Assembly: GCA_944390115.1 (NCBI GenBank)
Contig: CALXOW010000011.1
Span: forward strand, 431-64,430
Source: an uncultured Anaerobiospirillum sp.
GTDB lineage: Bacteria > Pseudomonadota > Gammaproteobacteria > Enterobacterales > Succinivibrionaceae
Length of the DNA: 64,000 bases
Direction: 5' to 3'
The notes under the pieces were generated by a model. That model did not search any database and was not told where the DNA came from. It saw only the letters and a program-made list of their open reading frames with translations. Shown here piece by piece: positions 1 through 64,000 of the stretch. A program made the position numbers and the translations under genes. Numbering within the stretch: the first letter of the stretch is position 1; each line of letters opens with the position of its first letter.

Positions 1-450
1 ACGTCTAAGGTCGGCATCCTTCATCTGCATTAGATTGTTGCATGATGGGTTGGTTGGATGCATTGCGCGTATAAATATCTTTGCTGAACTTGAGCCGTTT
101 TTATATTTTTTTACAATCTCGAGTTCGCCATCTTTATTCAGAAGATACTCAGCCTTGAGATTTGTCTTATTAGTTGCGTCAATGACGATTTGTTCTGGTA
201 GATCAGAGAAGCAAACTGCGATGCTTATCTCCTGATCTTTTTCTGCGCAATTTCTTGCATCAACGTTCAAATCAGTTTTGTCGATTTTGTTGATAGCATC
301 TGTATCATTGAAAAATATATCCAATGCTTCTAAGAGAGTGGATTTGCCAATATCATTCTTGCCTACAAGTGCAGTTAAATTATCAAACTTAACTTCCACT
401 TCATCGCGGAAACCACGAAAATTCTTTAACTTAAGCTTTTCTATCTTCAT
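1..450 (-). CDS. OLD-family / AAA-type ATPase, N-terminal 150 aa only (gene runs off the left edge)
   Basis: Own reverse-strand translation from the ATG at 450 gives MKIEKLKLKNFRGFRDEVEVKFDNLTALVGKNDIGKSTLLEALDIFF... KNFRGF followed by Walker A GKNDIGKST is the N-terminal signature of OLD/GajA/AriA-type ATPases. The segment is clearly AT-rich (about one third GC) against GC-rich flanks. It is absent from the ORF track because no stop lies inside the window. Confidence 0.7.
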   Translation of the reverse strand, partial: MKIEKLKLKNFRGFRDEVEVKFDNLTALVGKNDIGKSTLLEALDIFFNDTDAINKIDKTDLNVDARNCAEKDQEISIAVCFSDLPEQIVIDATNKTNLKAEYLLNKDGELEIVKKYKNGSSSAKIFIRAMHPTNPSCNNLMQMKDADLRR

Positions 451-533
451 AATGATGTTCCATTTTGCAGTTAATTTTGTTAAGTTAATAGTTGTTTGGC
501 AATCTACTGCATTGGTAAACAGTAGAAGTGTGG

Positions 534-1268
534 CTAGAGCTTGCTTGGCTCAGGCAGAGTGCCGTGAGTGAGCAGGTAGTCGACAAAGGCAGGGAGGGTG
601 GAGCCTGCTTTGCCCAAGTAGCTTTGGGTGAAGACGCCGCTGTTGGCGCTTGGGGTGAGGTTAAACTCGAGGCACGGCTTGCCTTGGCGCGAGCAATAGG
701 AAACAAAGCCTGCGGCGGGGTAAACCACGCCTGAGGTGCCGATGGCCATAAAGAGGTCGCACTTTTGGATTTCGCGCTCAATGGCTTCCATGTGATACGG
801 GATCTCTCCAAACCACACGATGTCTGGGCGCATGGTCTTATGACCGCAGAACTTGCAGACCGTGGTGCCATCGCAGTCCTCATGCCACTCGTAGGACTTG
901 CCGCAGTGTTCACATAAGATCGAGTTGAGCTCGCCGTGCATGTGAATCACGTTATGGCTCTGGGCCTTCTCATGGAGGTCATCGATATTTTGGGTCACAA
1001 TGGTGACCGTACCGCCTTGCTTTTCGAGCTCAGTCTGGAGCTTGGTCAGAGCTAAGTGCGCTGGGTTTGGTTGCTTCTCTTTGACCGAGCGGCGCATGGT
1101 GTTGTAGAAGTCGTGCACCATCTGAGGATTGCGCTCAAAGCCCTCAGGGGTCGCCACATCCTCAACGCGGTGATTTTCCCACAAACCGTCCTCGGCTCTA
1201 AAGACCGGAATGCCTGACTCAGCCGAGATACCGGCGCCCGTTAACACCAAAATGTGCTTATAGCTCAT
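534..1268 (-). CDS. cobB: NAD-dependent protein deacylase, Sir2 family (CobB)
   Basis: 244-aa ORF with GAGISAESGIPVFR, QNIDDLHEKA, a catalytic HG, and two CxxC pairs (CEHC, CKFC) forming the sirtuin Zn ribbon. Confidence 0.9.
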   Translation of the reverse strand: MSYKHILVLTGAGISAESGIPVFRAEDGLWENHRVEDVATPEGFERNPQMVHDFYNTMRRSVKEKQPNPAHLALTKLQTELEKQGGTVTIVTQNIDDLHEKAQSHNVIHMHGELNSILCEHCGKSYEWHEDCDGTTVCKFCGHKTMRPDIVWFGEIPYHMEAIEREIQKCDLFMAIGTSGVVYPAAGFVSYCSRQGKPCLEFNLTPSANSGVFTQSYLGKAGSTLPAFVDYLLTHGTLPEPSKL

Positions 1269-1518
1269 TGCTCACTCCTTACGCCCTAAGCCTCTGGCCA
1301 TTATGAGCCCAAAGACCAGCTCTGGCACACTCTACCGCCTAAAGTCGAACCTCAGTCGCAAAAACACGGCAGCACATAGGCAAGCCTTAGCACAAAATTC
1401 CACTTGAAACTTGGACCATGGTCGCAAAACCCCAACATTCCAATGACTTTGGTTGCTGCAATGCGATAGTTCAGGCAAGACCGGCACTGCTAAAGCACGA
1501 TGGTACACGGCCTGAGGC

Positions 1519-1550
1519 TACAAAAACACAGCAGCCCCAAGCTTGGGGCT
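1519..1550 (-). terminator. Putative intrinsic terminator downstream of the aminopeptidase gene
   Basis: Perfect palindrome AGCCCCAAGCTTGGGGCT (1533-1550), followed on the minus strand by GCTGTGTTTTTGT. Confidence 0.45.
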
Positions 1551-1643
1551 TGAGGCTGCTTAAAGGTGCGCCCACGCTATCCGGCTCACAGGCCTAGAGG
1601 TGGGGAGCTTGGACTCACCGAGTCACAATGAGCTGGGTGCCTA

Positions 1644-3041
1644 TTAGTACTGGGCGCCGACCAGCCAGTGGGCGAGCGCCAGCACGGTGTTGCCGGTGGA
1701 ACCTGCGGCCAGGTATGGCGAGCTGTCGGCCTGATAGGCATTGGCCAGGTCTAAGTGGGCCCACTTGATTTCTGGGTCGACAAAGAACGATAAGAAGGCC
1801 GCTGCGGTCGAGGCACCTGGGGCGCCGTCACCGTGGCTGGTATTGGAGATGTCAGCGCGCTTAGCGGTGATGTAGCGCTTGTGATACTCCTTGAGTGGCA
1901 GCTGCCAGTACTCTTCGTTGGTGTAGGCAAAGGCCTGAGTTAACTGCTCGTCGAGCTTGTCCTCGCGGCAGAGAATGGCGCACATGTCGCGGCCAATCGC
2001 GATCTTGGCCGCACCGGTTAAGGTGGCGGCGTCTAAGATGAACTTAGGCTTATCCTTGCAGCCTAAGAGCAGGGCGTCGGCTAAGATCAGGCGGCCTTCG
2101 GCATCGGTGTTGCCGATTTCGACCGTGACCTTGTTAGGATAGGTGATGATGTCACCTGGCACCATGGCGTTGCTCGAGACGCGGTTCTCGCAGCAGGGCA
2201 GATAGCAGCGGATGTGCTTGTGCGCGTTCATGGCGGCAGCGAGCATGGTGGCGGCGGCCACGTAGATTAAGCCCGACTTGTCGGTGCGCATCGTCTCCAT
2301 AAACTTCGATGGCTTTAAGTCATAGCCACCGCTGTCAAAGGCAATGCCCTTGCCCACTAAGACGATATCGACCACGTCGTCCTTGGCGTTAGGGCCGACG
2401 TAATCAATCACGCCTAAGCACGGCTGGTGCTGGGCGCTATTGCCCACGGTTTGCAGACCAATGCAGTTTTGGTCAAAGAGCTCGTCACCGGCCATATAGA
2501 GCTTAAAGCTGAGCTTGCCCGCAGTGCCGCCATACTCCTTGCCAAACTGGAAAAAGGCCTCTTGCAGCTTGGTGAAGTAGGTTTGCACTAAGTCGACCGT
2601 GTGGTATTGGTTGTTGGAGCTGTTGGCAAAGATGCGGGCTAAGGTGATAAAGGTGACGTCACGACGTACGGCCGTTAAGACCGCATCCTTGAGGTCAAGC
2701 GCGACGGTGAGCCCGGTGCGCTCTAACGGCTCACTGTAAAGGCCTACAATAAGCTGAGCGGCGGTTAAGGCCGTGAGCTCTAAGCCTAAGTCGTCACTTA
2801 AGCTGACGGCGACCTTGTTTAAGCCTAAAGTGCCAATGGTGCGCCCGGCCTTTTGCAGCGCGCGGCTATCCTTGGTGTCCACAAAGACATCAAAGCCGCC
2901 TTTCTTATTAGGAACGGCGGCGGTGCCTTCGACATAGCACGAGGCTGGGGTGCCTTTAACTAAACGCACCGCGCCAAAGGAGTCATCGACTGCGGCAAAA
3001 TTTACAATTTCAATGGGAATTAGAGCAGAGCTTTCCATCAC
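1644..3041 (-). CDS. pepB: M17 family leucyl aminopeptidase, PepB-like
   Basis: 465-aa ORF with VGKGIAFDSGGYDLKPS and NTDAEGRLILADALLL, the M17 metal-binding and active-site motifs. The GGY..K variant resembles PepB more than PepA. Confidence 0.75.
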   Translation of the reverse strand: MMESSALIPIEIVNFAAVDDSFGAVRLVKGTPASCYVEGTAAVPNKKGGFDVFVDTKDSRALQKAGRTIGTLGLNKVAVSLSDDLGLELTALTAAQLIVGLYSEPLERTGLTVALDLKDAVLTAVRRDVTFITLARIFANSSNNQYHTVDLVQTYFTKLQEAFFQFGKEYGGTAGKLSFKLYMAGDELFDQNCIGLQTVGNSAQHQPCLGVIDYVGPNAKDDVVDIVLVGKGIAFDSGGYDLKPSKFMETMRTDKSGLIYVAAATMLAAAMNAHKHIRCYLPCCENRVSSNAMVPGDIITYPNKVTVEIGNTDAEGRLILADALLLGCKDKPKFILDAATLTGAAKIAIGRDMCAILCREDKLDEQLTQAFAYTNEEYWQLPLKEYHKRYITAKRADISNTSHGDGAPGASTAAAFLSFFVDPEIKWAHLDLANAYQADSSPYLAAGSTGNTVLALAHWLVGAQY

Positions 3042-3501
3042 TCATCCTCGCGCTGCGGCCTCAAGGCCGTAAATAAATAAAAAACGGGATCTATTTTAGC
3101 CCCCTTTTGCGCGTGGTTACGCTTTTTGCGACTTTAAGCGCAGCGCGGTGCCCCAGAGTGCGGCTGGTTCTCATCCGAGGTGGGCGGTTGCTGTTTGGGC
3201 TTTTGCCTCCTTGGTTTTAACTAGGACCGAGTGACGCTCAAGACCTAAGTACCGCCATTTAATGGGACAGCAACCACCACCTAAGGCAGTCCCTAAAAGA
3301 CTCACTGCCAATGCTGCGTTCCAGAGTGGAGAGGAGATTTCAGGCAGGTTGGCTTGAAAGGGAGGCGGGACCGCTCGGAAGGTGAGGTTAGCGGTACTTG
3401 CTCGCTAAAGGGCACATGATGCTGTGGCAAGTTATGAGTTGGCATAAGCGTGGTTTTTGGGGTAAGCGCAGTTTAGCCTGCGCTGCTGGGGCCCAGCTGT
3501 A

Positions 3502-3670
3502 ATTTGCGGGCAGGCGTAGCGTATTGGCCTGCGCGGCTGGGGTGCCCTGCTAGAATTTGCAGGCAGGCGCAGTGTAGCAGTCCGCGTGGCTTGTTCGCCC
3601 ATCTTGGATTTGCGGCAGGTGCAGCGTATTGGCCTGTGCGCCTGAGGCGCCCTGGGGTTTGCGGGCAGGC
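3502..3670. repeat. Degenerate tandem repeat family A, 4 copies, about 53-bp period
   Basis: The core (A/G)TTTGC(G/A)GGCAGG(C/T)G starts at 3502, 3555, 3608 and 3657. GCGTATTGGCCTG(C/T)GC recurs in copies 1 and 3. Confidence 0.7.
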
Positions 3671-3691
3671 GTTGTGCGCGCCGTAAGCGCT

Positions 3692-3935
3692 GTTCTATCT
3701 GAAGTCGTTGGGTAAACGGCAGACGCTGCTCAAAGGCGCCAGCGTCGTTCTATCTGAGTTTGCTATCCAGCGGCCGACGCAGCTCAAGGCGCCATTACCG
3801 TTCTATCGGAAACGACCGGCCAGCGACAAACACAGCTCAGGCGCCAGCGTCGTTCTATCTGAATACGCTCTGCCAGCGGCCAACACTCGCCAGCACCGTG
3901 CTACCTAAAACGCTCTGCTCGCGGCCAACGCTTTT
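3692..3935. repeat. Degenerate tandem repeat family B, 4-5 copies, about 53-bp period
   Basis: The core GTTCTATC(T/G)GA starts at 3692, 3747, 3800 and 3852, with a decayed copy near 3899. Each unit also carries CAGCGGCC(G/A)AC or GGCGCCAGC. Confidence 0.7.
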
Positions 3936-3954
3936 AAGTCGCCCGTTCCGGGCT

Positions 3955-3990
3955 CACAACAAAAAGCCCCGGCTCTGGGAGCCGGGGGCG
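3955..3990 (-). terminator. Intrinsic terminator of the 1141-aa gene
   Basis: On the minus strand, the hairpin GCCCCGGCTC-CCAG-AGCCGGGGC is followed by TTTTTGTTGT, about 35 nt after the stop at 4024. Confidence 0.6.
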
Positions 3991-4023
3991 ACATACAACA
4001 GGAGGTGATGTGTATTGGGTTGG

Positions 4024-7000
4024 TTATAAGAGTAGGTTGTTAGGGCAGTGCGGACACAGCTGCTCGTGCTCCGCGTCGTACCGGTCGAGCTGAGGGTTGA
4101 ACACAATGCTGCTGTGGCCACATTGGCATTGCACCGCTAAGGCCTCTTGGTTCTCAAGCGCCTCTAAGGCGTACAAGAACAGGCCAAAGCTTGGGAAGTG
4201 CGCGCTGTCCGCTTTTTCTTGCTTTGGGGTCAGATCCTGGGCGCTGACCTCAGGCAGGTCCGCTAAGTGGCTAAGCTCCCTTGCGCCCTGATAGACCGCT
4301 GCGGCCAAGAAGAAATTGATTTGGCCTTGGTACGATCCATTGCGGTTAGCACAACAGGCGTTTAGCTCAGGGCAGCTTAGGACTTGGTACTGGGTTTTAT
4401 GGTCTGGCCCAAAGCTGCGGCCATGCTGGAGTTGCGTTAAGACGTAATGTTGCGCAAAGGTCAGAGGATGGCTTAGTTCCTGGTTGACCTTGGTGGTCCT
4501 GATTTGCTCGCGCGTCCACAGCGGCAGCGCTTGCTCGAGATTGCTGTGTTGTCCTTGCAGGGCAAAGCTGCGGCTGTAGAACTGCGTAGGGCTGGTGCGC
4601 TCTAGCGCTTGGGCACTGCGCTTGAGCTGAGGCACTAAGTGCTGGGCGCGCTCGAGCTCAGTGCTAGGCTTAGTAAAGTACAAGCTCAGGTCACAATAGA
4701 GCGGCTCCAGCTCATCGTGCTCGCAGATTGCGGGGAGTGGCTGTGGCTGGAGGCGCAAGTCGGAGCTCAGGACGCGCTTACCACGGGTGCGGCGGCCACT
4801 GGGGTCAGGGTCAAAATGCGCTAAGTTTAAGCGGTGCTCGAGGTGCGCGGCGCGATTGAGGCGCTGTGGGCGCGAGCTTAAGGCAAAGGGCTGGCCCAGG
4901 CGCGCGCCACAAAAGTGGAGATCGGGACGGGCACTGGTGGCGGTCAGCACCAAACGCAGTACCGCGTTCGAGATCTCTTGGTGGTGCCTGCGGGGATCAA
5001 GCGGCGTTAAGGGCAGCCTGATGTGCTCTTGATAGAGCAGGCCTTGGCGTCGGAGCTCACTGTAGTAATGGCGCACCAGCGCCTTAAGATAGAGCGCGGT
5101 CGCAGCTTGATTGAGCAGGTCATTGAGCGACGGCGCTTTTGGCGGTTGGGCCTTGAGCGACTGAGCTTGGGGCTGAACCTTACTCGACTGGGCCTTGAGG
5201 GGCTGGGTCTTGGGCTGTTGAGCTTTGGGCTGCTGAGCCTTGCTCGATTGAGCCTGGGACGGCTGGGCTTGGGGCTGAGCCTTATTCGGCTGGGAGTCGG
5301 GGCTAGATTTGGCCACGAGCTGATTGAGCTTGCGCCGGGTGGTGATGCAATAGTAGGCGCACAGCTCATGACTTAAGCCACTTTGGGCCAGGAGCTTGAT
5401 TTGCAGCGTCTCATAGTCGGGAATGGGGCGCTGGTCTTTAGGCTTTAAAAAGAGCTGCTCCTCCTTGAGCAGCGGGGTGGACTCACTGCGCGCCGCTTCG
5501 CTTAAGTACGTGCGCAAAATGCTGTGCGGCGCTGCCAGAATCGCTGCTAACTTGGACTCGTGGCCCGCGCTATAAGTCAGGCTTTGCTCGAGACTATAGG
5601 CGCGCGCCAGGTGTCCGGTTAAAGTGCGGCGGCTTTGCTCGCTGCCATCGTAGCTGTGGCTTGGTGTTGTGAGTAAGTGCTGGGTCGCGTGATACCACGG
5701 AATGCCGTCGTGGCTAAAGAGCGGCGGGTAATAAGAGGCATCGGGGCAGGTGCACAGCTGCTCTAATTGCTGCCAGTAGGCGGCAACGCGCTCACTCTCC
5801 CAGGCTTTGAGTAAGGACAGGGCCGTGGTGGCGTCCTCTGGGGCCGGGGCCATGATACTAGGCAGGGCATAGAGCTTGACCTCATGACCCCAATAGCACC
5901 CTCCGGCGAGCTCTGAGCTTAACTGCTGTGGTACGGGCGGATGCCGTAATTGCTCGATTTCCGCCAGCTCAGTCAGTTTGCGCTCCGGGGGACGCGGGTT
6001 GACGCGCCTTGGGTCATGGCTGTGTAAGCGCTGGCTTTGGAGCTTGGTGCGGGCCACTAGGGCGGCATCAGCGCCTAAGTTTGAGGCATCGACCACCACC
6101 TCCCAGGGCTGGTACGTGGCCACGAGATTTTGCACCTGCTCAGGCGCTTTATTTAGGCACAGGCGCTCAAAACCGGCGCACAGATAGTCTAAGGTCAGAT
6201 CGTGATCTGGCGTTTTGGTTGGCAGATAGTGACTGCGTAAGCTGCGCTCTTGGTCCCACCAGTGATGGGGCGTGCCCACCAGCTCTGGTGCACTCTGCGG
6301 TGTGGTGAGCGTCGGGCTTGCTTGATGCTGCGGGCGGATCCAGTCTTGGTATTGGCCGATGAGCAATTGCGGCACGCCCGCCCCCACTAAGTTCTCTTGT
6401 TGCTGGAGGGCGCGCTTTTGTTCTAAGAAGGCGCGCTCGGCGCTGCGCTCGCTTAAGGCTTCACCTAGGCTGCTTGGGTGGTCGTGGCTGGTGTAGAGCT
6501 CACGGTAGAGCTGAGTGCGGCTTTGCTCTAAGCTTACGCCCCCAACACTGTAGTAAAAGAGCGCAAAGAGCTCCCGATAGCGCTGGGCCGCTTGGTTTAA
6601 GCACTCATAGTAGGGCTGAGCGCGCTCTTGCTCATCGCTGGTGAAGATCGGCAGAGTGCAAAAGCCGGTGTGCTCAAAGAGCAAGCCATAGACATCCAAG
6701 AGCAGATTGCAGTCGGGATCGAGGCGCATCAGTCCCTGGGGCGTACTAATCGTGAGCTTGCCTTCCGGCAGAAGCGTGTTTTGAGTGAGCGCCTGATAGG
6801 CCGGACTACGCCAGGTCTGTAAATCGGCCGCTTTAGGGGTGCCGCTAAAAAAGCTACAGCAGGTCTGGGGCTGTGCTTGCGGCAGTACGAGCGCAGGAGC
6901 GTCGGCCGCAGTGAGGAGCTGATCAGTGCTTACCAGCACGCCGTCCTCATTAGGGCTGACGCGGCCACGCTTAAGAGCGCTGTCCGCGCTCCGGGACTGG

Positions 7001-7449
7001 GCACTACGCGGCGGGACGCTTGTGGCGCGCGTTACCGCGCTCGGGCGCGGATCCCAGTCTGAGTCTGGGCTGGAGCTTTTGAGCGCCAGGGTTAAGTGCT
7101 GATAGTCCTGATCGACGCTGGTGTGGCGCACTACTTGGTAGTGCTCTTCAGGGTCGAGGTACTTAAGTAAGGGCTGCGAGAGCGCCTCTAAACCAGAGGC
7201 GACCAGTTGGAGCTGCTCTGAGGTGATAAGCGGCGCGATTTGCTCGGGGGTGAGCGGTGCGTGGCTGAGCGTGATGGCCTCTGCGCGCGGCGGCGTGGTC
7301 AGCGGCGCCACGGAGTGGGTCAGCGCGGCGGCGCGCTGCGGGAGGTTGAGGCCAGGGCCGGAGTTGAGCTCAGGACCTGCCAGATCCACTAAGGAGAGCT
7401 GGGGCGCAAGGCGGCGGCGTGAGGTGGCCGTGGTAGTTAATTTAGGCAT
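4024..7449 (-). CDS. Large hypothetical protein (1141 aa) with C-terminal CxC...CxxC zinc-ribbon-like motif and internal Q/P/K/A repeat
   Basis: Uninterrupted 3.4-kb ORF with AGGAGG 5 nt upstream of the ATG at 7449. The C-terminus reads QCQCGHSSIVFNPQLDRYDAEHEQLCPHCP. I recognise no family. Confidence 0.6.
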   Translation of the reverse strand: MPKLTTTATSRRRLAPQLSLVDLAGPELNSGPGLNLPQRAAALTHSVAPLTTPPRAEAITLSHAPLTPEQIAPLITSEQLQLVASGLEALSQPLLKYLDPEEHYQVVRHTSVDQDYQHLTLALKSSSPDSDWDPRPSAVTRATSVPPRSAQSRSADSALKRGRVSPNEDGVLVSTDQLLTAADAPALVLPQAQPQTCCSFFSGTPKAADLQTWRSPAYQALTQNTLLPEGKLTISTPQGLMRLDPDCNLLLDVYGLLFEHTGFCTLPIFTSDEQERAQPYYECLNQAAQRYRELFALFYYSVGGVSLEQSRTQLYRELYTSHDHPSSLGEALSERSAERAFLEQKRALQQQENLVGAGVPQLLIGQYQDWIRPQHQASPTLTTPQSAPELVGTPHHWWDQERSLRSHYLPTKTPDHDLTLDYLCAGFERLCLNKAPEQVQNLVATYQPWEVVVDASNLGADAALVARTKLQSQRLHSHDPRRVNPRPPERKLTELAEIEQLRHPPVPQQLSSELAGGCYWGHEVKLYALPSIMAPAPEDATTALSLLKAWESERVAAYWQQLEQLCTCPDASYYPPLFSHDGIPWYHATQHLLTTPSHSYDGSEQSRRTLTGHLARAYSLEQSLTYSAGHESKLAAILAAPHSILRTYLSEAARSESTPLLKEEQLFLKPKDQRPIPDYETLQIKLLAQSGLSHELCAYYCITTRRKLNQLVAKSSPDSQPNKAQPQAQPSQAQSSKAQQPKAQQPKTQPLKAQSSKVQPQAQSLKAQPPKAPSLNDLLNQAATALYLKALVRHYYSELRRQGLLYQEHIRLPLTPLDPRRHHQEISNAVLRLVLTATSARPDLHFCGARLGQPFALSSRPQRLNRAAHLEHRLNLAHFDPDPSGRRTRGKRVLSSDLRLQPQPLPAICEHDELEPLYCDLSLYFTKPSTELERAQHLVPQLKRSAQALERTSPTQFYSRSFALQGQHSNLEQALPLWTREQIRTTKVNQELSHPLTFAQHYVLTQLQHGRSFGPDHKTQYQVLSCPELNACCANRNGSYQGQINFFLAAAVYQGARELSHLADLPEVSAQDLTPKQEKADSAHFPSFGLFLYALEALENQEALAVQCQCGHSSIVFNPQLDRYDAEHEQLCPHCPNNLLL

Positions 7450-7460
7450 AGGCGCCTCCT

Positions 7461-8246
7461 TTACTTGAGCTCAACAATGCTCATAACCGCTGGGTCTTGC
7501 TCAGCACAGCGCTCGCTGCACTCCGTGCTAAGCTCGGTCACCTCAAGCTGCGGGCCTGGGGCCTGCGTCGGCGCGTGGGCTAACTGCCATGAGCTCAGCG
7601 CGCTTGGGCGCTGGGTAGCGCTATTGAGGCGTCCGGTGTCATTGAGTGTGTTCGGGCACTCAGGTGCTGCGTTCAGCTGGCCGGTGGCGCGAGTCGAGCG
7701 CGGCTCGGCGCTGCGCGCTGGTGTCGCGTTCAGCTTGCGCTCAGCTAAGCGCTGTGCGCTGCGCCCACGTGGGGCAGGATGCGTGGAGGCTGGCTCAGTC
7801 GCGATAGCAGCCCCCGTCTTAGCGACTGTCTCAGTTGGAGCGAGATGCTCGGTTGGTGCGGCGGCACGCGGTGCTGGGGTGCGCTCAGTGTTGGGTGCCT
7901 GGTCAGTAGGGACCGGCGGTTCGATGACGCGTGGGCCAGTGGTCGGTGGGGCTTTGCTCGGGCGGCACGCCAGGCTGCGACAGAGCGTGGTGAGGTTTAA
8001 GGGCTGAAGCTGCGGACAGGTGTTCTGAGCAGGGAAGGGAGCGGCGTACGAGTAGCAGGGCGTGCGCTTTAGGGACGATGGCGCTTGGGGGTAAGCAGCA
8101 CGGGGCGCCGAGGTGGCTGGGGTAAGGGCAGAACACAAAGGCGCGCTGTCTGGGGCACTGGTGGCTCGTGCGGTACTACGCGTGCGTGCGGGCTGGGGGT
8201 GTTGCTGGTGGGCCCTAAGGCCGTAAGTGGGATTGGGGTGTGACAT
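7461..8246 (-). CDS. Hypothetical Pro/Ala/Thr-rich, probably disordered protein; start uncertain (8246 or 8306)
   Basis: The ORF ends 11 nt before the start of the 1141-aa gene, with its stop abutting that gene's AGGAGG. GGAG lies 9 nt upstream of the ATG at 8246. The composition is low-complexity and an opposite-strand ORF also exists, so coding status is not certain. Confidence 0.4.
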   Translation of the reverse strand: MSHPNPTYGLRAHQQHPQPARTRSTARATSAPDSAPLCSALTPATSAPRAAYPQAPSSLKRTPCYSYAAPFPAQNTCPQLQPLNLTTLCRSLACRPSKAPPTTGPRVIEPPVPTDQAPNTERTPAPRAAAPTEHLAPTETVAKTGAAIATEPASTHPAPRGRSAQRLAERKLNATPARSAEPRSTRATGQLNAAPECPNTLNDTGRLNSATQRPSALSSWQLAHAPTQAPGPQLEVTELSTECSERCAEQDPAVMSIVELK

Positions 8247-9008
8247 CAGAGCAGACTCCATAGTTGATGAGGGTGGGGTGCAAACCCAGCTGCACCCCAA
8301 GGTCACAAGGGAGGCGGCACGGGAGCGTGGTGTCTTAAGACTGAGCGCAGGACATGATTAAAACCATAGGGGGCTTTAAGCCCCAAGAGAGCACAGAGAA
8401 AAGAAAGCAAACTTCCATCGGTTTGCACCCAGGGCAGCACCGGCTGCACCTAGGGCTTAAGTTAGCCCCGTGAGCGATCCCAATTTGTGGAGACGCTCGC
8501 AGAAAAGCTGGAGCTAGCAATGACCCCGCACAATGCCCCGTGCTGACCGGGCGTAAAGCCCCATGGGGCGGGCCTTGGCGTGCAGTTAAGGTGGCTTGGA
8601 GCCACTTAGGACCAAGCCTTAGGTAAAAGTAGGTCCTTAGGCTTAAATAGGGGCTTTGTTTTGTGATGACGTACGCAAAAGGGCCTTTTGTGACCGTGGT
8701 TCCAAGTTTTGTCTTTGCCCTCAGATTTTTGCGGCGCACAGGTGCCCGGAGATCGCCCTTGAGTACGAGATCAGAAAACTCATTGGAGTGTGCCGCCCGC
8801 GCTCAGAAAGCCCGTGCTTGTAGCGACCAAGGGCGCCGTCGTTTACGGGATTGGCTCACCGGCCATGGGTTGGACTGCGAGCGCTTGGTATGTGCGGAAT
8901 TGGCTTGCGGCTCAAGAATGTGGGGCGCGCTCAGCGCGCCTGCTGGGGATAAGGTGAAACTGCCCGCCTGCCTCTTAGGGCCGCGTCAGCTAAGCTGAGC
9001 TTGCTGGT

Positions 9009-9024
9009 CCCCGCTCAGACGGTT
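9009..9024. repeat. Left copy of a 16-bp perfect direct repeat CCCCGCTCAGACGGTT
   Basis: An identical 16-mer occurs at 10912-10927. The pair brackets the AT-rich Rpn segment. Confidence 0.8.
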
Positions 9025-9163
9025 TGGTTTTGACTGCTATCCCCATTGCTTTTTATGCCAAGGCAAGGAGCAATATGATATACTGAGAGTGGATTGAGCT
9101 GTTTTTACATTGACGGTGAGTCTTGATAGCATTAATCTGGGTAATGTTCATAAGGGATATATT

Positions 9164-10105
9164 ATGTCAAAGCCTAAGAAAAACAGGCGCTTTAACCGCT
9201 TTAATGATGCTTTTGTTAAATATATTTTGTCTAATAAACTTTTGTTGATTAACCTGCTTAATGCTATCTTCGCAGAGTTCAGACCTCCATGTGTTAAAGG
9301 TGATATCACTGATGTTACCTACGGAGATCGCGAATTAATAGCCTTTCACTCTAATGAAAAAGTTGGGCGTCTTGATATCTTTGCTACGACCAGTGAAGGT
9401 CAAATTATTGATATCGAGGTTCAATGCAGAGTAGATAATGCCCTTCTTGCACGCGATTTATTTTATTTTAGCAGAATTTACGCGACTCAAAAGATTGAGG
9501 GTAAAGAATATGATCAAGCAAAGCCTGTTATAATCATTAACCTGCTTAAAGAAAATCATTTTCATGATCGCGATGATTATATTAGATCCTATTCCATGCG
9601 TGACGACAAAACTTATGAGTTGATGAAAGATAATAAAATTTTCTTTATTTGTATCGAAGCTCGTAAGTGTGTAAAGCTTGGCGACAAGGACAAGAATCAC
9701 CTGATCCGATGGATGCATTTTTTTAGCAACATCTCGCAGAAAAACGACGCAGAGCTTGCTGAAAAAGATGAGGTTATCAAGCTGTTATTGGAGGCAGAGA
9801 AAATGTTCAAGCGCAATAACGAAAATATGAAGGAATATACTGCGCTCGAAGAGATGCAGGATGAGCTTGAGTGGGAAAAGCAGAAAAGCAAGAAGGAAAT
9901 AAAGGCGCGCGAGCAAGAGTTCAAGAAGGAAATGAAGGCCCGCGAACAAGAGCACAAGAAGGAGATGAGGGAGCGAAAGGAGCGCGAGCTGAACTCTAAG
10001 ATTGAATCGGTTAAAAAGATGCAGGCCGATGGTTTTACTCTTGATGCCATCAAGAAATACATCAATATTACCGATCGTCAACTGGCAAAAGCTGGTTTGT
10101 GTTAA
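9164..10105 (+). CDS. Rpn family recombination-promoting nuclease / putative transposase (YhgA-like, PD-(D/E)xK)
   Basis: The N-terminus MSKPKKNRRFNRFNDAFVKYIL, then GRLDIFATTSEGQIIDIEVQ (nuclease core), a lysine/glutamate-rich coiled region and the tail KKMQADGFTLDAIKKYINITDRQL are typical of this family. AAGGGA lies upstream of the ATG at 9164. Confidence 0.8.
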   Translation: MSKPKKNRRFNRFNDAFVKYILSNKLLLINLLNAIFAEFRPPCVKGDITDVTYGDRELIAFHSNEKVGRLDIFATTSEGQIIDIEVQCRVDNALLARDLFYFSRIYATQKIEGKEYDQAKPVIIINLLKENHFHDRDDYIRSYSMRDDKTYELMKDNKIFFICIEARKCVKLGDKDKNHLIRWMHFFSNISQKNDAELAEKDEVIKLLLEAEKMFKRNNENMKEYTALEEMQDELEWEKQKSKKEIKAREQEFKKEMKAREQEHKKEMRERKERELNSKIESVKKMQADGFTLDAIKKYINITDRQLAKAGLC

Positions 10106-10143
10106 TTGCATAAAGTTGACGTGGCAATTATGATTGTCTGATT

Positions 10144-10175
10144 GAGGCGAGTTGTTTGACTCGCCTTTATTTTTG
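10144..10175 (+). terminator. Intrinsic terminator after rpn copy 1
   Basis: Hairpin GAGGCGAG-TTGTTTGA-CTCGCC followed by TTTATTTTT. Confidence 0.65.
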
Positions 10176-10204
10176 TAATATTTGCCAATGAGGATTGTTA
10201 TAAC

Positions 10205-10767
10205 TATGATCAAGCAAAGCCTATTATAATCATTAACCTGCTTAAAGAAAATCATTTTCATGATCGTGATGATTATGTTGGAGCTTATTCCATGCGTGAC
10301 GACAAAACTTATGAGTTGATGAAAGATAATAAAATTTTCTTTATTTGTATCGAAGATCGTAAGTGTGTAAAGCTTGGCGACAAGGACAAGAATCACCTGA
10401 TCCGATGGATGCATTTTTTAGCAACATCTCGCAGAAAAACGACGCAGAGCTTGCTGAAAAGGATGAAGTTATCAAGCTGTTATTGGAGGCAGAGAAAATG
10501 TTCAAGCGCAATAACGAAAATATGAAGGAATATACTGCGCTCGAAGAGATGCAGGATGAGCTTGAGTGGGAAAAGCAGAAAAGCAAGAAGGAACTGAAGG
10601 CCCGCGAACAAGAATACAAGAAGGAGATGAGGGAGCGAAAGGAGCGCGAGCTGAACTCTAAGATTGAATCGGTTAAAAAGATGCAGGCCGATGGTTTTAC
10701 TCTTGATGCCATCAAGAAATACATCAATATTACCGATCGTCAACTGGCAAAAGCTGGTTTGTGTTAA
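10205..10767 (+). pseudogene. Truncated, frameshifted second rpn copy; leaves an intact free-standing C-terminal ORF (10363 or 10405 to 10767)
   Basis: It lacks the N-terminal nuclease half. A T7 to T6 change (9718-9724 versus about 10414-10419) splits the reading frame into ORFs 10292..10525 and 10363..10767. The latter reads MDAFFSNISQKNDAELAEKDE... through the family tail. Confidence 0.7.
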
Positions 10768-10805
10768 TTGCATAAAGTTGACGTGGCAATTATGATTGTC
10801 TGATT

Positions 10806-10836
10806 GAGGCGAGTTGTTTGACTCGCCTTTATTTTT
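10806..10836 (+). terminator. Intrinsic terminator after rpn copy 2 (duplicate of 10144-10175)
   Basis: Same hairpin plus T-run as copy 1. Confidence 0.65.
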
Positions 10837-10911
10837 GTAATATTTGCCAATGACGATTGTTATAACGTCGTCAGCTCAGCTGATTTTCTTTGCCTCGCGC
10901 GTACGGCGTAG

Positions 10912-10927
10912 CCCCGCTCAGACGGTT
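10912..10927. repeat. Right copy of the 16-bp direct repeat CCCCGCTCAGACGGTT
   Basis: Identical to 9009-9024. Confidence 0.8.
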
Positions 10928-10981
10928 GAGCCCCGCGCGGATGGTTGGGCTTCTTTGGGCCTGCGGTCTGAGCGCTGGTGC

Positions 10982-12736
10982 TTAGAGCTTGGGGGGCTGC
11001 TTTTGCTGCTCTAAGGCTTGGGCCAGGGCCTGGCCTAACTTGGTGCGGGTGAGCAGCTGCTCGGGCTCTAAGGCGGTCGAAAAGGCGCGCTTGGCGGCCT
11101 CGGTGAGGGTCAGATAGGACGAGGCGGCGTTGGCATTGGCCAGGGCAATGGCCGCTTGCAGCTTGTTGAGCTTGGCGGCGTGACCGCTTTGCCTCTCCTT
11201 ATCCGTAACTAAGCTCGTGAGGTACTCATTGCCCGCCAGGACATTGGCGTCCATTAGGCTGCGGCGCAGGTCGCTCACCACCTTGGCACTTTGCTGGGCC
11301 GTGTCAAAGGTCGGAGTGTTGAAGATGGCGCTCGAGTCTTGCTCTTCCGTGACCTCATTGTGGTCGCTCATGGTGCTTTGCACGTGCTCGGACACTTGGT
11401 GCACCACCTGGGCACGCGCGTCGAGCTCGGCCTGGATAATGGCTCTGAGGCTAAAGGCGCCGGTGCGTAGCAGCTGCGGATTGCTGCCCGCGTGCTGGGC
11501 GCCCAGGGGCGCCAGGGCCAGGCACAGGCGCTTGGCGTTGGCCTCATAGCTGTTGCGTGCAAAGAGCTCCTTTAATTCTTTGAGGTCTGGGGCGGTGGTG
11601 ACTTGTGCCTTTAAGGCCTCAAACCACGGCATGACGTCTTCAGGCTGCGGCGGCGTGGTCAGATGATCGATGACGTCCTGGCCCACATCGATATAGGTGG
11701 CCTGAGCCCCTAAAAACTCCTCAAAAGTCGGCTGGTCGGTGGTGATGACGCTCACGCCGTGGCTGACCGCTTCTAAGGACATTTCGGGCGCGCAATCATA
11801 GGAGAGGGTCGGCATCACCAGGACACGCGTTTGTTTGAGGACGGCGGCGCGCTCGGTGGTGTAAGGGTAGATCGTCAGATAAGAGAAGTGGCTGAGGTCG
11901 TAGGACTTCTGGCCGCTCTTGCGGTCGTAGTACTCGTTGAGGCAATTCTCAAACTGGTTGGGCTCGCGCTCAAGTACGGCAAATTGGTAGTCAAAGAGGG
12001 TGCGGTCACTGCGGCATTGCTTGACCAGCTCTAAGAAGAGTCCCAGGCCATTCTCAAGGCTCGGATTCTCCAAGAGAATGAGCTTTCGTTTTGCAACATC
12101 ATCGGCCAGGCGCTTTAATTGCGCGCGCTGCTCTTTTAGGCTGCCTGGGTTGGCGCCTGGGTGGGTTAGGAGGGGACCGGTGACCTTGATAAAGGGGCCG
12201 ATGTAGGTGGCGGCGCGCCCTTGGGGCGTGACGTAGCTGTCAATTAAAAATTGGCTCGTGGCCAAAATGAGGTCGCTGTCGCGGAAGCTATAGTCAAAGC
12301 TCGGGTGCTCCAGCAGAACAAAGGCGGTCGGGAGGTGGCATTGGCGTGCCAGATTGAGGCAGGACATGGTCACGATATCCGAGCTTGAGGCAATCACTAA
12401 ATCAGGCTTAAAGCCGCAGATGATCGGCGTCATCTCATTGTAGAAATTGCGCTGCTCTAAGACCGTCATGTCACCTAGGCTAATCGAGGCCGTGGTGGTG
12501 TAAACGTAGGGGATATCGCCGTCTAAGATTTGAAATTTGGTGCTCGAGTGGGCAATGGGCTCGCGCACTACGGCGGCAACTGAGCTGGGCGCAGAGCTCA
12601 CGCGCACGGTCGAGGTCAAGACCACTAAGGCCGCACCATGATCGTGGAGCGCGGCAATCATATTGCGTACTTGCGCCGCCGCTGGGTTTAAATTGTCGTG
12701 CACGCAGCACGGGCTAATCCACAGAATCTTGATCAT
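10982..12736 (-). CDS. GT-B (GT4-like) glycosyltransferase paralog 6, with an extra C-terminal extension of about 170 aa
   Basis: The N-terminus MIKILWISPCCVHD is shared with the five upstream paralogs. The body ends at the family motif GSNPQLLRTG and is followed by a unique Ala/Gln-rich tail. Confidence 0.75.
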   Translation of the reverse strand: MIKILWISPCCVHDNLNPAAAQVRNMIAALHDHGAALVVLTSTVRVSSAPSSVAAVVREPIAHSSTKFQILDGDIPYVYTTTASISLGDMTVLEQRNFYNEMTPIICGFKPDLVIASSSDIVTMSCLNLARQCHLPTAFVLLEHPSFDYSFRDSDLILATSQFLIDSYVTPQGRAATYIGPFIKVTGPLLTHPGANPGSLKEQRAQLKRLADDVAKRKLILLENPSLENGLGLFLELVKQCRSDRTLFDYQFAVLEREPNQFENCLNEYYDRKSGQKSYDLSHFSYLTIYPYTTERAAVLKQTRVLVMPTLSYDCAPEMSLEAVSHGVSVITTDQPTFEEFLGAQATYIDVGQDVIDHLTTPPQPEDVMPWFEALKAQVTTAPDLKELKELFARNSYEANAKRLCLALAPLGAQHAGSNPQLLRTGAFSLRAIIQAELDARAQVVHQVSEHVQSTMSDHNEVTEEQDSSAIFNTPTFDTAQQSAKVVSDLRRSLMDANVLAGNEYLTSLVTDKERQSGHAAKLNKLQAAIALANANAASSYLTLTEAAKRAFSTALEPEQLLTRTKLGQALAQALEQQKQPPKL

Positions 12737-12744
12737 GGCGCCTC

Positions 12745-13974
12745 CTAAAAATGCACGTCGGGGAGCGCACTATCGCTCAATTGGTTGAGGTCGAGGGTGG
12801 TGACCTTCTTGGTCATCAGCGGCTCTAACACCGCGATCAAGCGGTACAGGGCATTATCCTGGGACAGCCGCTCCTTGGCTTGATGCAAGAGCTCGTCGCT
12901 ATTGTTGCTCAAAAAGACCTTGAGGGTCTCAACCCAGGGCCTAATTTCTTGGTCGTCAGGGATGGAGAGATAGTCTTGCTGACAGTGTTCGGGGGTATCA
13001 AGCAAGATGCCGCCGCCTGCGATCGCCTCACTTAGGCCGCCCGAGTTGGCAGCAATCACCGGAATATTGTTAAAGACCGCTTCGCTCGCGCCCCGGCCCC
13101 AGGGCTCAAACCATAATGAGGGTGCGACCAAAACCGAGGTGATAGCGTAGATTGGGCGCATATCCGCTTGCGGGGCGACCATATAGACGTTAGGAAAGTC
13201 CGCCGGGGTATAGGGGTGCACGTCAGGCCTACCCTTCTCATGGAGCAGGCCTAGGATTTCGGTGATGCGGGGCCCCACGGCCAGAAACTTCACCGAGGGT
13301 AGCTCACTTTGGCAGACCTTTGCGAGCTTGGCAAAGATCGCCACGCCCTTATGCTCGACCGGACTTAACATCGTGACAAAGATCTTTTGGTGCTGGGAGG
13401 CGGTGATATCGCGCCGGTCAAAGAACGCGCCCACCGGCACCATATTGATTTCGTCGCGCTCGGCGTAGAGCTTGGCGGTGGCGTGCGAATCAGTGACGAT
13501 GAGGTCGATATTAGGGAAAAGATAGTTGCCGTAGGTGCCGTGGCTTACCACGTACACGGTGGGCAGGCCGCGCGCCTTGGCCTCAGCAAAGCAGGTTTGC
13601 GCCAAGGGGCTGACCCCATAGCCCATCACGAGGTCGGGCCCGTACTCCTCGAGGATTTGGCGAAAGGTGTTAAAGAAGAGCTGGCATTCGGCGAGCGTCA
13701 TATTAAGCTCGCTCGTTTGCCCCACTCGAGGATATACGTAGTGGACATTGTCCTCATCGAAGATGAAGACATTGTTCGGGCTGTGATGGATGATTTGCTC
13801 GAGGTCGCCAAAGGCTTGCTGGGCGCCCTCAGCCTGATTGAAGATAAAGGTGGTGCAGGCCCATACCTCGTAGCCCTGGCGCGCCAGGCCCTTTAACATA
13901 TAGCGACAGTTGATGGCGGCACCTGATGAGGTGTCGTGTAGGCTAAAGGGCGAAATCCACAAGATCTTGGACAT
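12745..13974 (-). CDS. GT-B (GT4-like) glycosyltransferase paralog 5
   Basis: MSKILWISPFSLHDTSSGAA, plus a C-terminal-domain EX7E-type region FEPWGRGASEAVFNNIPVIAANSGGLSEA. GAGGTG lies upstream of the ATG at 13974, so the track start at 13992 is probably too early. Confidence 0.8.
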   Translation of the reverse strand: MSKILWISPFSLHDTSSGAAINCRYMLKGLARQGYEVWACTTFIFNQAEGAQQAFGDLEQIIHHSPNNVFIFDEDNVHYVYPRVGQTSELNMTLAECQLFFNTFRQILEEYGPDLVMGYGVSPLAQTCFAEAKARGLPTVYVVSHGTYGNYLFPNIDLIVTDSHATAKLYAERDEINMVPVGAFFDRRDITASQHQKIFVTMLSPVEHKGVAIFAKLAKVCQSELPSVKFLAVGPRITEILGLLHEKGRPDVHPYTPADFPNVYMVAPQADMRPIYAITSVLVAPSLWFEPWGRGASEAVFNNIPVIAANSGGLSEAIAGGGILLDTPEHCQQDYLSIPDDQEIRPWVETLKVFLSNNSDELLHQAKERLSQDNALYRLIAVLEPLMTKKVTTLDLNQLSDSALPDVHF

Positions 13975-14058
13975 AGACACCTCAGGTGGCAAAAAGGCAC
14001 GCCGCCAGGGGCCCCGGCGGTAGGCCGGGCCCCTAGCGGCCAGAAGGGCCTGTGGCCC

Positions 14059-15282
14059 TTAGACCAGGCTGCCGTTACGTAACAGCTGCGGGTTGTTGCC
14101 TGCGCGCTGGTCAAAGAGCGGCTTTAAGATTACCGCTAAGCGATTGGCGCTGAGGTTGACGTCAAAGCGGCGGCTGACCTTTTGGCAGCGCTCGGCGTAG
14201 TCCTCACTTAAGGCCATGGTCAGGCCCTTGATGAAGTTGGTCATGTCCTCAGTGCGCGGCACTACTTGATGGTCGTTTAAGCAGTAGGCTGGGATCTCCA
14301 CTAAGACACCGGCCTCGCCGATCGATTCAGCTAGGCCAATCTGATTGGTGGCTAAGACCGGAATGCCGCTTGCGACCGCCTCGCGTGCAATCGGGTTGAT
14401 GCCCTCAAAGGAGAGCGATGGGGCGACTAAGAGCTTGGTCTGAGCTAAGATGTCGCGGCTTGGGGTGGTCGGTGGCAGCACCTCAATGCTGTTTAAGGCC
14501 TCGGCGCTAAAAGCAGGCTCGCTGCTGCCCAGCTCATGGGCCTGAGCAATTTGCTCGGCAAATTGGCCTTGGTAGGTCTCATAGACCGTGAACTTAAAGT
14601 TTTGGGCCGCCGCTGGGTTCAGCTGGGCTAAGCGCGCAAAGATGGTCAGACCCTTATCGAGGCTTGGGTTGATCATGGTGATGCGCGTGCGCTCGACGCT
14701 CTCGCCCTCTTGCGGCTTGCTGCCCACTACCGGCAGGAAGGAGCCCGTGACCACGCAATTGATCTTTTGCATGGTGGCGTAGAGGTTAGCCGTCGCGGAG
14801 CTGTCGGTCACCACGACATCGATATTAGGGAAGTTAAAACGGCGTGGGGTGCCATCGAGTAAGGTGTAGACGGTTGGCAGGCCCCGGCGCTTGGCCTCGT
14901 CAAAGCACACCATCGAGAGCATGTCGGTGCCACAGCCCATTACGACATCGGGGCGGAAGGCGTTGATGATGGCGCAGAACTTGGCGTAGAAGTTACGCTG
15001 CTCTTGCGAGGTCATATCGCCCAAGTGGCGGCTCTTGGTGCGCATGTAGATGAAGTTGATATTGTTATCGTTGAGGTTAAACGAGTTCTCGTTGCCCTTG
15101 AGCTTTTCGTCTAAGTCGGTGAACATCGAGGTGCCGCTCTCTTGCAGGAAGTTGAGGGCACTTAAGCCGACAATGTCGACCTCGCGGGCCTTGAGCGATA
15201 ACAGCATATTGCGCCATTGGGTGGCGGAGGCGTTGGTCGTATCGTGTACGCTCAGTGGGCTAACCCAAAGCAGTTTAGGCAT
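14059..15282 (-). CDS. GT-B (GT4-like) glycosyltransferase paralog 4
   Basis: MPKLLWVSPLSVHDTTNASA; FEGINPIAREAVASGIPVLATNQIGLAES; C-terminal NNPQLLRNG. Confidence 0.8.
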   Translation of the reverse strand: MPKLLWVSPLSVHDTTNASATQWRNMLLSLKAREVDIVGLSALNFLQESGTSMFTDLDEKLKGNENSFNLNDNNINFIYMRTKSRHLGDMTSQEQRNFYAKFCAIINAFRPDVVMGCGTDMLSMVCFDEAKRRGLPTVYTLLDGTPRRFNFPNIDVVVTDSSATANLYATMQKINCVVTGSFLPVVGSKPQEGESVERTRITMINPSLDKGLTIFARLAQLNPAAAQNFKFTVYETYQGQFAEQIAQAHELGSSEPAFSAEALNSIEVLPPTTPSRDILAQTKLLVAPSLSFEGINPIAREAVASGIPVLATNQIGLAESIGEAGVLVEIPAYCLNDHQVVPRTEDMTNFIKGLTMALSEDYAERCQKVSRRFDVNLSANRLAVILKPLFDQRAGNNPQLLRNGSLV

Positions 15283-15314
15283 TTTGTTTTATTCCTCTAT
15301 GAACCACGCACTGG

Positions 15315-16520
15315 CTAATTGCGATAAAACTGGGGATGATTGCTCGCGCTCTTATGAAAGAGTGGGGCAAAGGCCGCGATCACGCGGTCGGTGGCGCGCT
15401 CAGGGGAGAGCAGCACCTTGGCCTGGGCAAATTGGGCGCTGTAATCGGTGTTTAAAATGGTCTTGAGACCCTCAACCCACGGTCTGATTTCCTCATCGGT
15501 CGGCAGCGACCAATGATCCTTGATGCAGTGCTCGGGAGCAGGCAGCGCCAGGCCACAACCGGCCATGCCTTCGGCTAGGCCCCCTGAGGTCGAGCACAAG
15601 ACCGGAATCTCGTTTAACGCCGCCTCCGAGGTGACGCGGCCCCAGGACTCAAACCAAAGCGACGGAGCGATTAAGGCGCGCGTGATGCGATAGACCGGAC
15701 GCATGTCCTTTTGCGAGCCCGCCAAATCGACATTGGGGAAGTCGGTCGGTTTAAACGGCTTAACCTCAGGCTGATCCTTTTCGTGGAGCAGGGTCACGGT
15801 CTGGGCAAAATGGGCGCGGCTGTTGATCACCAAGAAGCGTAGGTCCGGCAGCTCAGTTTGGCATACCTGGGCGAGCTTCGCGAAAATCGGCAACCCTTTT
15901 GATCCGACCGGATTGATAAAGGTGACGTACTTAGGCTCACGCTCCTTGCTCAAGAAGCGCTCGGGCGAGAAGAAGGCGCCGGTTGGGACCACATTGATGC
16001 GGCTTAACTTGGCGTAATAATCGCTGGTGGCTTGGCTATCGGTGATCACCAAATCAAAATTAGGGAAGGCAAATTGCTGGTGATTGCCATTGACCAAGAG
16101 ATAGACCGTCTTGATGCCCCGGCGCTTGGCCTCGGCAAAGCAGGTCAAGGAGGTCATACCAGGGCAATAGCCAAAGACGATATCAGGCTTAAACTCATCT
16201 AAGACCTGGAGGAAGGTCTGATAGAGCAGCTCGCCTTCATCCAAGGTGAAATCAAGCTCGTGACGGCTGTGGCAGCGCGTGTAGATATAGTGGATGCCAT
16301 TGTCGTCCAAGATAAAGGTCTGATGGGGATCTTGCTGGAGCTTCTGCTCTAAATCGCCAAAGGCCACCGTGCCCGACGGATTGTCAAAGACAAAGGAGGC
16401 ACAGGACCACACTTCAAAGCCGCGCTTGACTAAGCACTCGAGCATGTCCTTGGCGTCCACCGAGGCACCGGAGGACGTGTCATGCAAACTGTACGGAGAT
16501 AACCACAATACTTTAGGCAT
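15315..16520 (-). CDS. GT-B (GT4-like) glycosyltransferase paralog 3
   Basis: The start is placed at MPKVLWLSPYSLHDTSSGAS (ATG at 16520), 8 nt after the upstream paralog's stop. The body contains FESWGRVTSEAALNEIPVLCSTSGGLAEG. Confidence 0.8.
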   Translation of the reverse strand: MPKVLWLSPYSLHDTSSGASVDAKDMLECLVKRGFEVWSCASFVFDNPSGTVAFGDLEQKLQQDPHQTFILDDNGIHYIYTRCHSRHELDFTLDEGELLYQTFLQVLDEFKPDIVFGYCPGMTSLTCFAEAKRRGIKTVYLLVNGNHQQFAFPNFDLVITDSQATSDYYAKLSRINVVPTGAFFSPERFLSKEREPKYVTFINPVGSKGLPIFAKLAQVCQTELPDLRFLVINSRAHFAQTVTLLHEKDQPEVKPFKPTDFPNVDLAGSQKDMRPVYRITRALIAPSLWFESWGRVTSEAALNEIPVLCSTSGGLAEGMAGCGLALPAPEHCIKDHWSLPTDEEIRPWVEGLKTILNTDYSAQFAQAKVLLSPERATDRVIAAFAPLFHKSASNHPQFYRN

Positions 16521-16528
16521 TTTCTTTC

Positions 16529-17731
16529 CTAACGAGGCTTGAAGTGGGCAGCTTGCCGCTGCTGACACAGGGTGGTGAGCATATTAGCCAAACGGCCACT
16601 TAACTCAGTGATATCAACATTGCGCCGCGCCGCAGTGACCGATGCGCTCCAGTCTTCGCTCACCAGGCGCTTGAGCGCGTCGACCCACGGGGAGATTTCC
16701 TCGTCGGTCGGCAGCTCGGTGAAGTCTTGCACGCAGTGCGCGGGCGGCTCGAGCACGATGCCACCGCCATTGATGGCCTCCGGAATGCCGCCAATCTGAG
16801 AGCCCAAGACCGGAATACCGTTTAGTAGCGCTTCACTCGCGATGCGGCCCCAGGACTCGTACGCGAGGGACGGTACCAGCACCACCTTCGCGCGCGCGTA
16901 CACCAAGCGCATATCGTTGGTGGCATTGGTCATGAGAACGTTCGGGAAATCCTGCGCGGAATATGGTTTAACCGTAGAGCCCTGCTCATGCAAGTACGGC
17001 AGGCCTGCGACAAAGTTGGAGCGCGAGTTGACCACCAAGAACTTAAGCTCAGGCAAGGCACTTTGGCAGACTCGGGCGAGCTTAGCAAAGATGGCGAGGC
17101 CCTTACTGAAGTCGGGATTGACCAAGGTGATAAAGCTGGGCTGACGCTCGGGGGCGACCACGTACTTGGGCTCGATGAATTGGCCGATGGGGGTGCAGTT
17201 GATGTGCTCGCGCTCGGCGTAGAGCTGGGCCGTGGTGTGCGAGTCGGTCAGCACCAAATCAAGATGCGGGAAGGTAAAGTGCGCATGCTTGCCGTTCATC
17301 ACGAAATAGACCGTGGCAATGCCCCGGCGCTGAGCCTCAGCAAAGCAGGTATAGGAGTCCATGCCGGTGCCGTAGCCCACCACCAGATCGGGCTTATAGG
17401 CCGTTAGGACATCGAGGTAGCGCTCAAAGAACTCATTTTGCTCGCTGACCGTGCGCTCCATCTCAGCGGTATGCTGATTCTTCAAATAGATGTAGTGGAT
17501 GCCGCGATCGTCAAACTGGAACAGCTTGGCCTGAGGGTTGCGCGCAAAGAGCTGCCCTAAATCGCCAAAGGTGGCGTTACCGCCATAGGGGCGATCAAAG
17601 ACAAAGGTGGCAAAGGACCACACGGTAAAGCCGCGTTGCTGCAAGGACTCTAAGATCGCGCGGCAGTGAATTGACGCGCCCGAGGTGATGTCATGCAGGC
17701 TATAAGGCGACATCCAAAGGATCTTAGGCAT
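16529..17731 (-). CDS. GT-B (GT4-like) glycosyltransferase paralog 2
   Basis: MPKILWMSPYSLHDITSGAS; YESWGRIASEALLNGIPVLGSQIGGIPEA. Confidence 0.8.
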   Translation of the reverse strand: MPKILWMSPYSLHDITSGASIHCRAILESLQQRGFTVWSFATFVFDRPYGGNATFGDLGQLFARNPQAKLFQFDDRGIHYIYLKNQHTAEMERTVSEQNEFFERYLDVLTAYKPDLVVGYGTGMDSYTCFAEAQRRGIATVYFVMNGKHAHFTFPHLDLVLTDSHTTAQLYAEREHINCTPIGQFIEPKYVVAPERQPSFITLVNPDFSKGLAIFAKLARVCQSALPELKFLVVNSRSNFVAGLPYLHEQGSTVKPYSAQDFPNVLMTNATNDMRLVYARAKVVLVPSLAYESWGRIASEALLNGIPVLGSQIGGIPEAINGGGIVLEPPAHCVQDFTELPTDEEISPWVDALKRLVSEDWSASVTAARRNVDITELSGRLANMLTTLCQQRQAAHFKPR

Positions 17732-17739
17732 AGCGGCTC

Positions 17740-18942
17740 CTAACGATTAAAGTGGAGGTGGTCACGGGCGCGCTCATCAAGGTACGGCTGTACCACCGCG
17801 TTAAAGCGCGCTAAGCCATTAGAGGCAGCCAAGCGCTGCTGGGCCGCACTAACCTGCTCTGACCAGTCTTCATTGAGCAAGCGCTCTAAGGCGACCACCC
17901 ACGGCTCGATTTCCTCAAGAGACGGCAGCGACAGATAGTCGTTGCGGCAGTGCTCAGGTACCGGCAGATTAATGCTCGCGCCGCCCGCAGCCTCCGCCAG
18001 GCCCCCTGAGTTGGAAGCGAGCACTGGAATGCCGTTATAGACGGCTTCGCTCACCACGCGGCCCCACGACTCAAACCATAAGGACGGAGCCACTAACACG
18101 CGGGTCGCGGCGTAGATCGGCTTCATATTGGTGGTCGCCGGGGTCATATCGACGTTGACGAAGTCCTGCGGGCTGAGCGGATGGACATCGCGCTGGTCCT
18201 TTTCATGGAGGTATTGGACGTTCTCAGCGAAGTTGCCGCGCGAGTTGACCACCAAGAAGCGCACCTCCGGCAGGCGGCTTTGGCACACCAAGGTCAGGCG
18301 CGCCAAAATCGCCAACCCCTTTTCAAAGCTTGGGTTGATCATGGTGACGTACTTAGGGTGGCGCTTTTTGGCGACAAAGCGCTCGGGAACAAAGAAGGCC
18401 CCGATCGGGAGGGCGCGGATGCGGTCACGCTTAAAGTAGAGGTCAGCGGTGGCCTGCGAGTCCGTTAAGAGCAGGTCGACATCAGGAAAGGAGAAGCTGC
18501 CGTGGTTGCCGTTTAACACCGGATAGATGGTGGTGATGCCCCGGCGCTTGGCCTCAGCAAAGCAGGTCATAGTGAGCATGCTGGTGCCAAAGGCCATACA
18601 TAAATCAGGGGCAAAGCGGTCTAACACCTCGCGCAGCAAGGTAAAGAAGACCTCTTGCTCAGCGGCACTTTGCTCGCCCTCAAAGGTCGAGTGGCAACGC
18701 TGGTAGATATAGTGGATGCCGTTATCGTTGAGCTCAAAAATCGGCTTAGCGCTCACGGCCAATTTGTCTTGGGCCTGGGTGAAGAGCTGGGCGCCGCTAG
18801 GCATATCGAAGATAAAGGACGATAAGGCCCAGACCTCATAGCCTTGGGCGACCAAAGCTTCCAAGAGATATTTGCAATTGATGGAGGCCCCCGATGAGAT
18901 ATCGTGCAGACTGTAGGGCGACATCCAAAGTATCTTAGGCAT
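17740..18942 (-). CDS. GT-B (GT4-like) glycosyltransferase paralog 1 (first in the operon)
   Basis: MPKILWMSPYSLHDISSGAS; FESWGRVVSEAVYNGIPVLASNSGGLAEA. An alternative ATG lies at 18951. Confidence 0.8.
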   Translation of the reverse strand: MPKILWMSPYSLHDISSGASINCKYLLEALVAQGYEVWALSSFIFDMPSGAQLFTQAQDKLAVSAKPIFELNDNGIHYIYQRCHSTFEGEQSAAEQEVFFTLLREVLDRFAPDLCMAFGTSMLTMTCFAEAKRRGITTIYPVLNGNHGSFSFPDVDLLLTDSQATADLYFKRDRIRALPIGAFFVPERFVAKKRHPKYVTMINPSFEKGLAILARLTLVCQSRLPEVRFLVVNSRGNFAENVQYLHEKDQRDVHPLSPQDFVNVDMTPATTNMKPIYAATRVLVAPSLWFESWGRVVSEAVYNGIPVLASNSGGLAEAAGGASINLPVPEHCRNDYLSLPSLEEIEPWVVALERLLNEDWSEQVSAAQQRLAASNGLARFNAVVQPYLDERARDHLHFNR

Positions 18943-19167
18943 CTGAGCCATCCTGTTAGATCAAAACCACAAGCGCATCGAGCTTCCAGCGCGTAAGCAA
19001 CCCAAACTATAGACCGCTAAGCTTAGCGCAAGCACAGCAAGCCAAGCCAGCTTAGCAAGTCAAACGCAAGTTCAGCCCGCCAACCGGCGTGTAATTAATC
19101 GCAAGCATTGTAGCAAAGATCTCAGGCCTAGTCTGACCGCGCCATCCTCAGCACGCTCAACCCAAAC

Positions 19168-19356
19168 CTATTCCTCATAATCATCGTCGTCACGCCACGA
19201 GGCGGGCAGCACGAGATGGCCATTGCGCATTTTGGCCTCCACAATGAGCGGATGGTCGTGATGAAAAATCCGGTGCTTGCCCGGCGCTTGAGCAGCGGTG
19301 GGCTCTAAAGTAACGCTGTCTGGGGCCTGATCAAACGTATGTGGATTCTGTTTCAT
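19168..19356 (-). CDS. Small hypothetical protein (62 aa) with acidic DDDDYEE C-terminus
   Basis: GGAG lies 6 nt upstream of the ATG at 19356 (MKQNPHTFDQ...). I recognise no family. Confidence 0.4.
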   Translation of the reverse strand: MKQNPHTFDQAPDSVTLEPTAAQAPGKHRIFHHDHPLIVEAKMRNGHLVLPASWRDDDDYEE

Positions 19357-20329
19357 ATTCTTCTCCATTGTCAGCGCACTACGTGCGCTTTCTCTAGCGC
19401 GAAAAAAAAATCGCGCCACTCACTGCCCCCAAATTTTACGGCACCTGGCGTGGCGATAGTTCACTCTGCGGCGGCGCACCGTGCCCCATATGGAGCAAGT
19501 ACGGCCCGTAGTGGGGGCCAGCGCAACTTGTGCCCGTGCACATTGCACATCGCGCGATCGACCAAGATCACGGGGCCCAGCAGGGGCTAAACAGGGGCTC
19601 AGAGCTGCCGCAGTTCACAAAATTAACTGACCGCAATCAGGCGTCTCCTAGCGTTTAAAGCGGTGCCCGGCGCGGCGCGCGGGGCTTTAGGATCGGAGCA
19701 CCTCGCAAATCAGGTCAGCGCGAGCGCGCTCTAATTTTTTTTAAATTTGTGGTCATGGGCACACTTAGGGCAGTTTGACTCAAAATTTAAGTATCGCACT
19801 TGTCCGAACACAGGGCAAAAGCGCTTATCTATCAGAAGATAAAACATGCCAATTATCGCCCTCGGTAGCTAGGCGCGACGTTGGAGCGCTCGGACTCAAG
19901 CGCGGCGCGCTCGTGTGTCGCGCACGAACGACGGCACAATGGGGCAGCAAGCGTAATTTTGTGCCCATGCCCCGCACCGGCCCTTGGCTTATTTATCGTG
20001 AAAATTATGAGTTGCGCGCATGCTTTCGCAAGTTGCGGATTTTTGCGGTGCAACAAGGCCGCAACCTCCGCACGATCCTCGTATCTTGGCCCAATCAGGC
20101 TCAGGCCTTAGTTGGCCTAGCCTGACTAGATGTACGAATTAACGTGACTGAGCCGCCTAGTTGACCTGTCCGCCTAAGTTGTTTTTGGTATCTATAATGA
20201 TTTGCATCCCCACAATGTCCTAATTAGTGGGGCTAAAGTGGCTCAGAAACGGTCTGAGCAAAATCAGTCGATCTGAGCAATCTCAGGAGAGAAGAGCAGC
20301 TAATCTGGTGCTGCTTTTGAGAGGATTGG

Positions 20330-22648
20330 ATGGCAAAAGAGAAGCCAAAACCTCAGGAGGCGTCGGGCGGCAAGCTCAGCTTGCTGCCGATCTGTACCGA
20401 CTTAGAGGATCCCTGTTCTATGGCCTGGACCCAAGGCTTAAGTCGGATGGAGCAACGTAACTTAGCCCTCAAGGCCTTAAGCCCCAAGGACCAATTTGAG
20501 CTCTTGGTGGCCTTAAGCGCGGGATTAAGTCATTGGCGTTGTGCCCAATTGGTCAAATGCAGTCCCCGCACCGTGACCATGTACGTCGAGTACTGCAATG
20601 AAACGATGGCCGGAGGCTTATTAGCCCAAGGCGTGAGTCTGCAAGAAAGCGAAACGGTCGCCAGTGCCTGCGACCTCTTTGAGCTCTTGGTGCAGCATAT
20701 CTTTGAGCTGGGGCCTCGCTCGAGCACGAGTGGCGTCAGTTACATCTTAGCCCAAGAACTCCACACCATGGCCAAGACGCCGCCGCCCTGCGCAGCTACG
20801 CCCAGCATAGCAGCCCGCTGTGACGTGCGCCGGGACCTAAGTTATGACGCCCGCTTGGACGTCAGCTCTGCCGCTCCCACAGGAAAGTTAGCAAGAACCA
20901 ACTCAGTCCTCCACCAGGGTAACGATCTAGGACAGAGGACTAAGCTGGAAGATCAGCAGCCCCTAAAGCAAACTGACCATAGGGCTATTATGCCCCAGCT
21001 GGATACCGTCGGCGCAAGATGTGACATGATTGTGCGCGCAAGCTCACATGATACGCAGCCTTTTATTACTAACCGTATACAGTTGACTTACGACCGGCAG
21101 AAAGATACCCGTATACAGCCGAACTCAGCGCCAGAACTGGCTGATAATGGGGCTTGCGCCAACCACTCCAGTGCTAACTCTTCCCCTGAAAAGGTCGCGG
21201 ATAGGCCGATCTGTATACAGGAAAAGGCCGCCAGGCCGCATGGGGACGCCATTTCTGACCCAAATGACGCGGAACCTCAGGCGGAATTTGAGGTTATCAA
21301 TTACAAATTAATTGGGGCTCCGGTCGGGTTAGAAGGCATCGTGCACTGGGCGGTCCAAGTTACCGCTTCAGCGGGCTTTGACGGCGCTTCGTGTACCGAA
21401 AATCCCGCCCCAGCGCGCTTTCCGTGTACCGGCAGCCCGTGCCTCGACCTCAATCCGTGTACCGGTGGCCCGGTCCTAGCCCCCAGTCCGTGTACCTGTA
21501 ATCAGGCCGCATGGGTGGAACCGTGTACCGGCAACCAGGAGTCAGAGCGCTATCCGTGTACCTGGAACTTAGCGCTAAGTCTGGATCCGTGTACCGAATT
21601 TGCGGCACCGTGCCTTAATCCGTGTACCGACTTTGCGGCGCCTGAGCCTAATCCGTGTACCGACTTTGCGGCATCGCGCGCTAATCCGTGTACCGATTTT
21701 GCGGCGCCGCGCCCTAATCCGTGTACCGAGAGCCCGGCCATCAGCGTGAGAGCGTGTACCAACCTTGAGAGGCCCAAGCTCGATTCTGACGCCATTCCCC
21801 GCACGATGGGCCTGACCTCCCGTGCCGTTAAAACGGACTTAGATCACGTTTTGGCTAAAACCTGTATACAGGGGCTCCACCCCGAACCCATAGATTATGG
21901 GCTTGAGGGGGCGGATTCGTGGAACTCTGTTTTGGTACCTGGCTGTTTAGTAATTGATTTACTAAACAAACAGATACCACAGACCGTAAGCTCTGGGGCT
22001 GGGACCGAAGAGAGTCGCCTTCGTAACCTCCAGCGCCTACTCTGGGACTATTGGTTGCGCCACCACGGCCAAATCAAGCGCTATTTGCAGCAGTTACAGG
22101 AAGGGGGCGTGCAGGGGCTTTTGATGGTGCCCAGCAACTTCAAGCGCCAAGCGTCGCTGGCGGCCTATCATGAGCACGCGCAGCGCTGCCAAGCCCAAGC
22201 TGAGCTCAGTGAGACCTTAGGAAGCACGGCGCAAGCCTTTGCCCACTTAAGTCCGGTGCTGCAACAGGGTGTGGTGTGGGAGCTCTTGCTCTCGCAATGG
22301 TACGAAGGTGTGGTCCGTTACTTAGGCCCCAGCCTCAGCCTGCGCCTTGATAAGGTGCGCAGCTTAAGGCGGGTGCGCGCTGACAATATGGCTAAGCTCA
22401 AGCAAGCTCTGACTCAGCGTCGCCCAACGCTGAGCCTAGCAGCAGAGGAACAAGGCTGCTTTGAGCCCGAGCTCAAGGAGCTCGACCACAAGCCGTCGTA
22501 TCGCGGCTTTATGGCGCATCACCAGCCGAGGCCATTGCTTGATGATCTGCGCTGGGAGCGCCCGTCGCATAAGCTCAACAGCGCGCTCAAGCAGTTTATG
22601 CGCGATCCGTCCTGTCGGCGCTATCGGGCGGGCCTTAACGCCTCATAG
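20330..22648 (+). CDS. Hypothetical 772-aa protein: N-terminal helix-turn-helix-like segment, central 12 x 11-aa xPCTxxxxxxx repeat, unknown C-terminal domain
   Basis: GAGAGGA lies upstream of the ATG. LSAGLSHWRCAQLVKCSPRTVTMYVEY looks like a transposase- or terminase-type HTH. The 2.3-kb ORF is open, and the repeats are described separately. Confidence 0.65.
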   Translation: MAKEKPKPQEASGGKLSLLPICTDLEDPCSMAWTQGLSRMEQRNLALKALSPKDQFELLVALSAGLSHWRCAQLVKCSPRTVTMYVEYCNETMAGGLLAQGVSLQESETVASACDLFELLVQHIFELGPRSSTSGVSYILAQELHTMAKTPPPCAATPSIAARCDVRRDLSYDARLDVSSAAPTGKLARTNSVLHQGNDLGQRTKLEDQQPLKQTDHRAIMPQLDTVGARCDMIVRASSHDTQPFITNRIQLTYDRQKDTRIQPNSAPELADNGACANHSSANSSPEKVADRPICIQEKAARPHGDAISDPNDAEPQAEFEVINYKLIGAPVGLEGIVHWAVQVTASAGFDGASCTENPAPARFPCTGSPCLDLNPCTGGPVLAPSPCTCNQAAWVEPCTGNQESERYPCTWNLALSLDPCTEFAAPCLNPCTDFAAPEPNPCTDFAASRANPCTDFAAPRPNPCTESPAISVRACTNLERPKLDSDAIPRTMGLTSRAVKTDLDHVLAKTCIQGLHPEPIDYGLEGADSWNSVLVPGCLVIDLLNKQIPQTVSSGAGTEESRLRNLQRLLWDYWLRHHGQIKRYLQQLQEGGVQGLLMVPSNFKRQASLAAYHEHAQRCQAQAELSETLGSTAQAFAHLSPVLQQGVVWELLLSQWYEGVVRYLGPSLSLRLDKVRSLRRVRADNMAKLKQALTQRRPTLSLAAEEQGCFEPELKELDHKPSYRGFMAHHQPRPLLDDLRWERPSHKLNSALKQFMRDPSCRRYRAGLNAS
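21073..21118. repeat. Two copies of CCGTATACAG, 36 bp apart
   Basis: Copies at 21073-21082 and 21109-21118. Both contain the GTATAC palindrome, and CCGTATAC is one mismatch from the CCGTGTAC array core. Confidence 0.7.
21211..21220. repeat. Perfect 10-bp palindrome CTGTATACAG
   Basis: Seen directly; the same 10-mer recurs at 21862-21871. Confidence 0.7.
21390..21760. repeat. Twelve copies of the invariant octamer CGTGTACC at exactly 33-bp spacing (iteron-like array inside the CDS)
   Basis: GTGTACC starts at 21391, 21424, 21457, 21490, 21523, 21556, 21589, 21622, 21655, 21688, 21721 and 21754. Ten copies read CCGTGTACC; the first reads TCG.. and the last GCG... The spacers range from near-identical (last four units) to unrelated. 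Confidence 0.9.
21862..21871. repeat. Perfect 10-bp palindrome CTGTATACAG (second copy)
   Basis: Seen directly, about 100 bp after the last array unit. Confidence 0.7.
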
Positions 22649-22721
22649 CAGCAAAAAAAAAACGGTGCCACTAACGGCAGGGCCGCAGCCTCAGGCTGCG
22701 GCTCTGGCGTCAGCTGCGCTG

Positions 22722-23396
22722 TTAGGCCTTGAGCCAATCGGCCGGGAACATGGCGGTGAGGAAGCCAGCCCACAGGTCGCTGGTTATGATATCGAAATGC
22801 TCAAATTCCTCATCCCACATCGGCGTGGTGCGCATATGCGCGCTCCAAGGACGGCCATCGGAGGTGCGGAAGATCACCATATAGGCTACGTAGAAGCGGT
22901 GGAACCAGACCTGAGCCTCATCACTGGGCTCTAAGACCTTAAGGCCATGCTCAGGGACGACTTCCGTGCTGGAGCCGATCATGAGCTCACGCACGTGGCG
23001 GTAGAAGAAATCGAGCAAGCCGTAGCCCACAAAAAGACGATAGGTCTCAGCATCCATGGACTGGGACTGCTCAGGCAGCAGCATAAAGTTAAGGCAAGCA
23101 AGGCAGCGCTTATACAGGTCCGGCGGGAGCACGCCGATGGCGGTGCGGAAGTTCTTAAAGCGCTGATAGCAGACTGGATCGAGGTTTTTGAGTTTCTTAA
23201 AGTAGCGGCGCAGCTCTTGGTTGCGCTTAGGCTCCACCGTGAAGTCAAATTTAGCGGCATCGGCCTCAATAAAGCCCTTATGGGCGGCCCAAAAGGCCTG
23301 ATAATTTTGCGGCTCATGGCAGCGCGCAATGAAGGCCTGCTATTGCGGCTGTGTTTCCATTATGGGAGATTGCTTAATCTCGCTGAACAAGCTCAT
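22722..23396 (-). pseudogene. Paralog 5 of the unrecognised FKKIK-DP family, interrupted by an in-frame TAG at codon 19
   Basis: GAGGAG lies 6 nt upstream of the ATG at 23396. The frame reads MSLFSEIKQSPIMETQPQ-TAG(23340-23342)-QAFIARCHEPQNYQAFWAAHKGF...EPKRNQELRRYFKKLKNLDPVCY. Family similarity continues upstream of the track's GTG start at 23237. Confidence 0.6.
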
Positions 23397-23628
23397 GGCA
23401 GCTCCTCAAAAAAAAAATAAGAAGGCAAAGACGGTAACCCCCAGAGCGGCTGGGCAGCAGTGTGGGCATAAGCCCTACGCACCCAGCAGGTCAAGGCCGG
23501 GCTTGGTCTCACTGCTTGGGCCCCCAGGCTTCAGCACTAAGTTAATGTTGAAGCCTGGCGCGAGGGGGTAAGCCCCAAACCAGACAGGCTTATTGTGGGG
23601 CTCTTGACTGGATTGGGCTCAGCACTTG

Positions 23629-24327
23629 TTAGGACTGAGCGGCCTGAGCGGAGCGCTCGCGCAGTAAGAAGTGGAGATTGCGCAGGCGCACGTCGAAGTT
23701 GAGCTTAGTGCGCTCGATGCTTTGCTGGCTGCGTGCGTCACCTGTAAAGAAGGAGGCTAAGTTCTCTGTCCAAGTCTTGCCCTCATCGTTGTGAAGCAAG
23801 CACAGATAGGCGATGGCACCGCGCTTGAGCCAGGCTTCCTGAGCGGCAGAGAGGGGCTTGGCCACGAGATAGTCGAAGTTATAGTCCTCAGGCATCAGGT
23901 GCTCATCCTCAATCTGACCAAACAGGTCTTGGACAATCAAGGTGCAGCAGCGTGCCCGCAACGCCGCTGATGGCGTCAGGCTTTTATCTTCGGCTATGAT
24001 TTGGTCGAACGGTGCGCCTAAGAGCTCTTCGGAGAAGACCTTTGGGTCAATGAGGCCAATGCCGGTGCGAAATGGTAGCAGCTCACGGTAGAGCACTGGG
24101 TCAAAGGCCTTGATTTTCTTAAACCAACGGCGCACTGCGTGGGCCTGCTTGCGCGGCACCAAGATATCGAACTGTTGGCCATCGTGCTCCAAGAAATCGC
24201 GGTAGGAGGCCATGAGTTCGGCATAGGCCTGAGGCTCACGCAAGGCATCGACGTAGCTTGCGGCCGCATCCCAGCCGTCCTGCTTGTCGAGCTCGTCTTG
24301 CGCAATGATGAAGTTGGTGTTGGTCAC
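23629..24327 (-). CDS. Paralog 4 of the FKKIK-DP family (233 aa)
   Basis: The start is re-set to the GTG at 24327 (GGAGGA 7 nt upstream), because the longer track ORF overlaps the upstream gene. Motif: VPRKQAHAVRRWFKKIKAFDPVLYRELLPFRTGIGLID. Confidence 0.65.
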   Translation of the reverse strand: MTNTNFIIAQDELDKQDGWDAAASYVDALREPQAYAELMASYRDFLEHDGQQFDILVPRKQAHAVRRWFKKIKAFDPVLYRELLPFRTGIGLIDPKVFSEELLGAPFDQIIAEDKSLTPSAALRARCCTLIVQDLFGQIEDEHLMPEDYNFDYLVAKPLSAAQEAWLKRGAIAYLCLLHNDEGKTWTENLASFFTGDARSQQSIERTKLNFDVRLRNLHFLLRERSAQAAQS

Positions 24328-24380
24328 GGCAAATCCTCCAAAAGAAATGGAAATCAGTCTGGGCGCTCCTGCGTGCGCTT

Positions 24381-25037
24381 TTAGGCTTTGCTCAAGGAAG
24401 ATAATACGTTGATGGCCTCTAGCTGAGCGGCGGCAAGGAACCAGTTTCGGTCCAAGCCAATTTTCGGGTGCTCCTCTTCCTCTTCTACTGCGAGACTCCA
24501 ATGAGCGGGATCGCAATCTGCAAGCAACGGGAGATAGGCATTGGCAAAGCAGCGTGTCCAGTAAAGTACCTGCGGATTTTGCAACAATTGGAGTAGATTG
24601 CTTGGGTCGCGCTCAATTTTGCCTTTAAACAATTCCAGCATATATTTTTGGTAGGAGCTTTGGAACGGTTCCAATATGACCAAGAAGATCAGAGCATGAG
24701 CGGCGCTAGCTGTGATGAGACCTGCCTTGAGCCCATCACGTACGTCCTTTAGACCTTTAAGGATGTAATCGCGTAAGGACTCATCAAGCAATCCAACAGC
24801 GGTACGCATTGACTTCAGCAGCTTGAATGCCGGCGGGTCGATCTCTTTGATCAATTTGAAGATGCGTTTGACCTGGATGATGTCCGCAGCTGCGACCTTT
24901 CTCTCAAATTGGGCGGCATCTTCCTGGAAGAAGGCCAAGCATTTAGCTCTACGCTCTGCAAAATCAGGGGCATTTAGGGTTTGCTGCACGAGGTCTTGGA
25001 AGTCGGTAGCGGAATCTTGATTCTGGAGATCTGTCAT
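24381..25037 (-). CDS. Paralog 3 of the FKKIK-DP family (218 aa)
   Basis: Motif: AAADIIQVKRIFKLIKEIDPPAFKLLKSMRTAVGLLD. Confidence 0.65.
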   Translation of the reverse strand: MTDLQNQDSATDFQDLVQQTLNAPDFAERRAKCLAFFQEDAAQFERKVAAADIIQVKRIFKLIKEIDPPAFKLLKSMRTAVGLLDESLRDYILKGLKDVRDGLKAGLITASAAHALIFLVILEPFQSSYQKYMLELFKGKIERDPSNLLQLLQNPQVLYWTRCFANAYLPLLADCDPAHWSLAVEEEEEHPKIGLDRNWFLAAAQLEAINVLSSLSKA

Positions 25038-25053
25038 GGTGTTTGGCCTAGTC

Positions 25054-25758
25054 TTAAGCTGAGAATTGTTGGCGGCGCGTCAGCGTCGCTTGGATAGTGG
25101 GGCGGCAGGAGCCGCACGCCCAAAACATTCTGTCCAGGAGCCGGATGTTCGCGGGGCACTTCGGGTCGATTAGCTGTGCGCGGTCCGCAGTTGGTCCGTG
25201 CAAGAGGTCATTGTAGGCGATGTAGAAGCGCAAAAGCCAAAGGCAGGCCTTATCGTCGCGCGCCAGGCGCTGCACCAAGGCTAAGGGAAAGAGGTTGCTG
25301 TGGTTACGCTGCTCTGGTACCTCAAATTCCATGATTTGATTGTAGAGGGCGCTCACCAGCTGATAGGAGATTACGTGGTGCACGTGGCGCGCGTAGTCAG
25401 GATCCTCCTGGGGCCGCTCATGGGCTTTGGGTGCGGCCTGAAGGCGACTGGTCAGCTCAGGAAAGCTGGCTGCAAACCAGCGCTCATCGATGAGCCCTAA
25501 GGCGCACTGAAAGCGGTGCAGCTCTTGGTACAGGGCTGGGTCATAGCGCTCGAGCGCCACCATAAAGGTCGTGACTTGCTCTTGGCGCTTGGGCGGCACC
25601 TCGCGGTAAAAGCGCGCTTCCTCTTGCTGCAAAAAGGCTTGGTCGGCCTGCTGCCACTTCTGGCGGGCGCGCGGGCTATCCTGGCGGCGCGAGTAGCGGC
25701 TCGCTTGCAGGCCTCGTATGCCGCTTAAGCCACGTTGGAAGAGAGCCCAAATCAGCAA
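25054..25758 (-). CDS. Paralog 2 of the FKKIK-DP family (234 aa, TTG start)
   Basis: GAGGAAG lies 6 nt upstream of the TTG at 25758. A diverged motif reads VPPKRQEQVTTFMVALERYDPALYQELHRFQCALGLID. Confidence 0.6.
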   Translation of the reverse strand: MLIWALFQRGLSGIRGLQASRYSRRQDSPRARQKWQQADQAFLQQEEARFYREVPPKRQEQVTTFMVALERYDPALYQELHRFQCALGLIDERWFAASFPELTSRLQAAPKAHERPQEDPDYARHVHHVISYQLVSALYNQIMEFEVPEQRNHSNLFPLALVQRLARDDKACLWLLRFYIAYNDLLHGPTADRAQLIDPKCPANIRLLDRMFWACGSCRPTIQATLTRRQQFSA

Positions 25759-26032
25759 GATTAACTTCCTCTGCTAAGGTGAGAGTTCGGTTGGACGGCC
25801 CACTGGTTACGCCGTTAACGCTGGAGCACTACTATCGCCGTAGTGCTGCTAACTTGGTAGCGCTCAAGGCCCCACCTTTCTGGCGGACGGCCGCTTTCAG
25901 GCAGCCTATTGCTTGAGGCCCGCATGCTGGCCTAGCTTGTGGTGCCGTGCCATCTGCCTGCACTCAGCGCGCTGTGACGCCTAGACTTATGGCGCGCCGC
26001 TGAGCCTAAAGGCGGCCTCAGCGTTGGGACCT

Positions 26033-36313: not shown

Positions 36314-36604
36314 TTAGTCAGCATTGCGATCTAACTGTCGGAGAGCATTGATAAGCTCTCTGATATCATCAAGAGGCAGACCTTCTTCTAATAACTTTTT
36401 AGCAATATTAATCCCTGATTTAATATAGGATTTTATGTATGATTCGATATAAATATCAGCGTAGGCTTCGGCATAGGCTTCAGCATAGTCCGAATCATCG
36501 GTTTTTGCTATGGCCTCATCATAGGCTTCGTCTCTGGCGTCGTCTCGGATGGCGCGAAATTTCGCTTCGTTCTTTAGAGCTGCGATAATTGAGTCGTTTG
36601 TCAT
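36314..36604 (-). CDS. Hypothetical 96-aa protein consisting of an acidic periodic segment plus an Rpn-tail-like motif
   Basis: AEAYAEAYADIYIESYIKSYIKSGINIAKKLLEEGLPLDDIRELINAL resembles the C-terminal tail of Rpn/YhgA-like proteins (compare KKMQADGFTLDAIKKYINI at 9164..10105). Confidence 0.5.
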   Translation of the reverse strand: MTNDSIIAALKNEAKFRAIRDDARDEAYDEAIAKTDDSDYAEAYAEAYADIYIESYIKSYIKSGINIAKKLLEEGLPLDDIRELINALRQLDRNAD

Positions 36605-37080
36605 CAGCCCGCGTCCCCTCTATGAGTATAATAGAACGGTTCGTTCTACGAGTTGCTAGTTGCAATGGGCCAAGCCCGCAAATATCACGTTTTCAGCAGG
36701 GATCCTTACGACTCTGTCTGATGTAGGCTATATTAGCACCAGAAGTCTACCGATGTAAAGAAGAATTTGTTAGAGTATATTTTTTTTTTGAGCAGTGCGA
36801 TTGGCGGGCAAAATTAGGCGGCCAGCTTAAAGCGAGCTGGTTAGGTGGGGCTTCCAGCTGGAGTCGAGTCGGTAGGAGGGCCGGTCCGAATGTCACGCCA
36901 GAAGCGTTAATCTACTGGAGGAGCAAAGGAGATGAGCCAACAGGGATCATCAAATCAACGATTAATCCGTGATGGCAGTTGCAACAGCTATTAACCGCAG
37001 CGCGGCTTATAATTAACGGTAGCAGTAGCCCCCTGGATTCAAGATAATGTTAACAAATCATTAATTGCAGGTGAGTAAAT

Positions 37081-37233
37081 ATGCCTAATTTTGTTGATCT
37101 TGCTCTTTTAATTATGGTGATTTTTCTGGGCTGTGCCCTTATTTATCTTGGGTATAAGTTGTTTTCACCTGTATCGAAAGAGGAACTAGAAGAGTTTAAA
37201 CAGAAATTGTCAAACGGTGGAAAATATATTTAA
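37081..37233 (+). CDS. Small (50 aa) single-pass membrane peptide
   Basis: Own translation: MPNFVDLALLIMVIFLGCALIYLGYKLFSPVSKEELEEFKQKLSNGGKYI. AGGTGAG lies upstream of the ATG. It is below the ORF-track size cut-off and sits in AT-rich islet sequence. Confidence 0.4.
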   Translation: MPNFVDLALLIMVIFLGCALIYLGYKLFSPVSKEELEEFKQKLSNGGKYI

Positions 37234-37371
37234 TATCAGATTTTAATTTGATGCGAGGTTGATGCTTGGTAGAGCTTGCAAGCCACCTCGCAAAATATGA
37301 AACGCGCTTGGGTTTCAGATAAAGATGGGGAGCCGGGGCGCGCGGCCTAGTTTTAGGGCGGAGTGGTGGTA

Positions 37372-37686
37372 CTACTCGTCGGTACCGGGAACATTGCGGA
37401 CCGGCAGATTAGGGTCTTGGAGTAGGTCGGCGTCTTCGTCCTCGTTGACCGGACGTCCGGCAATGGTGCGCTCTTCGCTGGCCCAAGCGCCTAAGTCAAT
37501 TAACTTGCAGCGCTCCGAGCAAAAAGGACGAAACGGGTTGGAGCGATCGTAGGGAATACGCTTTTTGCAGGTCGGGCAGGTCACCATCAGGGTCGCGCTT
37601 TCTTGCTTGAGCTCCTGCTCGTCGGTGTGCGCCTCGGCCACGATCTCGTCGTAGGAACCCTCAGGCAATAGGTCTTTAAGGCTCAT
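37372..37686 (-). CDS. yacG: DNA gyrase inhibitor YacG (zinc finger), with N- and C-terminal extensions
   Basis: The core [38 protein letters not shown] closely matches the YacG Zn-finger consensus. It lies directly after zapD, so the start may be the internal M34. Confidence 0.85.
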
Positions 37687-37688
37687 TA

Positions 37689-38429
37689 TTAGCCTCCGCG
37701 TACGTAGGCTAACTCAAAGGTGATGTCGCCCACCGGTGCGCCCTTGGTGTAAGGCAGGAAGCGCACGTTGATGTTGGACTGAAAGCCACTGACTACCGGG
37801 TAGCCCCGGACATGCTCAGGGTACTTGATCTCAATGAGCTCGCATTGCTCCGAGGTCTCCTGCATAAAGCCGTTGACAGCGATGCGGGTCTGGTAATCTG
37901 AGCACAGACGCCACAGATTCAAGATGCAGGTGACCGGGATGCGGATGCTGTCGAGTTCGTGCAGCCAAGCGGTGACCGTCTCGCGCTTTTCTTCGGGCGG
38001 CAGACGCGACCAGAAGGTAAAGAGCGGGGTATCAAAGCAATTGACACCGGCCGGGGTCAAAAAGCGCGGCTTGATGCTCTCGATGATCGGGTCGTTTTGC
38101 AGTACGGTGCGCTGGCGCGTAAAGGTGTCTAAGGCCTGATGGGACGCTGAGATCTGCTTTAAGAGCTCGCTTAACAGCGTTTGATCGGCCTCAGGATAGT
38201 CTTGCCACTGCTTGAGCTTTTGGGTGAGCTTATCTAAGTCTTTGCCGATGTCGATCTTAATGGCGCCTGAGCCATCGATCAGATCGATATAGTCGATCAG
38301 ACCCCGCAGCAGACTCATCGTCTCAGCATTAGAGTTTAAACCCTTGCACTCCTCAATGCGATGGAAGATGTCCTCGAACTTGAGGTAAGTCCGAGCTTTA
38401 GGGCTTAAAGGAAAATCGTAAACGAACAT
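37689..38429 (-). CDS. zapD: Cell division protein ZapD
   Basis: 246 aa. The [16 protein letters not shown] start and overall pattern are colinear with ZapD (YacF), and coaE-zapD-yacG synteny is conserved. Confidence 0.8.
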
Positions 38430-38538
38430 AACTGAGCTACACGACGCTGAGGCAAAGAACCAAGTGAAACAGAAACTAAAAAAAAGTTTGAGCCTTAACT
38501 CGTTTTCAAGATCCGTGCCCTAAGCTTAAGGCAGAGGT

Positions 38539-39360
38539 CTAAACCAGCGCCGCAGCGCGGGCCTGAGCTAAGTACTGCATGTGTAAGTTTAGCACGGCTT
38601 GACGTTTATCAGCTACGCACGGGCTATCGGTGCTAATGACCCCATCCGCGTGCTGGAGCTTAAAGTCCCGTGGGCACTGGCGTGTGATGATGGCAAGGGC
38701 CTGCTCTTTGCTGGCGCCATCGCGATTCATAACGCGGCTGAGCTGTAACTCGGGGTCGCAATCGACCACCAAGATCGAGTCCACGACTTGATCCCAGCCG
38801 TTTTCAAACAGCAGCGGAATATCCAAGATGACATAAGGGGCAGGATGCTCTTCACTAAAGACCACGCTCGGGTCAAGCGGGGTGTTGATGAGCTCTTGCT
38901 CTTGTAAGTAGTGGGCCTTGCGGGACTGACGTTCCTCTTTGGAGAGCGTCTCCTTGGGCTGGCTTTTGGCCTTGAGGCGGCGGGCCTCTTGGGCATTGGC
39001 TTGCTGCAAGGCGGCAGTGAGGTAATAAACCTCAGGCAGGGGCTGATGGGCGGCCACTAGGTCGCAGTACTCATTGATGAGCTGGTGAATGGCCGGATGG
39101 ATGAGCGCGTTGAGTGCGGTAAGCTCAGCCGGGTCGGCAAAAACGCGCTCACGCAGGGCGCGGCGGTTTAAGGAGCCATCGGCCTCAATCACCTCAGGGC
39201 CAAAGTGCGCCGCGATTTTCTTCAGGGTCGGGCTGCCCGGCAGCACTACCACGCGGGCAATAACGTCGCTGTCAATAATCTTGACACCGTAGACTGAAAA
39301 CAGCTTGCCGATGTAGCTTTTGCCGGTGCCAATTCCCCCGGTCAGTCCCACCTTGTACAT
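38539..39360 (-). CDS. coaE: Dephospho-CoA kinase, with an internal charged insertion of about 60 aa
   Basis: VGLTGGIGTGKSY P-loop and a C-terminal half ending in YVILDIPLLFENG...VVDC. The insertion is ALQQANAQEARRLKAKSQPKETLSKEERQSRKAHYLQEQ. Confidence 0.85.
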   Translation of the reverse strand: MYKVGLTGGIGTGKSYIGKLFSVYGVKIIDSDVIARVVVLPGSPTLKKIAAHFGPEVIEADGSLNRRALRERVFADPAELTALNALIHPAIHQLINEYCDLVAAHQPLPEVYYLTAALQQANAQEARRLKAKSQPKETLSKEERQSRKAHYLQEQELINTPLDPSVVFSEEHPAPYVILDIPLLFENGWDQVVDSILVVDCDPELQLSRVMNRDGASKEQALAIITRQCPRDFKLQHADGVISTDSPCVADKRQAVLNLHMQYLAQARAAALV

Positions 39361-39554
39361 GCTTCACCCAACAAAAAGAAAAAAGAAAAAAAATTCAAAC
39401 AGACGCTTATTATAGCGGCCTGGCGTGCAATAGGTGTCTGGGTACACCAGCGCGCATCTAGGCGCGTTAGTTGCTTAATCTTTTCACTCAGTTTGGTCCG
39501 CATGGCCGAATCTGACATAATGCATGAGTGCTGATTCAACGGGTAGGTGATGTG

Positions 39555-40217
39555 ATGTGGTGTGACCAAAACGCAAATAAGTGGCGCTCAGCTTTAAGCT
39601 TGGTGGCGGTAAGCTTTGGTGCCATGCTGGCCCTTACCGGCTGTGGCTCAACCGAGGAGTCTTTGAGTAACGCCGAAGAAGAAGTGATGCTCGTGGAAAA
39701 CGAGGCTCAAGAAGGCGCACTTAACAATCCACTGTTCATGGGGCGCATTATCTATCTGCGCGGCGAGATGAACGATTATGGCGTGCAACGCCCCTATCGC
39801 CTGCGTGAATTTGCTCCTAACACCTACTGCACCTTAGCTCCCCTGCGCTCTGATTGGTCGCCTTATCGCTTCAAGTTTGCCGATGACAAATGGACGGCCG
39901 GTACCAACTTTGGCTATGCCGTACCGCCAGCCATCATGCGTGAGGGCTCAGGTAAGGTACTGTTAAACCCGAACTCGCGCTTTGAGGAAGTGCGCTACGA
40001 GCCGCTGCAAGATGGCATTTACCGCTTCTGCATCGTGTACGAGGACACGGTGCCTTACGTCACGGTCACGCACTTAATTGATGGCAAGCTCACCTCGATG
40101 GACGAGGTGCTCAAGGCTGAAATTGAGCGTGAATTTGCCGTGGGTCCAAATCAGGCCAGCACGGCTCAGTCCAGCGCTCCTGCGGCCAGCACCGCTGAGG
40201 CGAACACAGCTGAATAA
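39555..40217 (+). CDS. Putative lipoprotein, unknown function
   Basis: Lipobox LALTGC after a hydrophobic signal segment. The start is placed at the ATG at 39555. Confidence 0.6.
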   Translation: MWCDQNANKWRSALSLVAVSFGAMLALTGCGSTEESLSNAEEEVMLVENEAQEGALNNPLFMGRIIYLRGEMNDYGVQRPYRLREFAPNTYCTLAPLRSDWSPYRFKFADDKWTAGTNFGYAVPPAIMREGSGKVLLNPNSRFEEVRYEPLQDGIYRFCIVYEDTVPYVTVTHLIDGKLTSMDEVLKAEIEREFAVGPNQASTAQSSAPAASTAEANTAE

Positions 40218-40440
40218 GCTTGGCTGACTTAAGCAGGGCCCGCCCAGTGCCTTCAGTTGCGCACCGCCTGGTGCCCTAAGCTGCGCACTACCTGGCGCCT
40301 CAATTGCGGCCAGCCGGGGTCGGCGCAGCATTTAAGCCGCGCCCAAGTGGCCCACCAGCTACTGCGGCGATTATCCCGCTTGCTGTAATTGGCAAGCAGG
40401 TGGAGCCTGATTTTGCTCCACGAATGATCAAGGAGGGCCT

Positions 40441-41367
40441 ATGACTGATGCCCAGAACCAGCAGTGCCAGCAGCTGCTGTTAGACTTTGCTGACTACTTG
40501 GTGTTAGAGCGCGGTTTGTCTGATAACACCCAAATGTCGTACTGCAACGATCTCAAGCTGTACCTGTACGATTTAGTTGAGCGGGGCGGCGATGCTGAGC
40601 ACTTTACGACTCAGGACGTAAAGGACTACATGGCCCAGCTCCATGCTGATGGACGCAGTGCCACTACGGTCAACCGCAAGCTGGCCGCGCTGCGCTTGTA
40701 CGTGCGCTTCCTCATTGCAGACAATCGCCGCAGCGATGACCCGCTGCTGAGCTTGGAGCAACTCAAGACCCGCCGGGCACTCCCTAAGGTCATGAGCGAA
40801 GAAACGGTCGCCGAGTTCTTACGGGCTCCGGACGTGGGCACGGTGGTGGGCCTGCGTGATCGCGCCATGTTTGAGCTGCTCTATGCCTGCGGCCTGCGTG
40901 TCTCGGAGCTGTGCCACCTCAAGTTTGAGGACATGCACCTTGACTCCAAGTACCTCATCATCAAGGGCAAGGGCGATAAGCAGCGCATGATTCCGATGAC
41001 GGAAACGGCTGTCGACTGGATCAAGAAGTACATCAACAGCGCGCGTCCCCACAACGATCCGGACGTGGTCAGCCCTTATGTCTTCTTGTCCCTAAAGAGC
41101 GACGAAAATGAGCAGCCTAAGCCCATCACCCGCATTGGCTTTTGGTTTCGGGTCAAGCATTACGCCGGCGAGATTGGCCTAGCCGAGGCCCCATCACCGC
41201 ACACCTTCCGTCACGCCTTTGCTACGCACCTGTTAAACCACGACGCGGACTTGCGCGCCCTGCAAATGCTCTTAGGCCACTCGTCCTTGAGCACCACGCA
41301 GATTTACACCCACGTGGCGCTGGCGCGTATGCACGACGTCTACGATAAGGCGCACCCGCGCGCCTAA
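40441..41367 (+). CDS. xerD: Tyrosine recombinase XerD
   Basis: Full-length colinearity with XerD: DFADYLVLERGLSDNT, LRDRAMFELLYACGLRVSEL, HTFRHAFATHLLNHDADLRALQMLLGHSSLSTTQIYTHV. Confidence 0.9.
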   Translation: MTDAQNQQCQQLLLDFADYLVLERGLSDNTQMSYCNDLKLYLYDLVERGGDAEHFTTQDVKDYMAQLHADGRSATTVNRKLAALRLYVRFLIADNRRSDDPLLSLEQLKTRRALPKVMSEETVAEFLRAPDVGTVVGLRDRAMFELLYACGLRVSELCHLKFEDMHLDSKYLIIKGKGDKQRMIPMTETAVDWIKKYINSARPHNDPDVVSPYVFLSLKSDENEQPKPITRIGFWFRVKHYAGEIGLAEAPSPHTFRHAFATHLLNHDADLRALQMLLGHSSLSTTQIYTHVALARMHDVYDKAHPRA

Positions 41368-42037
41368 GGGCCGCGCCCGTACCTCTCTCTCCCCAGCGGT
41401 GCGCCCCAGCGTAGGACAGGCGCACCGCGCGCAATGCTCTCTCATCCTACCCCGCGCTTAGTCTGAGCGCGGCCTCTTCTCAGGCATCCCGTCCTAACTT
41501 CATCTGCCCTCAGTCACCCTTAAACTCAGTCGAACCCGTGCGCACGGGGTGGGGTTGACAAAACGCAAAAAGTTTTTGCACCTCTTAAAACCTGATAAAT
41601 AAGCCAAATTATTCAGGAATCTGGAGAAAATCAGCCCTCCCGAGCGCGGATTGGCTATTAGAGCGGCTAAATGCGCTCAAACCGCATATTTATGCCGTTT
41701 GGTAACCTGATTGACCTCTATACAGAAATTTGGGTAGATAAGCAATCTAAAAGGTGGTGCCAAAAACTTTGCACAACGCGCCAAGCCGCATCAGATCAGG
41801 CTTTGCGGGCAATTTTGGGGGCAAAATCCCTGAAAACGTGATCGAAATCACAATTTCTTGCAAGAACCGCATGAAATAGGGCTTTCTGGCCCCTAATTCC
41901 TCCTTTTCCTTAATCCATGGACTCCGAGCGCTCAAAAACCGCAGGCTAAATTTGGAGTTAGGTCAAGCCTTTGACTTCGGGTCAGGGCTTGAGCCTTTCT
42001 TGAGCTGACATCCCTCTGGGGATAAGGAGCAGAGCCC

Positions 42038-44161
42038 ATGGCTCACCATGATTTTAACGAAGTGCCCCGCGCACAGTCCCACGCCGCGCGCGTGGCGGCG
42101 GCCCACTCGGCCGCTGAGGACGGACTTGACGTCCTGCTCGAGCCCGAGTCTGCCTTGGCGGCCGCAGACGGACTTGACATCTCATCTGAGCCTGAGTTCG
42201 CCTCGGCGTCCGAAGACGAGCTTGACCTAACGCCTGAGCCCGACCTGACCGCTGAAGATGAGGACGACCTTACGCCTGACTCTGACCAGGATGCTGAAGA
42301 CGAGTCCGACCGCGCGCCTGAGCCTGACCTGGACGTTGAAGACGAGTTTGAGCGCCGGTCTGAGTCCGAGCCCGAGTCTGAGCCGGTTTTTGACGAGTGG
42401 GTCGATATCAAGTTCGAGCCTGAGCACACTCCGGCCGCTGAAGACGTTGAGGACTTGCTGCCTGAGCTTGACCCAGCCGATGACGTTTGGGCGGACGTTC
42501 CCTCTGAGGCAAAGCCCGAGGCGGCCGCTGCTGACGAGGCTGAGCGCGCGCTTAAGCCTGCGTCTCACTTGGTGATCGAGTTTGTCGATGAGCTCCCGTC
42601 TCAGGCCAACTTTACTGCTGAAGATGACCTTACGCCTGAGTCTGATGAGAACGCGGTAGCTGACGAGAGTGCCACTCCGCTGGCGGTCGGTTCGATAACT
42701 GAGTCTGGTTGTAGTGAGGACGGGGTGGATAGTGCGGCGCAGGCGCGCTGGCAGGAGCTGCATGCGCAGCTTGGGGCGGCGGAAGCACGCATCATGGAGT
42801 ATGCGCGCTTAGGGAAGTCTCAGGACTTTATGGCGCGCGGGGCTCAGGATGAGCTCAATCCCTTTGAGCGCAAGCTTAAGGAGCAGCTGACCGTGTTCTT
42901 GCGCGAGCGCTATAACGCGCTCAATGGCGTCGCGGTCTATGGGACGGAGTATGGCGCGCTCAAGCTGAGGGTGCCTGAGCTTAAGGGCTTAACTGCGCTG
43001 ACCGTTTTGATGTTTGCGCTGGGCCATGACCTGGGTAAGCTCAAGACGAGCTTTGACTTGCGCTCGGTGCAAGGCCACAGCTTTACCGACTTTGCCGGGT
43101 CCTTGGACCAATTTCTGCGCTCTGAAAACTCACCGCGCGTCGAGGTCGTAGCGCAAGTTGGGCACAGCACTGAGCATGAGGAGCAAGCCTACGCTAAGGC
43201 CTTAGGTGAGTTTCAGCGTCAGGTCCCTGAGGTCTATGCCTATCTGGGGCGCCGCTTCAAGCTCATGCATATGGCCGCCGTGTGCCATGAGGCCTATATT
43301 CGCCGCATCCTCAAGGATAAGGATGGGGCTTTAGGGCCGATTAGCTGCAGCGGCGAGGAGTTTATCGGACCCTTAATCGCCAATGCTGACCGTATGGCCG
43401 TGGCTCTTTCCAAGGAGCGCTTAGGCAGTTACAGCTCGTGGTCGTTCTGCTCTGATTTGAGGTTTTACCTGACCCAGCGCGCGCTGCTGTGCCCTTTGAG
43501 CATCAACCACCGCTACAGCGACCTCTACGTGGCTGACTCGGATTTGATCTTGGTCGGTGACTCGCTGGCGCAGCGCGACTTGCAAGAGCTCTGTGGCTTA
43601 AGCCTGGTGCAGGGCCATGGGGCTTTGCATAAGACCTTGCGTGCGCTGGGGCACGTGGAATGTGCCTCTTGGCAGTGCCTGGTGGTTGGGGGCGACCTCA
43701 TCTACGTTAAGGCCAAGGCCATCGAGTTAAAGCGCGCCCACTTAGTTGAGGCCTACCAAGAAGTCGCGGGTGAAAAGGCCCAAACCATCATAGAGCGCAC
43801 GCCCGGCTGCGATGCCTTGCTCTTGACCCTCATCAATGCCTTAGCCCAGTACGCCTTGGACCCTAAGCTGGCGTGCACGCAGGTTCCGTCCTTTATCTCG
43901 AGCCTGACGCAAACCAGCAACGGCCAGCTTGATTGCTCCAAGGTCACGTTCTTAGGGGGCGATCTGACCAAGCTTCGGGCAGCGCTTAAGTCCCGCGTCA
44001 CGATCAAAAATGTTTTGACCTACCGCGAGCCCTTTACCAGCTTGCCCCAGCGCCTCGTGGTCGTGGGCGGACAGCGCCTCATCACTCAACCCGGCTTACC
44101 CCTGAGCTCATTTGAGCTGGAGTTGGTCTGGGAGCAACGTCCCAAGGCCACTGCGTCCTAA
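42038..44161 (+). CDS. Hypothetical 707-aa protein: ~230-aa acidic repeat region plus an HD-domain-like core resembling the second half of MOBH relaxases
   Basis: AAGGAG lies 8 nt upstream of the ATG. The acidic repeats follow (A)EDxLDxxPEPD. LMFALGHDLGKLKTSF and later LIANADRMAVALS resemble the LLHDxGK and ADxxS motifs of TraI (SXT/ICEclc type), judged from memory. Confidence 0.5.
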   Translation: MAHHDFNEVPRAQSHAARVAAAHSAAEDGLDVLLEPESALAAADGLDISSEPEFASASEDELDLTPEPDLTAEDEDDLTPDSDQDAEDESDRAPEPDLDVEDEFERRSESEPESEPVFDEWVDIKFEPEHTPAAEDVEDLLPELDPADDVWADVPSEAKPEAAAADEAERALKPASHLVIEFVDELPSQANFTAEDDLTPESDENAVADESATPLAVGSITESGCSEDGVDSAAQARWQELHAQLGAAEARIMEYARLGKSQDFMARGAQDELNPFERKLKEQLTVFLRERYNALNGVAVYGTEYGALKLRVPELKGLTALTVLMFALGHDLGKLKTSFDLRSVQGHSFTDFAGSLDQFLRSENSPRVEVVAQVGHSTEHEEQAYAKALGEFQRQVPEVYAYLGRRFKLMHMAAVCHEAYIRRILKDKDGALGPISCSGEEFIGPLIANADRMAVALSKERLGSYSSWSFCSDLRFYLTQRALLCPLSINHRYSDLYVADSDLILVGDSLAQRDLQELCGLSLVQGHGALHKTLRALGHVECASWQCLVVGGDLIYVKAKAIELKRAHLVEAYQEVAGEKAQTIIERTPGCDALLLTLINALAQYALDPKLACTQVPSFISSLTQTSNGQLDCSKVTFLGGDLTKLRAALKSRVTIKNVLTYREPFTSLPQRLVVVGGQRLITQPGLPLSSFELELVWEQRPKATAS

Positions 44162-44219
44162 ACAACTTTTGTTTGTCGCACTCAATCAAGATTTTTTCTT
44201 TTATCCGTAGGAGGATATC

Positions 44220-45488
44220 GTGGACACCACCACCACTAATACCGTGCAGGATAGCCTGCACGACACCAAGCACGACACTTTGGGTGTCACTTCCGCCGCC
44301 CAGACCACGGTGGCAACGCTGCAGCAAGAGCTGCCTCCGGCCAGCACTGAGGCGGAGCGGGCGGCGCAGCTGCGTAAGATCCACAAGCTCAAGTGCCAGG
44401 GGCACGCCACCCAGGGCGCTGTCGCGCGTTACTATCCGGTCCCAGCCGGGCGCGAAGCGGTCCCGCAGCCTACTGAAGCTGAGCGCGAGAAGATCTTCAG
44501 CTACACCCCGCCACGCGCCTGCCAAGTCAACCGCCTCGTCAAATGCATGCGCTCAGAGCGCGTCCAGGAGGTCACCGATAAGGAGGGTAATGTCGTGCGC
44601 ATTGCCCTCAAGCCGATGGCGCGTGACATGGCCTTAAACCTGAGCTTGCAGATTGAAGTGCTCAAGCCCGCTAAGCGCGCGGACTACGTCGACCAGCTGC
44701 TGAACTACTTTATGGCCCCTAACGGCTTAGGCCGCGAGGACCATCAGCGCAGCCGCGCCCTCTTAGAGCGCTTAGAGCCGCACCACATCCTGGACTTGGC
44801 GCGCAACTGTGAGCTGCCGGTCTGGCAGGACCTCATTGCCGAAGCCAATGAGGCGTGGGGCGATCCCAAAGAGGCGCAGCTCTCCCTCTATGAGAGGGAG
44901 GTCCCCGAGCGCCCTAAAGCCAAGGACGCCAACGACCTCATTGCGTGCTTAAGTGAGCGCAGCGCCTTGTTCTCTGAGCCGCTCCGTCTGGTGCTCAAGG
45001 ACTTAATCAGGATCTTGAATGACGGTCAACCGGCCAAGCTCCGCAACTTCATGGTGCCGGTGAAGGAGATGCTGACACTTAGCTCCAAGGGCATGATCGA
45101 TCGGCTCATTGAGCTGGGACAGAACTTCATTCGGGGCGCGGGCATTGATCCCCTGATTAACCCAAAGGCCTATGAGGCCGCTAATGGCGACCTGCATCAG
45201 CGCCTGCAAGCCCTCGTGATCGCCCCTAAGACCAAGAAGGCAGCTACCAAGAAGGTCAGCGCTAAGCGCGCCGCCGCCAAGGCTCAGAGCGCTGCAGTGC
45301 AGACTCAGGTCGCAACTCCGTCGGCCACACCGTCGGTCATTGCGCCAACTGCCTCGGCAGTTGAGTCAGCTCAGACTGCCAGCGCCGCTGAGTCGACCCA
45401 GGCCGCCAGCGCTGCCACCAGCCCTAACGCTGCGTCGAACGCGCCGACTGAGCAGGCCACCAGCGCCGCTGAGTCGACCCAGCCCTGA
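44220..45488 (+). CDS. Hypothetical 422-aa protein with Lys/Ala-rich and Ala/Ser/Thr/Gln-rich C-terminal tail
   Basis: AGGAGG lies 6 nt upstream of the GTG at 44220. The tail reads KTKKAATKKVSAKRAAAKAQSAAVQ. I recognise no family. Confidence 0.55.
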   Translation: MDTTTTNTVQDSLHDTKHDTLGVTSAAQTTVATLQQELPPASTEAERAAQLRKIHKLKCQGHATQGAVARYYPVPAGREAVPQPTEAEREKIFSYTPPRACQVNRLVKCMRSERVQEVTDKEGNVVRIALKPMARDMALNLSLQIEVLKPAKRADYVDQLLNYFMAPNGLGREDHQRSRALLERLEPHHILDLARNCELPVWQDLIAEANEAWGDPKEAQLSLYEREVPERPKAKDANDLIACLSERSALFSEPLRLVLKDLIRILNDGQPAKLRNFMVPVKEMLTLSSKGMIDRLIELGQNFIRGAGIDPLINPKAYEAANGDLHQRLQALVIAPKTKKAATKKVSAKRAAAKAQSAAVQTQVATPSATPSVIAPTASAVESAQTASAAESTQAASAATSPNAASNAPTEQATSAAESTQP

Positions 45489-45852
45489 CACTGCGCTGAG
45501 TGCATCGTCCGCTCAGGCGGCCCGTGCCTCTGCGGCGCCAGCGCCTCAGGGACCAACTGCGGTGCCAGCGTCTCAGGGACCAACTGCGACGCCAGAGCCT
45601 CAGGGGTTAGATCCGGCGCTGAGGGATGAGCTTGCGGCTGCGGAGCTTGAGCGCGCGGCAGCGCAGCTGGGCGCGCTAGCGCCAGAGGCCGCCCCTGATG
45701 CGGCGGAGCACTCTGGTAACAACAGCTCCGACGTGTCGGCTCAGCTGGAAGCTATGGCCCAGCGCGCTCAGGAGCAGCGGCAAAAGGAGTTGCGCCGCAA
45801 GCAACATAAAGCCGCGCGCAAGCAGCGTAAGGCCGCCCGCCACCACAAGTAG
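45340..45852 (+). other. Open +1-frame continuation overlapping the end of the 422-aa gene (possible frameshifted 3' part)
   Basis: The frame stays open for 170 codons. It has no credible own start after 45488 and ends in the basic tail RQKELRRKQHKAARKQRKAARHHK. Confidence 0.3.
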
Positions 45853-46217
45853 GCCTAAGGATCTACTTGCCCCCGGCGCCCATTGAGTGCGAGATCCGCG
45901 CTCAGTTGGGGCGGGCGCCTTGCTACCTGCCGCTCTTAGGAGCTGGTACCGCCGCTATGTGGTAGGTGCATGAGGCTGTGCTCTGAGCCCATCTTTCGTG
46001 GATGGGAATAGGGGCTGGGGCAAGGTGGAGCTACTTGAGCTGCCGGACGGTCGTGCTTTTTTCAGTCTCGAGCTGAAAAGAGCTTCAGCTCTGGGAACGC
46101 GTCGCTTAAGGTCTTGAGCTGCAGCGGACCTTAAGTACAGCGGGCCTTACCTGAGCTGTGAGGCGCGGTCCGGGGCGGACGGAGTCTCTTTTTGAGATGC
46201 AAACAAAGGAGTCAATC

Positions 46218-48923
46218 ATGTCGTTGCTACATGATCTGCGTTTGGTAAACGCTCAGATCCACTATTTGGTGGATCCGCGCTTACCCGGTGATGGGGGTGG
46301 TGCTGCCACTCATGTCACGGGCGCGTTAACCAGTGAGGTGGACTTAGCCCACCGCACTTTAAAGCGCGCGGTGTGCAGCGAGGTTGTGGCGCTGCTGTTC
46401 TTAGTGGGGCTATGCGGCCTGTTGCCCTTATGGCTCTGGCCTGCTCTGCTCTTAGGTGGCAGCTGGCTTATCGTGCACCGTGGGGCCCAGTACACCCTGA
46501 TGCTCGCGCCCTTTCTACCTAAGCTGACGGCCCTGATGCAGGGCATTGCCGCCCCCGAGGCTTATCGGGAGTATGGCCGAGGGTGCCTTATTGTCAGCCC
46601 GCACGGCTTTAATCTAAGCCCGCAGGCGCGCAGCGTGGAAAAGCTTAGTGAGCAGGTGCTCGCCGCGCCCGGTATTCAGGCGCTACCGCCCTTGCTTAAG
46701 CTTGAGCTTAAGTCGGCGTTAGCGGCAGGGGAGCTCGAGCGCGCTCAGGAGCTGCTTGCCTGTGCGCTCAGTATGGGGGTGCCGCTGACCGTGCCCAATG
46801 AACTGGGGCTGGCGGCCGCCTTAATTCAGGTGCAGCGCAGCGCGGCGCTCAAGGACCAAGGGCGCACCGTGGGTTTATTACCGCCCCAGTGTGGCGGCAC
46901 GCTTGTGTACCCTGGCATGCCTTACCCTAGCAGCTACGTTCCGGAGTGGGTGCCGCCTGCGGGCTTGTTATTGGGCTTTGGGGCGCCGTGGACCAGTGAG
47001 CACCAGCGCCGCATCAAGAGCTTGCTCAGTGATGGGCGCACCGTGGCCACCAATCCTAAGCTTCAGGGCTTAAGCCTCTTTCACCAGAGCTTGGGGACGC
47101 AGGGCTTTTCTCCCATTGTCTTAGCCCCAGAGGTGCAAGACTTACACTGCCTCATTACCGGTACCACGGGCTCAGGTAAGACCACCTTGCTCAATCTCTT
47201 GGTCAACCAATCGATTTTGCAGCGGCGTCCGACCATTGTGCTCGACCCTAAGGGTGACCCCACCTTAAAGCAGATGCTGGTGCATGCCTTAGAGCAAGCC
47301 GGGCGCGACCCTTTGCGCGACCTCAAGTGCTGTGACTTTCTGGCCGCACCGGGGGCGCGCTTAGAGTCACGCGCCAGCGCGGAGTTGTTTGCCACCGCGC
47401 AAGGCTTGGGCTCAGAGCTTAGCAGTGCCTCCGTGATCTGCGCGCAGTTAGAGCAAGCGATCTTGACCTGCACCAACGTCGGCTTCAATCCGCTCACCGA
47501 CCTTAATGACTCGGTGCCGCAGATGGCCCAGCTCTTGTGCTGCACCCTGCCGCACGAAGGCCCTTCGGCGACCTTTACCGCGCAAACCGAGCGCGCTATG
47601 GAGTGTGCTCTCTACTGCTCGCAGGTGTTAGATGGGACCATCACCTTGGCCACCATTAAGCGGCACTTCAACAACTGGGATAGCATGGAGTTGGCGCTGC
47701 GCACCGAGTTCAACCGCTTGGTCGAGACGCTCGATCAGCCTGAGGTCAGCACCTACTACAACAACCTCCACGGCATTAAGCTCTCTGACCTCAAGCGCGC
47801 TCCGTGCTCAGCGCAGGAGGCTATGGGCTGTGCCTTCTTAGTACGCGCCATTTTCGGCCCCGAGCTTAAAGGCACCATCACCCCAGGTGATGTCACCATC
47901 GCCTTAAAGCAGCTCGAGCAAGAGGGCCGTTTGCAGTCCGGCCCAGAACCCGCCCCTCAGTCGGCGGACGAGGAAGAAACGGACGAGGAGGAGCCGAGCG
48001 TGGGGCGTAAAGGCGCGCGCAGCTTATGGCTTAAGCACTGCCAGGAGTTCTATGCGTGGCTGCGGGCGCATCACTACGACACCAAACCGTACGATGCGTG
48101 CGTGCAGGCGCTTTTAGAGATGCTGGCGCAGGATAAGGCGCAAATCGAGAAGATGACCATGGGCGGGCGCCCGCTCTTCTCGGATTTAGGTAATCCTAAG
48201 CTGCGGGACTTGCTGTGCAATGGCACTGAGCGCAATGCCTGCATGAGTGAGGTCATCGCCCACAATCAGGTGCTCTACCTTAACTTGAGCACCTTGCGTA
48301 ACCCTAAGACCGCCCGCTTGGTGGGCACGATGGCCTTACGCACCTTGGCCCACTGTGCCGCCGCGCGCATCAGCCACTTTGGTGACCCCACCATGCCGCC
48401 GGTCGACATCTACATCGATGAGGCGAGCACCTTAAGCAGTGACACCTTGCTTGATTTACTCAACAAGACCCGCGCGGCCAAGTTCCACCTCACTTTGCTC
48501 GCGCAAAGCGTTGAGGACTTCTACCGCGAGGGCAGCCGCGCCAGCTGCGAGCACTTAATTGCCAACTGCAATGTGCGCATTGCCCTGCGCAGTATGGATC
48601 GCGCTACCTCCGAGCAGATGACGCGCCTTTTGGGCACGATTGACCAGCCCACCCGCAGCGCCAACTTAGGCGGCTTTGAAAGCAGCAGCGGTACCGACTT
48701 GAGCGCAAGTCACAGCTTAAGTAGCCAAAGCGTGCCGCTCTTTGAGCCGTCCAACCTCGCGCTTTTGCCCAACTTCGAGTTTATCGCGCTGCTGCCCAGC
48801 GGCACCCTCTACAAGGGCCTGATTCCGCGCCTGGTCCCAAGCAGCTTTACGCACCTGCACAAGGCCAGCAAGCGCTACGACCAAGCTCTGAGTGTCGTCT
48901 CAGGGGCACACCCGGCCGCTTAA
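46218..48923 (+). CDS. TraD/VirD4-type type IV coupling protein-like P-loop ATPase (901 aa)
   Basis: AAGGAG lies 7 nt upstream of the ATG at 46218. There are N-terminal TM helices (VVALLFLVGLCGLLPLWLWPALLLGG), Walker A with the PKGD box (LHCLITGTTGSGKTTLLNLLVNQSILQRRPTIVLDPKGD) and Walker B (VDIYIDEAS). Confidence 0.7.
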   Translation: MSLLHDLRLVNAQIHYLVDPRLPGDGGGAATHVTGALTSEVDLAHRTLKRAVCSEVVALLFLVGLCGLLPLWLWPALLLGGSWLIVHRGAQYTLMLAPFLPKLTALMQGIAAPEAYREYGRGCLIVSPHGFNLSPQARSVEKLSEQVLAAPGIQALPPLLKLELKSALAAGELERAQELLACALSMGVPLTVPNELGLAAALIQVQRSAALKDQGRTVGLLPPQCGGTLVYPGMPYPSSYVPEWVPPAGLLLGFGAPWTSEHQRRIKSLLSDGRTVATNPKLQGLSLFHQSLGTQGFSPIVLAPEVQDLHCLITGTTGSGKTTLLNLLVNQSILQRRPTIVLDPKGDPTLKQMLVHALEQAGRDPLRDLKCCDFLAAPGARLESRASAELFATAQGLGSELSSASVICAQLEQAILTCTNVGFNPLTDLNDSVPQMAQLLCCTLPHEGPSATFTAQTERAMECALYCSQVLDGTITLATIKRHFNNWDSMELALRTEFNRLVETLDQPEVSTYYNNLHGIKLSDLKRAPCSAQEAMGCAFLVRAIFGPELKGTITPGDVTIALKQLEQEGRLQSGPEPAPQSADEEETDEEEPSVGRKGARSLWLKHCQEFYAWLRAHHYDTKPYDACVQALLEMLAQDKAQIEKMTMGGRPLFSDLGNPKLRDLLCNGTERNACMSEVIAHNQVLYLNLSTLRNPKTARLVGTMALRTLAHCAAARISHFGDPTMPPVDIYIDEASTLSSDTLLDLLNKTRAAKFHLTLLAQSVEDFYREGSRASCEHLIANCNVRIALRSMDRATSEQMTRLLGTIDQPTRSANLGGFESSSGTDLSASHSLSSQSVPLFEPSNLALLPNFEFIALLPSGTLYKGLIPRLVPSSFTHLHKASKRYDQALSVVSGAHPAA

Positions 48924-48982
48924 AAGTCCGGCCGGTCTAACAGCCCCAGCCTTGGGGCTCAGGCCTAGAATGGAGATGTACC

Positions 48983-49549
48983 ATGCTAACCCCCAATCAC
49001 CCCAGCGCTTACGCGCGCATTAATGAGGCGCAGCGCGCGCCCTTTAGCCGCCTGAAGCTTGGCCCCTTGTTCTATCACCTGCCAGAGCTGGTGCTGCTGG
49101 CCTTAGCTTTACTGCTGACGCTCGCGCTTATGCCCGCCAGCCCTGAGGAGCAGAGCGCTTATGCCTTAAAGCCCTTAGCGGACTTAAGCGCCTACCTCTT
49201 AGGGACCGCTGGTGCCCCGACTAAAGATGAGCTCTTAGCTGAGCTCGACACTAAGGTCGCTCTCACCCAAATGGCGCTGTGCGCCGCCATTGGCATAGCC
49301 GCCGGGGGCATCCTCGCCTATGGGCGGGCCCTACGGGCCTTATGGCAGCACCGCACTATGACTATGGTCGATGAGCTATTGGGTTCTAAGCTCTTAGCGC
49401 GCACCTTCAAATGCGCCGGCATCATCACCTTTATTCTAGGGGCCTTGGCGCACAGCTATCTGGCGCTGAGCTGTCCCCTAATCCTCTTATCCGGCTTTAC
49501 CTGGGGCTACAGCGTCATCTACCGCATCACCGCCAAGTCCCGCACCTAA
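48983..49549 (+). CDS. Hypothetical integral membrane protein (188 aa)
   Basis: Four hydrophobic segments; it follows the coupling-protein gene closely. Confidence 0.5.
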   Translation: MLTPNHPSAYARINEAQRAPFSRLKLGPLFYHLPELVLLALALLLTLALMPASPEEQSAYALKPLADLSAYLLGTAGAPTKDELLAELDTKVALTQMALCAAIGIAAGGILAYGRALRALWQHRTMTMVDELLGSKLLARTFKCAGIITFILGALAHSYLALSCPLILLSGFTWGYSVIYRITAKSRT

Positions 49550-49837
49550 GCACAGCCCCAGCAGGTGCTCGCCACTTGTGCCCCCAGCTGCGAGAGCTGA
49601 GGGTGCAGGACTGTGCCTCAGCTGTGACTCCTATGGGCTTAAAGCCCCGCAAGGCCGCACTGAGCGCTGTCAGCGCAGCTGCGGGCCCTGAGGGTAGCAC
49701 TCAGCTCAAGGCAGTGCTCAAGGCTGAAGCGCTATGGGAGCTGTGCCCAGCAAGCGCCGCTGAGGCAAGCAGGGAGTAGGGCCGGATGGAAGATAGGGCG
49801 CACAAGCCCAGAGCAACATGCAACTAAGGAGTAATCG

Positions 49838-50737
49838 ATGTTATTGCAGCAATTATTCAAGCGGGTTCGGGGCCGTCCTAACCCCGGTGCTGGTGCACCC
49901 AGCACTGAGTCCGACCTGAGCCTCATCACGCCACAGGTTCCGGCAGAAGCAGCGCCGGACCCGGCGGCCACCTTAAACCAGGTGGCGGCTCATGATAGTG
50001 CGGCGGCGGCGCCGCCCCAGTCTTATCAGCGTGGCACCAGTGTCTTTTTGCCCTACCAGAGCCCGGAGGAAATCGCGGCGGCTGAGAGCATGCTTATCTA
50101 CGACATTAAGTTCATCGTGGGCCAGTGCTGTCAGGGCGCCGATGAGGCCTTTATCCGCAAGTTTAGCGCCATGGTCGATCAGCTCATTACCGGCATGATT
50201 GAGCTGTGCTCGGTCGCTCCCGCTTCAATGGGGCCGCATGATGCGGGGGTGCACGGCTTAGTGCACCACAATCTCCAGACGGCCTTTGTCGCCTGCGATC
50301 AAATCCACCACATCCTTTCTTTTATTCCAGTGAGCACCATTAGCTGTTCAGGTAAGCTCCCTGAGTCCCCGGTCAACGTCAAGCCGCCTAAGCCAAAGTT
50401 AGGCTCAGGCCTGACGCCTGAGGAGGTGGTGGTGCAAGCGCAAAGTGCCAAGCGTAAGGCTCCCGTCAAGACGGCCCCTGCGCCCAATGAAGCCACGGCT
50501 CAGGACACTGCTGCTCAGGCTCAAGCCGCTGCTAAGAGCGCCAAGGTCACGACCAGGACTGCGACCAAGAGCACCAAGGCTGCTACCAAGACTAAAGCCA
50601 AAGCTGCGCCTAAGACCACCTCGCGCCGTAAGGCGCCACCGGCTCAGCCGTCAGCGGACTTAGCCCCGGAGATTAGGGCCGCTTTAGCATTCGGGCCTAC
50701 GCTCAATCCGGCTGAGCCGGAAGGGGCTGAGGACTAA
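49838..50737 (+). CDS. Hypothetical 299-aa protein: MOBH-relaxase N-terminal-like motif plus Lys/Ala/Thr-rich basic tail
   Basis: AAGGAG lies 6 nt upstream of the ATG. MIELCSVAPASMGPHDAGVHGLVHHNLQTAFVACD resembles the LPASExHHHxxxGGLLxHxLE motif of TraI_2-type relaxases, judged from memory. The tail reads KSAKVTTRTATKSTKAATKTKAKAAPKTTSRRKAPP. Confidence 0.5.
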   Translation: MLLQQLFKRVRGRPNPGAGAPSTESDLSLITPQVPAEAAPDPAATLNQVAAHDSAAAAPPQSYQRGTSVFLPYQSPEEIAAAESMLIYDIKFIVGQCCQGADEAFIRKFSAMVDQLITGMIELCSVAPASMGPHDAGVHGLVHHNLQTAFVACDQIHHILSFIPVSTISCSGKLPESPVNVKPPKPKLGSGLTPEEVVVQAQSAKRKAPVKTAPAPNEATAQDTAAQAQAAAKSAKVTTRTATKSTKAATKTKAKAAPKTTSRRKAPPAQPSADLAPEIRAALAFGPTLNPAEPEGAED

Positions 50738-50826
50738 GCTCTGGTTAGTTTAGTTGCCAGCACTCTGGGCTTATGCCGTGCATCAAGTCCAGCGAGCAGT
50801 GCGCGCGGTTAATGGGACGGTGCTGG

Positions 50827-51624
50827 TTAGGCGGCCTTACGGGCGCACAGCGCGGTGCACAGGGCTTGGTAGGCGGCAACGACGGCGGCGATGCCTTCGC
50901 CGCGCTCAATGCAGTGAGCGACCAAATCGCCGGTGGTGACGGCTTGTGGCAGGCCTAAGCTCAGGACGGCGCTGAGCTCATCTGGGGTACCGGCGTTAAG
51001 TGGCAGCAGGCTTGGGGTCTTGAGCTCATGGCACAGGCGTAAGGCGGCGGCGGTAGCGGCGCCACCATGTACTGGCAGGACTAAGCTTGCGGCACTATCG
51101 GCGCAAATGGCTTGCAGCTCGGAGCGGCTTTGGTTATCTGGGGCTAAGAGTACTAACTCAAGGCCATGCTGGGCGCACAGAGCCTTAAAGTCAAACGGGC
51201 CGCCTTGTGGGGCCACCATGGCGTGGCTGACATCGGTAAATAAGATGGCGTTGACGCCCGCTGCGGAGGCGCGGGTCAGGAACTGCTCCAGGCCAAAGGC
51301 CAGGGCATTGTTGACGTAGAGGCTCAGCATGATCGGCATTTGTGGGAACTGAGCCTTAAAGTCGGCGATTAAGTCTAAGGCAGCTGCGATCTTTAATCCG
51401 GCGTGCAGGGCGCGGTGACTGGCGCTTTGCAGGGCGACGCTATCGGCGCAAGGGTCAGAGAAAGGCAGATGCAAGTCGAGGGCAGGAGCGTGGTTCTGGG
51501 CCAGGGCCGTCATCAGGTCACGGCAGGTCGCTAAATTAGGATCGCCTAAGGTGATGGTTGGGATGAGAGCTGGTAAACCGGTGGTGGCGCGGGCAGTTAA
51601 GGCGGCAGAGAGAGCGTGAGTCAT
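50827..51624 (-). CDS. trpA: Tryptophan synthase alpha chain (divergent)
   Basis: It lies directly downstream of trpB. LHLPFSDPCAD corresponds to the PFSDPLADGP loop, and the length of 265 aa fits. Confidence 0.75.
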   Translation of the reverse strand: MTHALSAALTARATTGLPALIPTITLGDPNLATCRDLMTALAQNHAPALDLHLPFSDPCADSVALQSASHRALHAGLKIAAALDLIADFKAQFPQMPIMLSLYVNNALAFGLEQFLTRASAAGVNAILFTDVSHAMVAPQGGPFDFKALCAQHGLELVLLAPDNQSRSELQAICADSAASLVLPVHGGAATAAALRLCHELKTPSLLPLNAGTPDELSAVLSLGLPQAVTTGDLVAHCIERGEGIAAVVAAYQALCTALCARKAA

Positions 51625-51674
51625 TTTTATCGTTCCTTAAGAAATCGGTCTAGGGCTTGGGTCTGAGGTGCGGT

Positions 51675-52910
51675 CTAAAGTGGAGCGGCTAAGATAGCGT
51701 TGAGCTTGATATTGCCTTGCTCGGTGATGCAGCCTTTTTCCGCGAGGACTTTGTTGACGTTGAAGATGTCCTTATCGCCGCGTCCTGATAAGTTAACCAG
51801 GAAGGTCTGTTCCTTTTCTGGGTGCTGACGCATTAAGCTAAGGGCGCCTGCCAGGGCATGGGAGCTTTCTAAGGCCGGGATAATGCCCTCAGCGCAGCTT
51901 AATTGGGCAAAGGCCTCGAGGGCTTGATTGTCAGTGGCGCTGATATAGTTCACGCGGCCAGTGTCCTTTAAGTAGGCGTGCTGCGGGCCAATCGATGGGA
52001 AATCAAGGCCGGCCGAGACCGAATAGGACTCATTGATTTGGCCGTCATCGTCTTGCATGTTATAGGTGTGGGCACCAAAGAAGATGCCGCGCGTACCCTC
52101 GCCTAAGGTGGCACCGTGGTAGCCGGAGCTTAAACCGCGTCCTGCGGGCTCCACGCCAAACAGCGGCACGTCGGTCGGCAGGAACTCGGTGAACATGCCG
52201 ATGGCGTTGGAGCCACCGCCGACACAGGCAAAGACGGCATCAGGTAAGCGGCCGGTCTCCTTTAGGATTTGCTCCTTGGCCTCGGCGCCGATGACCTTTT
52301 GGAACTCACGGACCATGGTTGGGAATGGGTGCGGACCTGCGGCCGTACCTAACATGTAGTGGGTGTGCTCGAAGTTCTCAGCGTAATCGGCTAAGGCGGC
52401 GTTGCAGGCCTCCTTTAAGGTGCCGCGCCCGGCTTCGACCTCGACCACCTCAGCGCCCATTAAGCGCATTCTGAACACATTCGGCTGCTGGCGCTGGGCA
52501 TCGGTCTTACCCATATAGACGCGGCACTTAAAGCCCATTAAGGCACAGATTAAGGCGGTGGCGACGCCATGCTGGCCCGCGCCAGTCTCGGCGATGATGC
52601 GGGTCTTGCCCATGCGCTTGGCAATTAAGGCCTGGCCGATGACCTGGTTGGTCTTGTGGGCACCGCCGTGGAGCAGGTCCTCACGCTTGAGGTAGATGGT
52701 GGTCTTGGTGCCACGGGTGAGGTTGCGGCAGCGCGTGAGCGGAGTTGGGCGCCCAGCGTAGGTGGTGAGCAGGTAGTTGAGCTCTTCTTTGAAGCTTGGG
52801 TCCTCAATGGCGGCAACGTAGGCGCGCTCGAGCTCATCTAAGGCTGGCATTAAGACTTCTGGGACGTATTGGCCGCCGTAGGTACCGAAGAATGGGTTGA
52901 GTAAGGTCAT
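51675..52910 (-). CDS. trpB: Tryptophan synthase beta chain
   Basis: [37 protein letters not shown] (PLP lysine motif) and GGGSNAIG. Confidence 0.95.
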
Positions 52911-53140
52911 AGTAGTTCCTTTTTGTGCACGTTAGGTTGAACGAAGTTGGGGCGCCCTAAGGGCCAAGCTGAGGGAGAGTTAGTTGCGGCCCTCAGGCCA
53001 ACGTGCTGGGAACAAGAAGCAGGAAGTCTTACTCATAACGCAACCTATGAAAAGATGGGGCGGAGCTGTTGTGAATCTCTTTTCTCGCGGCCGCCCACGA
53101 ACTCGGGTTTGGGAACCTCTGTTTGCGGGCTTTAGATACG

Positions 53141-53167
53141 AAAAAACCCGCTTGCAGCGGGTTTTTG
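53141..53167. terminator. Bidirectional-looking intrinsic terminator
   Basis: AAAAAACCCGC-TTGCA-GCGGGTTTTT: a GC stem flanked by an A-run and a T-run. Confidence 0.55.
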
Positions 53168-53580
53168 AACAATGCTTAAGCCAAACGCCAAAACCCCGCT
53201 AACTTGCGAGGTGCCACCAAATTGCGACTGGACGTAAGGAGCAGACGTTAAGCATTGTTGCCATCCAAACAAAAAAAAAGAAAACGAAACCGGTGAATTT
53301 CAAAGGCCTGGGAATACAGCGGAGGTTGCGGTACCCCCAAGACCTTACTATCAAGGAGGATCTATAGAAGACCCTATGCTGAAATTCGTGTGCTCAGAGT
53401 ACGGCACAATCACCTGAGCTGCAAGGTGCCACGCGCCGATTTTGCGGGCAATGTCGCAAATTGGGGCACGAATGGCGGGAGTGAACGCGCCTTGCACCAA
53501 AATAGGTTGAATTGTGCCGCATAGTGGGGCTGTAAGCCCCATCTCAAGCTTAGGCCACAGCTTGGGCCTTAAGCCACAGC

Positions 53581-54837
53581 TTAGGCCTTGGTGTTCTTGA
53601 AGTCCTCTGGTAGCTCGATTTGGTGGCAGGCCACAGCGGTGAAGACCACATCCGAGGAGCTGTTTAAAGCGGTCTCGGTCGAGTCCTGGATGACACCGAT
53701 GATAAAGCCGATACCGACCACCTGCATGGCGATGTCATTGCTGATACCGAAGATCGAGCAAGCTAAAGGAATCAACATGAGCGAGCCACCGGCGATACCG
53801 GAGGTACCGCAAGCGCACAGGACCGAGGCAATGCACATTAACAGAGCCGAAGCGATATCAACCTCAATGCCTAAGGTACGGACCGCACCCATGGTCATGA
53901 TGACGATGGTGACCGCAGCACCGGACATATTGATGGTGCAGCCTAAAGGAATGGAGATAGCGTAGGTGTTCTTAGGCAGGTGCAGACGCTCGCATAAGGC
54001 TAAGTTAACTGGGATGTTAGCAGCCGAGGAGCGGGTAAAGAACGCGGTGATAGCGCTTTGGGTGATAGTGGTGAAAATGAGTGGATATGGGTTCTTGCGG
54101 CAGACGATGAAGGCGATGAGTGGATTTAAGATAAAGGCCACTATCAACATGGTTGCTACTAAGACCAGCACTACCTGGACGTAGTTTAAGAGGTTGGTAA
54201 AGCCGCCTTCTTGGGTGCAGGAGCTGTAGACCAAGCCCATAACGCCCAGTGGGGCAAAGCGGATGATGATGCGGACGACACCAGCTACGGTCTGGGATAA
54301 ATCATCTAATACCAGCTTGGTTGGCTCGTGAGCGACACGGAACATAAGACCAAAGGTGATACCCCAAACCAGAATAGCGACGTAGTTACCATTTAACAGA
54401 GCGTTAACTGGGTTGTCGACCGCCTGCATGATGAAGTTGAGCAGCACCTCAGCGATACCCTGTGGTGGGTTAACGCCACCAGCAGCCTCAGCTAAAGTTG
54501 GGAAGGTGACGGGGAAGAGCATGCTCATGACGAAGGCGATCACCGAGGCACAGGCCATCGAGACAAAGTACACGATGAGGACCGGAGTCATATTGGTCTT
54601 AGTGCCCTTGGTGTGACCGGCAATGGCCGAAGACACCAGAACAAAGACCAGGATTGGGGCCATGGCCTTTAAGGCGGAGACGAAGAGGGTACCAAATGTT
54701 GGGATGACCGACTTATCATCTGGGTAGATGAAGGCCAGAGCGATACCTAAGAGCAGGCCGATGATAACCTGCATGATAAAAGGTACGGCGTTGAAGATCC
54801 GAGCGATCGGATTTTTCGGGCTAATAGGTTCCAGCAT
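53581..54837 (-). CDS. sstT: Serine/threonine:sodium symporter SstT (DAACS family)
   Basis: The start is placed at MLEPISPKNPIARIFN (ATG at 54837), giving 418 aa as for SstT. The profile is multi-TM and the family-typical segment SSSDVVFTAVA is present. Confidence 0.85.
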   Translation of the reverse strand: MLEPISPKNPIARIFNAVPFIMQVIIGLLLGIALAFIYPDDKSVIPTFGTLFVSALKAMAPILVFVLVSSAIAGHTKGTKTNMTPVLIVYFVSMACASVIAFVMSMLFPVTFPTLAEAAGGVNPPQGIAEVLLNFIMQAVDNPVNALLNGNYVAILVWGITFGLMFRVAHEPTKLVLDDLSQTVAGVVRIIIRFAPLGVMGLVYSSCTQEGGFTNLLNYVQVVLVLVATMLIVAFILNPLIAFIVCRKNPYPLIFTTITQSAITAFFTRSSAANIPVNLALCERLHLPKNTYAISIPLGCTINMSGAAVTIVIMTMGAVRTLGIEVDIASALLMCIASVLCACGTSGIAGGSLMLIPLACSIFGISNDIAMQVVGIGFIIGVIQDSTETALNSSSDVVFTAVACHQIELPEDFKNTKA

Positions 54838-55171
54838 GGGATGTCCCTGTGCGGTTGCAACTGACAAAAAGAAAAAGAAGAAGAAATGGCCCGAGCAAAG
54901 CGCAATCGATTGCCCAAGGTCAAACGCGCGCCCATTATAGCGGCTAATTTCACAAATTCGACAAAAATGCCAGTTGTGGGCCACAATTGACCACAAATCA
55001 CGCGTAAATTCGGCACTGCGCGCGCTTAAGGCCTAAAGGAGCTAGGACGCACGGTTATAAGCGTGAAGCGCGGTGTGACCGAGGCTTGGTCCTTGGCTTA
55101 GGCTTTGCACCCCCTGGGGCGCGATGTGTTAAATTAAGCAAGAGTGGTTGGCAGCAAGTGCGGAGAATAGC

Positions 55172-56086
55172 GTGCAACTAGGTTATCGTTCGGTCTCAGT
55201 TGATTTGCATGGCAATGAGTACATGGCCCTGCTCGGCGCTACTGATAAGTTTCTGGCGCTGCAAGGCACTGTGCGTGCGAACAAAGCGCGTATCACGCGC
55301 CAGTTTAAGAGCACGCAGATCTTCCATAACCTCGCGCCCAACAATACCTTAAAAGGCATCTCGCTCAAGTCTGATAGCGAGTTCACCACCGCCGTCTTTG
55401 GCTACCAGAACGTGGGCGAGTTTAAGAACTTCCTCTCGGTGATTGAGCCGCATCTGCAATACTCCAACGGCAAGAAGTTAGGCCGCGCTATCGCGCTCAT
55501 CCATCAAGACACGCTCACCTCGGCGCAAAAGGAAAAGGCCGAGCGCCGCCGCACCACCATTCACAAGAAGCTGACCAATTACCTAACTCGTGGCCCGCGC
55601 TTTAAGCACGAAGGCCCGACCTTAGGCGCTATTATCGACCGCATCGACAGCCTGACCGATTACAAGCTGACGCGCCGCTATGGCGGCTTGCGCCTGGACA
55701 ACGTCTTCTTAACCCAAGGGGGCAACGTGATTTTAAAGCCCACGCCCTCCTATGGCTTTGGCGATGCTATTGAGGACTTCGTGCTCTTTGAGTGTGAGGA
55801 CGCAGGCCAGATGCCGTGCGCGGTAGCGGGCATCATCGACGGCTACTTCGGCGGCGTCACGGTCCCGGCCAACTTCTGGGTGGGCTTTGCTATCTTCAGC
55901 GCCATTTACTCGCTCACGCGCTGCTCCGAGCGCGCCCGCAAGTCGCCCCAAGAGCAAGCGCGCATGGTGGCGCAATCCAAGCGCATTATGCAGGACTTTG
56001 AGAATTTCACCCGGCCGATCCCGCGCTGGTATCGCTCGAACCTAGTGAAAAAGGCGCGCGCCGAAGCCAAGCGCTTAGGCCTATAA
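55172..56086 (+). CDS. Hypothetical protein (about 304 aa)
   Basis: GGAG lies 6 nt upstream of the GTG at 55172. There is a weak, unverified resemblance to kinase-like folds (GFGDAIEDF) and a hydrophobic segment near the C-terminus. Confidence 0.5.
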   Translation: MQLGYRSVSVDLHGNEYMALLGATDKFLALQGTVRANKARITRQFKSTQIFHNLAPNNTLKGISLKSDSEFTTAVFGYQNVGEFKNFLSVIEPHLQYSNGKKLGRAIALIHQDTLTSAQKEKAERRRTTIHKKLTNYLTRGPRFKHEGPTLGAIIDRIDSLTDYKLTRRYGGLRLDNVFLTQGGNVILKPTPSYGFGDAIEDFVLFECEDAGQMPCAVAGIIDGYFGGVTVPANFWVGFAIFSAIYSLTRCSERARKSPQEQARMVAQSKRIMQDFENFTRPIPRWYRSNLVKKARAEAKRLGL

Positions 56087-56187
56087 GCTCAGGCACCTTA
56101 CCAAAGGGTCGCACTTGATGCGGCCCTTTCGTAAGATGGTTGGGCCTGCTGACCACAAAGAAAAAAGATTTGAGATGAGGTTAGGAG

Positions 56188-56610
56188 ATGAACTTAGATT
56201 TGCTCAATGTTAAGCCAGTGGTGACCTTTACCTATCGTCTGACCAAGGACGACATTGTTAAGCTCTTCCAAGAGCAGCTCAAAGAGCAACTGGGTGATGT
56301 CCCCTTACAGGGTGATGTGAAGCTGGACGGCGAGGCCGTGGTCGTGACGCTCTCCATTGCCGAACCAGCTCAGAATGCCGAACAAGCTCAGGTCGCTCCA
56401 ACCGAGCCAGTTCAAAGTGAGGCTCCAGCTCCGAGCGCGGCTTTCAGCGCTCCAGCTCAAGTTGATGCTGCACCGGAGCCGCGCGACTCAGAGCCGGTTA
56501 CGACCTGGGAGAGCTTAAGGCTTGAGGAAAAAGAGAGCGACGAGCTTAAGGACGATTTTGAGCCGATGCAGCTGGGCCTTGATAGTTCCTTCGACGACGA
56601 CGAGTTTTAG
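56188..56610 (+). CDS. Hypothetical acidic protein (140 aa)
   Basis: ORF with an upstream GAGG and a strong hairpin immediately downstream. Confidence 0.5.
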   Translation: MNLDLLNVKPVVTFTYRLTKDDIVKLFQEQLKEQLGDVPLQGDVKLDGEAVVVTLSIAEPAQNAEQAQVAPTEPVQSEAPAPSAAFSAPAQVDAAPEPRDSEPVTTWESLRLEEKESDELKDDFEPMQLGLDSSFDDDEF

Positions 56611-56615
56611 CTTTG

Positions 56616-56651
56616 CTGAAGCCACCAGCGGGAGGCCGCTGGTGGCTTCAG
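56616..56651. terminator. Strong stem-loop between convergent genes
   Basis: CTGAAGCCACCAGCGG-GAG-GCCGCTGGTGGCTTCAG, a stem of about 16 bp with no clear T-run. Confidence 0.45.
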
Positions 56652-56687
56652 GGGCGTAAGGCCCCGCAAGTTAAGCGGTGCCTTTAG

Positions 56688-57518
56688 TTAGCTCAAGCCG
56701 CTAATTAGCATGCGTACCGCGACACAGAACAGTGCCAGCGCAAAGATTCGCTTTAAGGTGGCGGGCGCGATCTTTTTGCCGATGGCCACCCCGAAGGTCG
56801 CCATAAACATCGAGCACGGTACCACGCAGACCGCAGCTAAGAAGCTGACATAGCCTAAGGTGAAGACTGGGGCATTCTCCGGGGTGGTGCCGGTGGCAAA
56901 TAAGATAATAGCGCCTGGGACACAGACAAAGAGCGAGACGGCTGAGGACGTGCCCACTGAGCGGTGCGGCTCTTCGTTGCAAGCGTTTAATACCGGCACG
57001 GTTAAGGTACCGCCGCCAATGCCCAACATGACCGAGAAGCAGGCGATTAAAAAGCCGATGACGCGCTGCCAGAACTTACCTGGTAGGGAGTCGAACATTG
57101 GCTTGGCCTTAGCTCTAAAGAAGGTATTGAGGGCATTTAAGATCATGACCACGCCAAAGAGGATAGCCAGCCACTGACCGCCGTAGAAGGACGAGATTAA
57201 GGAGCCGGTGAGCACACCTAAGATCATGCCTGGTGCCCAGGTCTTAATCGTCTCTAGATTGGTATTGCCGCGTTTGTACTGGGCGATCGCAGCGGTAATG
57301 GAGGTCGGGATCATGCAGGTCAGTGAGGTACCGGCCGCCAGCATCATGGCCACATCGGGACTGACCTTAAAGAACACGGTAAAGACGTAGTAGAAAACTG
57401 GCACGAAGATCATGCCGCCGCCGATGCCCAAGAGGCCTGCTAAAAAGCCGCCGACCACGCCGCATAGGGCCAGGGCGATCACCGTGGTTATAAGTTCCGC
57501 CCACTCAAGTCCAAACAT
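56688..57518 (-). CDS. TauE/SafE family sulfite-exporter-like membrane protein
   Basis: Glycine-rich TM repeats (GFLAGLLGIGGGMIFVP and MLGIGGGTLTVP) typical of the family. Confidence 0.8.
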   Translation of the reverse strand: MFGLEWAELITTVIALALCGVVGGFLAGLLGIGGGMIFVPVFYYVFTVFFKVSPDVAMMLAAGTSLTCMIPTSITAAIAQYKRGNTNLETIKTWAPGMILGVLTGSLISSFYGGQWLAILFGVVMILNALNTFFRAKAKPMFDSLPGKFWQRVIGFLIACFSVMLGIGGGTLTVPVLNACNEEPHRSVGTSSAVSLFVCVPGAIILFATGTTPENAPVFTLGYVSFLAAVCVVPCSMFMATFGVAIGKKIAPATLKRIFALALFCVAVRMLISGLS

Positions 57519-57720
57519 GGCATTTCCTCATTGCAATTAGATAGAGGGCCTTAGGTCAACAACCCAAGAGCCCGTAATTAGGTGGGCGCTAGCATAACGC
57601 TTTGCGCTCGAACTTGCATCAAGCCCCGGTGCGACGCGCCCAAAAAGCGCATGAAATGGGGCTGCAAGTAACTTGGGTGCAAAGTGGGATGGTGATCGCA
57701 AAAATTTTTTAAAGATTTTG

Positions 57721-57749
57721 TTGACAGAGCTAAATCAAGCCTATATCAT
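57721..57749 (+). promoter_or_regulatory. Putative sigma70 promoter of the tRNA operon
   Basis: TTGACA (57721-57726), a 17-nt spacer, then TATCAT (57744-57749). An A/T-rich tract lies upstream and a GC-rich discriminator (AAGCCCCCG) downstream. Confidence 0.55.
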
Positions 57750-57801
57750 AAGCCCCCGTTGAGACGCGTGATAGCGCCAGTTATTACGAGTCGCCTGTAG
57801 G

Positions 57802-57878
57802 GCGTCCTTAGCTCAGTTGGATAGAGCAACAGCCTTCTAAGCTGTGGGGCGAAGGTTCGACTCCTTCAGGACGCGCCA
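57802..57878 (+). tRNA. tRNA-Arg (anticodon TCT)
   Basis: Cloverleaf folded by hand: acceptor GCGTCCT/AGGACGC, anticodon loop CTTCTAA, T-arm GAAGG-TTCGACT-CCTTC, encoded CCA. Confidence 0.9.
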
Positions 57879-57913
57879 AGCGTCAACGCAAAATTGATTA
57901 AATCAATCTCTAT

Positions 57914-57990
57914 GGTGGCTGTAGCTCAGTTGGTAGAGTCCCGGATTGTGATTCCGGTTGTCGTGGGTTCGAGCCCCATCAGCCACCCCA
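57914..57990 (+). tRNA. tRNA-His (anticodon GTG)
   Basis: Near-identical to the enterobacterial tRNA-His pattern, including the extra 5' G (GGTGGCT...), anticodon loop ATTGTGATT, and encoded CCA. Confidence 0.9.
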
Positions 57991-58013
57991 ATTGATTTGA
58001 TTTGGTCGCCCCC

Positions 58014-58098
58014 TGCGGGAGTGGCGAAATTGGTAGACGCACAAGATTTAGGTTCTTGCGCCTTAGGTGTAAGGGTTCGAGTCCCTTCTCCCGCACCA
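58014..58098 (+). tRNA. tRNA-Leu (anticodon TAG)
   Basis: GCGGGAGTGGCGAAATTGGTAGACGC..., anticodon loop TTTAGGT, a long variable arm, and encoded CCA. Confidence 0.9.
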
Positions 58099-58126
58099 AT
58101 TTAGTGCCAGACCCCAAAAAGAAACG

Positions 58127-58150
58127 GCAGCCTCGAGCTGCTTTTTTATT
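58127..58150 (+). terminator. Intrinsic terminator after the tRNA cluster
   Basis: GCAGC-CTCGA-GCTGC followed by TTTTTTATT. Confidence 0.55.
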
Positions 58151-58465
58151 ATCTATTGCCGTGCACGTGCACGCAAAAATCTCTCCCCGCAAAAGCTCAT
58201 TCCTAAGCCAAATCCCATCTCAAAAAGCGCAAACCAATTCGCAACCTTGCTGCGCTTTGAGCGCTCCAGAGCGCGCCTGGCAGGCTCAGCCTTGGTGAGC
58301 TCTCAAACCAGCTGTATTCAGTCCTTTGCTCAAGCAGCGCAACCAGCCTTGGCCTTATCTGGAGTCATAGCAGCGCCCGCAAGTGCCATCGACTTAGACC
58401 GAACGGTCTTGAACGACGGCGTGGAGCGCTACGGCGCCCCGGCCCGGTGGGCCGGGGCAGGGCGG

Positions 58466-61400
58466 CTACTTGAGCATGCCTGAGGCGATAGCGTCGTAGG
58501 CGGTGAGCACCAGGCGCTGGGTCAGGTACTCGCCGTAGAGCTCGGTTTCCTTGCGCTTTAAGCCGGGGAAGGTCACCGATGGGTGATCAGGTCCCATGAC
58601 CGCAGTTGGATCGAGGATGTAGGCAAGCTCCTCACGCGTCAGGCCGTACATCTTGGCGATATAGGCATCAAGCTGTGCGCGAATGCTCAGGCGCTCGCGT
58701 GGTTCTTGGAACACGTACGTAGGGTACTGGGTAAGCCACACCGCGTTGATGTCATCAGCGGTGCGCGTCAGCTGCGCTACACGCGAGGCAATAAACTCTA
58801 CGTCCTCAGGGCTAAAGGCCTCCGGCGGCAGAATCGGCAGCTGCTTGAGGTAGTAGAGATTGACGTGAGCTGAAGACTGCTTAATGCGTTCAATAAAGTC
58901 CACTACTAAGCTGTTGAGTACGGCTAGCAAACAGGCTGCATGTTTATCATCGGCTTTAGGCATCAAAAGTCCTGCGGTGTTACCTACTCCCACAGCGGCA
59001 GGCAGCACGGATGCGATAACGGTACGTTCGTCAGTTGCTCTTGCAATGTCGCGCCAGGCAATGGTCCATGGCTGCTCCCAGCCCTTTTGTTGCCAGCGCT
59101 CGTTAACCAATGATTGATTAACCCAAAAACGAGGTTCAGCAAGAGCGGTTTGCTTTTGCTTTTGGTTCGTTTCCATATTCTTGGCGTCGAGCACCTTCCC
59201 TTGATGGTCGTAATCAAAAGTTGCATAGCGGTGATCAAACTGCCAGAACATCTTGCCCTCGTAGAGCGGGACTAGACCTTGCGTGCGGGCGTTTTCGGCT
59301 CCTGCCTTATCAAGCGTTACGAAATTCCCGCTGTCATTGGTCATATCAAACATGCGCATGTTGTTGATACGCCAAGGGCTTATGACTTTAGAGCCGTCAA
59401 TTGACTCGCGAACCAGTACTGGTGCAGCGCGGTAGAGCTTACGGCACAGCTCTAAGTCGTACTCAGAGCGTACTAACAGCGCGGTTTGTGTATTTGGATT
59501 GATGAGTGCGATATCTCCCGGTTCATAGCTTAGGTGAAGCTTCTCATTCTCAAGCTGCTTTGGGTCAGTCGCGTAGAAGACGCAATCTGCTACGCTTTCT
59601 TTTTGCATTGACTGTAAAGTCAGCAGTAGAAACGAGTAGCCTGAAGCTACTGCGGGGAAAATGCCTTCAGTGTTATTAAAATGATAAATCGAGCGGACAA
59701 TCCTGTTACTAAAGATAGATTGAGTAAAGAGCTTGGTTGAGTCGTCGGTAATAATACCTGCAGGCATGACCATTCCCACAGTTCCTGACTCTTTTTTCAA
59801 GTTTAGGGCAAGCTCAGCAAAGTAAGCAAATAGGTTAGTGTCACCAACTCCAGTGAGCGGGAAGCGGCCGCCATCATCACCTGAGAGGTGATTGATGGTG
59901 GAGAAGGCTGCAGCCAGATGCTGGACTCGTACGTAGTCGACAAAGATGTCGCGCTGGCGGGCATCGTCGCTGGAGGCTAAAGCCTCAATCATCTTTTGTC
60001 GAATGGCAGCGGTCTTGGCAGCAGCTACCTCAGGTAAGCGCGCGGCGAACCATTTTACGTCCTCGATCTTTGGCTTTTCCCATGGTGGATTGCCCAGCAC
60101 GCAGTCAAAGCCGCCCTTAGCCATAACTTCCATAAAGGCAAACGGCCAGTGCAGAACGTGGTTTTCAGCGCAAACTTGGTGGGCGTGCTTGAGCATGGCT
60201 TGGTGGCCTTGCTCAAAGCCCTCAGGGTCGGTTAAGAGCAGGTCTAAGTCCTTGCAGGTTGGCACTAAGGACTCGGTAGCCGTAGTCTTTTCGCTGAGAA
60301 AGGCGCTCAACAGAAGGTTGCATGCCTTAAACTCGACCGTATCCTCGATTGCCTGCTGGTTGCGGGCGTTTTGTACGGCCTTATTCTCTTCGGCTTGCAA
60401 GGTGTCGGCGGCTAGCTGGTCGAGGTTAATGTAGCCTAAGTGCTGGATAGCTGAGCCTAAGCTGGCCAGGCCATTTAAGCCTGCGTCTAACTGGTTCTCA
60501 ATGAAGACCTTGCGCTCCTTGGTGTTGCGCTTCTTTAAGGTGGCGCAGACCGTCTTATCGCTTAAGGTCAGAGCGTGCTCGCCTTTACCAATTGGGGCCT
60601 GCGGCTTGTAGGCATCAGATGGGATGCCCAGTTTGAGCACGTCGATGTCCATCACGCCCAAGAGGGCATTGCCCACCAGTAAGTGGTGGTCGATAAAGGA
60701 GAGCGGCTTGTTCTCAGCAAAGCCTTCAAGCCACAGCGCCATGCGCGCCAGCTCCACTGCCATTGGGTTGAGGTCAACGCCGTAGATGCAGTGCGAGATG
60801 ACCTCGTGTAAGGTCTTGCGGTACTCGACGTTGGCAGGGGCGCCCAAGTAGGCCTTTTGCTCCATGATGACCGCTGCAATGCGGCGCGCGGCAGCTAAGA
60901 GGAAGTGGCCGCTACCACAGGCTGGGTCGATGACCTTTAAGCTGAGGAGAGCGCTTTCGGGATCGTTCGGGTGCTCTTTGAGTTTTTGCTCAATGACTGG
61001 GTTTAAGGAGGTCTCAATCAGGCTTTGCACCAAGGAATCAGGAGTGTAGTAGGAGCCTGAGCTCTTGCGCTCATTGGCGTTGCCTTGGGCAAAGTCAAAG
61101 GTGAAGGAGTGACGGTCATCCTCGTTGACATACTTCACCACTGGCACCAGCTCGAGCAGGCCCTCATAGAGCGAGCCTAGCTCTTCGGTGTTCATGTTGG
61201 CGTAGTCGATGCGGCTGACCACGCCTTGGAGCTTGGCCCAGCGCATCAGGCGCATGGCATGTAAGAGGTCGGCGTTGGTGAGATTAACGTTCATGAGATC
61301 AGGGCATTGATCTGGGGTGAACAAACCGCCTAAGGCTGGTAGGGCCAGCAATTCCTCACCGCTAGCAAAGGCCTTAAATACCACCTTAACGCTTTCCCAC

Positions 61401-62842
61401 AGGTCGTGGTAATCGGTGTAGAGACGCTGCTTTAAGGACATATCGCGCATGCGTTGCAGGCTATAGCCCTCATCGTAGAGCGCGCGGGCGCGGCCGTAGT
61501 CCCGAACTACAGTGGAGCGGGTGATCGGCTCGTCTTCTTTTTGCGGTTCCTCGTCCCAGTCGAGGTTGAAACTTCCTTGCTCGAACCAAGTGTCATCACC
61601 GTCTTGGGTCTCGGATTGGGCGGCATCTTGCTCTGATATGTCTTGCTCTAAGGCGGCGCTGCGCTCGGCGGCGAGCTTGTCTTGCAGGGCGTGCGCTTGG
61701 AGTACGGCCAGGCGCTGCGTGATGTCGTCCTTGGTCAGGCGGGTATGGACGATGCCGCGCTCCTCGAGGCAGAAGATGAAGAGGAAGCGGTACATCAGGC
61801 GCATCAGCTGATGGTTGTAGTCGGTGGCGCTGAGCTCATGGTTGGCGAGCTTGGCACGCAATTGGTCGTTGCCCTTGCCTTTAGCGCGCAGGAAACCAGT
61901 GCCTAAGCACACCATCGCCTCTTGCATGCTGGCGCTCAGCTGCTCGCGCGCTGGAATACCTTCCTCAGCGCTGAGCTTGAGCCACAGCTCCCAGGCGTTG
62001 AGGCCGGAGATGTCATCGACCTTGGTGCGCGTGCTGTGCAGCATCAGGTAGAGATGGCTAAACTCGGCTTGGTTGTCGCCCTCAAAGATGGACTCCAAGT
62101 CGAACTCAACAAAGCTCGGGCGCGCAATGGTCATAACATCACGCAGCAAGCGCAAGCTATAGCCGTTGAAGGCAAAGCCCCAGAGGTACTGCGCTGAGAT
62201 GTTGAGCAGCTCTTGGGTCATGGCAAAAGCCGATCTGCGGCCTGGCTTGTTGGGCAGCTTGCTGTTAATGATGGAACAGGCTGGAAGCACCGTGTCGAGG
62301 GTGCTGCGCTTTTTCGGATTTTTAGGATCGGGGCAAGGATAGACCACAGTGAGCGGAATGATGGCGCTGACACGCTGGCCATCGTTGCCACTTAATGGCT
62401 TGATGTTGGTGGTGACGTTGGTTTGAGGCAAATTATCTTTGTGGAGCGCAGCTTCTTGGTCTAAAAGCATCGAGACCGGGAAGGTCAGCACATAGTGGTC
62501 GTGGCCGATGGTTTGGTCGATCGGGAGGTTATCGACGCTCAGCGGCAGGTTGTAATCGAGCGCGGAGTTAAACAGGGCGTGGGCAAAGGCCTTGGTGGCC
62601 TCCAGCTTAATGTCATCGCTGTAGCTGGGATTATCCACGGCGCGCTTGAACTTGAAATAAGCCGAGCTGGCGATGCGGTAGGCGCGGGCGACCTCTTCCT
62701 TGAGGCTTAAGCCCTCTGGGATGTTATAGTCAAGATCCGTTTGCAGCGTACCCTTGCGCTCAAAAATGCGCTCGAGCTGAACGCCCGTAAAAAGCTTGCC
62801 CTCTAAGCGACAGCTGGTGCTGTCCGCAATATTAACCGCCAT
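58466..62842 (-). CDS. Large (1458 aa) fused N6-adenine DNA methyltransferase, type IIG/IIL restriction-modification-like
   Basis: GSYYTPDSLVQ, motif I VIDPACGSGHFLLAAARR, then motif IV VLGNPPWEKPK (gamma-class order). About 550 aa of unassigned sequence lies N-terminal and about 500 aa of TRD-like sequence C-terminal, ending in YGLTREELAYILD...ELYGEYLTQRLVL. Confidence 0.75.
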   Translation of the reverse strand: MAVNIADSTSCRLEGKLFTGVQLERIFERKGTLQTDLDYNIPEGLSLKEEVARAYRIASSAYFKFKRAVDNPSYSDDIKLEATKAFAHALFNSALDYNLPLSVDNLPIDQTIGHDHYVLTFPVSMLLDQEAALHKDNLPQTNVTTNIKPLSGNDGQRVSAIIPLTVVYPCPDPKNPKKRSTLDTVLPACSIINSKLPNKPGRRSAFAMTQELLNISAQYLWGFAFNGYSLRLLRDVMTIARPSFVEFDLESIFEGDNQAEFSHLYLMLHSTRTKVDDISGLNAWELWLKLSAEEGIPAREQLSASMQEAMVCLGTGFLRAKGKGNDQLRAKLANHELSATDYNHQLMRLMYRFLFIFCLEERGIVHTRLTKDDITQRLAVLQAHALQDKLAAERSAALEQDISEQDAAQSETQDGDDTWFEQGSFNLDWDEEPQKEDEPITRSTVVRDYGRARALYDEGYSLQRMRDMSLKQRLYTDYHDLWESVKVVFKAFASGEELLALPALGGLFTPDQCPDLMNVNLTNADLLHAMRLMRWAKLQGVVSRIDYANMNTEELGSLYEGLLELVPVVKYVNEDDRHSFTFDFAQGNANERKSSGSYYTPDSLVQSLIETSLNPVIEQKLKEHPNDPESALLSLKVIDPACGSGHFLLAAARRIAAVIMEQKAYLGAPANVEYRKTLHEVISHCIYGVDLNPMAVELARMALWLEGFAENKPLSFIDHHLLVGNALLGVMDIDVLKLGIPSDAYKPQAPIGKGEHALTLSDKTVCATLKKRNTKERKVFIENQLDAGLNGLASLGSAIQHLGYINLDQLAADTLQAEENKAVQNARNQQAIEDTVEFKACNLLLSAFLSEKTTATESLVPTCKDLDLLLTDPEGFEQGHQAMLKHAHQVCAENHVLHWPFAFMEVMAKGGFDCVLGNPPWEKPKIEDVKWFAARLPEVAAAKTAAIRQKMIEALASSDDARQRDIFVDYVRVQHLAAAFSTINHLSGDDGGRFPLTGVGDTNLFAYFAELALNLKKESGTVGMVMPAGIITDDSTKLFTQSIFSNRIVRSIYHFNNTEGIFPAVASGYSFLLLTLQSMQKESVADCVFYATDPKQLENEKLHLSYEPGDIALINPNTQTALLVRSEYDLELCRKLYRAAPVLVRESIDGSKVISPWRINNMRMFDMTNDSGNFVTLDKAGAENARTQGLVPLYEGKMFWQFDHRYATFDYDHQGKVLDAKNMETNQKQKQTALAEPRFWVNQSLVNERWQQKGWEQPWTIAWRDIARATDERTVIASVLPAAVGVGNTAGLLMPKADDKHAACLLAVLNSLVVDFIERIKQSSAHVNLYYLKQLPILPPEAFSPEDVEFIASRVAQLTRTADDINAVWLTQYPTYVFQEPRERLSIRAQLDAYIAKMYGLTREELAYILDPTAVMGPDHPSVTFPGLKRKETELYGEYLTQRLVLTAYDAIASGMLK

Positions 62843-62919
62843 GCTAACCTCAAGTTATCAAACCAACTGGCCCTATTGTACTTGAGACTTGGGGCGGTTG
62901 CAGGGAGTAGGGGCGGGCG

Positions 62920-62955
62920 CTGAAAAAGGAAAAGCCCGCTGCTAGTGAGCGGGCT
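62920..62955 (-). terminator. Intrinsic terminator of the GntP-family gene
   Basis: On the minus strand, AGCCCGCT-CACTAGC-AGCGGGCT is followed by TTTTCCTTTTTC. Confidence 0.55.
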
Positions 62956-63037
62956 ACAGCAGATCAAATCTGCTTTGGATCTTTTTGCCTGTGTGATGGG
63001 GCAAAAGTTGACTGGTATTGGGTTACTTTCTCTGGCT

Positions 63038-64000
63038 TTAGAGCAGTACCAAGGAGGCTAAGTAGGTGAAGACAAAGCCGGAGAAGCCTGCGACCGACGT
63101 GATGACCGTCCAGGTCTTGAGGCCATCACCAACGCTGATGCCCAAGTAGCGCGTGAGAATCCAGAAGAAGGAGTCGTTAATGTGCGAGAAGCCTAAGCCA
63201 CCAAAGCCAATCGAGATGGTCAAAAGAACGCGGAACATGTCCGATTGACCGGCTGCAGCGTCCGCAAGTAAGCCTGCGGCAGTTAAGATCGCGACCGTGG
63301 CGGAGCCTTGGGCGGCACGCAGAGCGGCGGTAATGAGCCAGCCTGCGAACATGATTGGCAGACCAAGCGAGTTTAAGGTGTCGGCTAAGGCCGTGCCCAC
63401 GCCGGACTCGGATAAGACCTTACCAAAGACGCCACCACCACCGGTGACTAAGATTACGACCGCTGCGGTTGGCAGAGCTGAGTCCATGACCTCGCCAATC
63501 TTGCCTAAGGACCAATTGCGGCGTACACCCAAGAAGTAGAAGGCTAAGGCCAAAGCTACCATTAAGGCGGTGCCTGGAGCACCTAAGAACTGGGTTACTG
63601 GCAGTAAGCCTGAGTCCTTGCTTAAGGTCGTGGCGCAGACCGTGCCCAACATGATGAGGGCAATTGGGATGATGACTAAGCTGACGATGAGCCAAACGTT
63701 AGGGGCATCATGAGCCTCAGGAGGAATTGGCTCGGCTTCAATGGTGGCAGTCTCTGCTGGGGCGGCAGTCGAGGCATCGGCTGAACCTGCGGCGGCGGTG
63801 AGCTGGGCGCCGGTCTTGGCGAGGTGGCGCTTGACGATAAACTTAGCCGTGAAGAAGCCTACTAAGCCGGTTGGCACGCATAAGATCAGGCCTAATAAGG
63901 TCAGCATGCCGACGTCTGCTGATAAGATACCGGCCGCTGCCACTGGACCTGGGTGTGGTGGAACCACAACGTGTACGGCGAGCATGCACACAGCAACTGG
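63038..64000 (-). CDS. GntP family (gluconate-type) permease, C-terminal part; gene continues past the right edge
   Basis: PPHPGPVAAAGIL motif and a multi-TM profile. The frame is open to the end of the window. Confidence 0.8.
   Translation of the reverse strand, partial: PVAVCMLAVHVVVPPHPGPVAAAGILSADVGMLTLLGLILCVPTGLVGFFTAKFIVKRHLAKTGAQLTAAAGSADASTAAPAETATIEAEPIPPEAHDAPNVWLIVSLVIIPIALIMLGTVCATTLSKDSGLLPVTQFLGAPGTALMVALALAFYFLGVRRNWSLGKIGEVMDSALPTAAVVILVTGGGGVFGKVLSESGVGTALADTLNSLGLPIMFAGWLITAALRAAQGSATVAILTAAGLLADAAAGQSDMFRVLLTISIGFGGLGFSHINDSFFWILTRYLGISVGDGLKTWTVITSVAGFSGFVFTYLASLVLL

Follow-up and report, generated by a model that had tools for sequence, protein, structure and literature searches.

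A nucleotide-conserved array of short sites within the coding sequence of a genus-restricted Anaerobiospirillum gene

Why should a chromosomal gene carry twelve evenly spaced copies of one short DNA word within its own reading frame? The question is raised by a locus of an uncultured Anaerobiospirillum sp. (contig CALXOW010000011.1; the whole stretch of 64,000 nucleotides analysed here is called the window). A preliminary description of the sequence had reported twelve octamers at exactly 33-bp spacing inside the gene of a protein that it labelled an HTH protein. The array was found as described: GTGTACC recurs from 21391 to 21754, and all 12 copies lie on the + strand and read CGTGTACC. There are 15 copies of GTGTACC in the window against 2.7 expected, a number that was reached in none of 100 shuffles, and period-33 arrays were also detected by TRF. 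The gene, referred to here as gene X, and its main parts are the following.

20330..22648, + strand: gene X, a 772-aa ORF in which the two terminal domains are conserved and the long region between them (aa 151-555) is unconstrained
20330..20779, + strand: N-terminal domain, conserved and helical (aa 1-150; dN/dS 0.13-0.27)
21390..21760, + strand: 12 GTGTACC-type sites with a 33-bp period, consensus a-T-C-C-GTGTAC-C-G, invariant core CGTGTACC
21995..22645, + strand: C-terminal domain, conserved and all-helical (aa 556-772; dN/dS 0.06-0.23)

The gene X family was confined to Anaerobiospirillum in an exhaustive HMMER search of 1.84 billion protein representatives, which returned 5 cluster representatives only; weaker matches were rejected, the seven that were inspected being low-complexity eukaryote-like repeats. 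Neither this search nor Pfam, PADLOC, PHROGs, NCBIfam and the PDB sequence profiles revealed relatives beyond the genus, a protein scan of a metagenome contig collection found none, and tblastn against 72,556 plasmids and 50,697 phages gave no homolog. By these searches, gene X is a genus-restricted orphan family. The C-terminal domain (aa 556-772) likewise had no match in PDB, Pfam, PHROG or NCBIfam, and the literature retrieved with the motif strings and Anaerobiospirillum consisted of primers and microbiome surveys only. Protein identity between the clades is 38-66%. The locus is chromosomal and the gene order GT4 genes - gene X - paralogs - rsmC-rsmA-pdxA-surA-lptD was seen in the three clades for which enough flanking sequence was read (the window clade, the L010 clade and L014). 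Five GT4 glycosyltransferase genes adjoin gene X; the neighbouring paralog family is itself a nameless, likewise genus-restricted orphan and therefore gives no functional clue.

The array lies in frame within gene X and its peptide unit is xPCT plus 8 residues. The first base of the PCT codons varies only in copies 1 (TCG) and 12 (GCG), the other ten having CCG, and the spacers range from near-identical to unrelated, as had been described: the identity between units is 0.47 on average (range 0.27-0.85), units 7-10 are almost identical and units 1-6 are unrelated except for the motif. Alignment of the orthologs for synonymous variation in the PCT codons, which the preliminary description had proposed as the way to refute selection on the DNA itself, showed that the orthologs keep the codons. 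Across 8 orthologs with 64 distinct 33-bp units, G-TGT-ACC is fixed, with the exception of one ACA; in the relative L004 a single unit has GTTTACC (PFT) instead, possibly a genuine loss and possibly a fault of the assembly. The codon preceding TGT may be CCG, TCG, GCG, CTG or ACG and thus encode P, S, A, L or T, and its third base is always G. The codons of conserved Pro and Ala residues nearby vary freely, and all four codons are used for the Pro six codons downstream of the motif. The motifs are also built of rare codons (TGT makes up 21.5% of the Cys codons and ATA 2.4% of the Ile codons in 35 window ORFs), while the ratio TGT:TGC among the remaining Cys codons of gene X is 7:9.

The linker has a dN/dS of 0.6-1.1 versus 0.06-0.27 in the terminal domains, and the motifs are unchanged at linker dS values of up to 0.5-0.7. 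The full-length AF2 model was unusable (pLDDT 29.6), with aa 150-540 lacking predicted structure. The motif word is kept while the protein sequence evolves freely, which argues that the DNA itself is the signal. Selection on the nucleotide sequence of the motifs rather than on the peptide is thus strongly supported, as the preliminary description had proposed from the invariant codons. The array comprises 8-18 copies in related strains, although these repeat numbers may be imprecise since all the relatives are metagenome assemblies.

One further possible copy lies within the coding region of the N-terminal domain.

20393..20400, + strand: possible extra site TGTACCGA in the segment encoding P-I-C-T-D; weak

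L006 and L007 have GTGTACCGAC at this place, whereas L002 and L014 lack the site. It is considered weak because the peptide CTDLEDPC is itself conserved, so that constraint at the protein level is inseparable. Scanning the metagenomes for the DNA pattern gave more than 120 unrelated tandem repeats of 33 bp, and two viral contigs with three copies of CGTGTACC at 33 bp were also plain, unrelated tandem repeats.

The array is accompanied by a second motif, GTATAC, which the preliminary description had overlooked. It occurs four times in gene X and three to seven times in every clade, at a spacing of 33/36 bp.

21071..21082, + strand: GTATAC-type site 1 (aaccGTATACag), encoding N-R-I-Q
21107..21118, + strand: GTATAC-type site 2 (acccGTATACag), 36 bp past site 1, encoding T-R-I-Q
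21209..21220, no strand assigned: GTATAC-type site 3, with the perfect 10-bp palindrome CTGTATACAG at 21211-21220, encoding I-C-I-Q
21860..21871, no strand assigned: GTATAC-type site 4, about 100 bp beyond the array, with the perfect palindrome CTGTATACAG at 21862-21871, encoding T-C-I-Q

The motif is always read as NGT-ATA-C, the first codon being TGT, AGT, CGT or GGT (Cys, Ser, Arg or Gly), so that the word persists while the encoded residue changes between clades. The spacing 33, 36, 36 is common to L010 and L014 although their spacers are unrelated. Both motif classes have A(-4), C(-2) and G(+7) as flanks despite their different codon phases. Judged by these shared flanks, GTATAC and GTGTACC are one element of about 12 bp, ANCNGTRTACNG. 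Gene X therefore has 16 sites (12 CGTGTACC at 33 bp and 4 GTATAC), all conserved at the nucleotide level. The core of the element is palindromic, perfectly so in CTGTATACAG and CCGTATACGG; C(-2) is the symmetric counterpart of G(+7), and L014 and L002 contain extended sites of either orientation. The element is partly asymmetric since A(-4) has no symmetric T(+9), a feature that an RNA-level reader would explain too. Conservation of the element is family-wide and its occurrence is restricted to gene X. No GTATAC was present in 150 kb of flanking Anaerobiospirillum DNA, where about 11.6 would be expected from dinucleotides, or about 4-5 by our estimate when the rarity of GTATA is taken into account; GTGTAC is not avoided elsewhere (34 occurrences vs 30 expected). 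A search of viral contigs for the triple GTATAC pattern was swamped by chance matches or AT-rich repeats.

We propose that the middle of gene X is an array of protein-binding sites on double-stranded DNA, stored in a translated but otherwise unconstrained linker and probably read by the N-terminal domain of the same protein; this proposal stands at about an even chance of being correct. The amino acids of the linker are essentially free, and selection at the nucleic-acid level preserves the elements ANCNGTRTACNG of about 12 bp. GTATAC sites that recur every 33-36 bp, each with a palindromic core flanked by C..G, probably represent the ancestral form, and in the window clade the half-consensus variant CCGTGTACCG was probably amplified to between 8 and 18 copies at 33 bp. 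We consider it most likely that a sequence-specific protein binds these elements on double-stranded DNA. The simplest candidate for this protein would be the invariant HTH-like domain of gene X itself, and side-by-side occupancy would assemble a large nucleoprotein complex spanning some 0.8 kb of its own gene. The most economical physiological outcome would be autogenous control, with the array acting as an elongation roadblock or a titration sink, the strength of which would be set by the repeat copy number; alternatively, the complex could nucleate a structure that acts on the flanking orphan-gene island. Classical helical phasing is not evident because 33 and 36 bp correspond to 3.1 and 3.4 turns and the sites are off one helical face. 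Autoregulators normally bind in the promoter region, and the promoter region of gene X contains no copy of the element.

The site reader is probably the conserved N-terminal domain of gene X, which is HTH-like. Its putative helix-turn-helix (aa 52-99) contains WRCAQLVKCSPR, the most conserved protein segment of gene X, which is invariant in every clade. The AF2 model of the N-terminal domain alone had an overall pLDDT of 61.4, with 75-86 over aa 30-100, and consisted of an all-helical bundle (helices 39-49, 52-63, 68-75 and 79-99). The Pfam family GerE matched below threshold: the full protein had E = 0.079 and the isolated N-terminus E = 0.016, at 13-15 bits where the Pfam cut-off is 23.5. 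Foldseek searches of PDB and BFVD with the N-terminal domain gave no match with E < 0.4 (the best E reported was 1.3), and many of the weak, non-significant matches were HTH regulators. With the sub-threshold GerE score and the non-significant Foldseek matches, the earlier label of an HTH protein is tentative.

If its own product reads the array, gene X would extend to a conserved chromosomal locus the logic of a site inside its own gene that is familiar from phage and plasmid replicons, and would provide an orthogonal binding pair with a target word otherwise absent from the genome. Dual coding is seen at the locus in an unusually clean natural form: 1.2 kb must stay translatable and yet only a DNA word is conserved in it. 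With ANCNGTRTACNG as the element, it offers a testable protein-DNA (or protein-RNA) recognition system without annotated relatives in a mostly uncultivated gut genus. The approach can be reused for hidden cis elements in coding sequences, the marks being flanks that are independent of codon phase, rare codons and a dN/dS near 1 around invariant words.

A more far-reaching reading, which we regard as possible but doubtful, is that gene X forms a self-contained chromosomal module of a previously unknown kind, in which a DNA-binding protein keeps a copy-number-variable array of its own sites in the translated, selectively neutral linker of its gene and uses this array as a nucleation centre. Such a module might silence or organize the flanking orphan multigene island or have a cryptic replication or segregation function, and purging GTATAC from the rest of the genome would keep it orthogonal.

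The constraint falls on nucleic acid and not on peptide, so the signal could also act at the RNA level. GUAUAC and GUGUACC in the mRNA would then be sites at which a sequence-specific endoribonuclease of, for instance, the MazF toxin type cuts, or to which an sRNA or an RNA-binding protein binds, and gene X would be under multi-site post-transcriptional control. The asymmetric A(-4) flank fits this reading, as does the sense-strand position of 12 of the 12 array motifs, although tandem duplication places all copies on the same strand trivially. Support also comes from a strong hairpin just 3' of the array, which has one G-U-compatible change on the sense strand.

21933..21979, no strand assigned: imperfect palindrome/hairpin of 47 bp with 21-nt arms and a 5-nt spacer, encoding CLVIDLLNKQIP

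This hairpin has an RNA minimum free energy of -24.5 kcal/mol (z = -6.1), and the minus strand forms an equally strong one. It is kept across the window clade, with 86% of the cells paired versus 29-48% in slid controls and double changes in 2 pairs; L007 has one compensatory pair change. It contains the rare codons TTA, CTA and GTA and lies in the most AT-rich part of gene X, a patch of 60 bp with 70% AT that follows the array after about 170 bp. The L010 clade lacks the hairpin (z = -0.4). Like the older, family-wide GTATAC sites, the conserved hairpin had been missed in the preliminary description. Recognition of DNA rather than RNA is preferred because the C..G flanks lie symmetrically around a core that is palindromic as DNA, because the extended sites of L014 and L002 point both ways, and because the array itself is without RNA structure (z = -0.81). 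Moreover, Rfam gave no family match, and a search for sRNA complementarity gave a single 9-mer in the window (1500-1508), no more than chance would produce. We therefore consider control at the RNA level unlikely.

The array had also been compared with origins embedded in initiator genes and with plasmid iterons or partition sites. An iteron-type replication origin or a centromere inside its own initiator or partition gene, by the logic of lambda O/ori, P1 and F sopC, would account for sites that are confined to gene X and for short direct repeats in the linker-coding part next to a conserved helical N-terminal domain. Phage lambda has four 19-bp iterons inside the linker-coding part of the O gene, followed by an AT-rich stretch and a palindrome. 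The order in gene X resembles it: the repeats lie within the gene's own coding sequence, where a flexible linker between domains is encoded, DNA binding is tentatively assigned to the N-terminal domain, and the AT-rich patch with the 47-bp palindrome follows the sites. As an analogy of architecture, with sites in the linker-coding part of a gene whose helical N-terminal domain is conserved, the lambda comparison stands, whereas membership among origins is not supported. Gene X has no sequence or detectable fold relation to O, its 16 sites have a core of 8-12 bp and are 33-36 bp apart, and the locus is not a phage but a chromosomal one, syntenic in three clades and without a helicase-loader partner. 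Other clades have a weak AT-rich palindrome or none; the L010 clade has a patch with 85% AT, but about 650 bp from the sites, and none was found in L002 or L014.

Centromere-like arrays such as F sopC (12 x 43 bp) and R1 parC are bound cooperatively by one protein, and the parS site inside spo0J/parB is a precedent for a cis site constrained within a coding sequence. Like these arrays, gene X has some 12 direct repeats in tandem, each containing a short conserved core, but it is not plasmid-borne and has no ParA-type ATPase at the locus. No similarity of gene X to Rep, O, TrfA, RepA, ParB, RHH or TerS proteins was found in Pfam, PHROGs, NCBIfam or PDB, and there was no ParA- or ParM-type NTPase, helicase or helicase-loader among its called neighbours. 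No DnaA box (TTATCCACA, up to 1 mismatch) was found within 7 kb of the locus, GATC was at background density, and the cumulative GC skew was monotonic across the locus, without a switch. With a syntenic chromosomal locus and no plasmid or phage homologs, a role as a replication origin or in partition is not supported; its probability is low.

The absence of GTATAC from the flanking DNA would also be expected if the sites were targets of a methyltransferase or a restriction-modification system, with the word avoided genome-wide and its copies in gene X forming a methylation-dependent epigenetic switch or sensor. Other 6-bp palindromes are absent too (CCGCGG, CCCGGG, GAATTC, TTCGAA and ACTAGT), and the absence of several such palindromes is typical of restriction pressure. 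GTGTACC is, however, non-palindromic and not avoided elsewhere, no methyltransferase or nuclease gene was identified beside gene X, and the shared flanks and the 33/36-bp spacing are left unexplained. This explanation, which we judge very improbable, is compatible with the proposed binding-site array and not exclusive of it.

An 11-residue Cys-Thr repeat with a structural, metal-binding or glycosylation role, perhaps a GT4 substrate kept uniform by gene conversion, is hardly credible: the frame is open throughout with every indel a multiple of 3, the C-T dipeptide is invariant and five GT4 genes adjoin, but this reading is rejected by the codon invariance of the 64 units beside freely varying Pro and Ala codons, the minor codon TGT throughout, the G ahead of it that persists whichever of P, S, A, L and T is encoded, the use of C, S, R or G at the GTATAC sites, the dN/dS near 1 and the lack of a predicted fold, and gene conversion can neither keep an 8-mer between unrelated spacers nor act on single-copy sites across species.

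Two further systems resemble the proposed binding-site array in part. P1 pac consists of repeated hexamers inside pacA, the small-terminase gene, and other pac sites also lie inside terS genes. Gene X similarly has many copies of a hexamer, a word of the restriction/methylation type, within the gene of a putative HTH-type DNA-recognition protein. Unlike P1 pac, it has no terminase large subunit or phage genes nearby and no PHROG match, its copy number is far higher and its spacing is regular. Elements of the IS21, Mu and Tn7 types carry multiple terminal repeats that bind the transposase. Short direct sites a few helical turns apart and a candidate N-terminal HTH reader are common to these ends and gene X; its sites, in contrast, lie within an ORF and not at element ends, there is no inverted partner array, and the protein has no transposase domain. 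An unrelated metagenome contig, L195, was observed to carry three GTGTACC copies and a degenerate fourth at 33-bp spacing upstream of an IS21-like HTH ORF.

Gene X (20330-22648, +), an ORF of 772 aa, carries an array of 12 copies of GTGTACC in frame. The preliminary description had reported this array, and its layout was confirmed: the first copy starts at 21391 and the last at 21754, with a step of 33 bp, all copies lie on the + strand, and all are read as CGTGTACC. GTGTACC occurs 15 times in the 64-kb window vs 2.7 expected, at least 15 occurrences were found in none of 100 shuffles, and Tandem Repeats Finder called period-33 arrays. The codon preceding TGT is CCG in ten copies, TCG in one and GCG in one. 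The spacers show a mean pairwise identity of 0.47 (range 0.27-0.85); units 7-10 are almost identical and units 1-6 are unrelated beyond the motif. The sole other copy of the 9-mer CCGTGTACC in the window is intergenic, at 1500-1508 (-), upstream of a SIR2-family ORF (534-1268); chance alone would give ~0.5 such matches.

Ortholog DNA covers four to five clades, i.e. the window clade (contigs L001 and L004-L009, with 66-98% protein identity for the members included in alignment A1), L002, L010/L012/L003 (38-39% protein identity) and L014, and every comparison is between metagenome assemblies. The eight window-clade orthologs have 8 to 18 array units each, always spaced by 33 bp; in unit 4 of L004, TTT replaces TGT (GTTTACC), which leaves a 66-bp gap. 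When these orthologs were checked for freely varying codons, G-TGT-ACC proved to be fixed across 101 units, of which 64 are distinct in sequence; the one exception is an ACA. TGT is preceded by CCG, TCG, GCG, CTG or ACG, codons for five amino acids, and the third base of this codon is G in 64/64 distinct units. In the same units, a conserved Pro six codons 3' of the motif is encoded by CCT (8), CCG (8), CCA (7) and CCC (4), and Ala by GCC, GCG and GCA. Genome codon usage, derived from 35 window ORFs, puts TGT at 21.5% of Cys codons, and the TGT:TGC ratio among the remaining Cys codons of gene X is 7:9.

The dN/dS values were 0.13-0.27 at aa 1-150 and 0.06-0.23 at aa 556-772; for aa 151-555, the four comparisons at greater divergence gave 0.6-1.1, the substitutions in the two closest orthologs being too few for a stable value. 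Within the array, dS reached up to 0.5-0.7 (window vs L006 or L007). AlphaFold2 predicted no structure for aa 150-540. The reading frame is open in all clades, every length difference is a multiple of three, and the length difference between the protein variants P0009 and P0010 is 77 aa, exactly 7 units. Taken together, the codon, dN/dS, AlphaFold2 and open-frame results indicate that the middle region is translated and that its peptide is close to neutral. Together with the synonymous invariance, this strongly supports the earlier proposal that selection acts on the DNA itself, and also extends it. In another metagenome variant, P0011 (498 aa), a frameshift lies inside the array and the +1 frame reads IRVPTL repeats; this frameshift and the GTTTACC unit of L004 may be either real decay or repeat-assembly errors.

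GTATAC is a second, older motif beside GTGTACC. Its four sites in the window (21075, 21111, 21213 and 21864) are all inside gene X, two as perfect CTGTATACAG palindromes. Each clade has 3-7 sites in this part of the gene, and all are read as NGT-ATA-C. The spacers between them are otherwise unrelated. Of the window's Ile codons, 2.4% are ATA.

GTATAC sites in gene X by clade: residues encoded by NGT; spacings
Window clade: R, R, C, C; 36 and 102 bp in the window
L002: R, G, G; 33 and 129 bp
L010: C, S, R, C, C, G; 33, 36, 36, 33, 33 bp
L014: R, C, G, R, G, G, R; 33, 36, 36, 66, 288, 12 bp

Outside gene X, GTATAC was absent from 150 kb of Anaerobiospirillum DNA (the window minus 20330-22648, and the flanks of L001, L002, L007, L010, L013 and L014) vs ~11.6 sites expected from dinucleotides. 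Even when the rarity of GTATA is allowed for, ~4-5 sites are expected (an estimate from the GTATA count); GTATAA, GTATAG and GTATAT occur 12-15 times each in strand counts outside gene X. Other palindromes avoided by the genome are avoided in gene X too. Zero counts in the window were found for CCGCGG (28 expected), CCCGGG (17), TTCGAA (12), GAATTC (12) and ACTAGT (7). Since the avoidance of CCGCGG and CCCGGG is clade-specific, it suggests several restriction-modification pressures.

The two site classes have common flanks. Among 37 distinct GTATAC sites, A(-4) was found in 28/37, C(-2) in 32/37 and G(+7) in 26/37, with R preferred at +6. Array units indexed to the G of GTGTAC have A(-4) in 47/64, C(-2) in 52/64 and C(-1) in 62/64, and on the 3' side C(+6) in 63/64 and G(+7) in 46/64. 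These flanks do not stem from a common peptide because the codon phases differ: the core G is at codon position 2 in the GTATAC class and at position 3 in the GTGTAC class. CCGTGTACCG differs from the perfect palindrome CCGTATACGG of L010 at two positions. We read both classes as one element of ~12 bp, ANCNGTRTACNG. L002, L010 and L014 have a single GTGTACY unit with a downstream GAnTTTGCnGC; an ancestral single site was thus amplified in the window clade.

A reader of the motifs at the RNA level, to which the lack of a symmetric partner for A(-4) and the sense-strand position of all array copies would point, is considerably less probable than recognition of double-stranded DNA. The strand uniformity is a consequence of tandem duplication, the core is palindromic with symmetric C..G flanks, and inverted pairs of extended sites in L014 and L002 indicate that both orientations are used. 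Moreover, the RNA structure of the array was not above that of shuffles (z = -0.81) and no Rfam matches were found.

Downstream of the array, a 47-bp imperfect palindrome with 21-nt arms (21933-21979) is encoded with the rare codons TTA, CTA and GTA. Its RNA has an MFE of -24.5 kcal/mol (z = -6.1), the minus strand being equally strong. The palindrome is conserved in L006 (7670-7716) and L007 (7794-7838); in L007, one pair is changed from T-A to C-G in a compensatory manner, accompanied by the substitutions C to R and K to D in the protein. In a 9-sequence alignment, pairing was kept in 86% of cells vs 29-48% in slid controls. The L010 clade has no stable structure at this place (z = -0.4).

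Relatives of gene X in the genome collection come from Anaerobiospirillum MAGs (Succinivibrionaceae) only. A word-indexed search of 5.8 billion proteins gave 15 clusters and an exhaustive HMMER profile search of 1.84 billion representatives gave five family members; the seven weaker HMMER matches inspected were low-complexity repeats of eukaryotic type. Neither 72,556 plasmids nor 50,697 phage records contained a homolog. Where the flanks read were long enough, which was so for three clades (the window clade, L010 and L014), one side of the gene is taken by four or five paralogous GT4 glycosyltransferase genes and the other by a group of orphan paralogs, then rsmC, rsmA/ksgA, pdxA, surA and lptD. 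This context is chromosomal and syntenic.

A role of the array in replication origin or partition, as suggested in the preliminary description, is not supported. The architecture bears a resemblance, as the most AT-rich patch of gene X lies ~170 bp past the array and contains the 47-bp palindrome, but the protein is not homologous to Rep, O or ParB families, genes for ParA or a helicase are lacking nearby, and the locus is chromosomal and syntenic. DnaA boxes are absent, the GATC density equals the background, and the cumulative GC skew is monotonic across the locus. Homogenisation by gene conversion was rejected since G-TGT-ACC is synonymously fixed while the spacers diverge and the peptide is near-neutral.

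A motif at 33-bp steps is not a signature by itself, since it occurs by chance in many unrelated viral and metagenome tandem repeats; what sets this case apart is solely that an invariant core is combined with diverged spacers and with conservation across species. Two unrelated contigs have iteron-like layouts that are probably coincidental: in L195 (~130-260, -), three GTGTACC and one degenerate fourth copy recur every 33 bp between diverged spacers and lie upstream of an IS21-like HTH ORF, and the 25.9-kb viral contig L015 (6583-6700, -) repeats ACGTGTAC at alternating ~11 and ~22 bp spacings.

As no other copy of the element was found in the available sequence, the 0.9-kb upstream region included, the simplest model would be that the gene X product binds to sites in its own gene. 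The sole protein segment invariant in all clades, WRCAQLVKCSPR, lies within helices 68-75 and 79-99 of the all-helical N-terminal domain. The HTH nature ascribed to the protein earlier is plausible for this segment; Pfam, PADLOC, PHROGs, NCBIfam and PDB profiles gave nothing except GerE/LuxR, under the gathering score (E = 0.016-0.08). The 33- and 36-bp spacings are no multiples of the helical repeat, and a fixed footprint for each protomer seems likelier than phasing on the same face. The best candidate mechanism is still a cis-acting array bound by protein, with the cis sites embedded in the gene of the presumed binding protein at an orphan, genus-restricted chromosomal locus. Such binding might act autogenously, as an elongation roadblock or by titration, with copy number as the tuning factor, or it might nucleate a larger complex that influences the orphan island around the gene.

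Orphan genes make up the window from 4 to 27 kb throughout. Its features beside gene X are:
4024-7449, 7461-8306 and 10982-12736 (-): large orphan ORFs of 1141, 281 and 584 aa, no Pfam/NCBIfam match
9110-10105 (+): PD-(D/E)XK 'transposase' family gene
12745-18951 (-): five tandem GT4-type glycosyltransferase paralogs of ~400 aa each, two with a weak Pfam 'GT4-conflict' match
19168-19419 (-): small conserved ORF, 66-83 aa, at the far end of the gene-free region
19420-20329: unusually long gene-free region upstream of gene X, ~0.9 kb long (L010 clade: ~1.7 kb), with 71-79% identity to L006 and L007, no Rfam match
22722-26956 (-): five tandem paralogs of 170-307 aa, strongly diverged (23-27% identity), genus-restricted, nameless and without a Pfam domain, with the common motif KKIKxxDPxxY...FRTAxGL

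The three orphan ORFs and the PD-(D/E)XK gene sit between pepA and the GT4 block. Most of the clades examined keep four or five GT4 genes upstream of gene X; in one strain (contig L013), the interval from pepA to gene X contains an rve transposase in place of the larger gene block, GT4 genes among them, that is present in the window.

Follow-up and report, generated by a model that had tools for sequence, protein, structure and literature searches.

The 9-kb stretch between xerD and trpA in this Anaerobiospirillum genome is a recognisable though unusual offshoot of known conjugation machinery. The best reading is a conjugation-derived DNA-processing module whose channel is encoded elsewhere or which has been domesticated. 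We put the probability at roughly 45% that the island derives, in Anaerobiospirillum specifically, from the Dtr (DNA-processing) half of SXT/IncC/PFGI-1-type conjugative elements and is kept functional as a mobilisation or DNA-export module with its channel supplied in trans. By homology, its parts are a predicted membrane-anchored, hexameric-type DNA translocase of the TraD class and a predicted MobH-type metal-dependent nickase in two pieces.

Layout and insertion site of the island

An initial annotation of the window, the whole 64,000-nucleotide stretch analysed, had described a 9-kb island of six genes between xerD and trpA. Its coordinates and open reading frames (ORFs) are as described, but the ~9 kb hold five genes, all co-oriented. 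The left flank, outside the island, is the tyrosine recombinase gene xerD (40441..41367, + strand), which NCBIfam recognises with both PRK00283 (328 bits) and TIGR02225 (325 bits). This housekeeping gene has a 96% identical counterpart in contig L006, and the lipoprotein-coaE-zapD block also holds it in relatives without the island. The right flank, likewise outside, is trpA (50827..51624, − strand; Pfam Trp_syntA in homologous loci). The left edge of the island lies somewhere in 41368 to about 41520 and the right edge somewhere in 50738-50826.

The island is an insertion, because empty xerD|trpA sites occur in related species: trpA adjoins xerD directly in three related Anaerobiospirillum contigs (L013, L014 and L016), with a spacer of 73 bp in L016. 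The gene order trpBA-xerD-coaE-zapD-yacG-lptD-surA-pdxA is kept across species and the position of the module varies; together with the empty site, this variation from site to site points to past mobility.

Mating-pair formation (MPF) genes, a dedicated integrase and flanking repeats had been reported missing, and the analysis agrees. No MPF gene was found in the 64-kb window or in any related locus, no integrase or att-like repeat lies in or near the island, no excisionase accompanies it, and the sole nearby recombinase is the housekeeping xerD. Flanking direct or inverted repeats were no better than chance pairs, and the island holds no recognisable oriT. Ahead of its first gene, alignment with L006 and L001 defines a conserved non-coding leader of ~500 bp (41520..42037, + strand), in which the motif A(A/G)CCGCAT occurs three times, along with several short hairpins. 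Conservation begins near 41520, although the genes upstream differ in L001. The leader has no Rfam match and is a candidate promoter, regulatory or, more conjecturally, oriT region.

Each island gene has a dN/dS within 0.09-0.42, and other contigs carry homologues, so these are real genes and not chance ORFs. All are under purifying selection, and the island is therefore not decaying. The earlier suggestion of a decayed element is further contradicted by invariant motifs in the ATPase and by a trio of genes conserved across the genus. What had been taken for a separate 422-aa protein (ORF 44220-45488) forms, with a 170-aa ORF in a different frame (45340-45852), one gene of 551 aa when intact (gene 2; 44220..45852, + strand). 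In the window, a repeat near 45,480 has lost 25 bp, which breaks the reading frame; the gene is intact, at 551 aa, in the conspecific contigs L011 and L012. A globular N-terminus of ~335 aa is followed by an Ala/Ser/Thr/Pro repeat region, a Lys-rich tract and a Lys/Arg-rich C-terminus. Gene 2 has no family or PDB match and was not found in L001; its product, whose basic tracts resemble those of histones, is an accessory protein and dispensable.

Three features might suggest a decaying remnant of an integrative and conjugative element (ICE), or a normal segment of a whole ICE continuing nearby: the island has Dtr-type genes only, gene 2 has lost its frame in the window and the relaxase domain is spread over two genes. 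We find this reading scarcely credible and already largely refuted. Selection is purifying on every gene, catalytic residues are invariant despite deep divergence, at least five lineages keep the trio and the frameshifted gene has its intact counterparts in conspecific contigs. A search for the rest of an ICE met housekeeping genes tight on both sides and not one MPF gene in 64 kb.

The ATPase and its membrane neighbour

The 901-aa ATPase (46218..48923, + strand, with an alternative GTG start upstream at 46158) is, judged from its sequence, a genuine TraD-type type IV coupling protein of the SXT/IncC/PFGI-1 class. Pfam, NCBIfam, hhalign, invariant motifs and hydropathy all bear on this assignment, and the earlier likening of the protein to membrane-anchored TraD proteins of ICEs stands. 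It passes the Pfam cut-offs for TrwB_AAD_bind (PF10412; 44.0 bits against 20.5) and TraG-D_C (PF12696; 42.0 bits against 22). Its best NCBIfam match is SXT_TraD (TIGR03743) at 195.2 bits, below the cut-off of 366, with TOL_TraD also among the best family matches; TIGR03754 gives 110.2 bits, below its cut-off of 647.6. By hhalign, it aligns with residues 172-620 of IncC TraD at 30% identity (E 3e-30), over the whole nucleotide-binding domain. Hydropathy places a transmembrane (TM) hairpin near the N-terminus (about aa 52-86).

The Walker A string quoted in the initial annotation corresponds to residues 309-347. Walker A itself, GTTGSGKT (aa 315-322, nt 47160-47183), is invariant in the family alignment (A1), as is DIYIDEA (aa 730-736) within Walker B, VDIYIDEA (aa 729-736, nt 48402-48425). 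About 200 more columns are invariant in A1, whose members are only 40-47% identical. The all-alpha insert is enlarged and carries an acidic tract.

Two other families of translocase were considered and rejected. An FtsK/SpoIIIE translocase is disfavoured by a match to FtsK_SpoIIIE of 18.7 bits, below the cut-off of 24 and limited to the P-loop. For a HerA translocase, DUF87 matches residues 329-367 only (31.1 bits), and HerA models match weakly. The only PDB sequence match is a weak one to the P-loop of DotL (6SZ9; E 1.4e-4).

Directly 3′ of the ATPase gene, in seven of the seven loci whose contig runs past it, is the gene for a 188-aa membrane protein (48983..49549, + strand), recognised by hydropathy and gene order. 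It had been described as a 4-TM protein; hydropathy agrees that it is membrane-embedded but gives three or four hydrophobic segments. At L003/P0007 it is fused in frame onto the C-terminus of the ATPase. The protein has no similarity to the IncC DUF4400 protein, to the neighbouring gene, or to the sequence of any known partner. It is an obligate and dedicated partner of the ATPase.

Relaxase-like segments in two proteins

Downstream of the 4-TM gene, the 299-aa protein (49838..50737, + strand) contains a core (about aa 72-160) identified by NF041494, hhalign and alignment A3 as the N-terminal segment of MobH with a putative 'alternative 3H' motif, PASMGPHDAGVHGLVHHNL (aa 128-146, nt 50219-50275). 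The relaxase-like N-terminal motif reported earlier is thus borne out: the NF041494 MobH profile matches over positions 3-82 only, at 22.8 bits against a cut-off of 200 (E 3.6e-5). By hhalign, the protein aligns with residues 40-122 of IncC MobH (E 3.3e-5) and with residues 312-367 of the TraI_2 relaxase of L004 (Logan SRR9851004; E 1.6e-5), the nearest outgroup found. S130, H134, D135, H139, H143 and H144 are invariant in its family (w299; A3). In gonococcal TraI the alternative 3H motif is S-E-x-H-H-H, and the roles given here to the relaxase motifs come from the study of that protein (PMC6736028). The island version, PASMGPHD, keeps the Ser and the middle His, has Asp for the third His and Met for the Glu, and is variable at the first position. 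Of the Lys/Ala-rich tails noted earlier, the tracts are real, but in this protein the Lys/Ala/Thr-rich tract (about aa 199-266) is internal, and beyond it, at the C-terminus, stands a conserved motif, DLAPEIRAAL (nt 50657-50686).

The first gene of the island encodes a 707-aa protein (42038..44161, + strand) with the HD half of a MobH/TraI_2 domain, as found by hhalign, hmmsearch and alignment A7. Its description as a protein with acidic repeats and an HD-like part was accurate. The repeats span about aa 1-235 (42-nt repeats in the DNA), and the HDxGK motif is homologous to that of the TraI_2 HD part: HDLGK (aa 330-334, nt 43025-43039), with H380 and a final Asp, D451 (nt 43388-43390). H330, D331, K334, H380 and D451 are invariant across the w707C family (A7). 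The match to the L004 TraI_2 relaxase by hhalign has E 4.9e-9 (probability 96%), and hmmsearch gives 57.9 bits (E 4.5e-16) in two segments. The w707C family further matches residues 147-226 of IncC MobH (E 1.3e-4), and the C-terminal domain resembles the C-terminal part of the 640-aa L004 protein (E 2e-6). Pfam and NCBIfam scans gave no direct match to PF07514 TraI_2 or NF041494 MobH, and no conserved His was found upstream of the HD motif in the w707 family. An AlphaFold model of the HD part had a pLDDT of 44 and was unusable.

The two families have no mutual similarity, and the w299 and w707C HMMs match residues 92-138 and 168-223, respectively, of one ORF that is itself a MobH above the NCBI cut-off (205 against 200 bits). 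As they cover successive parts of a single genuine MobH, without overlap, the 299-aa and 707-aa proteins are predicted to be complementary halves of one MobH relaxase domain. The initial annotation was right that the island holds HD/MOBH-like proteins; they are halves of one domain and not two relaxase-like proteins. A single-chain MOBH relaxase with a complete TraI_2 domain was rejected, as neither piece reaches family cut-offs and the domain lies over two genes. About 300 aa separate both motifs in the L004 relaxase, the nearest single-chain relative, instead of about 60, which suggests that the split point tolerates interruption.

Homology suggests how such parts might work. The two relaxase pieces would assemble into one active site of the Mn2+/Co2+ type and would bind or nick a specific single-stranded site, possibly within the 500-bp leader. 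Basic tracts may hold the DNA, and the nucleoprotein would then be passed to the TraD-like pump in the inner membrane, beside its 4-TM partner. Finally, the pump might feed DNA into a type IV secretion channel from another element or locus, in trans; this step is pure inference, as the searches turned up neither type IV secretion genes nor an oriT, an integrase or any function for excision. With such a mechanism the island would be a mobilisation or DNA-export module and not a self-transmissible element.

Distribution and relation to known systems

The trio of ATPase, 4-TM and MobH-N genes occupies four or more chromosomal sites within Anaerobiospirillum, with recJ, an MFS/hldE region or a phosphoglucomutase gene as its neighbours elsewhere. 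The ATPase and 4-TM genes are adjacent in every lineage, and the MobH-N gene joins them wherever the contig is long enough. In three lineages the HD-part gene lies away from the ATPase gene, as a singleton among core genes (at miaA|ftsZ, near groES/EL and between autotransporter genes); samples with the trio also hold HD-part genes (SRR7683043; BRZ_D). Among 5.8 billion clusters, the ATPase family accounts for eight, from one genus only. It has no member in IMG/VR, and JGI metagenomes hold nothing closer than 31%. L061 and L020 encode giant, more distantly related T4CP-like proteins that have a TM region at the C-terminus.

Several observations count against a mobilisation role. The HD part is unlinked, although the components of a mobilisable element would be expected to stay side by side; the 3H motif is degenerate; and the ATPase and relaxase pieces score far below NCBI family cut-offs. 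The dispersal of components among core genes leans towards domestication. It is possible, if on balance unlikely, that the pump, its 4-TM partner and a two-piece HD enzyme serve a chromosomal function without a conjugative channel, such as DNA export or uptake by another envelope route or the processing of chromosomal DNA at the membrane; the island in the window would then be one genomic arrangement of genus-wide host genes. Purifying selection across all genes, restriction to one genus and the likewise chromosomal contexts of the distant relatives in L061 and L020 fit such a host machine. It accords less well with the empty site and the shifting position of the module in a conserved gene order, or with the only three GTDB species representatives found to carry it in a scan by two peptide patterns. 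A further objection lies in sequence divergence: dS of island genes exceeds that of the flanks, and L001 is mosaic. The raised dS and the mosaic suggest allele exchange rather than plain vertical descent.

Island genes evolve much faster than the flanks: compared with L006, their products share 58-84% of amino acids and those of the flanks 93-96%. This fast evolution, and the mosaic, variable gene content in which gene 2 is lost or frameshifted, could suit a defence system, in which a membrane ATPase of the FtsK/HerA superfamily and an HD nuclease intercept conjugative or phage DNA. McrB-like and PD-(D/E)XK genes sit just upstream in L001, a weakly SIR2-like protein (E 0.007) precedes the distant T4CP relative in L061, and the ATPase matches not only HerA models, weakly, but also mad8 of the MADS system in PADLOC (57.9 bits, E 2.8e-16). 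We nevertheless consider a defence role improbable. The mad8 match reflects a TraD/VirD4-like NTPase fold in common, the other seven mad genes are absent and no other island protein hits any PADLOC model. With dN/dS below 0.45, positive selection is not seen at the whole-gene level, and the strongest and most specific homology links the island to a canonical pair of relaxase and coupling protein.

It is to such pairs that the island compares most closely. The TraD proteins of SXT/R391, IncA/C and PFGI-1/ICEclc (TIGR03743/TIGR03754, 't4cp2') have in common with the island ATPase an N-terminal TM hairpin, a P-loop, TraG-D_C and a C-terminal LPNxE(F/Y)IA...G..(Y/V)KG, and a MobH-type partner gene accompanies both SXT/IncC TraD and the island ATPase. 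The island protein differs in an N-terminal region about 130 aa longer, in about 130 extra aa between Walker A and Walker B, and in its constant pairing, with one fusion, with a novel 4-TM protein. IncC TraD is encoded near traL/E/K/B, whereas the island ATPase gene adjoins no MPF gene.

With MOBH relaxases (TraI_2 PF07514; NF041494; TraI of the gonococcal genetic island, SXT and IncC), the island shares a putative 3H segment (PAS..H..GGL..H.L), an HD segment (HDxGK ... H..HE ... D), charged regions that are disordered, and genes next to a TraD gene. In contrast to them, its domain is divided between two polypeptides whose genes lie on either side of traD here and apart from each other in other lineages, and its 3H motif is cut down to xHD, with Met for Glu. 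L004 encodes a 1351-aa T4CP, 30% identical to the island ATPase, with 644-aa and 285-aa proteins, a 1131-aa TraI_2 protein and the 640-aa protein. Its relaxase has an HHD/SHNL variant of the 3H segment, as in the island, but is still a single chain, and the gene order is different; homologues of the 4-TM protein and gene 2 were not detected in L004.

Integrative mobilisable elements carry their own relaxase and coupling protein and borrow the type IV secretion system of a helper. Like them, the island combines a T4CP gene with relaxase-type genes but has no MPF genes, and it occupies a chromosomal site that is empty in relatives; unlike them, it comes without integrase, excisionase, att repeats or recognisable oriT, and its components are dispersed in other lineages. 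Finally, the coupling ATPase DotL works with a small membrane partner, DotM. By analogy, the island ATPase, whose gene stands beside that of a small polytopic membrane protein, might do the same.

An insertion of five genes between xerD and trpA

The island lies between xerD (40441–41367, + strand) on its left and trpA (50827–51624, − strand) on its right, the latter convergent with the island genes. Co-oriented open reading frames (ORFs) of 707, 422, 170 (in another frame), 921/901, 188 and 299 aa lie in the interval, where GC content is ~0.59–0.64 vs ~0.52–0.58 around it. Gene order across the window is Sir2, pepA, a glycosyltransferase array, rsmC, ksgA, pdxA, surA, lptD, zapD, coaE, xerD, the island, trpA, trpB, an SDF transporter, TauE, a type IIG restriction-modification enzyme and gntP; outside the island this is ordinary chromosome. 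Mating-pair formation genes were found nowhere in the window, bearing out the initial annotation's statement that the island comes without secretion machinery.

In relatives with 73% and 65% identity in TrpA, trpB-trpA directly abuts xerD-lipoprotein-coaE-zapD-yacG-lptD-surA-pdxA, and in one such contig, L016, the trpA–xerD spacer is 73 bp. Judged from these loci, the island is an insertion in the chromosome, and its presence among relatives is variable, with both an empty site and other positions of its genes found. In a second contig with an empty site, L013, the trpA–xerD spacer (10787–11561) is 776 bp and filled with repeated CCTTAGAGACC-like units, possibly REP-like elements.

A non-coding leader of ~500 bp 5′ of the 707-aa gene (41520–42037) is conserved in the window's lineage, even in the related locus L001 despite differing upstream genes: there, McrB-like (AAA_5), PD-(D/E)XK (AAA-ATPase_like/PDDEXK_9) and autotransporter genes (L001 1–5735) precede the island in place of xerD. 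Accessory or defence genes may have a hotspot on the island's left side. Searching 41000–51000 against Rfam gave no match, a promoter and terminator scan gave nothing above shuffled expectation, and the distant lineages had no non-coding motifs in common upstream of the ATPase or HD genes. A 19-nt imperfect inverted pair brackets the island (41424–41442 and 50791–50809). It was rejected as a terminal repeat, being outside the block conserved in L001, unconserved in the close relative L006 and one of 30 similar chance pairs.

The second gene encodes 551 aa in the conspecific contigs L011 and L012. Relative to these, the window's copy (44220–45852) carries a 25-bp deletion near 45,480, inside a tandem Ala/Ser/Thr-coding repeat, which splits it into overlapping 422-aa and 170-aa ORFs, the latter holding the Lys/Arg-rich C terminus. 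The island therefore has five genes, not the six initially counted. The deletion may be genuine strain variation, phase variation mediated by the repeat, or an error of assembly. Gene 2 is missing altogether in L001, and so is dispensable; a 249-aa 'gene 2' called there was rejected as a repeat-derived ORF unrelated to it. Near the C terminus of gene 2 (45610–45650), LDPALRDELAAAEL resembles DLAPEIRAAL, a conserved C-terminal motif of the 299-aa family (50657–50686), a likeness that may reflect a shared short docking motif.

Elsewhere in the window, a single-chain type IIG restriction-modification enzyme of 1458 aa (58466–62842, − strand; Eco57I, N6_Mtase and MmeI_Mtase domains) lies 7.6 kb downstream of the island. 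A tandem array at 10982–18951 (− strand) consists of five paralogous GT4 glycosyltransferase genes of ~400–417 aa each; a 584-aa ORF lacking a Pfam match precedes it, and two of the five genes also touch the 'GT4-conflict' model. A PD-(D/E)XK_2 (Rpn-like) transposase-family gene occupies 9110–10105. ORFs of 1141 and 281 aa (4024–8306, − strand) and of 772, 157, 295, 218, 234 and 307 aa (20330–26956) had no Pfam match at E≤1e-5. Between lptD and zapD, 35000–37600 is low in GC (0.42–0.47) and holds a 294-aa ORF without a family match. In L013 and L016 yacG adjoins lptD, and L011 has extra genes there, including PDDEXK_2; in the window's lineage this stretch appears to be a second variable spot. 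CoaE (273 aa; 38539–39360, − strand) matches Pfam in two stretches, and the middle of the kinase apparently contains an inserted charged segment rich in Lys, Glu and Gln.

A TraD-class ATPase and its membrane partner

The 901-aa ATPase passes the cut-offs of both Pfam TrwB_AAD_bind and TraG-D_C. Its top NCBIfam models are SXT_TraD (195 bits) and TOL TraD (110 bits), both far under their curated cut-offs. The family profile aligns with residues 172–620 of IncC TraD at 30% identity (E 3e-30), spanning the whole nucleotide-binding domain and taking in the C-terminal LPNFEFIA...G.LYKG motif. The Walker A string quoted in the initial annotation corresponds to residues 309–347; Walker A and B are invariant among members sharing only 40–47% identity, and a hydrophobic hairpin is found at the N terminus. 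By homology the protein is a TraD-class coupling protein, as first proposed, though its N-terminal region is longer than that of TraD and ~130 additional residues separate the Walker motifs. A search of PDB sequences with its profile returned only a P-loop match, to DotL.

With PADLOC, the ATPase scores 58 bits against mad8 of the MADS system and matches HerA weakly. Distant relatives of the ATPase obtain the same mad8 score and the other island proteins are without any PADLOC match. We read the mad8 and HerA matches as shared NTPase ancestry. A role for the module in defence, third among the readings we considered, seems improbable.

The 188-aa four-transmembrane (4-TM) protein follows the ATPase, and in locus L003 it is fused in frame to the ATPase C terminus, giving the 1113-aa protein P0007. 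Its identification as TraJ/DUF4400 was rejected, hhalign finding no similarity to the two genes downstream of IncC traD.

The closest relatives outside the family in JGI data are giant proteins resembling type IV coupling proteins (T4CPs), of 1747 aa (L061 6803–14305) and 2065 aa (L020 1250–7447), each with the same T4CP core and on contigs of ~41–45% GC. The 1747-aa protein has a C-terminal multi-TM region and its gene adjoins flagellin, cpoB-like and tamA-like genes and follows one for a 597-aa protein that matches SIR2 marginally (PADLOC E 0.007). The nearest outgroup module, L004 (Logan SRR9851004; 1–14147), is larger, comprising a 1351-aa T4CP, 644-aa and 285-aa unknowns, a 1131-aa TraI_2 relaxase and a 640-aa protein. 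It may be an evolutionary intermediate.

A MobH domain divided between two proteins

Members of the 299-aa family share an invariant core, GMI.LC...PASMG.HDAG.HGLVHHNL, which aligns with the initial ~80 positions of the MobH model, residues 40–122 of IncC MobH and residues 312–367 of the L004 relaxase. The alternative 3H segment aligns as LLPASESHHHRGAGGLFRHGLE (IncC), MLPASNVHHDAFTGGLFSHNLS (L004) and VAPASMGPHDAGVHGLVHHNLQ (299-aa protein). The 707-aa family, which gained three distant members (35–39% identity, 520–555 aa) when 1.8 billion representatives were searched exhaustively with HMMER, is invariant at H-D-L-x-K, at a His in an EH.E context and at the Asp of an ADR motif, and has no conserved His upstream of the HD motif. 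It matches residues 147–226 of IncC MobH and, in the L004 relaxase, the HD region (E 4.9e-9; 57.9 bits over two segments), with the HD segment aligned as LLHDVGKPLSD (IncC), LIHDLGKLITD (L004) and LGHDLGKLKTS (707-aa protein). The last ~70 residues of the 707-aa protein also match the C terminus of the L004 640-aa protein.

HMMs of the 299-aa and 707-aa families match residues 92–138 and 168–223, respectively, of a single ORF of L060 that scores as MobH above the NCBI cut-off (205 vs 200 bits). Between the 3H and HD motifs lie ~60 residues in an ordinary MobH, against ~300 in L004; the window has the motifs on separate proteins. By these alignments, the 299-aa and 707-aa proteins are complementary halves of one MobH domain, divided exactly between its two metal-binding motifs. 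Descent of the two as paralogues of the same segment was rejected, since profile–profile comparison found no similarity and the pieces are complementary. The resemblance to HD/MOBH proteins noted in the initial annotation is therefore real, as is the ATPase's to TraD; what changes is that there are not two such proteins but two halves of one domain.

Cleavage of oriT by gonococcal TraI depends on both motifs, with D162 and D267 binding metal (PMC6736028). We infer that the two Anaerobiospirillum proteins would have to associate for the active site to form. An AlphaFold2 model of the HD part, built on a six-sequence alignment, reached a mean pLDDT of 43.7, too poor for a fold search, and searches of PDB sequences with the HD part, the MobH-N (299-aa) family and gene 2 gave no match. 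The MOBH active site is poorly understood, and a relaxase domain split by nature provides two separate pieces with which to dissect its construction.

Distribution, selection and possible function

Anaerobiospirillum inhabits the gut of humans and companion animals. When 5.8 billion protein clusters were searched with a word index, only eight relatives of the ATPase came back, all metagenomic, followed by distant VirD4/TraG-like proteins, and scanning GTDB with a single genome for each species gave three loci, all in Anaerobiospirillum MAGs. In JGI metagenomes nothing was closer than 31% identity to the ATPase, the matches being ordinary TraDs and the two giant relatives only; IMG/VR yielded no relatives, and plasmids only distant TraDs, ~28–31% identical over at most one third of the protein. 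Given such sparse matches, the ATPase family looks confined to the genus.

In every locus whose contig continues, the ATPase is followed by homologues of the 188-aa and then the 299-aa protein, and this trio is, on present comparisons, the conserved core. It sits between xerD and trpA in the window, L006, L011 and L012, and adjoins trpA in L001, with other genes in xerD's place upstream. Elsewhere it neighbours recJ (L005, L007), an MFS transporter gene and hldE (L002) or a phosphoglucomutase gene (L003). Sample SRR7683043 contains an empty xerD–trpA site (L016), the trio beside the MFS gene (L002) and, in L103, a lone HD-part gene (P0042) flanked by miaA and ftsZ. GC is alike in the two contigs measured of these three (L002, 0.522; L016, 0.519), and the three may come from one genome. 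Further HD-part genes lie between autotransporter genes and near groES/EL. From these arrangements, the parts of the module can evidently be unlinked.

Nei–Gojobori dN/dS is 0.09–0.42 across all island genes and 0.01–0.10 in the flanks. Between the window and L006, dS is higher in island genes than in flanks (0.54–0.77 vs 0.24–0.40). L001 is a mosaic, its ATPase and HD part having dS of 0.8–0.9 and its 4-TM, MobH-N, trpA and trpB genes 0.14–0.25. Together these values indicate genes that are functional, fast-evolving and recombining, not decaying. The initial annotation had offered a decayed or minimal mobilisable element, or a domesticated module. Decay is contradicted by the purifying dN/dS, and a remnant, fourth among our readings, is very improbable indeed.

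We favour, at a probability of roughly 45%, a nick-and-pump device that would need a channel encoded elsewhere. Full domestication comes second and is possible, if somewhat doubtful: dispersal of the parts among core genes fits it, whereas the empty site, the shifted positions on a conserved backbone and the mosaicism argue against it and for mobility. In the boldest version, less likely than not, a gut genus would have domesticated a conjugation-derived pump, its TraD-like ATPase working with the 4-TM partner and a MobH nickase made of two polypeptides but without any type IV secretion system. The nickase's active site would arise only when the subunits meet, making the split site a built-in switch for a chromosomal membrane DNA-processing device, for example in DNA export or uptake or in intercepting incoming conjugative DNA.

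Literature searches on Anaerobiospirillum mobile elements and ICEs and on orphan coupling proteins found nothing pertinent in the library searched. Current MOB/CONJ scanners would miss the module because every score is below cut-off. Its interest lies in an orphan TraD-class pump: together with a new membrane partner, it is maintained by selection at several sites in the chromosome, none of them close to a secretion channel. The module may represent a minimal unit for mobilisation, built in a new way, or else conjugation parts domesticated for a host function. Coupling proteins and relaxases are usually studied within complete conjugative systems. Homology securely places the module as the DNA-processing half of an SXT/IncC/PFGI-1-like system, chromosomally inserted and maintained, with a split MobH domain and the new membrane partner.
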